Source: Mytilus californianus
Taxonomy: Eukaryota
Length of the DNA: 64,000 nt
Direction: 5' to 3'
Assembly: GCF_021869535.1 (NCBI RefSeq)
Contig: NW_026262701.1
Span: forward strand, 69,936,001-70,000,000
The position numbers were made by a program, and so were the translations under genes. Below are positions 1-64,000 of this stretch, piece by piece. Position 1 is the first letter of the stretch; every line of letters starts with the position of its first letter. The notes under the pieces were generated by a model, which was not told where the DNA came from, searched no databases, and saw nothing but the letters and a program-made list of their open reading frames with translations.

Positions 1-2017
1 TGAATAAGATCAAATGAAAGATATCCATCAAGATATATGACAATGGATTTTGATCAGTCTTTATTGAATCTTGACACACGAAGTCTGCTTGGCCTTGAAC
101 ACACTCAAATGGAAGTTCATATATGGAAGCTATCCAATTGTTACGTCTCCAAAATGTTCGTCCTTGACCCCACTGAGTGTATTTCATTCACAATCTGTAT
201 CGGGCGCAATCGCAAGAATAAGAATTGGAATAAAATACAATCTTTCAGATTTTAAACAAATGAAATCAGAGGCACTACAATCTTATATTAGAATGAACAA
301 TGTGATTCATGGTGACTGCTCTTCTACAAGTAGCTTTAAGTATTAGCTAAAATATTTCTTTTGTGTTAAAACTTTAAGCAGAGCCTTTTATACACATTGA
401 CTGATTGGTCTGTATATGGTTTATAGCCTATATATCATATGTTTAACCTGGAGGAGATTCTAACAGCGGATACATAAGAGTAATTTCGTCCAAAGGAACA
501 ATCTTGAACTTTTTGTTCTTTACTGTCTTTTATGATAATAAGGGCATATCTTTGAGAAAACAACAAATAATTTTGAAATCAAAGAGAATGAAAGTAAAGA
601 TATGGATGTAAATCAAAAGAAAATGCCTATAGACATGATAGAACGGCTATTTTCCAATTCGTACACCAACTTCCGAAGTAATGTTAAGTGTCTTATTTCG
701 AATACTAGTATTTTGAAACACAAGGAAAATTACTATCAGTTTGCAAAGACACTCCATACAATTTCCTATACGACTTTGACTTATACATATCTATCTACTT
801 TTTCGTCCTTTTTCGTTACTTTTTCATTTTTCCTTCTGCAATACAATTGAGGATGAAAAACATTTTCTTTTGTATTGCAGGAAAAACGCTTCCATTAGAC
901 CAGTTTTTATTGAAAAATTAACAAAGGCTAAAAGTATAGAAAATTTTGATAGCCTCAATGAAAATGAAAAAATGATAAATATTCTTTGCCCATCAACACA
1001 ATATATAACTGTCCAAATTTATAATAAAATGAACTGACTTGTTTCCAAGAATACAAGGCACGGGTTAATATAAGAATGTACATAATCATTGATAATTGGA
1101 CCCTAGATATGAGCCTCAATATGACTTCTACCCAAATTTTGTTGAGGTTCGTGTACCTCAATCTTTAGTCTTTGTATATAGTGTTTTCTGGACTGTTGTT
1201 TGTTCTCGGACCTCTTCTTTGAATGTCCCCTTGGTATATATTCTCCCTTTTTACAACCTAAGCAGGTCAGTGGATAAGTAAAAAGTAGTAAAGAACAATT
1301 TGGAAGTTATATACAGAGTTGATCTCCAGGGCCTTATCTGGAGAAAAAATTAGAAACTCTTCTTCTGCTGGAAGTCTCTTCTACTATTTGACATGTTTGA
1401 TAGTGGTGCGTAGTCTTTTTTTTTGTTGCACTTTCTTCGAAGGCAATTTCTCCCTGTTTAATTATTCCACATACTTTTGATTTTTTCACGTTTTAACATG
1501 CAGTGAGTGTCTAAATTTTGTTACAAGGTTACAAGTAATGATGCGGTTACGAGCCTAACCATGTTTTAATGAATATCTATAATATACTTGAACTGTATGA
1601 GTTTCAATGATAAAGTTTTGGTATTTTTTTTCGCAAAATATAACATCAACTAGATATAAGTTCTTTATGTCAATTTTTAAAGCTGCACTAAATCGAAATG
1701 ACCTTGAGATTTATAATTACATTTAAAGTTTTTACATTCTAATACAGTGGCCTTGACCGCTAAAAGAACACTGTCCAATTATGTTATTTGATAGGACCGA
1801 GATCGATTTTAATGATTACTAGATTATAAACATTACATGTTTATCATTGATTTGTAGAACGACCAATAGTGTATAAATTTCCCTCTAATCTGTTGTTAAT
1901 TTTCTCATTTACAGCTGATCGAAGTTACGCTGAACTCAAAGATAAATCAAATTTATATTAAACAAATAGCTTCTCACAAAAGGTCAAGTGGACAAATACT
2001 TAAGGTAAATTTTCTCA

Positions 2018-2524
<507 letters not shown>

Positions 2525-4222
2525 TTAGATGCTACCCACATGGAGGGAGGGTGTAAAACTCCAAGCTAGATATGTATTTTCACAGAAACAAATAACATTA
2601 TCCACATAAATCCGCCAAGAAAATAATTCACCGGCATTCTCTATCCAAAATGGCTGACATAATCCTATGAGACTCGTCAGAAACAGAAATCAATGAAATG
2701 GTGTAAATTAAGGTTAATTAAGAAAAAGTCAGGTGAATAATAATTGTTCAACAATTTCATCCTAACATTGATTCATGGCTATGTGGTTGGAGCTTAAATC
2801 CAGAAAGCAGACTGATTGTCGTATCGTCAAATCACATTGTTACATAAGAAATACGTCAGATGTAATATTTTTTTTTATAAACACTCACTTGAATCTGTAT
2901 CTCTTTCAAGAAAAGATGGCGTAGTGAATCTCGACAAATTACTTATGCCATGTTATTTTTCAATCAAAGTCGTAGCGCAGGCGTAGCCATTTTTGAAGCC
3001 TTCATTATTTTGTTATCGAAAATTGTTATGAATTAAGTATATTCAGTAATGAAAAGATACTATAAGATGATTCGAAATTATCATCGACAGGGTGAATAAA
3101 TTATGCGAAAATGTCGGACATAACACAGTATCTGACTCCTCGGGTCGGGTCTCCATATATGGCCGCACGTTACTATTGGCCAAGCGTCTGGTAATATAGC
3201 TGCCTCCTGAAACGCCACATGTTCTCGCAGATAAGATACTTGCATCAACACTTTAACGAAGGCAATTTTCGTTTTTCCAGTAATTCCAAGATTTACACAG
3301 TGACAAATAAATAATTAATGTACACATGAACGATCGGTTTGATCGATCTCAGGTATACATAGACAATACGCAGGTTGTGTCTATTGATTTTGCTCATGAA
3401 GTAAGAAGAGCTGCTTGAAAAGTTTGGGACATATGCAGATGATTGTTTTTCTATTGATCTCGCGATAATTTAACGAGATCACTTGATTAAGATCAACAGC
3501 TCTCCAATAAAATACTTAAATATTGCTCATTATGTATACAAAAATTTAGCTTATTGATTCAGCGTTTGTTTGCTATAACTGGTCGATCCATGTTCATTTT
3601 TTCTTTCTTTCGTTTTTCTTTCATTTATTTTAATTTTTATTAAGAGTATGTGATTATCTCATAAGATAAAAAAGTTTTAAAACATGATATAAAGCGCTAG
3701 TGATTTTAAAGATTAAGATTTTAACAAATTTAGCCAAAATGTATTAAACGACATTAAAAAGATAAAAAGAACAAAATCAGAATATTAAGTGAAACTAAAC
3801 AATAGCGATAAAAATTGTTGTCCAATAATTGGGTATTTTCTAAGAAAAAATAAATAATAAGCAACGTCCAGTGGCAAACATTACATGCATTTACAGGACG
3901 AATACACGACGAATGTATACGTAAATTTTTTTGCTTTAACTCTAAAATGCCGTGCAAACATTAATTGTTAAATGCATGTATACAAGTATATAACTATTTA
4001 ACTGAAAGAGAGCATTGGTTTAACGAGAAAATACAAAAGACAAAAATTGATCAAACTGTCCAAAAAGAGTAAACAGTGAAGATTTTCAAGAACACAAGTT
4101 TTTTCTTAAACCCCGAAGTACGAGTGCCTGTAATAAAGTTTTTTTTCTAGCCATGGTATCATCTGGATGAACGAATTCTTTCTAAATGTACAACTCTCTC
4201 GGAATTCGTGACACGCTTACCA

Positions 4223-4422
4223 GAGGATCTGGATGGGGTTTACAGCATAGGGAATAATGGGCAAAAAGTGCAGAATTAAAGTGCAACAAAATTTAAAAAA
4301 CAGAGAAAAATGGAAAGCTAAAATGTAAAAAAATAGAATAATGGTCAAAATGAATAAAGAATAGAGACAAATGGTCTAAAACTTAAAGAATAAAGAAATG
4401 AAGGACCCCTATACAGACCCTC
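4223..4422. mobile_element. MITE-like element with GAGG(G/A)TCTGGATGGGGT termini and internal purine-rich sub-repeats
   Basis: Left end gaggatctggatggggt, right end acccctatacagaccctc. A reverse-oriented relative lies at 54538-54748. Confidence 0.65.
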
Positions 4423-5046
4423 CTACCTTGCGATATATTTGTAGTTGAGCGGTGAACTCGTTTGCATTTTTGATCTAAAATATTGTTAAAATTTTCATGA
4501 CAACATACATTCATATATATATCTTAACCTGCTTTTTTACAAGTCAATATGTCTAACATGTGGAAATGTTTGCCTTTCTCGTGCCATTGTTTGCGCATCA
4601 ATTCGTTCTTTATTTAATCAAGTACGTTGATTTGTTCTGTAATAACACCTTAGTAATTCATATTTATATAGGCCAAGTACAGCAAACAGATATGTGGAAT
4701 AAATTCAATCTTCACAAATGTGCATACCGTAAACGATGTCGCTATATTTAAGGTTCATCATAAGCGGCTATGTTTACACAAAAATAATTTATTTTAAGTA
4801 CAGACAAACCTGTGCAACTGAAAGCGTTTTTAAGGCCGGGAAGGACATTTAATTATAGGTATATAGAATATAAATGCATTTTGCGTTTCAGAAATGAAAA
4901 AAAAAACCTATTCTAGATTTTGATGTGCTTTTTGCGTTGCTACAGAAGGTGTAAAAATAAAACAAGTCCGGTAAATTTTTTGAGATGTTCCCCTCAGGTC
5001 ATTGAATTGCATTGTATTGATTAATATGGACAATAGAGGGACAATA

Positions 5047-5216
5047 TATAGGCGGCCCCTCCAGGGGGAGGGGGCGGCCCCTCCCCCTTGCCCGGCCCCC
5101 TTTTGAGGGAAAAATTTGGTTGATTATATAGGGAATCACTGAAGCATGACTGGAGCAGGGCCCCCCTTAGGTCAGTCAGTGGGCCCCCCTTATAAAAAGT
5201 TCTGGATCCGCCACTG
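5047..5216. mobile_element. MITE with CAG(T/A)GGCGGAT terminal inverted repeats and 5-bp TSD (CAATA)
   Basis: Right end ggatccgccactg, decayed left end tataggcgg. CAATA occurs at 5042-5046 and 5217-5221. The internal sequence is the reverse complement of the 10360-10468 element. Confidence 0.75.
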
Positions 5217-7504
5217 CAATAGATACGATATCTGCATTGAATAGTGCTACTGAGTGGACATAATCAAACAAAATTCAAGTTTTGAACGTGTTGGCTTATT
5301 TTACCATCTTAATCGATGCCAAAAAAAAATCTCAAAATTTTATTAAACACAAATGCATTTAACTTTTACATATTTGGGTCTTACAAGGACTTAATACGTT
5401 TCCAGCTTTACAGGTTTGTCAGCTCTCTGAATACATTTCGTGGTGTAAACACAGCCATGTTTGCCAAATGGTTATGATGAACCTTAAGTGCACATGTAAA
5501 TCAATTACTGATACGCATCTAATAGGATTAGTGTGTCGAGATATGCTTTGTGTATCATCATCGTGCACCGGGTTTTATTAATGGGTACTCATTGTGCTGT
5601 TCAATACACTTTGTTACATATACATTGATATGCATTTGCTAAATATTTATAATATACATGATGTCAGATAAAACTTTTCCCTTCTGCCTGTTTTGAGATA
5701 TAAGCATTTAAAAATATGGCGGGAAACAGCTAGAAGTTTTTATGATTTTTAATAGATCTTTTCGCTGTATAAATCGTTTAAAATTAAAATAACAATGCTA
5801 CGAGTTTAACTTTTCTTTAAAGGTATGGAGTGCTTCGCAGTATCATAAATAAACGTCAGCCTAATGTATTTGAGTTTTTTGTTTTTATTTTTAGAGAAAA
5901 CGACAATTTTTAGCCTTTTTTCCAGAAGTATTTATTATTTTTTTCATATTTTCGGATACCGTTTTATTGGAATTTTAGAGTCATTATTATTATTAATATG
6001 ATACAAAATGGGACCTCACAGGAATAAGCTCCGATCAGAGGGTCACGAATTAATAAGGGACTTTGAAAAGAAAATATACATAAAATAGTTAAAAACTAAC
6101 AATATTTTTTCTGTCATGTACAATTAAATGGACACTCTCGACTTCATCATCACCTTAATAACACAGCGAGAGTAACCCATGCATTTAAGATTTAAAATAA
6201 TAAAGTTCCGAGGGTAACACATATAACGTTGACGTTATATACTGGCGTGTTGGTTGTTTTGTTAACCTATCTTTTTAAGCGCTTATCCAACAGTAGGTGT
6301 GATTCTATAGCAACATATTCATCGATAGGGTCTTGCATACCCGTACTGTCAGACCATCCGTAAAAATACAATATCTTCTCCCCTTCCTTACGTATTCCAC
6401 AATTTAAAACCCATTCAAGTCAAAAGAAGCCACATCAATAAGCAACCAATCAGAACAGGCTGTTGTTTGGTAATAATATGTCAAATTAAACTATTAACGA
6501 AGCAATAACCGAATTGTACAGGGACAAGTTTAGACTAAGTGTTTTTAAAGAAATTATTAAAAGAAAAATGGGGGTGATATTTTCTATTACTATTAAATGA
6601 AAAAGGTCAAAAGATCTAGAAAAAAGAGAGACTGGGATCCTAGCTCACTGTTCGACGAGAAGCAGAGATTTAGCCAGGATTTCAAATAAATAGATGGCAA
6701 ACATGACAAGCGAACATCCTAAATATAAACATTTCCGTTTTTGTAATCACGCGGGACGCGGTTGTTTTGTCTTCTGTGTTTATTTAAACATTTGGTACAC
6801 GTGACTGAAATGATATACACTTTATACCTGATGATACGCCTTGAAAGTCTGGATTTATAGCATAGTCAACTTGATTGTGGTTTTCCGTTGGTCCAATCCC
6901 TGTATGATCAAAACCTATATTTACTTCAATCTGCGTCATTTAGTCTCTTGTATATATATAGTTGTCTCAATCGCAAGCATACCACATCTTCTTATTTTTA
7001 AACTGTGTAATAAACTAGTAGTTCGTTTGTTTATTCTGTATCCTGCCAGCATTTTGGAATTAGAACAAACAATATAGTTGCATCGATCGCGAGTCAGAAT
7101 AATACTGATATCGATGAATCGTTTGGAAGCCATTGGAAGTCGCAAATTCTTATCTATAGCCTTAGACCCTGGCCCAATATCTCCTTCATGGCGGTAGTAA
7201 GCAGTGGTCTAGGATCCGTGGACATTTTCAATTGATTTTATTTGGTAAAGCGAAATCATTTTTTGCGCAAAAATATTGAAAATTACTACAAGCAAAATCA
7301 AATGCTTAATGTATAACTAAGGAAACTATAACTCAAAAGCTGAATATTTAATATTATTTTATTTGTTTAGAGATACAAAATAGAAAGCCCACAAGGTATT
7401 TCAACTGATGAAATCCTCTCCCTTATTCGCAAAATATGGATGGTAATTATTTCTTTAGTTCTTTCATGTAGTCACAGATATGGTGTTTCGCTCGTTCTGC
7501 ATTT

Positions 7505-10500
7505 TCACTTGGTCTCACAGTATGATGCTGTTTGATCGGTTTTCAAGAAATTTTTAGTGTTGACTTTGAAATCTTCGAGTTCTTGGAAAAGCTTATTTTT
7601 TATTTCTTCTGTAATTGATTTCTCCCTTGCCAGTATCCATGCGAATTCAAAATGTATATCGACTAATTCCGAACAGGAATAAATAAGAGTATATGTTTTG
7701 TAGTCTGTGTCAACCACCCAGTAATTTCCATATGGAGCAGCTGAAATAAAAAGTTGAATTTAGAAGTATAAATATGTTTATTAGGTACGAATTGTAATTT
7801 TGTACAGAATTTGTGTACAAGTTATCAGTATTCTGCGAACGTCTTAACATAACTTGATAAACAAGCACATTTGATTTTGATTTAGCTCATCACTGTCATA
7901 TGCATTGGAGTCCTCAATGCACTTCAGCTTCGCACTTCATTTGGCCTTTTTAACTTTATTGATTCGAGCGTCACTGATGAGTCTTTTGTAGACGAAACGC
8001 GTGTCTGGCGTACAAAATCTTAATCCTTGTATCTATGATGAGTTTAAATATACACATGTCTTAATGCTAGTATATTATATAACACTGTAACAAAGTCTAT
8101 TTATGCATATTGTAAGATAATTTGGTCTCTACATATGCTTTAAAGAAAAGTTTTTAATAGGAATCGAACCAAGGCTGGGTCCTCATTTGTAACTTTATGG
8201 GAAATAGTGCAGTGCTTAATGTTTGGTTGAAGTTTATAAATTTGTGAGTACAAAATCGAGCTGGTTAATCATTAATGACACATGTGTGTCACCTAGCTAG
8301 ATTACACGTACACAACATCTGTATAAACTATAATTTGGAAACAACATGCATAAGAATATAAATCTTTGTCATAGCGTCAACCTATACAGCACTTGATTGA
8401 TTACATCTCTGCTGCTAAATATAACGCCGTCGAACACTCGAACAAAAACGCATTTATTCTTTAATTCACTTTTGAGAATCGTTTTATATGCGATTTCGAA
8501 GGTACAACACCAATAAACACTATGTAATATTTTTTTCTTTTTTTTCCTTTGAAAATTGATAGTATATATACATTTGTGCTATCATTTTCAAAATTTGAAT
8601 TACTTTTAGCATGTAACAGTATCATTATAATATTGTGTTTATTATGCACAGTAATCAAACATTTATTTATAGTTTGTACCTAAAACCACATGACCCATGA
8701 CTGTTTCAGATAAAATTCGCATTTATCTCCGATTCCATACACTTTCATTATACATAACTACGACAGCAATGTTTACAAACACAGCCTGAGAAAATAAATG
8801 AGAACTCATAGCCAAACTTAACTTGAAAAAATACTTTTTTTTTTACATTTTTTGTATAGTCATAGAAATTAAACAAACCTTCAGAAAATTTAACCAATAG
8901 CTTTGCTGGTTCATTCTCATCGGGTGCATATCCATCACCAACTATTGAAATCGTTTCTCCATTCCTGAAAGAAAAATCAAGGTATGTTACTCCAACTGAG
9001 AAATTATAGTCATATCAGAGTTATCTCCCATGTAACGTTGATATTTTTCTCAATCTTTCGGGCAATCGTTTATGTATTCAGTCTGACTTTGAATGAAATG
9101 TTTGACATTGGACATTAAATAAGCAATAATCAAGCAATATTAGGCGGTAACGAAAAGTTCATAATTAACTGATTGAACATTGAACCGTTGACATATTTTT
9201 ATGTATGCATCTGAAATGCATGTAACTTGAATAATCTAATATTGGTTACCATAGATATAATTGCCATCTATGTGGTTACTAATGCAGTAAAAATACCGCC
9301 AATTGATCCCTAAACTGGCCTTTCTACTTACGGCGTCTTTCCTTCGTTAAGAACTCGAATGTGTTTGTCCTCCTTAAGTAAATAATTAGCTTTTATGCAT
9401 TCTTGTCCGTCTTCAAAGTTAGCTTTGAATTTGTAGATTTCATACCAATCCCCGAGATACTGAAATAAAAATTCATACTTGTACTACTATTTTAGCGCGG
9501 CTCGCTATGATCATCTCCAATTAAAACTCATCAAGTAATGCTTTTTAATATTACTATGCTTTTTTATTATCAATTTCAAACACATTATCCTACATTTACT
9601 AAAATCGAACTGGTATACCTCACATTTTATATATATCAAATACATATTCATAGAAATTCACATGTATGCTTTCTTTTTAAAGCAAATTTTTATAGTAAAA
9701 AAGGAAACGAAAAAATGATAAATGTCGAGCAAGTAAAAAAATGTCTTCAGAATATTTCGACCTGCTCATCATTTTTTTCCAGGAAATTATTTCACTTATA
9801 ATTGTTTGCTCGCTCCTACGAGTACCATAAAATAAATAAAAAGACCCGGCAACACATAAATTCATTGTGGCATTATTATCATTTTACTTAACTAGATTTA
9901 AAGTCCCATCTTCCTAACTTGCCAGGCAAAATTTCAGTCCCTATCAAATTTCCCTTTTTGCAGTGAAAGTTTCAAGATCGACCCGCTATCCAGAACCTAT
10001 ACTTATACTTGAACTTGATGTAATGTTTAATTTAAAATTGAGAATGGAAATGGGGAATGTGTCAAAGAGACAACAACCCGACCAAAGAGCAGAAAACAGC
10101 CTAAGGCCACTAATAGGTCTTCAACACAGCGAGAAAATTCCGCAACCGGAGGCGAGCTTCAGCTGGCCCCTTAAGAAAAATGTGTACAAGTTCAGTGAAA
10201 ATGAAAGTTTAAACTCCAAAACATATAAATGAACTAAAATTAAAAAAAAAACATACAAGTGGGACAGGCGCAAAAATGCGGCGGGGTTAAACATGTTTAG
10301 TGCTACTCAGTAATAAACGTTTAAATATGAAGTGTCTCTGATGAAAGCTCATCTAGTACCAGTGGCGGATCCAAAAATTTTCATAAGAGGGGGCCCGCTT
10401 AGTCATGCTTCAGTGATTCCCTAAACAATCAACCAAATTTTCCCCACAAAACCCTAAATCCGCCTCTGAGTACTATAAATTATGTTTCCGCACTCGTTAA

Positions 10501-10971
10501 AGGACACTAATTTTCTAATAAACAAAATCAAGTTTATCAAACCAGAAAATCATCAGTGAAATCTGTTTTAACTTTTCAACCCGAAATAATAACTGGGTGC
10601 TAGAAATATTGTCACCTGGTTTCTCATCCAGCAGTAAAACTTAAAGTAAAGAGGGGCATCCGTTTGGCTGAGTGAGATGTATAAATACGCAGTCTCATCT
10701 AATTCGAATAAAAACGTTCACTTGGTGCATTTATTTAAAAGGGAAAGTATCATTGATTTTATTTTTAGTCTTATACATACACATGTATATAAAATAGTTT
10801 GTCGAAAGATTATAGATTACTTGATCATAAATGTTCATAATGTCGTACCTCTTTTACGTCGAGTTCTTTTTGTGCCACCACAGAAGGACATTTTCCTACA
10901 CCAACTATCTGCGCATGAGTAAAACCAACATTAAGTATGGAACATAATACACAGAGTGCCACCGTAAACAT
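7505..10971 (-). CDS. APOD: Apolipoprotein D-like lipocalin, copy A (190 aa); exons 10849-10971, 9332-9459, 8879-8964, 7505-7740
   Basis: Signal peptide MFTVALCVLCSILNVGFTHA-Q followed by GKCP, YLGDWYEI (lipocalin GxW motif), YWVVDTDY, YSC, AWILAR and a C-terminal Cys. All introns are GT-AG with compatible phases (0,2,1), 573 nt total. The first intron falls after codon 41, as in human APOD. Confidence 0.95.
7969..8010 (+). ncRNA. Minimal type I hammerhead ribozyme motif inside a Penelope/retrozyme-type repeat fragment (about 7905-8045)
   Basis: Stem I CGTCA/TGGCG, core CTGATGA, stem II GTC-TTTTGTA-GAC, GAAA, short stem III ACGCGTGT, cleavage triplet GTC at 8003-8005. Confidence 0.85.
10035..10300. 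repeat. Dispersed repeat family A (aaaattgagaatggaaatggggaatgtgtcaaagagacaacaacccgacc...)
   Basis: Similar copies at about 20505-20770 and 61965-62110; reverse-oriented ends at about 42750-42800 and 51790-51840. Confidence 0.8.
10360..10468. mobile_element. Short MITE, TIR CAGTGGCGGAT/ATCCGCCTCTG, 5-bp TSD AGTAC
   Basis: Terminal inverted repeats are directly visible. AGTAC occurs at 10355-10359 and 10469-10473. Located in ApoD-A intron 1. Confidence 0.8.
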
Positions 10972-10994
10972 TTTGATTAGAAGTATTAACAAAC

Positions 10995-11025
10995 GTGATC
11001 GTGTTGCAATATATATACTTCAGTT
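10995..11025 (-). promoter_or_regulatory. Possible TATA-type element upstream of the ApoD-A start
   Basis: TATATATA lies about 45 nt upstream of the ATG. ApoD-B has TATTTATAAG at a similar distance, and both starts share a tcaaaATG context. Confidence 0.3.
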
Positions 11026-12053
11026 ACTTAAGATCTTTATGAAACATCTGAAGAGGTCAACATGATTCAATATGATATAACAACGCCTGACCGACATAAG
11101 GAGTAGCCTACTATTTTTAAACATATGTATATGTAACTGTACAACAAAATTGAATTTCAAAAATAAACAACAAAGGTCTTTTAATCGTCAGTTTTTCAGG
11201 TTTATAATAACAGCACCTTATGTATGGTCATTCTAACTCTTTTTTGTAAATTGACTTGTTTTTTTGTAAACAAAACTATTGTAATTTCACAGATAAATTT
11301 CAAAAACGTAAAAGGATGATCAAACAAAAAATGTGTTGTCGAGTTGTAACACAACCCCTCTTTTTCAGAACCTGGCAAACATTTTGTTTTGAGGGTCATA
11401 TTGTTTAATAAATTGTTTGTTTCTAAGATTTTAAAACAAATATAACTGTTTTCAGAACGGAATGGATTGCTTTTTTTTTGTTTTTTGCATTAGTGAAAAA
11501 TTTTGAAAAAATTGTTTTGTGATGTGTATTTTTAAATAAAGTTGAAAAAAATGGTGTGTCCAGAGAAACAACCCTTTCTCATACGTACATAAATACCCCC
11601 CCCCCCCCCCTCACACACACACAAGGAAAGATCGATGCTTTATACGAGAATGAACACGTGAAAATGCAACATAGACACGTGGATGAATTGAAATAACATA
11701 TATAAATACGTATAAGTTTACCTTTGATTGACGCTGTTTCACTTTGAATTCCAACAGTTTTACTTGCTGGGTTATTATGTGTTTACCTTTCTGTCTGCGA
11801 TATGTGTGATGCTTGCCAATGGGAAAGCAATCTTTCGAAGATGTGAACAACGATCTTCAACAATGTGCAAAACCCATACCGTATTGGCCCCGATATGTTA
11901 AAATGCGAAATATTTCAACAGTATAAAAACAAACGGTTTGATTTATTCTGCAAAAATAAATAAAGCAGCGCGATGTTGTGCAATAAACCGTAAAAATAGG
12001 ATGTGATGTACCGTTTTAATAATATTTTTACCGGTGTATCCAAACTTCCAGTT

Positions 12054-12622
12054 CTACGCAAAACTATTTTAGGACCTCAAAAAAAATATTATTTGAATTC
12101 GACATCACGAATTTAAAAACTCATGATCACGAATCAAAATCGTCATCATGAATTGTAAAACTATGATTTAATTATCAGCAATTATAATTCCTTATCACGG
12201 ATAAAATTCGTGATAATGAATCTGTTGAATTGATTATTCATAATTTTGTAATTCGTAGTAAAGGAAGAAATCTGTTATCACGGATTTTTTAAAAACGTTA
12301 TTATAATATCAAATTTGTTATCACGACTAAAATAAAAACATTGTCGTAATCGCAAATTTTTAATCCGAAAATTTGTGATAACAAACTCATTGGATTCTTT
12401 ATCACGCATTTAATCCGTAATAGCGAAACAGAGTTTGTTATATCGAATTATACATTTTAAATCCGCTATCACGAATTACACAAATCTGTGATAACAAATT
12501 CCTTAGATTCGTTATAAAGAAAGCACTCCGTAATAACGCATTATAAAATTCGCGATAACAATTTTTGAAAATCGTGATCCCGAATAAAAATTATATTTTG
12601 GGAGGTCCTAAATGGTCTTACT
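12054..12622. mobile_element. MITE-like element with long imperfect TIRs (...taggacctc.../...gaggtccta...) and internal atcacga/gtgataa sub-repeats
   Basis: The ends are inverted and the short motifs recur throughout. A related copy lies at 57444-58152. Confidence 0.7.
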
Positions 12623-14715
12623 AATCAAGTCTTCATATATACGATCAAATTGAATAATTCAAAAATGTTTTGATTGACTTGTGGTAAAGAAATCCCTTGG
12701 TAGAAAATTTACCGTTTAAACATGGATTACGCTCGTGAAACAAACGTCACTACAAATACTGGCATAGTGGGAAATAGTTTGGACAAATTTACACCGTTTG
12801 GAGGGCCCAAAGAAACATTACTGTCAAAAAGGGAAAATTGACAATATGGAACGATAAATCGTCGATTTTGTCGTAAATTTTGTAGATTCTTTCCTGTGTG
12901 AAACAGAAATATCCAAAATCAAGACAAGGACAATTATTGCTGTTCATATTACTAGATTTATTTAATGTCAGTACTCTGAGGTAAATTTCCGGAGCATAAA
13001 TAGAGAATAGTTGATTTTATATTTAAAGCTAAAATATTATCAGGGCAACTGCAAGTGTTATTGGATTATTCTATCAGATTAATTTACGACGGAACTATCC
13101 TGAGTTGTCCATAAACTGTGATTCGCAAAACTTACAGAAACAATTAAGTCTCCTATTATATAGGCGCAATGCGTGACCATAGGAATACCTATGCTAAAAT
13201 CTACAAGAATAAATTAAACAGCTTATTTCATCTGATAACAGTTCCAGCTTGTATATCTAGCAAACATTTTTCTTTACAGAAGAAGGCTTTAGTATAAAAA
13301 AAAAGCAAACAAATTTAAAATCAATTTTTTTTGAAGGACCATTTGATAAATAAGTAAATTTCTGTTTGATACGACTGTGAGGAATTGTAGTGAGTGTAGT
13401 TTAAAGAGTCGAAAAGTCATTTCCCGTCAACCGAATTGAAAGGTATATTTTTACTTAATCGTCTGAAAACATTATGGTATTCGTTTAGGTAGTATCCTGG
13501 TAGTGACAAAAGGAAACCAATAATTGCTAACAAACAATTGAAGAGTTGAAATTTCATTAAAACTTCAAAGCATATTCTTTAAAAAGTTAAACGTCGGGAT
13601 ATCGCTATGGAAATATGACTATGAAAGTTTTATCGGTACAAACGTTTATAAGGGTTCAAAATATTTTTTTACGAGACAAACAAACACTAAGTAACCTTTG
13701 CAAACTGCTTACACCTATATTGTAAAAAATGTGCATTTTGATTAAACAATTTTTTAAACTAATGTTTATGATTTTAAGCGTTATTTATTGTTCAAAGTTT
13801 AGGTCGAGAATTTAGACCCAAAGTATGAATGTATATATTTTATCTGATTAGACAAGTGAGAAAATGACCAAGTTTTGTTTACGTGTACTAAGATATATCA
13901 AAATGTTTATCTCCGATCATTGACTTTTAGCCTATCTGTCCTTTACATAAACACAAAGTTCTAGTGTACTCAGGAAAATGTTATATCATGGGTCAGATCT
14001 TGGAATTGATTTTTCAAATAAAACTAAACCGAATTGCCTGTTAGTACTTTGCCCTTTGACTGTGTCCAGTAACTGTATAACGTCTATGTTTTAGTAATAT
14101 CTACTGTCACTTTCATGTTTGCATGTCATGTAGTTTTTTTTTTTCTTCTTTGATACCAAAATTGATGATTTTCTAAGCAGTTTTTGGTGGATTAATTGTT
14201 ATTGTGCTTTTTGTCTTCACATCACTGTACTGAAATTTATGTTGGAGAGAATTAAAATATGATTGAATGGCGATTGCTTAACATACAAGGCCTGGAATAG
14301 TATACAGTTCAAACAAAGTAGTTTTACGCATATGTGTAACTATTAAACAATGTATAATATAAAATATTTCTGTAGTTTTGTTATCTAATGAAAATTAAAC
14401 GACTGGGGCATCACTGCAGAACTCCTGTTGCGTGTTTTATATTTTGAATAATGAATTAGGGGGGGGGGGGTAAATTTTGCCTTTTTCTCATATCAGAAGT
14501 TCCTGTTTTGTATACTTCCTTACCAGTACGCTCTTAAATGCAATTATAGTTATGTTAATATTTTTCAGCACTGTCATGACATGAAATTACTGTCACTTTA
14601 TTTAAAAAAAACAGACGGAAATTATAAGGGGACATAATAAAAAAGCACAAGTTGAAGAAAAACCGCCAATAGTCTCGAAATCTTGGTTTATTATTTTAGT
14701 TGGAATTGACTTTAT

Positions 14716-15170
14716 ATAGATATAAGAAGATGTAGTATGAGTGCCAATGAGACAACTCTCCATCCAAGTCACAATTTGTAAAAGTAAACCATTATAGGTC
14801 AAAGTACGGCCTTCAACACGGAGCCTTGGCTCACACCGAACAGCAAGCTATAAAGGGCCCCAACAATGACTAGTGTAAAACCATTCAAACAGGAAAACCA
14901 ACGGTCTAATCTATATAAAAATTGAGAAACACTTATGAACCACATCAACAAACGACAACCACTGACCATCATGTTCCTGACTTAGGACAGGTGCAAATGC
15001 GGGTTTAAACGTTATAATAGGCGCCAACCTTCACCCTACCCGAAACAATAGTGTAACATCACAAAATAGAAAGACACACTATAAAATATCAATTGAAATG
15101 GCTTAACTCAACTAAAAGACATATTAACAAAAACAAGTGAACACAGTTACACTGAACGCATAATTTTGAT
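14716..15170. repeat. Dispersed repeat family B (atatagatataagaagatgtggtatgagtgccaatgagacaactctcc...)
   Basis: Near-identical copies at about 18525-18830 and (reverse) 30090-30555. More diverged relatives at about 6961, 16075, 31360, 31780, 45705, 53275, 54215, 55210, 57675, 59230 and 62260. Confidence 0.85.
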
Positions 15171-15733
15171 CTATGACACAATGTAATAAAATACAAAATT
15201 AATAAAACAAGGGGTTTAGATGTTTAACAATATCAGAAAGACAACCATAACCTTGGACAAAATGCCGCAAAATAAAATAACGTACACAGGTAAATAAAAA
15301 TAATTTTGTTGTAAGGTATACATAGAGTACGGAAATAATTTTTACAAAATAAATAATTTTGTTGTTCTTAGTACGAGAACAAAAGTGAATGTTTATCGTT
15401 TGAATAGGTTTCGGTAATTACGAGTAGATTTGTCAGAGATTTTGGTGTGCTTAGTGCCGATCTAATGAGTTATGTTTTTTCTATCCATCTTTAACATTTG
15501 TTGTGCTGTTGTGCTGTAACACCACTTTCAAGCATAGGGGAAGGTTGATTGCTCACAAAAATGCTTAACCTCCCTGCATTTATGTGTCAGGTCCAAGTCA
15601 GAAGCCTAAAATGCATTGGTTGTTATTGGTAGCTGTCTGCCTTATTTGTTTTTCGTTTTTTGTTTACACATAAATCACGATCACATTGTTTGTTTTCTCT
15701 TTTGAATTGTTTCATATTTAGTCATGTTTAATG

Positions 15734-16049
15734 CATCTTTGCTAGCCAAGGGTTACGATCCAGTCCCCTCCTCTCTTGGCGGATTAAGACAGAATTTCGG
15801 AAATGTTGGAATGTCAATGTATATTTTCGGTTCCTGTTTCACGAAATTTGTAAACACTAGGCACAACAATATTTACACCTCCAAACTGAAGAGAGTTCAA
15901 GTGCTCTCATTGGTCAAAAAAGATGTAGTCGGAATGGGTGTGACTTTTATCTACCGGTAGATGGCGCAACATTGTTTCACAAATGTTGGCTTAATCTGCC
16001 AAGGGTGGAGAGGAGGGGACTGGATCGTAACCCTTGGCTAGCGTAGATG
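15734..16049. mobile_element. MITE with about 60-bp terminal inverted repeats
   Basis: catct..gctagccaagggttacgatccagtcccctcctctc at the left end, with its reverse complement ending at 16049. Confidence 0.85.
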
Positions 16050-16374
16050 TGTTTAATGACATCCTCGTCCTTGGTCTCATTGGCAATCATACCACAACTC
16101 CTTATTTTTTTATTAATTGCATGGCCAAAAATTAAAGAAGAAAAAAAACCTAAAAAAAAAAACATTTCAACATAAGACAAAACACAAATGTGTTAAAGAA
16201 TGCTTGAAATAACGGAATTTAACCTAAAACCAATGGGGCCATAAACTATTCCTATTCAGAATTTTCTTACGTAAAAATGTGCGTACTCAAAAGCTGTTAT
16301 GATGCATAACATTTCTCTAAAAACAGAACTAAGAAGACATAACAAACAAAACATTTTAATAAACATTTAAACAT

Positions 16375-19300
16375 TCAATTGGTACAATATACAGAAGTTT
16401 GATTTGTTTTCAAAAAGTTGCTTGTATTTATTTTGAAGTCCGCCATTTGTTTAAAAAGTTTGTTTTTGATATCATCGCTGATTGTCTTTTCTCTGGCCAA
16501 AATCCAAGCAAATTCGAAATGTGTTGCTCCAAACAAAAGATCTGTACACGAAAATATTAAAGTATATGTTTCATAATCCGTGTCTAAGACCCAGTAGTCT
16601 CCATATGGCGCAGCTGAAACGATATAAACAATTAAGTTAAAACCAAGAGTTCAAGATGAATATATAGAAACCGCAATTTGTGAGACTTCCTCGATTTTGT
16701 TTGCACAAAAACACAACACACATTTTAAATCGTTCACGGTTAGCATGCTTACTATTTCAATGACATGTTAAATTTATCTAGGTTCTGTATACAAATAAAA
16801 AAATCAAACATTATGTGTGCTTATAAAAGTTCAAATAAATATCGTAAGGAGAAGGGCATTAAAAGAGTCAAGAAAATAAAATGTTTAAAAACTATTTCAA
16901 ACAAGCACATTATGTTAGGAAATGCATACGGTCAAGAATTATAAATTGATGTTAAAAGATTTTTAATGCGTTGGTGTCTTAATTACGTCATGCACTGCTT
17001 TCATTAAAACGAAGAAAAATGCTGAATTAAGCAATCTTCCATTCATATATCTGTTGAGAAAACATCGTGCGCAGCCAAAATACAACAAAATGATTTTAGA
17101 GAAGCTTCATGATCCTTTATTAAAGTTATTTACATAATCTGACCTACATGTAATACATACAGTTGTTTTGTGGATGTGCATGTACTTTTCCAATACTAAA
17201 TATACATGTGTGGCATGTAAGTCGTATATTAACTAGTAGATTTTTTTTTTTTATTTGCGAGACTTCCTCGATTTTGCACAAAAACACAACACACACAACA
17301 CATTTTAAATCATTCACGGTTAGCATGCTTACTATTTCAATGACATGTTAAATTATCTAGGTTCTGTATACAGATAAAAAAATCAAACATTATGTGTGCT
17401 TATCAAAGTTCAAATAAATATCGTCATTATTTGCACTGCTTTCATTAAAACGAAGAAAAATGCTGAATTAAGCAATTTTCCATTCATATATCTGTTGAGA
17501 AAACATCGTGCGCAGCCAAAAAACAACAAAATGATTTTAGAGAAGCTTTATGATCCTTTATTAAAGTTATTTACATAATCTGACCTAATACATACAGTTT
17601 TTTTGTGGATGCGCATGTACTTTTCCAATGCTAAATATACATAAAAGTTGATTTAGAACAGGGAAAATCAAGAAATTTTACAAAATCTAAAAGTTCGTCA
17701 TGGTTGTATGGTTACTCGTTAAATGTTAAATTTGGTTTTATCTTCTTTACACTTTGTAGTATAAGGGCCTTATTTCCCCCTACTCTTTTTCGTTGCCCTT
17801 GGCTTGGACTTGGAAAATCTGTTTCCACTTTTACTTACCAGAGGCAAATCTAAGTTTAAGTCTTGCTGCATCACTTTTATCAGGGATATAAGCGTCGCCC
17901 TCTGCAGACGTTTGTTTTCCGTCTCTACCAATAGAAAACAGAAAAAAATACAGTATTTAAAGTTATTAAGATTTACTGCCAGAATAAGTACGGAATAGGT
18001 AATACGAGAATCAATTTTAGACCAAACTAAAAATCGGAAAATGGTTCCTTTCATTTTGTATCGATTAAATTCGTTTTTTTTTAATTAATTGTTTTAATTA
18101 GTTACTTTTTTAAAAAGTTTTCCCATGATCAATTGATGTTTGAAACTTAATCAATATAATAGTGCATTTTTATGACCAAATATCTTCAGTCAGAGATAAC
18201 AATAAAAAATAACGAAAACCATGAAAACTTTCAAATTTCAGTTCATTGATTCTCGGAAGACAAAGAAATAAAAAAAAATCGCTATGTTTCTTGTTTTGAG
18301 GACCAATTTAAATCAAATATAATGAAAATATAAAATATAAATAAAAGATACTCACGGTCCAAATCCAGAATTAAATATATCAATGTGGCCATTATCTTTC
18401 AGCTTGTAATTTGCCTTATTACAGACTTGGTCGTTTTCAAAACCAGCTTTGAATTTGTATATTTCATACCAATCTCCAAGATACTGAAACGACAACAAAG
18501 ATTATGAAATAATTTTAAGGGACTATATATAGATATAAAAAGATGTGGTATGAGTGCCAATGAGACAACTCTCCATCCAAGTCAAAATTTATAAAAGTAA
18601 ATCATTATAGGTCAAAGTACGGCCTTCAACACGGAGCCTTGGCTCACACGGAACAGCAAGCTATAAAGGGCCCCAAAAATTACTAGTGTAAAACCATTCA
18701 AACGGGAAAACCAACGTTCTAATCTATATAAAAAATGAGAAACGAGAAACACTTATGAACCACATCAACAAACGACAACTACTGAACATCAGATTCCTGA
18801 CTTAGGACAGGTGCAAACAATTGCAGCGTGGTTTATAGACTGTTTTGCTTAACTGGCATCTTATTATAATATTGTCTTAGTATTTTATTACCAGAAATGA
18901 AAAATTTTGTATGTTTCTCAAGTTGATTCATACTATAATAATGTAAAGCTATCGTTTTCCAGCATTTTCCAGCATATTATTATAATTGGACACATTTATC
19001 TATAATATATGACAGTTTACCAGGAAATCGGTATGTCAGTGGAGATTTTTTTTTTAAACATAGAAAATTGTTAATATTATAATATAAAGATTTGGATTTC
19101 CATTTCTTGTTTATTAGATATTATTTCAAAATTCTTTTCATTTGACTAAACTTTTGAATGTGATTTATATTGTCACTGTCCTGAGCGAGCTCGATGTAGA
19201 TTATAAAAGACCCGGTGTCGATTAAATGTATTTGCGGATGACAAAAATGTCCATATTATGACAGTTATTCAGATTATTAAGATAATGAATGTGTTTAAGC

Positions 19301-19700
19301 TGAAAACAATGAAAATATCTTTTTTTCATTCAGTACGAAACTGTCAAGGGTTCGTTCACAAATATTGTTATTTTCTGACATTGACTTAATATTATATATT
19401 TATATGTACATTTTCGTTCGCTTCCAAACGAAGAGCTAACAAATGAGAAATTACACATGCAATTAATTAATTTCACAATATTTGCATAATGCATGAAACA
19501 AAGTACAGGTGTATATATCTAAATAAATGAAATTAAAAGTAAGTAGACCAAGAATGAACAAATCGAAAAGAAAAAACACTTACTTGATTTATATCAAATC
19601 CTGATTTTACTGAAACAGTAGGACATTTCCCTGTACCAAACACTTGGGCGTAAGAACAACCCAGAAACAGACAGAGGATACAACCAGCAAGGGACAACAT
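16375..19700 (-). CDS. APOD: Apolipoprotein D-like lipocalin, copy B (189 aa); exons 19584-19700, 18356-18483, 17839-17924, 16375-16613
   Basis: MLSLAGCILCLFLGCSYA-QVFGTGKCP, YLGDWYEIYKF, GDAYIPD, YWVLDTDY, FSC, AWILAR, YCTN*. All introns are GT-AG, the phases match copy A, and the total is 570 nt. Confidence 0.95.
16682..17640. repeat. Local tandem duplication in ApoD-B intron 3 (copies start at about 16682 and 17258)
   Basis: gagacttcctcgatttt...tttccaat(a/g)ctaaatatacat is repeated. Copy 1 carries about 140 bp that copy 2 lacks. Confidence 0.9.
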
Positions 19701-21779
19701 TTTGATCGAAACTATTCGAAAATCTAAGCCGGGTAGTATTAATAGCTTATAAATATCAGATGTTCGGACATGTGAATCCTTATCATGGATTTCATAAGAT
19801 ATAACCACTTGTGGTCATTTTTCTGTGTCCAAAACAAAGTGATTTCATATAGGATTTATTCAAGGTTAATGATGGTCAATTCTATGTATTGTTCTTTTTA
19901 TTTTAAATATTGTCCACGTTGGAATAACGTGCGCTCTGCATTCATGGCCCACTTCGGTTTTATCACAATATGATATGTGTTGTCGTATATTGACTATAAT
20001 AGTTTTGGCGACAGAACCCAAGTCTCAACACTTGATTAGGCACGAGATGATGCGAGTAAACATTTTATCTCCTTCTAATTTGTGTGTGTGTGTGTGTGTA
20101 TGGTGAAAGAATCTTATCAAGTTTTATTAGACAACATGCTTTTGAAATACATTCATATTCATTGATAAGATAAAAACTTGACATTATTGCGGCTAAATAA
20201 AAACCTTGATACTTGTAAAAAAAACTCAGAATAAATCAGTAGAAGAGGACGTTTTGATGTAGTTTTGTCAACTCTACATTTATGTACCTTGCATCTTTAG
20301 TTGGATATAGTCCTGAATAAACATGAAACATGAGCTACTCAGCGAACATTTAGCAAACATCAATCAAATGGTCAATTTTCATTTGAAATTTAATGCAAGA
20401 ATGGAAAATTTATCAATTTCATAAAATGCATAGACTTATATAATGTTTGCAGCTTTTAATGTTTGAACTAATTCTTTTAGGCTTTTCAGTATAAAACTGA
20501 AATTGGAACGGAAATGGGGAATGTGTCAAAGAGACAACAACCCGACCAAAGAGCAGAAAACATCCCAAGGCCACCAATGGGTCTTCAACACAGCGAGAAA
20601 ATCCCGCACCCGGAGGCGGGCTTCAACTGATCCCTAAACAAAAATGTGTACTAGTTCAGTGAAAATGAACGTCACACTAAACTCCGAAACACATAATGAA
20701 CTAAAATTAAAAAAAACATACAAGACTAACATAGGCCAGAGGCTCCTGACTTGGGACAGGCACAAAACTGCCTGAAATGAATGTATATTTGATTTGTTAA
20801 GGAAAAGCAAAACATAATGAAAAAGGAGGGATCAAATGTGCTAACTCATGACACAAAATCCCTACACGCAATTGACAAAATCAAAAGAGGAGGAATTGCG
20901 CTTTTATGTTGTTCTTCATCTGAAAGGTGTAATGAGGTCTTGAACACAGAACAAAAGCTCGCATAGTTTTTTTTTTTTTTTAATTATTTCCTATATATTA
21001 TGAAAACAAGAATATGTGTCCATAGGACACCATGCATCGTTCGCATTATCAAATTTCCATGTTTTGTGAATCGGGAATTCTGGGTTAAAATCGTGATTTT
21101 GGCATATATCTTATCATAATAAACATGCGTACTAAGTTTCAAGTTGATGTGACCATGACTTTTTGGTAACCTTAAATTCTGGGTCAAAACCCTAATATGG
21201 CATATATTTTAAAAAGTTCACATTATAATAAATATGTGTATTAACTTTGATGGGTTGATGTAACAACAACTCCATGGTTAACTACTTTAAACCAACGTCA
21301 ATCATTTTTTGGTAGGGATGAGCAGCTGAGACCTCATGCGCCCGACAAATTTCGTATAACAAAAGACATTCGTACCCTAACATATATAATAAAAATAAAC
21401 CTATATCTATCATGATTACGCTATTTCACGGAGAGGTATATTGATTTGAAAATATCTTATGTATTTACGACTGTGGTTTTGCATTGCATCTAAGAAAAAT
21501 ATCCAATCTGATTAATTCCAGATACTTTTGATTTTTGAAATGAGGAACCTTTTGATATATAATTCATCTTAATTTGATCTTATTATATACATGTATCGTT
21601 GGGCTCGAAAGAGTGACCCATGCGAGCGGCTCATGCATACTACACACAACGTTATCATTAATAAACTTAAAATCGCGCGTAACGTTATAAATAAGTAAAA
21701 ACATGACGAAAAACAACAGCATATAAAAAATCTAAAAATATATAGGTGTTGCTGTTTGATAGTTAAGATAGGAACACTT

Positions 21780-21930
21780 CCATTGGTTGAATGACATTGC
21801 AAGGTGCGCGCTTAATAACGTTATAGCTACTGGTGGTTACCTAGCAACTGACGTCATACACGCCAAGTTGTGTGTTGTGTGCAGACGTCGCCATTGTAAA
21901 CAACGTCAACGAATAACATCCGGTTACAGT
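21780..21930 (+). promoter_or_regulatory. Candidate promoter and first non-coding exon of the zinc-finger gene
   Basis: CpG-enriched patch in AT-rich DNA with an ATTGG box, a perfect TGACGTCA at 21849-21856 and a possible CA|GTAATT donor near 21930. The link to the 24592 acceptor is inference. Confidence 0.3.
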
Positions 21931-22935
21931 TAATTAGTTCAAACTGGGCTATATTATTTTAATCATGCCAAAATGTTACTTGAATGGTATTCGAGGATAC
22001 AGAACAGGAAAATACAAAAGCAATACGGGTATGAAAACTATATTGAACGTGGAATTAGTTGAAAAACTGGTGTATAACGTAACTTCGTACGTGTCCGTAA
22101 CGGCTGAAACTCAAATGTTTTTTTAGTCTTTCAACTGTCCTCAATGTTCCTTTCAAACGATTTTTCTTGTTTTTACGTTGATCCAGTGTGTTTTTTTTTA
22201 ATTTAAATCCGATTTCATTCAGAGTTAACACCTTGTTGAATATGAATCAACTGCATTGGTTATTTTTTTTTATTATTTCAAGGGAAGATAATTCACGTTC
22301 TTAAAAGCAGGTGCCCTGTAACATGCGTCAAAGCAAAATTTGAAATAGCCTTCCAATACGTCACAATTAATAGGACTAGTGCTTGCCTTCAGAGGTGTTC
22401 GCAAATATATGAGTGAAAACAAACCAATAAAACAAGTTATTTTGACATGATTTAATAATATTACTGATTTTTAATTGAATATTTTGAGGAGAGAATAGGG
22501 TTTACTTTGAGAGGAACAGCTTAAGTTTTGGCTCCAAGAGACGGTGCTAGTGTCTTAACATTTGCCTGTTTCTATATATGGACCTGTGTCTTCTCCTTGT
22601 CTAAAATTTAATTCAAAATAGTGGGGTACTGATTGTCTCAGCTGCTCACCCTACCACAAAAGGATTGAAGTGGCCCCGAGTCTGACGGTAAAATGATTAC
22701 ACCAATATTTTGATTGAATTAAATGTTGTTTTTTTTATTGTGAATTTTTCAATTGTATCATTTGTCAGTCTTCCACTGACCAAGAGAATAAGGGGAATTG
22801 AGCATAAACATATCTAGCTTTGTAAATGTACTCTATAAGTTTCAGACAATCTTGCTTTTATATCGAAACAGGCATATTTCTCTCATTTCCGTCTATCGCG
22901 AACAGCAGACACAAACATGACCACATTTAGCATTG

Positions 22936-23712
22936 AAAAAGAGGGACGAAAGATACCAGAGGGACAGTCAAACTCATAGATCGAAAACAAACTGACAACG
23001 CCATGGCCAAAAATAAAAGACAAACAGACAAATAATAATACAGATGACACAACATAGAAAACTAAGCAACACGAACCCCACCAAAAACTGGGGGTGATCT
23101 TAGGTGCTCCGGAAGGGTAAGCAGATCCTGCTCTACATGTGGCACCCGTCGTGTTGCTTATGTTATTACAAATCCGGTAAATAGTCTAACTCGTTAGGTC
23201 ACATTCGTGAAAAGGGAAGGGTATTGTAGTTACGACATAAGGAACATATCCGATATCATCTGTGAAACGGTTATTCCATAAAGGTCAACCAACTCGTGAT
23301 GGCGTCCGTAAAATTTACGAAGGGATGATTTCAACTTCACCATTTGGAACTCTTGGTTTAATAGCTTCCTTGTGAGCAGCAATCCTCTATCAAGGAAATC
23401 ATGATAGGAAATACAAGCTCGGGAATATCGTATCAATTGGGAGATATATACTCCGTATGCAGGCGCTGCTGGAATGTTGCTACATAGAAATGGAAAGTTC
23501 ACAATTGGGAAGCTGAAATCATCTCTTTTGTCGTAAAGTTTTGTTTTCAACCGACCCTCATTGTCAATTTCTAGGTGTAAGTCAAGATATGAGGCAGACT
23601 TAACTGTATCTGTAGTATCCTTTATCTCTAGTTCGATGGGATAGATTCGTTCAACAGTCACCAAATTTTGTATTATTTAGTGAGAGGACACCATCTATAT
23701 AGCGGAACGTAT
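22936..23712 (-). mobile_element. 5'-truncated Penelope-like retroelement (RT C-terminal half plus 3' UTR), defective
   Basis: FRYIDG (decayed YIDD motif), then a frameshift, then ERIYPIELEIKDTT...YLDLHL...LYDKRDDFSFPIVNFP...PAYGVYISQLIRYSRAC...KFYGRHHELV. The 3' end is ctggtatctttcgtccctcttttt. Confidence 0.85.
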
Positions 23713-24608
23713 TGTACTATGAAATGAGATGGCAAGTATCTAAGACAACACTCATATGAAAAACTACAGCTATAGAAATATATGAGCATAACGAAATCAG
23801 AAATCTATATTTTAATCAGATTAAAGTCGACTTTTCTACTACCGCGGTGCTAAATCGTAAATGAAACATAATAAACGAACCAATAAGATAGTAGGATGCT
23901 AAAGTAAATAAATTAGATATATATGTGAATAACGAGAGATGTGGTGTATACGTCAATGAAACAACAACCAAACCGAGACAAATATTATACTAGTAAATTA
24001 AAAACATCTGCAGGTTATAAAAAAATTAAACAGATTCAGTTCATGAAGTTAAGCCATTTGCAACTGATTTGCAGTGTGTTCGTATGTTGGGATGTAACAC
24101 CGCTGTCAGAGGGTTGAGCGGTCACAAACATGTCTAACCCTGCTGCACTCTTTATGTGCCTGTCCCAAACAAGGAGCCTGCAGTTCCGGGGTTGTTGGTT
24201 CGTGTCTATCATATTTGTTTTTTTTCGTAAATTGCATTTTGTATTGTATAAATTAAACCGTTAGTTTTCTTATTTGATTTGTTTCACATTTTTGTGAACA
24301 CCAAATTCCCTTATATAATATAAGATTTTGTTGTTGTTGATATGACATATAGTTTATTAGAATATACTTTACAAGTATTCTGTTGTCATATTGGTATGCT
24401 TCTGATGTTTCAAAATAGCTTATAATCTAACTGTCCAATTTGAATATACACATGGATATGGAAACGGGAAACTTACACATTTTGTAAATGGCACCCATGT
24501 AATGTTAAAATTCATGACATTTAAAGATATAAAACTCACAAAGTTTTTTAATAAAAAAAAAATAAAATGACATATTTATTTATATTTTTAGAGCATGACC
24601 CATATGTT

Positions 24609-25580
24609 ATGACAACAAGGTCTGGCTTGTCCATCAAGAAAATTCCTGGACCTCGAGGTCTGGGAGTTGCAACAAAGCAACAAACGCAGCTGCCTAGACA
24701 GAGTAAGGAAAGTGTCGTGACCAAGAAATACCCAGTAATCAAATACAAATCTCTGAGCTATCTGTCTTTTGTAACTAGATTTGCTTTGGCATTGAGGGTT
24801 CCAGAATTAGAACTCGCTGGAGTGAACCCAAAAGAAACATTGGAGTATTTAGGTGATGATGGGTATTTTTATCGGTCAAATAGTGATTCAACTTCAAGCG
24901 GAGGGGACTCAAACGATGAAGACTACGAATCAGAATCGGGAGATGAAGTGTTTGAAGGAGTGGATGATAACGTATTTTACGGTTCCGAGGATGATGACAA
25001 TAAAAATTCCCAAGGGGAGAATGACTCCTTATGTGATAGTGTCAGCGATATTCGCTTGACTGACGAAAATCAAAACTTCAGTGACAACAGTGCTGATTTA
25101 ATTGTCGATAGCAGTCAGAATTTAGAATCGAAGTTTTTGGGTGTCTCGCTTTCTACAATTAGTGGACCTGACATTAACAGGCTTAACGAAACTGATAAAC
25201 CCTTCGCGTTACAACTGAAAACCGAAACACAAATTTCGTTTAAATGCGAAGACTGTGAAAGAAGTTTTACCATATATTCAGCGTACCAAGCGCATGTTCG
25301 CTCTCACTCTAAACAAAGAAATCGATGTGGAGTATGTGGAAAAATCTTCACACGTTCCTGGCTCTTGAAAGGACATATGCGCACGCATACTGGGGAAAGA
25401 CCGTTTCCCTGTCCTGCTGAAGGATGTGATAAAGCATTTGCTGACAAGTCAAATCTTCGATCGCATATGCTTATTCATAGTGTAACTACAAAGAACTTTA
25501 CTTGCCAGAAATGTGGACGTGCTTTCGCTCAAAAGCGTTATCTCCACAAGCATATGCTAGAAGTGTGTCGTTTGATATAA
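24609..25580 (+). CDS. Snail/Scratch-superfamily-like C2H2 zinc-finger transcription factor (about 323 aa, four fingers)
   Basis: Fingers include CGKIFTRSWLLKGHMRTHTGERPF, KAFADKSNLRSHM and FAQKRYLHKHMLEVC, which parallel Snail/Scratch fingers including the terminal H-x4-C. The middle is acidic. An acceptor ttttag| lies at 24591, so the ORF-track ATG at 24567 is probably intronic. The start at 24609 is inferred. Confidence 0.85.
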   Translation: MTTRSGLSIKKIPGPRGLGVATKQQTQLPRQSKESVVTKKYPVIKYKSLSYLSFVTRFALALRVPELELAGVNPKETLEYLGDDGYFYRSNSDSTSSGGDSNDEDYESESGDEVFEGVDDNVFYGSEDDDNKNSQGENDSLCDSVSDIRLTDENQNFSDNSADLIVDSSQNLESKFLGVSLSTISGPDINRLNETDKPFALQLKTETQISFKCEDCERSFTIYSAYQAHVRSHSKQRNRCGVCGKIFTRSWLLKGHMRTHTGERPFPCPAEGCDKAFADKSNLRSHMLIHSVTTKNFTCQKCGRAFAQKRYLHKHMLEVCRLI

Positions 25581-25679
25581 GATTCATAACAACTTTCATA
25601 AAACAATTTTCTTTTACTTTAACACATCTCTTTTATTTTGGATATTTATCATACTATCATAATTTTCATGTTACTCAGT

Positions 25680-25815
25680 TTTATGTTTTCTCGGTTGTTT
25701 TTTGTGTACTGTTGTTTGGGTTGTTTGTTCGTTTTTTGCTAAGGCTTTTTTGGTTTGTTTTCGACTTATATGAGTTTGAATATGATCCATTTGGTATCTT
25801 TTCCCCTCTCTTCTA
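25680..25815 (+). mobile_element. Penelope-like 3'-end fragment in the probable 3' UTR of the zinc-finger gene
   Basis: gtttgttttcgacttatatgagtttgaatatgatccatttggtatcttttcccctctc resembles the 3' end of the 22936-23712 element. Confidence 0.55.
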
Positions 25816-26811
25816 CTTTTCTTTACAACGAATTACTGGTATTTATTATCGTGTTAATCAATACATGTTTTGTTATTTTAAACAAGAAAGGAATTAGCGG
25901 TGTAACATAAATACAAGAATATGTAACTTTTATATTCAAATCTTAATACAAAATCTGTATTGCCATATATTCCAATGTTGTAAGTTAAGTCTTATTTCAT
26001 TGGTGGGCGTCATGGCAACCAATAACCTTTGTACATGTATACACCTGTCTCATGACGTTACGAGTTTGAATCTACAAAAACGGGATTAATGTTGATAAAA
26101 ATGTAACTGGACTTTTTTGGTGCATTTAATTGTAATTATAAGAAATAAAGGTTATTTATTTTAAAGATTTTTTTGTGTGTACTCACAAACTATACATGAA
26201 GTCGTTCGGATTCAGTTTGTGAGTTGGTGGACCAAGTTTACATTTCAATAAACTCCACCAAAACACATTTTTTGACTATAATAAACTAAATTAATTTGAG
26301 ACAAATACAAAGAAATCCACAAATACATATAGAGGCATACAGCTGAGTTTATAAATCAACTAAACGTTCAACAAAAATATATGCATCCTTTCTTAAGTTC
26401 TACCGATTTTTTTATATATGCATGTATAGGTAACTAGTTTAGTTACTTGAAATGTTGTTGTTCTTTTTTAGGAATTTTTGATAAACAACAAAAGTTAAGT
26501 TATAATTTTGTATTTCAAAAAAAAAATAATAACGATCTCTTGATTCTTCATTAATTTAGCAATCCAATCAAAAATGTTTTGTCCTCTAATAAAATACAAC
26601 TTTGGCATACACTCTGTATAGTCTGTGTTCTTTGGGAATATTAAAATGTCTTCATTTTTTCTTGATTATCAATTCGCAAGGAATATTTATAGCAAAGGAT
26701 ATATTTTGATTCTATCATAAAAAGAATTTTTGCATCGAGTGAAATACATCGTTTTTTTGTTCGTTTTTTTCTAGAGTCAATGAGGTATGGCAAATTGCCC
26801 TTTCTTTATTA

Positions 26812-29800
26812 CTTTACATTTTATAATAGTAATGGTAAGAGCACAGTAGATTATATGTTGACATCACAGAATTTATTTTATACCATCAATAATTTTATGG
26901 TAGAACCACCTACTGATCTATCAGATCATTGTTTAATAGCATTGAATATTTTTAATTTTAAAAGTTCTAAAGAAATAAATAAGGAAGAACTATGGTCCCT
27001 TCCTGGTACTTTTAAATGAACCGATCAGAACAAGGACATTTATATTGATGCTTTATTAGAAGAAAACAGTGTAAAAGACATTCTATCTTTAAACAAACTA
27101 ATTGACGATACTAATTTTAATGATATTGACTTCTTGGTGACCAAAACTAATGAAATATATTTAGAAGCTGCAAAAAAAGTCAGTTTCTTTTAAAGCAAAT
27201 TTTAATAAAAATCCATAATGCAAAGACATACAAAAAAGGCAAAACCTAAAAAAGTATGGATGTCAAATGATTGCTTACTCCTTAGAAAAGAAGTTCGTTC
27301 CCTTGGAAATAGATTAGCTAAAGCCCCTAATAATAATGCATTAAGATTGACTTATTGCAACTGTAAAAGAGAATACAATAAACTTAAAAATAAACTGAAA
27401 AAGGATTTTTTTCAATCCTTGATAGAACAAATAAATGATATAAATCCAAAGAGCACCAAAGAATTTTGGGGTAGCATTAATAATTACAAAAAAAAGAATA
27501 ATACAGGTAACTTGCCTGCTATTTCTGCCAAAGAATGGGAGATTCATTATAAAAATTTGCTTGCTTCAAGTGAAAATGATAAAACTGAAACAAATCAAAA
27601 TATAGAGAACAAAGACCATAACTTTACTAATACATCCCTTAATGTCCCTATATTCCATGTAAAGAAATCAAAGACTGCATTAAGAAGTTAAAAAAGGGAA
27701 AATCTGGAGGTCCTGATCTGATAATTAATGAATTTCTAAAGGTAGGGTCAAACACTCTAGTTTTACTTTTGACAAAACTTTTTAATAAGATACTTAATTC
27801 AGAAAAATTTCCCAAATTTGGAACATTTCTCTTTTGACACCAATTTATAAATCTGGTGACCCATCTGATTGTGGGAACTATAGAGGTATAAGCATAACAA
27901 GCTGTCTTGGTAAAGTCTTTACCTCCATATTACAAAAAAGACTTAGTGATTTTCTTGAAACAAATAATTTATTATCTTCAAATCAAGGTGGTTTTAGAAA
28001 AAATTACAGAACTGTAGATCATGTCTATATTTTAAAAGCAATAATACACAAATATTTGTTTAAATGTAAAAAGAAACTATATGTGTGTTTTGTAGATTTT
28101 AAAAAGGCTTTTGACAGTGTCTGGAGATCAGCTCAATACCTAAAATTACAAAATAAAGGAATACAAGGCAAATTTTATAATATACTGCATGACATGTACT
28201 CTAATACCTTATATTCATGTAAATATCAAAATATGTTTGCTAAGCCTTTTCTTGCTAATCAGGGAGTCAAACAAGGAGACAGTTTAAGTCCAACTTTATT
28301 TAATATATTTGTTGATGACATAGGAAAATACTTAGATAAAACTCAACGAGTGCAGTTAATTTACATGATCAAAAAGTGAACCATTTATTGTATGCTGATG
28401 ATTTATTATTGATATCTGAATCTGCAGCTGGTCTCCAGAACTCTCTTGATTCTTTGCAAAAATATAGTGCTGAATGGAAACTGGAAGTGAACTTTAAGAA
28501 AACAAACATTATAATTTTCTCTAAAAATAAAGTAAATAAAGAAAACTTGTACTTTTATTACAGTTCTAATGCAATTGAAATCGTTGATTGTTATAAGTAC
28601 TTAGGAGTTGATTTTCATAGCTCTGGAAAATTTATACAGGCAGTGTCAAGCCTCTCAGATAAAGCTAAAAAAGCATATTTTGCATTAAAGTCTAAACTCC
28701 CATATAGTGAAAACTTGTCTGTTAAAACTTGGCTCCAGCTTTTTAATTCAATGATAATTCCTATTTTAACTTATGGATCAGAAGTATGGATATCAGAATT
28801 CAAATCAAATTTTGAAGCATTAGACAAAAGTAAATTAGAAAAAACACAAAACTCCATATTTAAAAACATACTTGGGGTTCATGGAAAGTCTTCCAATCTA
28901 GCAGTGCGGTGCGAATTGGGCACATTACCTATTAGCATTAAATGTTATCAACTTATATATAAATACTATGTGCGTCTCAGTGATATTGGTGAACGGTCTG
29001 GTGGTCCACATGAAATTCTCAAGGCTGCTTTTGAAGTGGGCAAAACTCTCACAAATAGAGAAAATTCATGGTCTAATAAATTATGTTAATTATTAAAATA
29101 TATTGGAATACCCTTAAACAAGCATTGTAATAGTAATTTCAAACAGAAACTTGAAGATTTCTACAAAAATAAAATTATATTTGAACTATCTAAGATAAAA
29201 GATGGAAACTGTGGTAAACTTTTATTTTTTAGTAAAATTTATACTAAATTTAAACAACAAGAATATTTGAACTTTAATGTTCCTAAATATCTTAGAAAAA
29301 AACTCACTAAATTAAGAATAAGTGCACACTCATTAGCAATAGAAACTGGTAGGTATGCAAGACCAATAATACCCTCTAATGAGAGATTTTGTAAATTTTG
29401 CTAAGGAAAAATTGAAAATGAGATACACTTCTTGATTGAATGTCCTCAATATAACAAAATTAGATCTAAATATAAAATCAATGATATTAACTCAAATAAT
29501 TTGGATGAAAATTTTACCATACTGTTTCATCAGATAATAATCCTTTATAATAATTTGTGCATATACTAGTACACATATACCTTATATAGGTGATTGTGTG
29601 TTTTAAGTAGAATTACGAAAATTTAGAATAATCGTGATGTATATGTATCATGATTTTTTATTATTAATTGTTTTGGCTTTTAACTAGCTGTCAGTAACTG
29701 CTAGTACTCTCAAATCGTACTTTCTTGTTTATTTGACCCGTTGATACTAATTGTAATGCTTTTTTGTTATTTAATGTTATTCAGGGTTATATCTGGTCTA

Positions 29801-30750
29801 TATACCAGCTTTGATAAGTGTTTGGTATTACTATAAATTTTCACTTCGTACTATGAACATCAAAATTATTTTTTTTGTAAAAATATTTCCTTTCTCTATT
29901 GGAACTGTACACGTATATCTAACAACAAAATTATTTTCGTTTACCTGTGTTTAAAGTTATTGCAAATGGCTGATATTTTTGTTCGATCATATTGTTTTTC
30001 TTAATTTGTTTAACATTTCATACCGATATAACATGTTACTTTTATTATTCTTCCCTTAGTTTATCTATTTTGTATTTACATTGTATCATAGGTCAAATTT
30101 GTTCAGTGTATGTTCACTGGTGTTAATATGTCCTTTGATTGAGTTAAGCTATTTCAGTTGATATTTTATAGTGTGTCTTTCTATGTTGTGATGTTACATT
30201 ATTGTTTCAGAAAAAGGGTGAAGGTTTGGTACCATTAAAACGTTTAAACCCGCTACATTTGTTTGCACCTGTCCTAAGTCAGGAATCTGATGTTCAGTAG
30301 TTGTCGTTTGTTGGTGTGGTTCATAAGTGTTTCTCGTTTCTCGTTTTTATATAGATTAAACCGTTGGTTTTCCCGTTTGAATGGTTTTACACTAGTAATT
30401 TTTGGGGCCCTTTATAGCTTACTATTCGGTGTGAGCCAAGGCTCCGTGTTGAAGACCGTACTTTGACCTATAATGGTTTACTTTTTTAAATTTTGACTTT
30501 GATGGAGATTTGTCTCATTGGCACTCATACCACATCTTCTTATATCTATATATGGTATTAATATGAGTTTAGAATGTAATGGTATTCATAGAATATACTT
30601 AGAATGTTATGGTATCCATAGAATTTACTTATGACTGGCTGTTACATGCATCTATATTTCGTTTATATGTTGTTTTAATATTATTATTGTCTGTATTCGG
30701 ATCACGCCTCTATTGTGCTCTTTCCAATAAATATTGAATTGAATTGAATT
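26812..30750 (+). mobile_element. 5'-truncated, frameshifted non-LTR retrotransposon (APE-RT-CCHC; RTEX/L2-group-like, clade uncertain)
   Basis: APE C-terminus TVDYMLT...SDHCLI. RT motifs YRGISITSCLGK, FVDFKKAFDSV, GVKQGDSLSPTLF and LLYADD across ORFs 26780-29089. C-terminal LRISAHSLAIETGRY...CKFC...HFLIEC. 3' tail AATAAA plus (TTGAA)n at about 30725-30750. A family B repeat is nested at 30090-30555. Confidence 0.92.
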
Positions 30751-32023
30751 ATTTCACTTAAATTGGAAAACCAGAAAAATGTTGAAATCTACTGAATTTT
30801 GAATGTAACAGAGTAAAAAATTCCATGTTTATAGTGAAGGATATTATTTTATTGTACTATAAAAAAAATGCATTGTATCGAATGAAATACATGATTTCTT
30901 TTCTCTTGAGAGTCAAAGAGGTATGGCATTTTCCCTCTATTTATTTCACTCAAAGGGGAAAACAGAAAGATAAATGTGTTAACCTGCTAAATTTTTAATA
31001 TAAGTTAACAGAGTCAAAATATTATTATGTGTTTAAAAGATATATGTTAAATAGCATAATATGCATTCATAGAATTATCATGTGTTATTTAGTGCTGCAC
31101 ATGTCTGTTAACAATTTTGATACAATAATGCGATATTTATAATATATCGTTTTGTAACATTTTGAATTACTTTGTGTATACATATGAAAGAAATACATGA
31201 TATCTTAACTACTAGTAGAACTTTTGTTTTTGGTTCTTAAACATAAGTATTATACTTGCTCATTGTTAGAAGATGAGCTCATTTCAAAATCAAATGTAGA
31301 AAACGGCTGAAAATAATTTATATAGGTTCAATCTTCCTCAAACAAGATAATACGTATAAAAATAAGGAGATGTGGTATGACTATCAACCCAAGTTTAAAT
31401 GAAGTGGATGTAAGCAAATATAGACAACCGTATGGCATTCAACAATGAAAAAAACCCATACCGTATAGTCGGCTATAAAAGGCCCCGACAAGAAAAATAT
31501 GAAACGATTCAATTGAGAAAACTAACGGCCTAATTTATAACAAAACAATTTACGAAAAACAAATATGACAAACATGAACCAATGACAACCACTGAACTAC
31601 AGGCTCCTGACTTGGGACAGGCACATAAAGAATGTGGCGGGGTTTAACATGTTTGTGAGCGCTCAACCCTCTCCCTAACCTAGGACAGTGGTATAACAGC
31701 ACGCCATAAGGACAAACTATAAACATCAGTTGAAAAAGGCTTAACTCATCAGATCGATACAAAGCTAAAAACACAGATATGAAAATAAGGAGATATGATT
31801 GCCAATGAGACACCTATCCACTAGAGACCATATGACGTAGATTTAAGCGTACGGTCGTCAAAAAAGGAGCAAAAACCATACCGTATAGTAAGCTATAAAA
31901 AGCCCCGACATGACCAAATGTTTATGAATTCATGTGAGAAACACAACTGCCTATCAACGAGTCCATTTCAGTTTCAAGATAAGTAGACTATACATAAGAA
32001 GCTGACAATGAGTGTCGGTTAAT

Positions 32024-32620
32024 GATTTAAATTTTCCCATTTTGAACTTTCCATTTCTATGTATCAACATTCCAGCAACACCTGCAATCGGAGTTAACGT
32101 CTCCCTGTTCAAACGATATTCCAGGGTTTAAGTTTCCCATCACGATTTCCTGGATAAAGGGTTAATGCTTACCTGAATTGAGCCAGTAGTTCTTAATGGT
32201 AAAGTTAAAGTTATCATTTAGAAATGTTTACGAACACTTTATAATTTTGACTGTTTCACAAATTACCACGGATATGTTCTAGTCGTATCGTAACCCCAGT
32301 CCCGTCATCTCTGCCTGAATTGGTTATAACCGCATATAACCGAATATCTTATTGCCATTAGCAAGACGATGGGTGCTCCGACTGGAGCAAGAACTACTTA
32401 CCGTTCTGGAACGCAAGAATTCAGTCCGGTTTTTATGTGTGTAAGTGTTGCTCAACTTTAAGTTTAATGTGTAGTGTCTTATGGGTTGTTGTAGGTCTGT
32501 TCGTTTTTTTTTTTGGTTTTTTTTGGAGGAGGGGGGATTGTGTGTGATTTCTTAGACTCATGGTTTTTGAATGCTCCTTGGTATCGTCTCTATTCGTTTT
32601 CTACGAATTTGAAAATCGAA
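32024..32620 (+). mobile_element. Degenerate Penelope-like remnant (RT thumb region plus 3' UTR)
   Basis: Translates with stops as LNFPILNFPFLCINIPATPAIG...RYSR...HDFLDKGLMLT, homologous to the 23230-23664 ORF. Confidence 0.7.
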
Positions 32621-33949
32621 ACAAAGACCTAATTTATTGTAGCATTAGCAGACAAAATGGTCCTAAACAAAAGATTTTAGTTGATTCAGGTAAACACTAC
32701 TTTGGGGAGTTTGAACCATTCTATACTGTTCGAGGATGTAATACAATCTACTAAAGTGGTATCAAAGAAATGTTTCCCAAACTGATAGTCGGTGTAAATA
32801 TCTTTTTGTCAGGAATAAAGAGATTTAGACATGATTACATTAGTGTTCAGACAGAATATTTTTTTCTCAATTTGAAGATATATATATATATGCACTTTAT
32901 AAACTTGTTTTTTGAAACAGAAACGGTCAAAAAATTTTTTTTTAATCCTTTACGAGAGTTTACTCGAAATTGGTCTAGCGGTTTCAGAGAAGAATATTTT
33001 GAAAGTGTTTACGACTATGACGGACGCCAAGTGTTGAACATAGCTCACAAAGGGCTAGGACAGTTTCACAAAATGAAATGGACCAATGAGTGTCACATGC
33101 ATCGCTACCACACAAGGTCCTGTGTTTGCAATTTTGATTTGTTTGGAATGAAACCGCAGTAATGCGAGAGAAAAAGCGTGCAATACTATTGTGAATAACG
33201 TCTTCTGCCAAAAAGTAATACTGTTCATCTGAATCTACACTTTAAAGTGTGAAGATAAAGATTAAAGCAAAGAAGTAAATGTATGTGGGTCAATCCTAAA
33301 TAAGTATTGCTGTTCCTTAGAAGAAATATCGTTTATATCCTGACGCTATCCATTATTGCTAGTCACTACAATCTCGGAATGAAACCGCGGTTATGCGAGA
33401 GAAAATCGTGCACGTTTATCTATTGTCTAAAAGATCTTCTGCCCTATATAAACTTGATATTATAAAAGATTTTATTCTGATGCGTGTGTAAAAGAAAATG
33501 AATGAAAAGTGCGTGCAAATGTTTAATAAAAATATGCAATTAATTTTCAGATTTTCAGTCACTTGACACAAATGAAAATGCAAAGTTATCTTACATATAT
33601 CTTGATGTGCCCCATATGTTTTGTTGATTGTTTTTGAAGTGAGATTGTCGGATAATTTTAAAATGACAATATTGGTTAATGTCTTTGACTAACATACTAG
33701 ATTATAATTTGTTATTATAGCCTAGCTCACATACACTTGTGTTCCTCAATACAGATGTACCGTGGTCAACATCTAGCCAGAAATTTCGCTCAAACCAGTG
33801 CTAGGAGTCATCTTGACCTAGCAGTAAGGTGGAATATTTTGCTCCATGTTGAAAACCTCAATGTAAATGAGACGACAAAGAACAAATAAAAGCGCTGTTA
33901 CGTGTAATTTGCATTTGTAAAGTGCGTGTAGTTATCCATAAGGAATGGA

Positions 33950-34081
33950 TGTAATATTTTTTCTGTCTGTTGGAAATAACATAAAAAATGTGGTGCACCT
34001 GAATAACCCATGTAGCAAGTTATTCAAAAGTGTGCAACACATTTTTGAGGTTATTTCGAGTAGACAGAAAAAAACATTACA
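33950..34081. repeat. Long imperfect palindrome (about 130 bp) within a dispersed repeat
   Basis: tgtaatattttttctgtct...aaaaatgtggtgcac...gaataac pairs with gttattc...gtgcaacacattttt...agacagaaaaaaacattaca. Confidence 0.75.
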
Positions 34082-34439
34082 ATTATTCTTTATAATTTAA
34101 TTCTAAATTCCATTTTTAAGGAGTAAATCATGAAAAAATGTTAATGACGTCACGGTCACATGACAAAATTATGTCTGAGCTGATAAACAAAAAACTTTCA
34201 GCGAATCAGAAGACGTGTTACATCCAAAATAAAACCATTAACCCTTAAACCTAAACCTAACTTAGAAAAATCCCTAATCTCACCCCAATCATAGATAAAC
34301 CCTATTCCTGAAGTATAGGGACTCATAAAGTGAAAGAAGGCCGTAGTTATTTTTTGTCATTAATCAATACACTGTATCCTTCTTTTCTATTGTGGTTAAA
34401 TGTCCGATTAAACTCTCCTGCCTGAGGTAATACGAACCC

Positions 34440-35171
34440 TGTCAGACAGACATATACACCTTTAAATCATCCCATACACCAAATAAAGTTGACATATTGC
34501 TTATGGTAACTGATAAACTAACATAACCACACAAACCTATTATTGGCCAATGAACCATGAAAATGAGGTCAAGGTCAAATGAAACCTGCCAGACAGACAT
34601 GTTAACCTTAGAATTATTCCATACACAAAATATACTGGAACTATTGATTATAGTGTCTGAGAAAAAGACCAAATCTTGAAAACTAAACATTGTCCAATGA
34701 ACCATGAAAATGAGGTTAAGGTAAGATGAAACCTGCCAGTACACCTTACAATCATTCCATACACCAAATATAGTTGACTTACTGCTCATAGTATCTGAGA
34801 TACGGACTTGACCACGTAACTGTAACCTTGATCACTGGTCCATAAAATGAGGTCCAGGTTTTGTGAACGTTACCTGACGGACATATAAACCTTGCAAGGA
34901 ACCCATACACCAAATATCATTATCCTATTACTCATAATAAGAGAGTATTCAACTTTTAAAATAGCAGTATTTCTTTTCAAGCATGAAAATAAGGTAAAGG
35001 ACAATGGACATATGACAGACGGAAACTTCGTATACAAGGTATGATGCATTCAAGTCTTCTAGCTCCTGAAATATAAAGCTTTATACAATTCGTTTACGCC
35101 GTCGCCGCCGCCTCCGGATTGTAATACCTTTGTCTCGCATACTGCGACTTTCGGCGCCGGCGAGACAAAAA
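34440..35171 (+). mobile_element. Helentron-associated/pearl-like non-autonomous element with internal tandem repeats; duplicated at about 45990-46718
   Basis: Repeats of ccatacaccaaatatagttgac...aatgaaccatgaaaatgaggtcaagg, then a GCC/GTC run, then a terminal tgtctcgc...gcgagacaaaaa hairpin. Confidence 0.7.
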
Positions 35172-35929
35172 CCGGGGATGAACTCAGGAAAAGACTAGCA
35201 ATAGGCCTCTGGACAATTTTTATAAAAAACTAGAAGTACTGCGAGCAGAGCGAACAATATTATACCCCCACCCCGGAAACCCCAAATTGATTCTGATAAA
35301 ATAAGAAAATAAGAGGTAACATTTATATGATTAAGATTGCGAGAAATTCAAATAAATTGTAATAAGGGTTTAAGAGGAGTTACGAATAAAAAATATAGGT
35401 AACCCCAAAATAAACAATGGCATGCTTTACTGAGGGAAACCCCAAGAATAATTCGGGCCCCATGCCACCCTCCCCCTTAAACCCCCCCCCCCCCCCCCCC
35501 CATCCCCCCCAAAAAAAAAACAATAAAAAAAACATTTAGAGAATGTACATGGCATTATATGGTTGAGTTTCTGCGAAAGTTTCATTTAATTTAGATTAGG
35601 GATTTAGGAGGAGAAGCGGATACACATGTTTACCATAGTATGCAGATATGATGGTAACTATAAGAAAAACACAAAATTTATTCAGATGATAAAATTAGAT
35701 AATAGGTACAGAAGTAAATACTGTCAGTAATATTTAGTCAAAGTTTCACAAAACTGAAAAAGAGCAGTTGCGGATACAAAACCGGGACAGAATGACGAAC
35801 GGACGAACAAACATACGGACGGACTCCTCAATCACTATAAAAGGCGGGTTATGATTAATGTACCATATACGAAAATGATGACACGTTGAAAATTGATCGT
35901 CACTACACCACAAAATAGGAATCCTAGGA

Positions 35930-36098
35930 AAACGTTGCGCTTGCGCTAATACCATTAATCGACGTCATTAACGTCTCTGCTGACAACGTTATCGTCGAAG
36001 TTTCGCCGATACATTGCACAAGGATAATTTTTGGAAGTCTAAAGAATTGATCCCGTGCAGCTTTTCCGAGGAAAGTAGAAATTGAAAGAGAAGTGTGG
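35930..36098 (+). promoter_or_regulatory. Candidate promoter and 5' non-coding exon of orphan gene copy 1 (copy 2 equivalent about 47455-47626)
   Basis: CpG-rich patch followed by a strong GTG|GTGAGT donor conserved in both duplicate copies; no ATG seen in the patch. Confidence 0.4.
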
Positions 36099-36699
36099 TG
36101 AGTTATTTTATTGCACTTTCTTCCAGTACTATGCTTTTTATTCTGTTTTCCATTTTAAAACCTACTAAGACAAAAAAAGAATACCCCATTTAAGGTAAAT
36201 TTGATTTTGTTTCATGGTCTTGAGCTGAGTTCTTTGTGTTAATGAGAAGTCGTTGAACGATTTCCTATCAAGACAATTGAATGTATCTTAAATTTGCTGA
36301 TAATCCTCTAGACTTCCATAGATTTTGTGATAAACAGCTAATATTAATATTTGTATTTTTACCGAAGTACTTTTGACCTTAAAATTTGAGTTTCTATAAC
36401 GCAGTAATCTCAAATAAAATGCATGTAGGTCATATTCAAACTTCTCTTATTCTGGTCGTTCTGGCTCTTTAAAGATTAGAAATCAGAAAAATAGATCTTA
36501 AGTTTCGATTACTCTTCAGAGTCAAGATTAAGTGTTTTTGAAAATAAAGGCAAATTAATATTAGATATGTATCAGTTTTTTTAATTCTGACTACAACTCC
36601 CGTGGTTCCGGCGCGTGTATGTCCTTTGAAAAGTTGAAAATGAGAAAACTTAAGATTTTGGATGGATACTTTTGATTACTTTGGATAGATAGTAATCTT

Positions 36700-37760
36700 T
36701 GGTGATCTCCCAGAAAGTCAAAGTAATCTTCAAAATCCAAGTCTTCTTTAAAAATCCTGTAATTTAGACATTTCGGGGAGTTCTGAATTTCTGCGAACCA
36801 TATTTGTTTATACTGATCAGTGAGTGTTTGTTTTATGCTTAATGTAAGCCACTTATGTTCATTCTGATAGTCGGAAGTATAAGTAAGTCCGCATTCGTTG
36901 AGAATTGAATGAACATGTGTTAGCCAGGGCAGATTATAACCGTTTTAAATTGTATAATGAAAATATGCTAGGTTATATATACTGGATGACAACTTCTCAC
37001 CTCTATTTACAAATTTACACCAGTATGACCTAATCCTTGTTTAAATAGATATACTTAATGGGCATCGCCCAGTTTCTCCATATACAATTGTTGATTGAAT
37101 TCTCCTTTGCATATTTAAAAGGTGTTTTAAAAATTTTGTACTTGTTCTATCACATCATACTTTCCGAATCCCTATACTTCACATTCATATAAAGGAATGG
37201 GTTTTACAATTTTGTCGAACAAATATCGATTTGACATTTTATTGAAAGATTGTACGTTCTACCTTTTTTACTCCGTACATAGTTTTTGTAGCCTTTTCAG
37301 CTAGATTGTTTAGCTTTATTAAATGACCCTGTTCTGTTATGAAGAAGTCCAAGGTATTTAAAATCTTTCATACTTCAATTTCTTTCCATCGAAATACAGT
37401 TTCGAATCGTTTGGTTGTCTTCCGTTGCCGAAGATCATTACTTCTGTTTTTGAGACATTCACTTTTAATTTCCACATTTTACAATATTCGCTAAAGCATT
37501 GGGGTTGCTTTCGGAGATCGGCTTTCGATTATGCCATGAAAACAGTATCATCTGTATATAGAATAACAAACAACTAAAAATATTTATACAGGTCTTTTTC
37601 AAACGTGATTGGAATGCTTTTGAGACCTTTAATACGTTTACAGGAGAAGAAGTTTATCATATCGTTGATATATACTAGTAAAGAAAATAACAATGGAGAT
37701 AGATTTTCCCCTTGTCGAACTCCAGTTTTGATGGAAAATTTGTTAATAAATGTATTGGTC
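36700..37760 (-). mobile_element. Degenerate LINE RT remnant in the intron upstream of the orphan gene's first coding exon; shortened copy at about 48300-48920
   Basis: Minus-strand fragments GVRQGENLSPLLFSL, YCKMWKLKVNVSKT, FKYLGLL and YGETGRCPL are separated by stops and frameshifts. Confidence 0.75.
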
Positions 37761-37979
37761 AATGAAAGTTTAAATGTTAACTTAAAGATGACAGCAAGGC
37801 TTGTAAATGTTTTGTTCTGTCCATTTATACTATACAATAACAGTCCTAAAAATACAAGTATAATATAAAGTTGCTCATGTAGATTCAATTTTTTAAAGGG
37901 GCATATAGGGGAGGGGTTACAACGGATTGTCATGATGCATTTTTCATTTTCACGTAACTCAACAGTCAACAGGATAAGT

Positions 37980-40900
37980 ATGGAGAGGACAGTCCAAGAA
38001 GAAAAAGAAAATCAGACAGTGGCTGGATTATGTGAAGCGATCCTTAGTGTTGCCGAATTTGAATTCACACTTGAACAGTGGGAAGTAGTCGAAGTAGACA
38101 TACGTGCAGCTGAGGATAGGGAAACCGCCTTGATAAAGGAATTAGGTATGTCCGTCAAATAATCCCCCCTCTTCCCTTTGTCCTAGCTTACACTTCTGAA
38201 TATAAAACAAATTCAAGATTGTCTCGTATGATCCCTTTGTACATTTATAGTCCACAACTAGTATTCCCATCAAATTAAAATGAATAAATGATAACCTTAT
38301 TTTTGGTAAAAGATATCGTTAATGATGCTATTGGTTATATAAGTAAGTGCTTTGAAGATAGTTTTGTATTTAGTGAAAATTGAGAAAAAATTATCAATGT
38401 GTATAAATGGGTCATTTCTCAGATAAAAAAAATCATTTTGATTCACTGTTTCTAAGCCTACATCTCTTCTATGTTATTGTTTGTTTCCTTTAAATCTTTG
38501 TATCTTTCAAATCAAATTTCATTATTGTTGTTTTCATTTCTTTTTCTGTTCTGCTCGGTGGATGAGTTATGCTCTTCATCACCTAATAAGTAATGTTACA
38601 TAGAGGCGTCGTGTATAGCAGGAACGAGACAGCAACCAAATGATATAAAACTTAAGACATATACATAGGTCAATAAACAGCTTTAATCAGAAGTCACACG
38701 TCCTTACAATATGTCAAGGTCAAAATCGCCTCGCGTCTTTACAAGTTGTAAATAAATTTACCAGATACTAATGTCTATTTCAGTTGTTAGGTTGTTGTCT
38801 CATTGCAATATACCTGATATCGGCTTAAACTACCAGCAACACCTCAATTCCTCAATGTTCAAGATCTTTAAGATATATACGTGTTTTTCCATTTAGACAA
38901 ATTAAAAGAGCAGGACACAACTAAAGAAGAAAATATAAAAGAAGAAGACAATGAGTTGACTTTCCAAGAAGACATTCAAAGTGTATCTGATGAATTGAAA
39001 GGCTTGGAGGAGGAAAAAGACGAAGCAGAACAACCGAAAGCGTCAATGAGAGTAGCAGGTAATAACGTTACTTCTTGAATTCCATCGCCACTTGTTTCTT
39101 TTACGAGTTTTAATTTTAACATCTTTTCTGTTTTTGTTTTATAGTTAAAATTATACTTTCTAAACAGTTATACCTAAATATTTCCTTGTTTTATGCTATT
39201 TACTCTGAACTGAACAGTAGCATATTGTCTGTACGTTCATTTAACAATAGCGAATATTATAAATTGTAAAGCAGATTTCGGTGTTGTAGTTGGAGATTAA
39301 GAGTTATCATCATCATTATTATTTGCTGGATCTGTATATCTTATGTTATCTCATCATTTTTTTTTTTGAATGATTACCGTCTCTTCGGAGACGGTCTTAT
39401 AAGTTGAACGATGGACAGTCTTCGGACTGAATGCTTTTTTACAACCTGATTGGAAGATATTACTGACTCTTTCATAGTAAAAGTCTGTTGATTGGTTGGG
39501 GCAATGTGAAACCTAGTAAATGTACTTTAATCCCGCAGAGTGTCGGGTTTGAACTCTTTATTTTAGTTATTAAAGTTGCATCGTGAGCAATCATGCATAT
39601 CGGTACACAGGAACATTATTCTATAAATAGCCGAAACTCGTCCAATTGCACATGTGATCAGTCCACATTTTATCCAGTCGCTCGTTGTTATGAACGTTCA
39701 GCAGAGTCATTAAAGTTGAAAACCTATTAAAACCTAGGGACACACCGCGCATGCTTTTTTTCCTCGGATATACATATTCGTTTGATATTAAGTAAGATAA
39801 TCCGACGGTAACAATTTAATTGAAAAACGGGTATAACCAAATCAATTAATTTCGATTAATATTGATCAATACGGGAATAATTTAGAGGAGTGTTTGCACT
39901 GGACTAGACAATGCCTAGCTATCTTACCGTGCCAAGATAGCAGAATGTGAAGAACACAAGACGAGGGGATAAAATAAGAAGAAAAAACGACTCTCAGACT
40001 ATAAAATTCGTAAGGGTTCCGCGGAACCCAGTGTCTCGCCTACTTTTGCTGTTAATCGCAGGCTCAACAAAAATGAGATGAGGAAAAAAATTAATAAAAA
40101 TATTCCCCTCGATACAATTTTTTTATTGTAAGAAGCTTCTGTCCAAGTTTGGTAAAAATCCAGGATAGTTTATGAATCTAATAAATGTTTTAAAAAATTT
40201 AACTGCAGACTGTATCTAATGTTAACTGGAAGAAAAACTAAGTCCATTTATAAGTAAAATATGGATAAACAAGTACAAAATTTTAATAAAAATTTCCTTC
40301 TAGATACTAGCTTTTGATCATAAACAAACTTCTGTCCATGTTTGGTACAAATCCAGGATAGTTTAAGAAAGTTATTAAAATTTTAAAAACTTTAACCACA
40401 GAGTGAATGTAATGTTCCCTGGCAGAAAAAAAAAACTTAGTCCATTTATAAGTAAAATACGGAAAAACAGGGATTTTTTTTTTAATTTACTTCTGGATAC
40501 TATCTTATGATCATAAACAAGCTTCTGTCCAAGTTTGGTAGAAATCCAGGATAGTTTGAGAAAGTTATTAAAATTTTAAAAACTTTAACCGCAGAGTGAA
40601 TGTAATGTTTCCTGGCAGAAAAACTAAGTCCATTTATAAGTAAAATACGGAAAAACAGGAATATGTTTTTACAAAATTTACTGCTGGATACTATCTTATG
40701 ATCATAAACAAGCTTCTGTCCAAGTTTGGTAGAATTCCAGGATAGTTTGAGAAAGTTATTAAAATTTTAAAAACTTTAACCACAGAGTGAATGTAATATT
40801 TCCTGGCAGAAAAACTAAGTCCATTTATAAGTAAAATACGGAAAAACAGGAATTTGATTTTTACAAAATTTACTTCTGGATACTATCTTATTATCATAAA

Positions 40901-43900
40901 CAAGATTCTGTCCAAGTTTGGTAGAAATCCAGGATAGTTTAAGAAAGTTATTAAAATTTCAAAAACTTTAACCACAGAGTGAATATTTGTAGACGCCGCC
41001 GCCGACGACGACGACGACGACGACGCCGACGCCGACGCCGACGGAATGTAGGATCGCTATGTCTCGCTTTTTCGACAAAAGTCGAAGGCTCGACAAAAAG
41101 CAATTATTTCATATTTGCCTTATTTTTCTCTCAATATCAAGTCCATCATGCGACAAAGTGAAACAGAACGAATTTGTTGAACGCTTCAAAAATTACGTTG
41201 GAATGAATACCTGAAAAGGCATCAAAAACAGATTTTGATGAAATTTTCCAAACGAAATTTAGGCTTGAATGGTATAAAGCATTGTATTCGACAAACTAAC
41301 TATTTTTTTCAGATATTTGATTTACTATAACATATATAATAAGCATTATGTTGCAAGATCTTTTTGTCGACGTGTGTGCTAGCGCTGTTTCTGGTTCTGA
41401 AAACGAATGGAATTCGCGGCCTGCTTTCTTTGTGTTTGCTGGGAAATTGAAATTAATGCTAAATGTGTCGTCAAAGAATGATATCTAATCTATTAATTGA
41501 TTTTAAAATGTTTCATTTTTATAACAGCCATCAATCAAAATTTGAATTTTAAGCTCGATATACTAGTAATATTTTGGCCTTGTCCAAATTACTCCTTTCA
41601 CTATAGCGTTAAAACGTTGATGAATTGATTTATCGAGACTATCGTGACCAGGGACCGGTACATTAACTTTATTTGGTCAATGCATAAGCTAAGTTTTTCT
41701 AGATCTCAACGCTTCTCGTTTTGAATGACAAAAAGCGGATAGAATATTGTTCAATATAAGTTTTAAGGATCATTTTGAAAAGATGTGAAAAATCTTTTGA
41801 AAAATCTTTGTGTGTTCTTTTGAGTTTAAATTTTACTACGTTTCAAACTCTTACACACTTTTCGAGACCTACTATAAATGCAACAGATACAGGCGGGAGT
41901 GGCCATACTTTTCTGACACAAAGAAATAAACAACTGATGTAGGAAGAAGTAAATGAATAACATATCTTTTTGAAAAAAAAAAAAAAATCGATAAACAGAT
42001 ACAAACGCAGATGATTTAGTAAATATCCCCCCTTTTTATCCCATCGAACTAGAGATAAAGGATACTACAGAAACAGTTAAGTCTGCCTCATATCTTGACC
42101 TGCATCTAGAAATTGATAATGAGGGTCAGTTGAAAACAAAACTTGAGACGGCTATTACTTGTAAAGACAATTCTGATCACAATATATAGTAATTGTTTGT
42201 AAGACCGATGTTATACTAATCAAGGTATTTTTATTTATTTTTTTTCATTTTCTAGGACAAACAGAAAAAATGGTGAAGAATGCAGGATATGTTTTTAAGG
42301 TACAATATAATATTGGTAAATTAGAACGGGGGGGGGGATGTTGATGACAGTTACAATCACATGATATACTGAGCTGAAATAATAATAGTTCAGTAGACAA
42401 AATTGCTTGTTTTGCTTTTCTTCATATGCATAGAACCGTCTCGGTGGTCTCGTGGTAGCGTGTTCGCCTCGAGATCGTGGGTTCGAACCCCAGCCGGGTC
42501 AAACAACAAACTTTAAAATTTGTATTTGCTGCTTATCCGCTAAACACGCGGCATTAAGGACTGAGAGCAAAGACTGGTCGGCTCGGAGTGAGAATAATGT
42601 GTCCGGGTAAGGTGACATGTCTTCCTGCGGACTGTTAACCTTGTGAACTAGCACGTCAAAAATCCAACTCAGTGTGTCGGTCTGGTACAAAGCAGGGTTA
42701 ATATTCACATACTATTAACATGTTCTCGTCCTAAATATGCATATTTATTAGTCGGGTTGTTGTCTCTTTGATACGTTCTCCATTTCCATTCTCAATTCTA
42801 TATATTATTTGCCGCTGGACGTGAATCAGCCATCCATCATCATCATTGTCATCATCATCATCATCATCATCATATGAACAGCAAATTGAAGGCTCCAAGC
42901 AACGAGCGAAAGAACATGCCCCTTACAACAAGCCAAAGGCTTTTCGATCTATCAAGTTTTGTCTGTCCTTAATATGCATAAATTATGTGCCACTGAACGT
43001 TAAGGAAACAACAATCAATCAATCAGTCATTCCAAGTTTTCGTTTGATTAAGGATGGTTTTCCCCTATTTGATCCGCAAGTTTTCTTTAGGAAAAAGTGA
43101 GTGTGGTCCTTGCTTCACAGAATTTATTCGTTAGCCGTTAATTGCACATTATTAAGATACCAAGCGTTTAGACAATTAAATGCTACTACATGTATTTGAT
43201 GAAAGATATTACAATGGTTGAATGATTGCTAGTTTTATTTGATAATGTCCAGCAGGAAATATTTCATAACTTGAGTGAAAAGCATTGGACAAAGCAGCAA
43301 CACGCCAATAAAAAGAAAAATACTACAACTTGAAAAATGTGTTGCCCAAGTTAGGGTAGATGGTATTTGTTTTCCCTAAACCAAAAAATATAGACTTCTA
43401 TTATAAAGTGCTAAAGAAACATGCCTCTAACAAATACAACCAATGGAACCTGTTATAGCTAGCGTCCTGAAGTAGCACATTTTTATCATGCTTTCCAAAT
43501 TATGTGCCGTCTTTTTGTTGTTCGTTCTTCTTTGTCTATGTTTGCAAGTTTATTGGTTTGGAGAAGGGAAGCGATGATAGTTGGTATTGTCTGTTGTTCT
43601 GTCTAATAAATTCGGTAATTCCTGTTTTATTTTTTCTTAATGTTTTATGAGATCTGTTTAAGAGATATTTTTCCCAAACAACAGTATATGTGAAAGAATA
43701 ACATGTTGTACTAAATATACGCGATGTGTCTTTTATAGGATACAATCCAGAACTCTGAACCCAATGGAATTATTAGCAAACAAACGAAAAGGGACTTAAA
43801 GAGGGAAAAAAGAAAAATGAAGAAAGAAGAGAAAATACGACAGAAAATAGATAAACAAGAGGAAAAGGTTGTTAAGTTGTACTTTAAGATGGTAGATAAG

Positions 43901-45340
43901 CTTATGATAAGGTACACAAAGGATGTCAAATTACAACGGAAGAAAGAAGATAAGAGGAGAAAGCAGATGGAAAAGATAGAGAGACAAGCTCAAAAGATGT
44001 TGGAGAAAGGTATTCATTTTAAATGACACTTTCGGGATTATTCGCATTAAACGATTACAAATGGACGCCTTTGACAGGACGAGCAATATTTTCTAATAAA
44101 TTTCAACCAAAACATACCAATGATGTATAAAACATCGTTAAAAACTCGAAATTTATATTTTTTTAATTAAACCAACATGTTTTAAATGTTAAAATGCGAA
44201 ATTTAATCATATATAACCTCATTATCGCAAGTTTCTAAAGCGTTGATTAAATTTACAACTGGTATGCTGAACATCCGGGCTTCTTATGGAAATATTTGAT
44301 ATATTGTATTTTTTCTACTACGCACTAATAAAACTTTAAAAAAACGAACAACCAAAGGACATTCAATTGTTAAAAGTCCGGATGCTTGTCCAGTTGCTCC
44401 TGACTGACGCTTTTCGTGCAATATATTTTTTAAAAACATTCTTTAAATTACAACTAATTTAAGTTTATCAAACATAGAAAGTAAAACGGGATTAAAAAAC
44501 TGATACCAAGTTAATAAGCAACACGACAGGTGCCACATGTGGAGTAGGATCTGCTTACCCTTCCGGAGCACCTGAGATCACCCCCAGCTTTTGGTGGCGT
44601 TCGTGTTGCTTAGTCTTTAGTTTTCTATGTTGTGTCATCTGTACTATTATTTGTCTGTTTGTCTTTTTATTTTTGGCCATGGCGTTGTCAGTTTGTTTTC
44701 GATCTATGAGTTTGACTGTCCCTCTGGTATCTTTCGTCCCTCTTTTTTAATACTGAAATATATGTTGAATGCAATAAAAACATTTTCGACCTTTGGTCTT
44801 TAATCAATGAAAAGTTAAATCGAAAAAATACTGAACTCCGAGGAAAATTTAAAACGGAAAGTCCCTAATCAAATGGCAATATCAAAAGCACAAACACATC
44901 AAACGAATGGACAATAAGTGTCTCGTTGAACATAAAAACACTTCTCCTTATTTTTATGTTATGATTTTAAAACTTCATGAACGTATTTGATTTTAACACT
45001 TGCGTTTACAGAAATGAAGAGGATGGAGAAAGAAGGTGTAAAAAATGAAAAGAAGAAAAAGTCCCTAACTACGGTTGTAAAGGAAAAACACATTGATTTA
45101 AAGAAAAGCAAAACAAAGAGAGAGACAGAGAATAATAAGGGTCATGAGAAGAAAGAGGCAGAGAAAAACGTAGATGGAAAGAAAAAAGAGTGCCAAACTA
45201 TGGATATTAAGCCGGAAAACATTGATAAAATGGGTACCACCAATGACGGAAAGAAAAACACAATAACAGCAAGCATTCGCTCATTTTTTCGAATCTTTTC
45301 TTGTAACAGACGACAGAAAAAGAATAAAGCTGTAGTTTGA
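37980..45340 (+). CDS. Uncharacterised acidic/basic coiled-coil-like protein, copy 1 (323 aa); exons 37980-38145, 38897-39058, 42256-42299, 43739-44009, 45012-45340
   Basis: Five exons with canonical AG/GT sites join in frame (phases 1,1,0,1) into a 972-nt ORF with no internal stop. The same structure is retained in copy 2. No family recognised. Confidence 0.8.
40011..41101 (+). mobile_element. Helentron-associated/pearl-like element with about 4.5 tandem units of about 192 bp, a (GCC/GAC)n tract and a terminal hairpin; present in copy 1 only
   Basis: Repeat phase marker (g/a)gatac at about 40306, 40500, 40691 and 40883. Microsatellite at about 40993-41042. gtgtctcgcc near the 5' end and tgtctcgc-ttttcgac-aaaa-gtcgaa near the 3' end. 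Confidence 0.8.
42037..42144 (+). mobile_element. Short Penelope-like RT fragment
   Basis: Encodes YPIELEIKDTTETVKSASYLDLHLEIDNEGQLKTKL, almost identical to the 23230-23664 ORF. Absent from duplication copy 2. Confidence 0.85.
42435..42745 (+). mobile_element. tRNA-derived SINE (Meta/MESC-like central domain, tentative)
   Basis: A-box-like ggtggtctcgtggtag and B-box gggttcgaacccc with shortened spacing, followed by gctgcttatccgctaaacacgcggcattaagg. Confidence 0.75.
44517..44746 (+). mobile_element. 230-bp 3'-end copy of the Penelope-like element with TTAATA target-site duplication; copy 1 only
   Basis: Reverse complement of about 22936-23150. TTAATA occurs at 44511-44516 and 44747-44752. 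The empty site in copy 2 is at about 53235-53245. Confidence 0.9.
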
Positions 45341-48300
45341 TAAATCTTTTTTTGTATTATATTAAATTTTCTATATTTTTTATCACTGTGTTTATATTCT
45401 ATTTTCTGATGGAAAAGTCAAAATTGAATTTGGTATAAGAGACGACACGAATGGACCTGCCTCACGTAAAATGAGAGTCGTCCGGAATGAAATTCAACTT
45501 CGATCTCTTAGTCTCAATTAAATACAAATAGATAAGAAAAAAGTCATCAGCTACAGACAAAACGAAAAGAGAGGCCTAAGAAGTACTTTTTTCAAATAAT
45601 TTTTATAAATCCAAGAACTTTAATTTTGTGACAAAGTAGGTCATCCGAAACACGAACTCGACGTGTACCTCACCATCATACACGTACCAAACAAAATATA
45701 GCAATAAGATGTGGTATGGTTGCTACCAAAACAACTAGTCACAGAGACCAAAAGACATGGCTGTATACCATTTAAGGGCTCTGTACGGCTTCAACAATGA
45801 TCAAAACCCATACCGTATAGTAAGCTCTAGAGGTTCCGACATGATATTCAATCGCGAAAACTATAGACCTGATGTATGCTAAAGTAACAGACAGAATTAT
45901 TTTTTGTCATTAATCAATACACTGTATCCTTCTTCTCTATTATGGTTAAATGTCCGATTAAACTCTCCTGCCTGAGGTAATACGAACCCTGTCAGACAGA
46001 CATATACACCTTTAAATCATCCCATACACCAAATATAGTTGACATATTGCTTATGGTAACTGATAAACTAACATAACCACACAAACCTATCATTGGCCAA
46101 TGAACCATGAAAATGAGGTCAAGGTCAAATGAAACCTGCCAGACAGACATGTTAACCTTAGAATTATTCCACACACAAAATATACTGGAACTATTAAATT
46201 GATTATAGTATCCGAGAAATAGACCGAAACATGAAAACTAAACATTGTCCAATGAACCATGAAAATGAGGTCAAGGTCAGATGAAACCTGCGAGTACACC
46301 TTACAATCATTCCATACACCAAATATAGTTGACTTACTGCTTATAGTATCTGAGATACGGACTTGACCACGTAACTGTAACCTTGATCACTGGTCCATAA
46401 AATGAGGTCAAGGTTTTGTGAACGTTACCTGACGGACATATAAACCTTACAAGGAACCCATACACCAAATATCATTATCCTATTACTCATAATAAGAGAG
46501 TATTCCACTTTTAAAATAGCAGTATTTGTTTTCAAGCATGAAAAAATAAGGTAAAGGACAATGGACATATGACAGACGGAAACTTCGTATACAAGGTATG
46601 AAGCATCCAGGTCTTCAAGCTCCTGAAATATACAATTAGTTTACGCCGTCGTCGCCGCTACCGGATTGTAATACCTATGTCTCGCATACTCCGACTTTCG
46701 GCGCCGGCGAGACAAAAACCGGGGATGAACTCAGGAAAAGACTAACAATAGGCCTCGGGACAATTTTTATAAAAAACTAGAAGTACTGCGAGCAGAGCTA
46801 ACAAAATAATACCCCCACCCCGGAAACCCCAAATTGATTCTGATGAAACAAGAAAATAAGAGGTAACATTTATATGATAAAGATTGCGAGAAATTCAAAT
46901 AAATTGTAATAAGGGTTTGAGAGGAGTTACGAATAAAAAAAATTGGTAACCCTAAAATAAACAATGGTAAGATCCATGCTTTACTGAGGGAAACCCCAAG
47001 AATAATTCGGACCCAATGCCCCCCTCCCCCCTAAATCAACCCCCCCCCCAAAAAAAAAACATTAAGAGAATGTGCATGGCATTATATGGTTGAGTTTCTG
47101 CGAAAGTTTCATTTAATTTAGATTAGGGGTTTAGGAGGAGAAGCGGATACAAATGTTTACCATAGTATGCAGATATGATGTTAACTATAAGAAAAACACA
47201 AAATTTATTCAGATGATAAAATTAGATAATAGGTACAGAAGTAAATAATGTCAGTAATATTTAGTCAAAGTTTCACAAAACTGAAAAAGAGCAGATGCGG
47301 ATACAAAACCGGGACAGAATGACGAACGGACAAACAAACATACGGACGGACTCCTCAATCACTATAAAAGGCGGGTTATGATTAATGTACCATATACGAA
47401 AATGATGACACGTTGAAAATTGATCGTCACTACACCACAAAATAGAAATCCTAGAAAAATGTTGCGCTTGCGCTAATACCATTAATCAACGTCATAAACG
47501 TCTCTGCTGACAACGTTATCGTCGAAGTTTCGCCGATACATTGCACAAGGATATTTTTTGGAAGTCTAAAGAATTGATCCCGTGCAGCTTTTCTGAGGAA
47601 AGTAGAAATTGAAAGAGGAGTGTGGTGAGTTATTTTATTGCACTTTCTTCAAGTACTATGCCTTTTATTCTGTTTTCCATTTTAAAACCTACTAAGACAA
47701 AAAAAGAATACCACATTTAATGCAAATTTGATTTTGAGGCCTTCAGCATCTGCAAGTAAATGTAAGTCTTCTGTTTCATGGTCTTGAGCTGAGTTCGTTG
47801 TGTTAATGAGAAGTCGTTGTACGATTTCCTATCAAGACAATTGAATGTATCTTAAATTTGCTGATAATCCTCTAGACTTCCATAGATTTTGTGATAAACA
47901 GCTAATATTAATATTTGTATTTTTGCCGAAGTACTTTTGACCTTAAAATTTGAGTTTCTATAACGCAGTAGTCTCAGATAAAGTGCATGTAGGTCAAATT
48001 CAAACTTCTCTTATTCTGGTCGTTCTGGCTCTTTAAAGATTAGAAATCAGAAAAATAGATCTTAAGTTTCGATTACTCTTCAGAGTCAAGATTAAGTGTT
48101 TTTGAAAATAATGGCAAATTAATATTAGATATGTTTCAGTTTTGGATTCTGACTACAACTCCCGTAGTTCCGGCGTGTGTATGTCCTTTGAAAAGTTGGA
48201 AATTAGAAAACTTCGATTTTGGATGGATACTTTTGATTACTTTGGATAGATAGTAATCTTCGGTGATCTCCCAGAAAATCAAAGTAATCTTCAAAATCCA

Positions 48301-49148
48301 AGTCTTCTTTAAAAATCCTGTAGTTTAGACATTTCGGGGAGTTCTGAATTTCTGAGTACCATACTTGTTTATACTGATCAGTGAGTGTTTGTTTTATGCT
48401 TAATGTAAGCCACTTATGTTCATTCTGAAGGTCGGAAGTATAAGTAAGTCCGCATTTGCTGAGAATTGAATGAACATGTGTTATCCAAGGCAGATTTTAA
48501 CCGTTTGTTGTATAATGTAAAAATATGCCAGGTTATATATACTGGATGACAACGTCTCACCTCCATTTACAAATTTACACCAGTATGAACTAAGCCTTGT
48601 TTAAATAGATATACTTAATAGGCATCGCCCAGTTTCTCCATATACAATTGTTGATTGAATTCTCCTGTGCATATTTAAAAGGTGTTTTAAAAATTTTGTA
48701 CTTGTTCTATCACATCATACTTTCCGAATCCCCATACTTCACATCCATATATTTATACAGGTCTTTTTCAAACGTGATTGGAATGCTATCGAGACCTTTA
48801 ATACGTTTACAGGAGAAGAAGTCTATCATATCGTTGATATATACTAGTAAAGAAAATAACAAGGGAGATAGATTTTCCCCTTGTCTAACTCCAGTTGTAC
48901 ATGGAAATTTTTTTAATAAATGTATTGGTAAATGAATGTTTTAATATTAACTTAAAGATGACAGCAATGCGTGTAAATTTTTTGTTCTGTCCATTTATAC
49001 TATACAATAACAGTCCTAAAAATACAAGTATAATATAAAGTTGCTCATGTAGATTCAATTTTTTAAAGCGGCATATAGGGAAGGGGTTACAACGGATTTC
49101 ATAATGCATTTTTCGTTTTCATTTAACCCAACAATCAACAGGATAAGT

Positions 49149-52100
49149 ATGGAGAGGACAGTCCAAGAAGAAAAAGAAAATCAGACAGTGGCTGGATTAT
49201 GTGAAGCGATCCTTAGTGTTGCCGAGTTTGAATTCACACTTGAACAGTGGGAAGTAGTCGAAGTAGACATACGTGCAGCTGAGGATAGGGAAACCGACTT
49301 GATAAAGGAATTAGGTATGTCCGTCAAATAATCCCCCATCCCCCGTTGTCCTAGCTTACACTTCTGAATATAAAACAAATTCAAGATTGTCTCTTATGAT
49401 CATTTTGTACATTTATAGTCCACTTCTACCCTTAAACTATATGAATAAATGATAACCTTATTTTTGGTAAAAGATATCGTTAATGATGCTATTGGTTATA
49501 TAACTAAGTGCTTTGTAGATAGTTTTGTATTTTAAATTAGTCAAAATTGAGAAAAAAATATCAATGTGTATAAATGGGTCATTTCTCAGATAAAAAAAAA
49601 TCATTTTGATTCACTGTTTCTAAGCCTACATCTTTTCTATGTTATTGTTTGCTTCCTTTAAATCTTTGCATCTTTCAAATCAAATTTCATTATTGTTGTT
49701 TTCATTTCTTTTCCTGTTCTGCTCGGTGGATGAGTTATGCTCTTCATCACCTAATAAGTAATGTTACATACAGGCTTCGTGTATAGCAGGAACGAGACAG
49801 CAACCAAATGATATAAAACCTAAGACATATACATAGGTCAATAAACAGCCTTAATCGGTAGACACATGTCCTTACAATATGTCAAGGTCAAAATCGCCTC
49901 GCGTCTATACAAGTTGTAAATAAATTTACCACATACTTTTTGTTTATTTCAATTGTTAGGTTGTTGTCTCATTGCCATATACCTGATATCGACTGAAACT
50001 ACCAGCAAAAATTAATTCCTCAATGTTCAATGTCTTTTAAGATATATACGTGTTTCTCCATTTAGACAAATTAAAAGAACAGGGCACAACCGAAGAAAAA
50101 AATATAAAAGGAGAAGACAATGATTTGACACTCCAAGAAGACATTCAAAGTGTATCTGATGAATCGAAAGACTTGGAGGAGAAAATAGACGCAGCAGAAC
50201 AACCGGAAGCATCAATGAGAGCAGCAGGTAATAACGTTACTTCTTGAAATCCATTGCCGCTTGTTTCTTTTACGAGTTTTAATTCTGGACTACTTGTCTG
50301 TTTTTGTTTTATAGTTAAAATTATACTTTCTAAACAGTTATACCTAAATATTTCCTTGTTTTATGCTATTTACTCTGAACTGAACAGTAGCATATTGTCT
50401 GTTCGTTCATTTAACAATAGCGAATATTATAAATTGTAAAGCAGATTTCGGTGTTGTAGTTGGAGATTAAGAGTTATCATCATCATTATTATTTGGTGGA
50501 TCTGTATATCTTGTGTTATCTCATCATTTTTTTGAATGATTACCGTATCCCTGGAGAGGGTCTTATAAGTTGAACGATGGACAGTCTTCAGACTGAATGC
50601 CTTTTTACTACCTGATTGGAAGATATTACTGACTCTTTCATAATTAAAGTCTGTTGATTGGTTGGGGCAATTTGAAACCTAGTAAATGTACTTTAATCCC
50701 ACAGAGTGTCGGTACACAGGAACATTATTCTATAAATAGCCGAAACTCCTGCAATTGCACATGTGATCATTCCATATTTTATCCAGTCGGCCATACTTTT
50801 CTGACACAAAGAAATAAACAACTGATGTAGGAAGAAGTAAATGAATAACATATCTTCTTGAAAAAAAACTAATCGATAAACAGATACAAACGCAGATGAT
50901 TAAGTAAATATATCCCCCCTTTTTTCGGTGTTTATACATAATGTATGTATAAACACTGAAAAAAGGGGGGATATTTTACTAAATCATCTGCGTACGATTA
51001 GTTTTTTCATTCTCCCACAGGCATTTGTCTTTGAAAAAATATCATATATGTTATATTAAGGTATATATGGAAAAAATCAGAGACAAGTGCCTGTTATTCC
51101 CCACCAAAAAAAAAGGAAAATCTCAAAATTAGTATTTGCCGTTTATTTTTTGTAATTATTCACTTTACAATGCTGTTCTGCACGGAAAACATTTTTTAGA
51201 AAAGCTATTACTTGTAAAGACAAATCCGATCACAATATATAGTGATTGATTGTAAGATAGATGTTATACTAATCCAGGTATTTTATTTATTTTTTTCATT
51301 TTCTAGGACAAACAGAAAAAACGCTGAAGAATGCCGGATATGTTTTTAAGGTACAATATAATATTGGTAAATTAGAACGGGGGGAAATGTTTATGACAGT
51401 CACAACCACTTGATATACTGAGAATTAATAATAGTTCAGTAGACACAATTGCTTGTTTTGTTTTTCTTCATATGCACAGAACCGTCTCGGTGATCTCGTG
51501 GTAGCGTGTTGGCCTCGAGATCGTGGGTTCGAACCCCGGCCGGGTCAAACAATTAAAATTTGTATTTACTGCTTATCCGCTAAACACGCGGCATTACGGA
51601 CAGAGAGCAAAGACTGGTCGGCTCGGAGTGAGAATAATGTGTCCGCGTAAGGTGACATGTCTTCCTGCGGACTGTTAACCTTGTGAACTAGCACGTCAAA
51701 ATACCGACTCAGTCTGTCGGTCTAGTACAAAGCAGGGTTAATATTCACATACTATTAACATGTTCTCGTCCTAAATATGCATATTTATTGGTCGGGTTGT
51801 TGTCTCTTTGACACATTCCCCATTTCCATTCTCAATTTTATATATTATTTGCCGCTGGACGTTAATCAGCCATCCATCATCATTATCGTCATCATCATCA
51901 TCATATGAACAGCAAATTGAAGGCTCCAAGCAACGAGCGAAAGAACATGCCCCTTACAACAAGCCAAAGGCTTTTCGATCTATCAAGTTTTGTCTGTCCT
52001 TAATATGCATAAATTATGTGCCACTGAACGTTAAGAAAACAACAATCAATCAATCAGTCATTCCAAGTTTTCGTTTGATTGTGGATGGTTTTCCCCTATT

Positions 52101-53842
52101 TGATCCGCAAGTTTTCTTAAGGAAAAAGTGAGTGTGGTCACACAGAATTTATTCGTTATACGTTAATTGCACATTATTAAAATACCAAGCGTTTAGACTT
52201 TTAAATGCTACTACATGTATTTGATGAAAGATATTACAATGGTTGATTGATTGCTAGTTTTATTTGATAATGTCCAGCAGGAAATATTTCATAACTTGAG
52301 TGAAGAGCATTGGACAAAGCAGCAACACGCCAATAAAAAGAAAAATACTACAACTTTTATTAGTGTTTTATGAGATATGTTTTAGAGATATTTTTTCCCA
52401 AACCACAGTTTATGTGAAAGAATAACATGTTGTACTACATATACGATGTGTATTTTTATAGGATACAATCCAGAACTCTGAACTCAATGGAGCTATTAGC
52501 AAACAAACGAAAAGGGACTTAAAGAGGGAAAAAAGAAAAACGAAGAAAGAAGAGAAAATACGACAGAAAATAGCTGAACAAGAGGAAAAGGTTGTTAAGT
52601 TGTACTTTAAGATGGTAGATAAGCTTATGATAAGGTACACAAAGGATGTCAAATTACAACGGAAGAAAGAAGTTAAGAGGAGAAAGCAGATGGAAAAGAT
52701 AGAGAGACAAGCTCAAAAGATGTTGGAGAAAGGTATTCATTTTAAATGACACTTTCGGGATTATTCGCATTAAACGATTACAAATGGACGCCTTTGACAG
52801 GACGAGCAATATTTTCTAATAAATTTCAATTAAAACATACCAATGATGTATAAAACATCGTACAAACTCGAAATTTATAATTTTTTAATTAAACTAACAT
52901 TTTTCACATATTAAAATGCGAAATTTAATCATATATAACCTCATCATCGCAAGTTTTTAAAGCGTTGATTAAATTTACAACTGGTATGCTGAATATCCGG
53001 GCTTCTTATGGAAATATTTGATATGTTGTATTTTTTCTATTACACACTAATAAAACTTTAAAAAAAAGAACAACAAAAAGACATTCAATTGTTAAAAGTC
53101 CGGTTGCTTGTCCAGTTGCTCCTGACGCTGACGCTTTTCGTGCAATATATTTTTTAAAAACATTCTTTAAATTACAGCTAATTTAAGTTTATCAAACATA
53201 GATAATAAAACGAGATAAAATAACTGATACGAAGTTAATACTGAAATATAAATACTTTTATAAATTTTGACTTAGATGGAGAGTTGTCTCATTGGCACTC
53301 ATACCACATCTTCTTATATCTATCTATGAATACAATCAAAACATTTTTGATCTTTGGTCTTTAATCAATAAGTGTCTCGTTGAACATAAAAACACTTCTC
53401 CTTATTTGTATGATATGATTTTAAAACTTCATGAACGTATTTGATTTTTACACTTGCGTTTACAGAAATGAAGAGGATGGAGAAAGAAGGTGTAAAAAAT
53501 GAAAAGAAGAAAAAGGCCCTAACTACGGTTGTAAAGGAAAAACACATTGATTTAAAGAAAAGCAAAACAAAGAGAGAGACAGAGAATAATAAGAGTCATG
53601 AGAAGAAAGAGGCACAAACTATAGAAGCTATAGAGGCCAAACAAAATGGTATGACGAAAAGCAAAACAAAGAAAGAGGCAGAGAAAAACGTAGATGGAAA
53701 GAATAAAGAGAGCCAAACAATGGATATTATGAAGGAAAACATTGATAAAATGGGTACCACCAATGACAGAAAGAAAAACACAATAACAGCAAGCATTCGC
53801 TCATGTTTTAGAATCTTTTCTTGTAACAGACGACAGCTGTAG
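49149..53842 (+). CDS. Uncharacterised acidic/basic coiled-coil-like protein, copy 2 (339 aa); exons 49149-49314, 50066-50227, 51307-51350, 52462-52732, 53466-53842
   Basis: Exon lengths 166/162/44/271/377 join in frame to 1020 nt, with the same splice sites as copy 1. Confidence 0.8.
51481..51780 (+). mobile_element. Duplicated copy of the tRNA-derived SINE
   Basis: Colinear with 42435-42745 and shares the shortened A-B box spacing. Confidence 0.75.
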
Positions 53843-54537
53843 TTTGATAAATCGTTTTTTGTATTATATTAAATTTTCTATATTTTTTATCACTGTTTTT
53901 ATATTCTATTTTCTGATGGAAAAGTCAAAATGGAATTTGGTATAAGGGACGACACGAATGGACCTACCTCACGTAAAATGAGAGTCGTCCGGAACGAAAT
54001 ACAAGTTCGATCTCTTAGTCTCAACTAAATACAAATAAATAAAAAAAAACTTCAAAAAAGTCATTAGCTAGAGGCAAAACAAAAAGAGAGGCCCAACAAG
54101 TACTTTTTTCATGTAAATTTTATAAATCAAAGAGCTTTAATTTTGTGACAAAGTAGGTCATCCGAAACACGAACTCGTCTTGTACCGCACCATCATACAC
54201 GTACCAAAAAAATATAGAAATAAGATGTGGTATGTTTGCTAACAAAACAACTAGCCACAGAGACCAAAAGACGTGGATGTATGCAATTATAGGGCACTGT
54301 ACGGCTTCAACAATGATCAAAACCCATACCGTATAGAAAGCTCTAGAGGTTCCGACATGACATATTCAATCGCGAAAACCATAGAACTGATGTATGCTAA
54401 AGTAACAGACACAATACTAATATGACAGACAACAACTAAAGATCACCACTTACTGAAAGGCTCCCGACTTTGGACAGGCACATAAAGAATGTGGCAGGGC
54501 TCAACATTGTTTGCAAGTTATAAACAAAACCTTAACT

Positions 54538-54748
54538 GAGGCCGGGTCTGGATGGGGGTCCTTCATTTTTATATTCTTTATTTTCTTAGGCCATTTTTCT
54601 CTATTCTTTATACTTTTTGCTCATTATTCTCTATTCTTTATATGTAAGCACCTCATTATTCTCTATTCTTTATTTTTTAGTTCATTTTTCTCTTTTCTTT
54701 ATATTTTTGCCAATTATTCTCTATTCTGTAAACCCCGTCCACACCCTC
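54538..54748. mobile_element. MITE-like element related to 4223-4422, nested in a family B-type repeat
   Basis: gag..gggtctggatggggg and accccgtccacaccctc ends; internal ttattctctattcttt repeats. Confidence 0.6.
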
Positions 54749-56040
54749 TGAACTGGCCTAGGATAGTGTTGTAACAGCACACGTGAAATTTAATTTGAAA
54801 GGGGTTTACTCATCAGACCATCCCGATCAGAAAAAAACACAATTAATAAAAAAAAACCAGTATACAAAGAATCGATATTACATTACTCGTAGTTACTGAA
54901 AGCAAGTTAAAACCAAAATGTGTCCATGGGACATAGATGCCCCCGCTTGTAAATATACGGCAAATTCAACATTTTTTTTTTTCATTAATAAAGGGATATA
55001 CCAATAGAACGTGAAAGAGACGCCACAAAAATATCGGACATGATCTGTGTTTGGTGGTAATAATTATTTTGTATATGTTTCATAACATTTGGTTGAGGCA
55101 ACCTAACGAAAACCAATTTCGTGATGTATGAACGGACGGACATACAGACGGACGCACGGGCAGACAAGGGTAAAACTTAATGACCTCGTCGACTAGCAGC
55201 CGGGGAATAAAAATAAGGAAATGTGGTATGATAGCCAATGAGACAACTTTCCGGCAGAGTTCAAATGATGTGGATGTAAGCAATTATAGTCACCGCATGG
55301 CCTTCAACAATGAGCAAAACCCACACCGTACAGTCAATTATAAAAGGCCCGGACATGACAAAATGTGAAAAAAACAACTGCCTGATTTGTGCTAAAACAA
55401 TAGACAAAATACAAATATGACAGACAACAACCAACGACAACCATTGAATTACACTGAAGACAATTAACAATGAGACAAAAGATACAAAGTACCAATCTAA
55501 GAGTACTCGCAGCTGCTGAAAGCTACATGCAGTTCAAAACCTATAACAACAATTAAATAAATCACGACAGACTAAAATATCAATCAGCAAACATCCAATG
55601 GATTTAACAAAGAAATGTATTTCTATGCATCAATGAACCCTTGAGGTCCTAAATCCTGTTGATGATTATATTTTTGCATTGCACTATGTCATGCTATTCT
55701 TAGACTGTTTATGACAATGCCATAATCTGTTCAATATCAATATAGCAATATCAAAATACCTACTTCAGCTTTCAGAAGCTCTGGGGTTTCAAAAGTTGAG
55801 ACATGTTGACTGAAATTGATTTATAAATACATGGTTCCGTCCAGTCAGATGAGTCTGTGCATGTTAATTTTAATGCTTTGTTTTGGTCTGCTGGGCAATC
55901 ATTTTATATAAAATTATTAATTACAAATATAGTTGTCCCTATCATTTATAGTACCCGAGAACAGATAAAATCAAAAACTCTTAACATTGACCAATGAACC
56001 ATGAAAATGAGGTCAATTTTGTCAAAGTGCCATTTCTGTT

Positions 56041-56146
56041 TTTTACAAACAAAGATTTGTTTTACCACATATATATACTCTTTTGTTGTAAATTTTTTAC
56101 AAACAAAGATTTGTTTTACCACATATATATACTCTTTTGTTGTAAA
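56041..56146. repeat. 54-bp direct tandem duplication (2 copies)
   Basis: ttttacaaacaaagatttgttttaccacatatatatactcttttgttgtaaa at 56041 and 56095. Confidence 0.9.
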
Positions 56147-56392
56147 CGTTATTTCCGTCACAAACCAGTTCAAATTAAAGACTTTCTTCCCTACTCCACT
56201 TTTTATTTCTCAAGATAAATTTACAATATCAAAACTAAAGTTTATCAAAATACAGTTCATAAAATAATATACATATTTAGAAAGATTATTTTTAATACAT
56301 TATTCAAATCGGCCTTAATTTAGTTTCATCTTTTCATGATTTTTTTATGCAAATTCTGTCAAAAAATATTTCAAATTATTTTCCGAATCATT

Positions 56393-57163
56393 CTATTTCT
56401 CTCCTATCGTTTCAATGATTTGCCATATATGGCGATCCTTGTCTTCTAACATTTCCAAAACTTCTTCGGTGAGATCAGATTTTCGTCCATTTTCAAGTTC
56501 AAATATGTACATTTGTTCCGGTGTGAAAGACAGATATTCAGCCCAGCGCTTTACCAGTAGAGACATCGCATACTGCAACAAAGCATTGTATCGAACCTCC
56601 TCTTGAAAGTCCCTGTTGAACTTCTTCCATTCTTTTTCCTTAATTTCGTTGTCATTTGCCGTCTTTGATATTTCATCAGGACTAGGAGATTCATCTTTCG
56701 TCTTTATTTCCCTTTGTCCTTCCTTTAGTACTTCCTGTGTCAATATTTCCTTTTTTGAATTCTTTCCTAGAGAAGCAAAATCTGTACGAGATACAACGAT
56801 GTTTGATACCGGAACTAGTTTTGCCGATGTTATCTGCCCAGAGTTACTCTCATTATTAGCAAGTCTAAGTTCAAATTGAACAACCTTGCATTCCCCTAAA
56901 CTTTCACTACTTGTCTGCTGTCTAGAATCCAAATCAGACAAAGCAGTCAGATTTATCATATTTTGAAAGCATTGCTGGATAGAACTGGCATCGAGTGCAT
57001 TTGTATCAGCTTCTTGCTTATTCCCAGAGATATTGATTTGAGAACTTACACTAGTAGTACTGCAGCTGCTTTGAGGTGGTGGTATTTCGTTCGAAGGACC
57101 CAAATACTGATGATCTAACAGTATGCTAACACTTTGGTTGGCATTAATCTCCGATAGGCTCAT
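56393..57163 (-). CDS. Intronless uncharacterised 256-aa protein; Ser/Gln-rich N-terminus and tentative death-fold-like C-terminus
   Basis: A 771-nt open frame in AT-rich DNA with no transposon motifs and a CpG-containing upstream leader. KRWAEYLSFTPEQMYIFE...DLTEEVLEML loosely resembles death-domain helices 2-4. Confidence 0.65.
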   Translation of the reverse strand: MSLSEINANQSVSILLDHQYLGPSNEIPPPQSSCSTTSVSSQINISGNKQEADTNALDASSIQQCFQNMINLTALSDLDSRQQTSSESLGECKVVQFELRLANNESNSGQITSAKLVPVSNIVVSRTDFASLGKNSKKEILTQEVLKEGQREIKTKDESPSPDEISKTANDNEIKEKEWKKFNRDFQEEVRYNALLQYAMSLLVKRWAEYLSFTPEQMYIFELENGRKSDLTEEVLEMLEDKDRHIWQIIETIGEK

Positions 57164-57443
57164 GCTTATCCGTCCTTCTATTTTATACAGTTGCCGCTCT
57201 GTAACGTTTTGTGATTTTCTTCCTCTTTTGTCTTACAGTCTTGTTTTGACGACGACAGTTCCCGACGTCATAATATATTTTGTAATTCTAAATGCGAGTC
57301 AAGACGTAGATCTATCATTCAATAATTGAAAGAAAACACATGACATGTTTGAAAATCCGTTTTTAATTAATGTTCCGGTAAATTTTAAGCAAAATTAACA
57401 ACAAAACGTTGAAATTCTTAGTAAGCATATACTTTGCTGAAAC

Positions 57444-58152
57444 TCACGGAAGCCCATTTAGAACCTCCTAAAATATAAGTTGAATTCAGGATCACGATTT
57501 GAATAAAACATGATCACGGGTTAAATTAGTGATAACGAAACTGAGCAATAAGTTATCGCATAGTTTTGTTATTCGTTATCACGAACTTAAGAAATCGTTA
57601 TAATATATTTTAAAAAAAGTTACCACGTATGTAATCTATGATTTCGAATTAAATCTATGGTCTAATTCTTATATAAAAATAAGGAGATGTGTATGATTTC
57701 CATTGAGACAACTATCCACCAAAGTTCAAATGAAAATGTAATAATAAAAACTATTAGTAGACAGCTCTCTCACAAGCAAAAAACCCATAACTGTAAAATA
57801 ACAGTAAAATATAAGGGGCATACACTACAAGCATCTATTTCAAAATGCGTGATCACGATTTCTCAAATTCGAGATCACGAATTTAATCCATTATCACGGA
57901 TTTAATTTGCAATTACGGATTATTCCGTAGCAACAAATTCTAAAATTCGTTATCACAGATTGCTATTACCTGTTACAAAGAATGACAGCAATCTGTATGA
58001 ACTTTTAATCCGTTATCATGCCGAATTGTGGCAGTGTAGGATCAAAGGATTATACAATTCGTGATAAGGATTTTAAACCGTGATCACGATTTTTTAGATT
58101 CGTGATCTCGTATTTGAATTATATTTTTGGAGGCCCTATAAAACTTCCGTAG
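57444..58152. mobile_element. MITE related to 12054-12622 with a nested family B fragment
   Basis: cacggaagcccatttagaacctcc at the left end, ggaggccctataaaacttccgtag at the right end; internal atcacga motifs. Confidence 0.7.
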
Positions 58153-59469
58153 AAACCAGTGTGTGTTTTGATATATGAAATCTTTAAACATATTTTCATC
58201 GCCATTTTTGCGCATATACTGATCTCAAGTTTTACTGAATTTTATATATTACAATTAAAGGGATTTACTGTGAAAGTATAACTCAAATTGAAGGAATGTA
58301 ATAAATGCAGACATTTCACCTTTGGTTTTTAAGACAAAACAGGGTTCAGGGCCTCTGAATGTTGATGTGCCATTCCAAAATAAGCAACGTCAATTGGAAG
58401 GTTATCTTTTAAAAATACTAAACATGTATGTTCTTTTCTAGGGTGTATTTACAGGGTTGTAGGAGCCGGGGGGCACGGGGCAATTTTGGTACCTTTTGGT
58501 TACCTTGATATTAACGTTTCTACGTATTGATACATTCCTGACATCTTCTTCCTGGTTAGGAGCCGAATTCAATTTTTGAATGTACTTCGCTCTCATATGT
58601 TAACGTTTGAGCGTTCGCGATGAAGAAAAATCCAGAAAAGCGCTTCGGATGCCCAGCATTTTTTAGTGTTAGGCGTAGTATTGAGAGCTCAAAGACATGC
58701 ATTAACTTGCCCCAAATATTTATTTTGCTAGCTAGAGCCAGGAGACTATAGTCCAGTGGTTGTTATTGAATTTGCCGTCTGTCGTAATTGTTTAGCATGA
58801 TTTCAGACCATTGGTTTTCTTTCAAATTGTTTCTCATTTTGACATCCCGGTGCCTTTTTAAAAGTGCCAATCTGCCAAAGAATCAGGCAGTGGTGAAAAC
58901 ATGACAAACAAAAACCCACTGAAGTTTACATTAATTTATTTACACACATATAACATTTGTTTCCTTTTCCTGTTCTGGTAATTCAAGATATAATTTGGTT
59001 GAAATGCACTAGAAATTAACAATTAAGGGGAGCTAACTCCGTAATTTGCTATCATTCTAACCAAAAGTTATCTAGATATTTCTCGAATTACCAGACACGC
59101 AGAAATGAAAGACGTACCATTTCTAACTCAGGATGAGGGTAACTTCAGAATAGGATGGTTAGGTTGGTGGTTTTTTTCCGGGCATGTTTTGATTATTTTC
59201 AAAATTGCCCGATTCTTACAAAGACTGGCACTTAATAGCTTACTGTATGGTATGGGTTTAACTTATTGTTGAAGGCTTTATGATGATGGCATCAAGTTGT
59301 CCACATCCTTGTACTATACTCTTTGGTGACTGAAAGTTGTCTCATTGACAATTTATTTACATAACAGACGTATTGTATTATATGTATCTGATAATAATGA
59401 TTACTTCATTACTGGTTATATGAAACGGTTTCAACGTACATGTAGTTGTTTTATTAATAAATCCTTTCC

Positions 59470-60700
59470 TATTCCAAAGAGCGTGAATCGCTCACATGGC
59501 AAAATATGCCATTTTGATTTCTAAACTTTTACGGTCGGTCGTTTCTAAGTCTTGCTTTCCGACTGTTATTGCAATCCTTTGTGTTTGCGTATTTGTAAAT
59601 CTTATTTAGTGATATTTATGTATATCTTTTATTGGTGATCATTTTTACTGTTTTTAGTTCATACTTATCCATTAAAGTTTAAGAAATAATTGGCAAAGTT
59701 ATAGATATAAATAAGAAATCGTCATTTACAGGGAAAACATACTACTTGAGTAATCTCAGACCATAGGAGTCTGAAAATTAGGCTAAATTGACTTGTAGAT
59801 CTTAAGCTGATCGTTTTTACTTTTTTAAAGTTTCTATCTTCTATATTTTTTGACAAAATGCAAAAATATGGGTAACAATCATCACTCGGGGGGAAAATAA
59901 CTCCTTAAAGAAGTCGATTGACAATTTCTGCCATGTTGACTTCTTTGTAGATCTTATTGTGCTGAACACTTTTGCAACTTTCTGTTCTTCTCAATATATC
60001 TTTTATTTCTGCAAAATATGCAAAAATGGGTAAAAACCAACTTTCATGGGCAATAACTCCTATAAGGGATCAATTGATGAGTTGGATCGTTTAACTTGTT
60101 TGAACGTCTTATTTTGCTGAACATTTTTGCTATTTACAGTTTCTATATATCATTGTTTATTGCAAAAATGGTGAAAATTAACTTTAAAAGGGCAATAACT
60201 CTTGAAATGGTTCAATTGACTATTTCAGCCTTGTTGACTTATTTTTAGATCTTATTTTTCTGAACATTTTTACTAAAAACCATTCCACTCCAAGTTGGTA
60301 GATAATGAATAATGTATCTGCACAAAACGCACAAAAAAATAAATGGGAAGACGTCTTTCAATGTCAATAATTCTTATAAGGGTTAAATGAGATGTCGGAT
60401 TTTTCTGGGAAATAGACCTTGACCTGCTGATCATTTTAATCCTGTCAGTTTTGCTCTAACTTCTTTGGTTTTAGATCATTTCCACCTATGTTCTATTTAA
60501 AGCAACATCAGCCATCTTTGTTGATGGGTCAAATCTCCAGATATACTTTGTATTTCCTAATGAACATTCAGGTAAACTTCGGTTGCGTTTGGCCCAGTAT
60601 TTTCAGAGAAGATGTTTTAAAACTTTACAACAACGGACGGATGACGACAACAGACACCAAGTGATGGCAAAAGCTTTTAGGCCAGTTGAGGAAAAAAAAA
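59470..60700 (+). mobile_element. Decayed Helentron-associated/pearl-like element with aaagggcaataactc repeats; related fragment at about 62445-62760
   Basis: Recurrent gggcaataactc(c) motif. 5' gaatcgctcac and 3' acggacggatgacgac...gtgatggcaaaagct...ggccag end. Confidence 0.55.
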
Positions 60701-61139
60701 GAAAAAAGAAAAAGAGAATATGAATTCCTCAGCTGCAGTAACATCATGACTTCATAAGTCAGTGGTTACAATATTAATGGTTTCTGGATTATCACTAATA
60801 CGATCCTGAAGTATTCAATACCTACTGAAGGTACCAACACAGAGTTCTCTTATATGGAAGCCATCAGATCTGTGCCAAAATCATGTCAATCTTCTCAACA
60901 ATCCCTGAAAATAGGGAATTCAGTCTATGGTAGGTTTGAAGAAAAGTGGTTGAGAAACACTAATCAAAAGTTCAATTTCAAGAAAATTTCGGGAAAAAAA
61001 GTTTTAACAATTGAAATAGTTGCTAAGAAAGCAATGTAAGCAACAAGGTCCTCTAATGTAAATAAAAACAATATTTAAGATTGTTGATCAATTTTGTATC
61101 TATGATAGATTCCAAATTAACAAATTCAGTAGAGGCCCA

Positions 61140-61766
61140 CACAAGGAAAATGCATTAAGCAAACCATAATTTATTGGTATTAGACCAAAACAACTTTGAA
61201 AAACACTCAAAACATGCTGAAACTAAACTTGAAAATGAAGGGTTACCAACAGTTAGGGTTGGCATCATAGACTCGGACCTAAAACATCTTATTTCCAAGA
61301 ATATCATTGACCTACCACTAGTGGTTCCCCATAAACTGACCCAATCACAAACTAATACATGTAAACTAAGCAAAGTTTCAAAGTCAATAGACCTTGACTG
61401 AGGGGGCAGGGCTAAATAATCTCCATGGTAATGAGATGTGCCAATGTTAATACAACTGCATACCAAATATCATTGATCTACCACTAGTGGTTCCCCATAA
61501 ACTGACCTAATCACAAACTAATACATGTAAACTAAGCAAAGTTTCAAAGTCAATAGACCTTGACTGAGGGGGCGGGGCCAAATAATCTCCATGGTAATGA
61601 GATGTGCCAATGTTAATACAACTGCATACCAAATATCATTGACCTACCACTAGTGGTTCCCCATAAACTAGACCTAATCACAAACTAATACATTGTTGAC
61701 GCCGCCGACTACGGAAACAGCATACCTATGTCTCGCTTTTTGACTCAGTCAAGGCGAGACAAAAAA
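61140..61766 (+). mobile_element. Pearl/HINE-like element with about 2.4 tandem units of 166 bp and a terminal hairpin
   Basis: atatcattga at 61301, 61467 and 61633; end tgtctcgc-tttttgactcagtcaa-ggcgagacaaaaaa. Confidence 0.75.
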
Positions 61767-63374
61767 CAGGTTACTTAGTGACGCAATGCCTGCCAATATT
61801 TTATGGGTATAAAGGCCTACTTACCATCACTTATGTATTTGGCCTCTGAATGATAGAAATTTCTAATTGTAGCCTTCTGAATGGAATGTTGACTTATTTG
61901 TAGATCTATGCGACTGCCATACAAGTAAGAGGTTTAGCTAGCTATAAAACCAGGTTTAATTCATAAAATTGAGACTGGAAATGGGGAATATGTCAAAGAG
62001 ACAACAACCCGACCAAAGAGCAGATAACAGCAGAAGGCCACCAATGGGTCTTCAACGCAGTGAGAAAATCCCGCACTCGGAGATGGTCCTCAGCTGGCCC
62101 CTAAATAAAATTCACCATGTTCTACATAAGGAAATGCCTGTACCAAGTCAGGAATATGACAGTTATTTTCAATTCGTTTGATGTGTTTGAGCTTTCAATT
62201 TTGCCATTTGATAAAGGACTTTCCGTTTTGAATTTTCCTTAGAGTTCGTTATTTTACTTTTTAGTGGTTTTTTATAGCTTACTATGTGGTTTGGGTTTTG
62301 ATCATTGTTGAAGGCCGTACGGTTACCTATAGTCGTCAACTTCGATGTCATTTGGTCTCTGGTGGAGAGTTGTCTCATTGGTAATTATACCACATCCATT
62401 TATCATTTTTATATTCCATACATGAATCATGCAATTTATGAAACTAAAGGTTCTAAAGAGCCTGTGTCTCTCACCTAGGTCTGTGTGCATCTTCAACAAT
62501 GGGCAAAAATACAAAAAAATGGTAAAAATCACCATTAAAGAGCAATACCTCCAATAAGGAGCCGACTTACAATTTCGGCCATTTCAAGACATCAGGCAAC
62601 AATGCAAAAAATAGGTAAAAATCAACATTAAAGGGCAATAACTCCAATAAGGATCAGACTGATGATTTTAGCCATCCTGACTTATTTGTGGATCTTGTCT
62701 TGCCGATCCTTTTTGCTGTTTAGTGTTTTTATCTATTTATTACAATTTTCAAGATAATAAGCAAAAATGAAAATAAACTATTGACACAGAGATATGTAGG
62801 CTGTCGGCAGAAAATTCAGAAAAAGATAATCTGATGGATAGCAACATTGATTATTAATTCAAAGTCACTGAACCATGGCCTCGTAATAGTCGTCAAACTG
62901 ATATGTACTGTAGTAATGCAACTTTATAGAAAATATCATTGATCTATCACAAGTGGTTTCTATCAAACTGACTTAAGCAGAAAACTTAACAATTGTTGAC
63001 GTCTTTGCAGCTGAAAAAGCAACACCGATGTGTCGCCAGGCGAGACAAAAAGTGCATCTTTCATTTGAAAGAAATGTTTGGAAATTTACCTCCCTTGTTT
63101 TATGCCATGAATCTTAACAATGGATTTGATGTTTGTTCATCTTGTCAATGTTCAATATTAACAAATAAGAAATAACAAAAACTCATGAAAAGATTTCAGT
63201 AAATGGCACATACTATAATACATATTATTAATCATAATATTATACAAATTACAAATCAACACATGCAATAACAATAAGGATACAATATGATTTAATTTGA
63301 CTTACTCCTTAATACATTTTCTAAGATATTTATAGTTTATATTAAAAACTTTATAGTTTTTATTAACAAGTAAA

Positions 63375-63726
63375 TTATGTGCTAGATACACTCAATCTAA
63401 CCAAGCAACTGCTAATTTGAATCTGTGCTGAATCTTTCCAATGTTCTGTCCAAATTTGGGATAAACTATCTGCATCAACTTTGTCTAAATTTCTACATGT
63501 AAAACTAATAAATTTAAGAGAATAGTCTGACATTAATTTGTCACTGATGGCATCAAGAAACATGGTATCCAATGGTGATATGATGCCACAACCTTCTGCC
63601 GTGATCTTCTCCAAGTGTGTGTTGTTTGTCGAGGCCACTTCCAATACTCTTGTCACCACACTATTGTCTAGTTTGGGATTGTCTGAGAGATTTAGTGAGG
63701 TGAGACTTTTACCAGCTATTGGAATG
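63375..63726 (-). CDS. TONSL: Tonsoku-like protein, final coding exon (C-terminal LRR region); upstream exons lie right of the window
   Basis: LTSLNLSDNPKLD...LEKITAEGCGIISPLD...CRNLDKVDADSLSQIW aligns by eye with my recollection of the human TONSL C-terminus (LISLDLSANPEI...LGLSGCAVQGPLG...SRRLCAEDRDALRQL). Acceptor ctttcag| at 63727, TAA at 63375-63377, AATAAA just downstream. Confidence 0.75.
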
Positions 63727-64000
63727 CTGAAAGATTAAAAGTAGATTTCAATATGAAAACAAATTCATTTAAAATACATTGAAATTACAAAACAAACTAT
63801 CAAAATATGCAGATGTCTTCAGGAATGTTAAGTCTGTGTATTGCATGTCAAAAGCAGTACAGCTCAGATTTTCTTTCTTCTTACATTAATATGGTTAAGA
63901 CTGATTGTAATTGGTTGCTTAATGTCCAGTGGTAAATAGTTCAGGACAGAACAAATCAACATTTAATACAATAGGTAGATCCTGTAATAGAGACCTTTCG

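What the first reader, a model, noticed from the sequence alone, without database searches (positions are those of the whole stretch)
37980..53842. Tandem pair of a hidden five-exon orphan gene, both copies with open frames
The ORF track shows only fragments, but five exons per copy splice in phase into proteins of 323 and 339 aa. Each has a hydrophobic/acidic N-terminal module (LCEAILSVAEFEFTLEQWEVVEVD), an acidic linker, a Lys/Arg/Glu-rich helical region and an amphipathic tail (ASIRSFFRIFSC). Splice sites and frame survive in both copies despite many intronic indels. I recognise no family, so this is the best candidate here for an undescribed lineage-specific gene family. The charge-segregated layout suggests nucleic acid, membrane or mineral binding; that is speculation.
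Basis: partly seen in the sequence, partly recalled or inferred. Interest (0 to 1): 0.7.

Follow-up and report, generated by a model that had tools for sequence, protein, structure and literature searches.

The report
Unannotated mussel-only charged-protein gene pair
The window holds two tandem, still-open copies of a gene family found only in Mytilus mussels. The family encodes a highly charged, mostly helical protein of unknown function and is already in public databases under misleading automatic names, and these two copies look unexpressed and unconstrained.

Summary
Five GT/AG-bounded exons per copy splice in phase into open frames of exactly 323 aa (copy A, 37980-45340) and 339 aa (copy B, 49149-53842). 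They lie in an exact two-unit tandem duplication (34347-45897 and 45897-54415, about 95% identical).

The genome is Mytilus californianus. The gene belongs to a real family:
- At least 14 loci on six large contigs, several of them broken.
- The same five-coding-exon structure in RefSeq models of other Mytilus species.
- A conserved non-coding exon 0 and promoter block found only at family loci.
- ORF retention far beyond chance (P about 0.00025) and dN/dS of 0.42-0.48 against a neutral baseline of 0.8.

No Pfam or PDB relative exists. A profile search of 1.84 billion proteins found only Mytilus proteins and two unlabelled fragments.

The family is not undescribed sequence. Paralogues and orthologues are deposited as "cylicin-1-like", "DNA ligase 1-like", "trichohyalin-like" or "uncharacterized".

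The two window copies are absent from the protein sets searched. They gave no reads in the one RNA run laid on copy B. Since duplicating they have evolved at the neutral ratio. Copy B has lost a family-invariant Phe and the conserved C-terminal end.

Function is unknown. The product is an intracellular polyampholyte: acidic N-terminus, long basic helix, disordered Lys-rich linker and a Cys-bearing amphipathic tail.

The parts
34347..45897 (+). Tandem duplication unit A (11.55 kb)
   Evidence: Self-BLAST: 34347-36209, 36205-37191, 37580-39546, 41898-42037, 42151-43331, 43632-44516, 44912-45160 and 45149-45897 align colinearly to unit B at 90-98% identity.
45897..54415 (+). Tandem duplication unit B (8.5 kb). 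It is shorter because unit A carries extra insertions, for example 39680-41898 and 37191-37580.
35935..36097 (+). Copy A: conserved promoter block plus non-coding exon 0. CRE-like CGACGTCAT at 35960. Donor G|GTGAGT at 36098. The 5' end (transcription start) is not determined.
   Evidence: alignment of 11 paralogues. motif positions; the element occurs only at family loci.
37973..38145 (+). Copy A exon 1. Acceptor AACAG| lies 7 nt before the ATG at 37980. Encodes the acidic N-terminal helix with the LCEAILSVAEFEF motif. Donor AG|GTATGT.
38897..39058 (+). Copy A exon 2 (162 nt, acidic linker)
42256..42299 (+). Copy A exon 3 (44-nt microexon, peptide GQTEKMVKNAGYVFK)
   Evidence: Conserved in paralogues and present in RefSeq proteins of other Mytilus species.
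43739..44009 (+). Copy A exon 4 (271 nt, the most conserved part, basic amphipathic helix)
45012..45340 (+). Copy A exon 5 (Lys-rich disordered region plus tail ASIRSFFRIFSCNRRQKKNKAVV, stop at 45338-45340). It has a 48-nt in-frame deletion relative to B and the C110 paralogue.
47462..47624 (+). Copy B: conserved promoter block plus non-coding exon 0. The CRE-like core is mutated to CAACGTCAT at 47487-47495. Donor G|GTGAGT at 47625.
49142..49314 (+). Copy B exon 1 (ATG at 49149)
50066..50227 (+). Copy B exon 2. An alternative in-frame donor lies 8 nt downstream (AAC|GTTACT); if used, it would skip exon 3.
51307..51350 (+). Copy B exon 3 (44-nt microexon, peptide GQTEKTLKNAGYVFK)
52462..52732 (+). 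Copy B exon 4
53466..53842 (+). Copy B exon 5. It carries F328C at a family-invariant Phe. A 13-nt deletion replaces the conserved C-terminal KKNKAVV with L. Stop at 53840-53842.

Best explanation
The stretch holds two young tandem paralogues (about 5% diverged) of a protein-coding gene family restricted to Mytilus. The window comes from Mytilus californianus.

Gene structure (shown): each copy has six exons. A non-coding exon 0 sits behind a family-specific promoter block containing a CRE-like CGACGTCA motif. Five coding exons follow. The gene structure matches RefSeq models of the family in sister species.

Protein features:
- No signal peptide (seen by eye from the N-terminal sequence).
- About 45% charged residues.
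- An acidic N-terminal region of about 110 aa (net charge -19 or -20) with a conserved hydrophobic-faced helix ((F/L)CEAIL..A.FE).
- A helix of about 100 residues, confidently predicted, basic and amphipathic, encoded by exon 4 and the start of exon 5.
- A disordered Lys-rich linker.
- A conserved basic amphipathic tail, GKKNTF.A.I..FFR.(L/F)SC.K.Q, in which I311, F314 and C320 are invariant.

Family evolution (shown): at least 14 loci evolving by birth and death, with many broken copies. Purifying selection on the protein is weak but real.

Mechanism (inferred): the protein is an intracellular scaffold. The basic helix, linker and tail would bind a polyanionic surface such as nucleic acid or acidic membrane. 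The acidic N-terminal module would bind a partner or fold back on the basic half.

Status of the two window copies (shown only as absence of evidence): they are unannotated, gave no RNA reads in the single run laid, and have evolved at the neutral ratio since duplicating. Copy B has begun to lose conserved tail features. Copy A is the better candidate for a working gene. Copy B may be an early pseudogene.
For: - Model and frames.
- Tandem duplication.
- Paralogues: searches give 14 loci carrying exon 4. Splice sites are conserved across them.
- The C110 paralogue is intact at 343 aa. It equals XP_052103647.1, apart from the microexon, on a contig of 126,941,415 bp, the same length as C110.
- Distant paralogues align only at exons E1, E4 and E5 and at the upstream block, apart from dispersed short repeats; unique intron sequence does not align.
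- The upstream block has 11 genome hits, all at family loci.
- Neutral simulation: P(no stop) = 0.00025. Observed NG86 dN/dS is 0.42-0.48, against a neutral median of 0.80 and a 2.5th percentile of 0.52. The second subfamily gives 0.41-0.61.
- RefSeq proteins of M. trossulus and M. galloprovincialis (337-341 aa) contain all five coding exons, including the microexon.
- Only Mytilus sources carry a name among the hits.
- No Pfam or PDB relatives.
- AlphaFold2 with the family alignment: helices at 2-25, 32-70, 83-108 and 122-226 (pLDDT 85-93 over 130-210), disorder at 227-305, tail helix at 307-316.
- Charge blocks.
Against: - No expression evidence for the window copies. RNA run X4 (about 10.3 million reads, 6% of the run, tissue unknown) gave zero reads on exons 1, 2, 4 and 5 of copy B. 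It covered only high-copy repeats.
- Neither copy appears among the proteins retrieved for this species.
- Exon and intron substitution divergence are nearly equal: A-B 4.75% vs 5.13%, B vs the C110 copy 11.0% vs 12.35%.
- A-B dN/dS is 0.81, which equals the neutral baseline. Lineage-polarised changes are A 10 nonsynonymous to 3 synonymous and B 11 to 2, close to the neutral expectation of 4.5:1.
- Copy B has F328C at an invariant Phe, a frameshifting 13-nt deletion at its end, and a G-to-A change in the CRE-like core.
- The functional proposal rests on composition and predicted helices only. Hydrophobic periodicity is 3.6-4.0 rather than 3.5, so a canonical coiled coil is not supported.
Confidence: 0.7

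Rival explanations
1. Both window copies are transcriptionally silent, recently dead duplicates (unprocessed pseudogenes) whose frames have simply not yet been hit. Only other family loci, such as the C110 copy, are functional.
For: - Zero RNA reads on copy B exons.
- Absent from the proteins retrieved for this species, while the C110 paralogue is present.
- A-B dN/dS of 0.81 equals the neutral baseline, and lineage-specific nonsynonymous:synonymous counts are neutral in both copies.
- Copy B has tail lesions and a mutated CRE-like core.
- Most loci of this subfamily are visibly broken.
Against: - P(no stop in either copy) is only about 0.035 under neutrality at A-B divergence.
- Intron indel density (7.5 per kb) predicts several frameshifts in 1 kb of exon. 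Only one is seen, at the last codons of B.
- On the tree, XP_052103647.1 pairs with an M. coruscus protein (92/90), while its fork with the A+B pair is unresolved. This hints, weakly, that the A/B lineage has kept an open frame since about the split of M. californianus and M. coruscus.
- One RNA run of unknown tissue, read at 6%, cannot show that a gene is silent.
Confidence: 0.4
2. The unit is cargo of a mobile element (a captured or element-borne ORF), which would explain the dispersed copies of about 7.5 kb that share introns and flanks.
For: - Paralogues on C110, C99 and C24 align to copy B across introns and about 2 kb of upstream sequence at 80-87% identity. Their 3' ends of homology cluster near 54420-54540.
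- Repeats and an insertion with an RT-like ORF lie inside the unit.
Against: - The 5' ends of homology differ between copies: 47039, 47107, 47346, 47452 and 48015.
- Copy number is about 14, not hundreds.
- No transposase or RT domain was detected in the coding exons.
- Older paralogues keep only the exons and promoter, as ordinary duplicated genes do.
- I did not search for terminal repeats or target-site duplications.
Confidence: 0.05
3. It is a diverged member of a known family, as the database names suggest (cylicin, trichohyalin, DNA ligase 1 N-terminus, NOP58 tail).
For: Automatic names of the homologues. Lys/Glu-rich composition.
Against: - No Pfam family at E <= 0.01 in any of 18 members, and none at E <= 1 beyond noise for single exons.
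- No PDB sequence match at E <= 1.
- A profile search returns only Mytilus proteins and two unlabelled fragments.
- The conserved motifs (FCEAIL, ENPLKNA.G, the tail FFR.LSC.K.Q) are specific to this family.
Confidence: 0.03
4. The frames are chance open frames in AT-rich, purine-rich DNA, and there is no gene.
For: None beyond the lack of RNA reads.
Against: -: splice sites, reading frames and motifs are conserved in paralogues as low as 40-55% amino-acid identity and in four other species.
- P(no stop) = 0.00025 under neutrality.
Confidence: 0.01

Closest known systems
XP_052103647.1 "cylicin-1-like" of Mytilus californianus (P0001; locus C110:94.620-94.624 Mb = L009)
   Same: - Same genome and same exon structure.
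- 69-74% amino-acid identity to copies A and B over the full length.
- Same N-terminal motif, exon 4 helix and tail.
- Same upstream promoter and exon 0 block.
   Different: - It lies on another chromosome-scale contig.
- The RefSeq model skips the 44-nt microexon by using a weaker donor 8 nt downstream (GAC|GTAGTT).
- It keeps the full tail ...FFRIFSCIKRQEKDKAVV, which copy B has damaged.
- It is annotated as a protein, whereas A and B were not found in the protein sets.
RefSeq and UniProt proteins of M. trossulus ("DNA ligase 1-like", P0020 and P0021), M. galloprovincialis (LOC143081946, P0022) and M. edulis ("nucleolar protein 58-like", P0003)
   Same: - 337-387 aa with the same order of modules.
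- The microexon peptide (GPTEKTLKNARYVFK) is included.
- 48-60% identity to A and B.
- They fall in the same starred clade of the family tree.
   Different: - Different species.
- M. edulis members carry an extra acidic repeat insertion.
- The names are composition artefacts: no ligase or NOP domain is present.
Second subfamily (M. coruscus P0030, M. edulis "DNA ligase 1-like" P0002; own-genome loci C110:87.95 Mb and 92.13-92.14 Mb)
   Same: Same exon 1, exon 4 and tail motifs and the same upstream block. 37-43% identity to A and B.
   Different: - Exon 2 and the linker differ, with an extra ISCD.IEKNE segment.
- It appears better conserved between species. By eye, the open exons of the own-genome locus L014 match M. 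coruscus P0030 almost exactly (1 difference in about 52 aa of exon 1 and 5 in about 91 aa of exon 4). I did not compute this alignment.
Mammalian cylicins and trichohyalin (Lys/Glu-rich cytoskeletal proteins)
   Same: High Lys/Glu content and predicted long charged helices. This is a resemblance in composition only (my own knowledge).
   Different: No detectable sequence homology. No KKD or ER repeat units. The family-specific N-terminal and C-terminal motifs are absent from those proteins.

Membership tests
Mytilus-restricted uncharacterised charged-helix family (XP_052103647.1 and relatives) | Significant full-length sequence similarity to deposited members | tested here: met
   Local BLASTP of the spliced A and B models against the retrieved proteins: E = 1e-153 and 3e-168 to P0001, and 1e-125 to 1e-139 to P0020-22. 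The exon 4 profile hits 12 proteins, with a best E of 3e-37.
Mytilus-restricted uncharacterised charged-helix family (XP_052103647.1 and relatives) | Shared gene structure: five coding exons with phases 1, 1, 0, 1, including a 44-nt microexon, plus non-coding exon 0 | tested here: met
   Splice sites are conserved in own-genome paralogues. The microexon peptide is present in most aligned family proteins (about 15 of 18).
Mytilus-restricted uncharacterised charged-helix family (XP_052103647.1 and relatives) | Conserved motifs: (F/L)CEAIL..A.FE near the N-terminus, the exon 4 helix KEEK.R.K.AKEEEK...KDVK...KRRK..., and a tail with invariant I, F and C | tested here: met
   Copy A has all of them. 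Copy B has all except the invariant Phe (F328C) and the terminal K.K.VV.
Mytilus-restricted uncharacterised charged-helix family (XP_052103647.1 and relatives) | Transcribed and spliced | tested here: inconclusive
   Zero reads on copy B exons in one RNA run read at 6%.
Cylicin (sperm-head cytoskeleton) | Match to the Pfam or sequence family models for cylicin | tested here: not met
   No Pfam family at E <= 0.01 in any of 18 members. Exon-level scans returned only noise.
DNA ligase 1 / NOP58 / trichohyalin | Presence of the catalytic or defining domains (ligase adenylation and OB fold, Nop domain, S100/EF-hand plus repeats) | tested here: not met
   No Pfam hits. No PDB sequence hit at E <= 1.
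Canonical coiled-coil protein | Heptad (3.5-residue) hydrophobic periodicity in the long helix | tested here: not met
   The power spectrum peaks at 3.6 and 4.0. Period 3.5 is no better than shuffled sequence (p = 0.54). This was a crude test; no dedicated coiled-coil predictor was available.

The most novel reading that the evidence does not exclude
The family is a Mytilus-born, fast-evolving set of block-polyampholyte helical proteins. It would be driven by its own CRE-type promoter and expressed only in a narrow context, for example male germ line or larval stages. It would turn over by birth and death, and possibly by presence/absence between individuals. Copies A and B would then be live, lineage-specific members missed by annotation because the tissue was never sampled.
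Probability: 0.2. Interest if true: 0.45.

Novelty: new member of a known kind. Interest (0 to 1): 0.3.

Why it matters
Mussel genomes are full of taxonomically restricted, copy-number-variable genes whose biology is unknown. This case gives such a family a clean definition: exon structure, conserved motifs, its own promoter and exon 0 block, at least 14 loci, and a Mytilus-only distribution.

It also shows that the names in public databases ("cylicin-1-like", "DNA ligase 1-like", "nucleolar protein 58-like", "trichohyalin-like") are composition artefacts. They should not be carried into enrichment or expression studies.

It adds two structurally intact, apparently unannotated loci in M. californianus. 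Beyond that it is an ordinary example of birth-and-death evolution, and no function is established.

Tried and rejected
- RNA support: one run search and one read-laying run were allowed. I laid RNA run X4, two DNA-contig runs and one run of unknown type (guessed RNA) on 48400-54390, which covers copy B only. There were no exon reads. The only joint reported (51840 to 52528, 21-nt side, 11 foreign letters between) comes from a high-copy repeat and is not a splice.
- Word-index protein searches with exon 5 and with the exon 4 alignment found nothing within the allowed length range. This says little, because the true proteins are 2.5-4 times longer than a single exon.
- The joined (spliced) protein was never sent to any search tool. 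It was built and used only inside local scripts. External searches used single exons by reference, or proteins returned by the tools.
I therefore could not read the loci or CDS of other species' members, and could not check whether the two Logan-derived proteins come from transcripts. Their sequences read from exon 4 into the intron (…LEKGSYMNCF…), so they look genomic.
- Pfam on exons and on 18 family members, and PDB sequence search: nothing.
- ESM Atlas: no feature hits, and only long-helix structural look-alikes with TM below 0.5.
- I did not run a fold search on the AlphaFold2 model. The mean pLDDT is 58.7 and the only confident element is one long helix, so any matches would be meaningless.
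- Literature: searches for "cylicin" with "Mytilus", for six accession numbers, and for "cylicin" with "mussel" found no relevant paper.
- An AKAP-type RII-binding helix in the N-terminal motif was considered by eye and rejected, because the consensus spacing does not fit.
- The RT-like ORF on the minus strand just upstream of exon 1 (37577-37969) gave no Pfam hit at E <= 0.01.
- Earlier-findings look-ups added nothing.
Full report
**1. What is there**

The ORF list for 37000-55000 shows matching ORF fragments in two places. A self-comparison of the window shows an exact two-unit tandem duplication. Unit A is 34347-45897 and unit B is 45897-54415. They are colinear and 90-98% identical, with most blocks at 93-95% and introns and flanks included.

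I read the ORF ends and their flanks and scanned for an in-phase small exon.

| Exon | Copy A | Copy B |
|---|---|---|
| E1 | 37980-38145 | 49149-49314 |
| E2 | 38897-39058 | 50066-50227 |
| E3 | 42256-42299 | 51307-51350 |
| E4 | 43739-44009 | 52462-52732 |
| E5 | 45012-45340 | 53466-53842 |
| Total | 972 nt, 323 aa plus stop | 1020 nt, 339 aa plus stop |

Phases are 1, 1, 0, 1 and every intron is GT..AG. The joined models were built only inside local scripts from window.fa. They were never sent to a search tool. External searches used single exons by reference, or proteins returned by the tools.

**2. A family, not a pair**

The window is G000:C121:69936001-70000000 of a 1.65-Gb genome. Exon-wise searches of that genome found homologous exons at many places. 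An exon 4 profile finds 14 loci on C121, C110, C99, C24, C35 and C154. I fetched twelve stretches.

In the closer paralogues (84-93% DNA identity in exons) every splice site is conserved, including those of the 44-nt microexon.

State of the individual loci:
- C110:94.620 Mb has an intact 343-aa frame.
- C110:94.32 Mb lacks an alignable exon 2 and has a stop in exon 5.
- C110:69.265 Mb has stops and frameshifts.
- C24:14.68 Mb has stops in exon 4 and a 10-nt deficit in exon 1.
- C110:69.18 Mb and C110:69.216 Mb have stops.
- C110:94.631 Mb has lost exons 3 and 4.
- C99:22.38 Mb is 5'-truncated.

This is birth-and-death evolution.

**3. An upstream exon and promoter**

In the distant paralogues (40-60% amino-acid identity), unique intron sequence no longer aligns. 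What still aligns, apart from dispersed short repeats, is exons 1, 4 and 5 and one upstream block at B 47450-47690.

An alignment of that block from 11 loci shows strongly conserved motifs (consensus ...TCGACGTCATAAACATCTCCGATGACAACGTTATCGTCGAAGTATCGCCGATAC...). The block ends in a conserved splice donor, G|GTGAGT or G|GTAAGT, after which conservation collapses. It contains no ATG.

An AG acceptor 7-13 nt upstream of the start codon is conserved in all paralogues. The block has only 11 hits in the whole genome, all at family loci.

I read this as the family's own promoter, with a CRE-like GACGTCA core, followed by a non-coding exon 0. This is inferred from conservation and was not shown by reads. 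In copy B the CRE-like core is changed to AACGTCA.

**4. Is the coding frame maintained by selection?**

- Substitution divergence is almost the same in exons and introns: A-B 4.75% vs 5.13%, and B vs the C110 copy 11.0% vs 12.35%. Constraint is therefore weak.
- Nei-Gojobori (NG86) dN/dS is 0.81 for A-B, and 0.42 and 0.48 for A and B against the C110 copy.
- This Lys/Glu-rich coding sequence biases the estimator, so I simulated neutral evolution of the CDS with the intron-derived substitution spectrum. The neutral NG86 ratio has a median of 0.80 and a 2.5th percentile of 0.52.
- At the divergence from the C110 copy, 7.9 stops are expected and P(no stop) = 0.00025. At A-B divergence, 3.4 stops are expected and P = 0.035.
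- Paralogues of a second subfamily give 0.41-0.61.

The family is therefore under real but weak purifying selection. Since the A/B duplication no constraint is detectable. Polarised with the C110 copy, A has 10 nonsynonymous and 3 synonymous changes and B has 11 and 2, against a neutral expectation of about 4.5:1.

Copy B also carries F328C at a Phe that is invariant in 18 family proteins. A 13-nt deletion replaces the conserved C-terminal KKNKAVV with L. Copy A has a 48-nt in-frame deletion in the disordered linker.

**5. Relatives elsewhere**

- Pfam finds nothing in the exons.
- Word-index searches with exon 5 and with the exon 4 alignment found nothing within the permitted length range.
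- A HMMER search of 1.84 billion representative proteins with the exon 4 profile gave 12 hits. All that carry a source name are from Mytilus: M. californianus, M. edulis, M. galloprovincialis, M. coruscus and M. trossulus. The two others are unlabelled Logan ORFs, which read into the intron and so look genomic.
- The best hit, XP_052103647.1 "cylicin-1-like" (331 aa), lies on a contig of 126,941,415 bp. That is exactly the length of C110, and it equals my model of the C110:94.62 Mb paralogue. This identifies the genome as M. californianus.
- That RefSeq model skips the microexon by using a weaker donor 8 nt downstream. The same alternative donor exists in A and B and would also stay in frame.
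- A word search with this protein returned 17 proteins, all Mytilus. They are named "DNA ligase 1-like", "nucleolar protein 58-like", "trichohyalin-like", "glutamic acid-rich protein-like" or "uncharacterized". XP_052103647.1 is the only one from M. californianus. Copies A and B are therefore not in these protein sets.
- RefSeq proteins of M. trossulus and M. galloprovincialis (337-341 aa) contain all five coding exons, including the microexon peptide.
- None of 18 family members has a Pfam domain, and the family profile hits no PDB chain.
- A tree places A+B as a pair (100/99) in a subfamily with XP_052103647.1. That protein pairs with an M. coruscus protein (92/90).

**6. Expression**

Only one run search and one read-laying run were allowed. 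On 48400-54390 (copy B), RNA run X4 (paired Illumina, about 10.3 million reads, 6% of the run, tissue not stated) gave zero reads on exons 1, 2, 4 and 5. It gave reads only on two high-copy short repeats, at 51600-52000 and 53200-53400. The single RNA "joint" (51840 to 52528) has a 21-nt side and foreign letters between the two sides, so it is a repeat artefact.

DNA-contig runs of organism A and of a second organism cover the whole stretch.

**7. The protein and how it may work**

- Composition: 44-46% charged residues. The first 110 or so residues have a net charge of -19 to -20, and the rest about +32. There is no N-terminal hydrophobic signal (by eye).
- AlphaFold2 with the 18-sequence family alignment (mean pLDDT 58.7) predicts helices at 2-25, 32-70 and 83-108. 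It predicts one long helix at 122-226, with pLDDT 85-93 over residues 130-210. Residues 227-305 are disordered, and there is a short tail helix at 307-316.
- The hydrophobic periodicity of the long helix is 3.6-4.0, not 3.5. It is therefore an amphipathic helix, and a canonical coiled coil is not supported.
- The family-wide conserved elements are the N-terminal (F/L)CEAIL..A.FE helix, the microexon peptide ENPLKNA.G, the exon 4 helix, and the tail GKKNTF.A.I..FFR.(L/F)SC.K.Q, in which I311, F314 and C320 are invariant.
- Short family members (140-169 aa) keep only exon 4 and the tail, which suggests these form the core.

My best guess is inference only. The protein is an intracellular scaffold. 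Its basic helix, linker and tail bind a polyanionic surface such as nucleic acid or acidic membrane, and the Cys-bearing amphipathic tail acts as an anchor. The acidic N-terminal module binds a partner or masks the basic half.

**8. Verdict**

This is a lineage-restricted, domain-less family. But it is not undescribed sequence, it is much larger than a pair, and the two copies in the window show no sign of expression or of constraint since they duplicated. Copy B is beginning to decay. This is a tidy example of a taxonomically restricted mussel gene family, of moderate to low surprise.

Noticed in passing
window 51788-51841 and 53253-53323: Two short elements (54 nt and 71 nt) with enormous depth in the DNA-contig runs (summed word depth up to about 2.7 million) and in the RNA run. 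They also occur in several orientations in the fetched paralogue loci. They look like MITE-like or SINE-like high-copy repeats inside introns 3 and 4 of copy B.
   Followed up: partly
window 40133-40984: A 193-bp tandem array (4.4 copies, 88% matches) inside intron 2 of copy A only. It is followed at about 40985-41050 by a GC-rich trinucleotide run that reads as poly-Arg or poly-Asp ORFs. It is part of the insertion of about 2.2 kb (39680-41898) that is absent from copy B.
   Followed up: partly
window 34425-34860 and 45975-46470: Diverged tandem repeats of about 147 bp (74-77% identity) lie at the 5' start of each duplication unit, next to the A/B junction at 45897. They may have mediated the tandem duplication.
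   Followed up: no
window 48244-48915 (copy B) and 37191-37970 (copy A), minus strand: An insertion in intron 0, absent from the C110, C99 and C24 paralogues. It carries a minus-strand ORF with a reverse-transcriptase-like motif by eye (…GVRQGENLSPLLFSL…). Pfam gave no hit at E <= 0.01.
   Followed up: partly
L009:3731-3740 (C110:94.62 Mb); window 50228-50236 and 39059-39067: The RefSeq model XP_052103647.1 joins exon 2 to exon 4 through a weak donor 8 nt downstream of the strong CAG|GTAATG donor, skipping the 44-nt microexon in frame. The same alternative donor is present in both window copies. It could be real alternative splicing or an annotation artefact.
   Followed up: partly
L009 and L010 (C110:94,618,001-94,635,000): The C110 paralogue also sits in a tandem pair about 10.5 kb apart. 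The second copy has lost exons 3 and 4 and the start of exon 5.
   Followed up: partly
window 54572-54727: A 29-bp tandem repeat (5.2 copies) just downstream of the end of duplication unit B.
   Followed up: no
window 24609-25580: An earlier first-stage note on this window lists a Snail/Scratch-like zinc-finger ORF here. I did not examine it.
   Followed up: no
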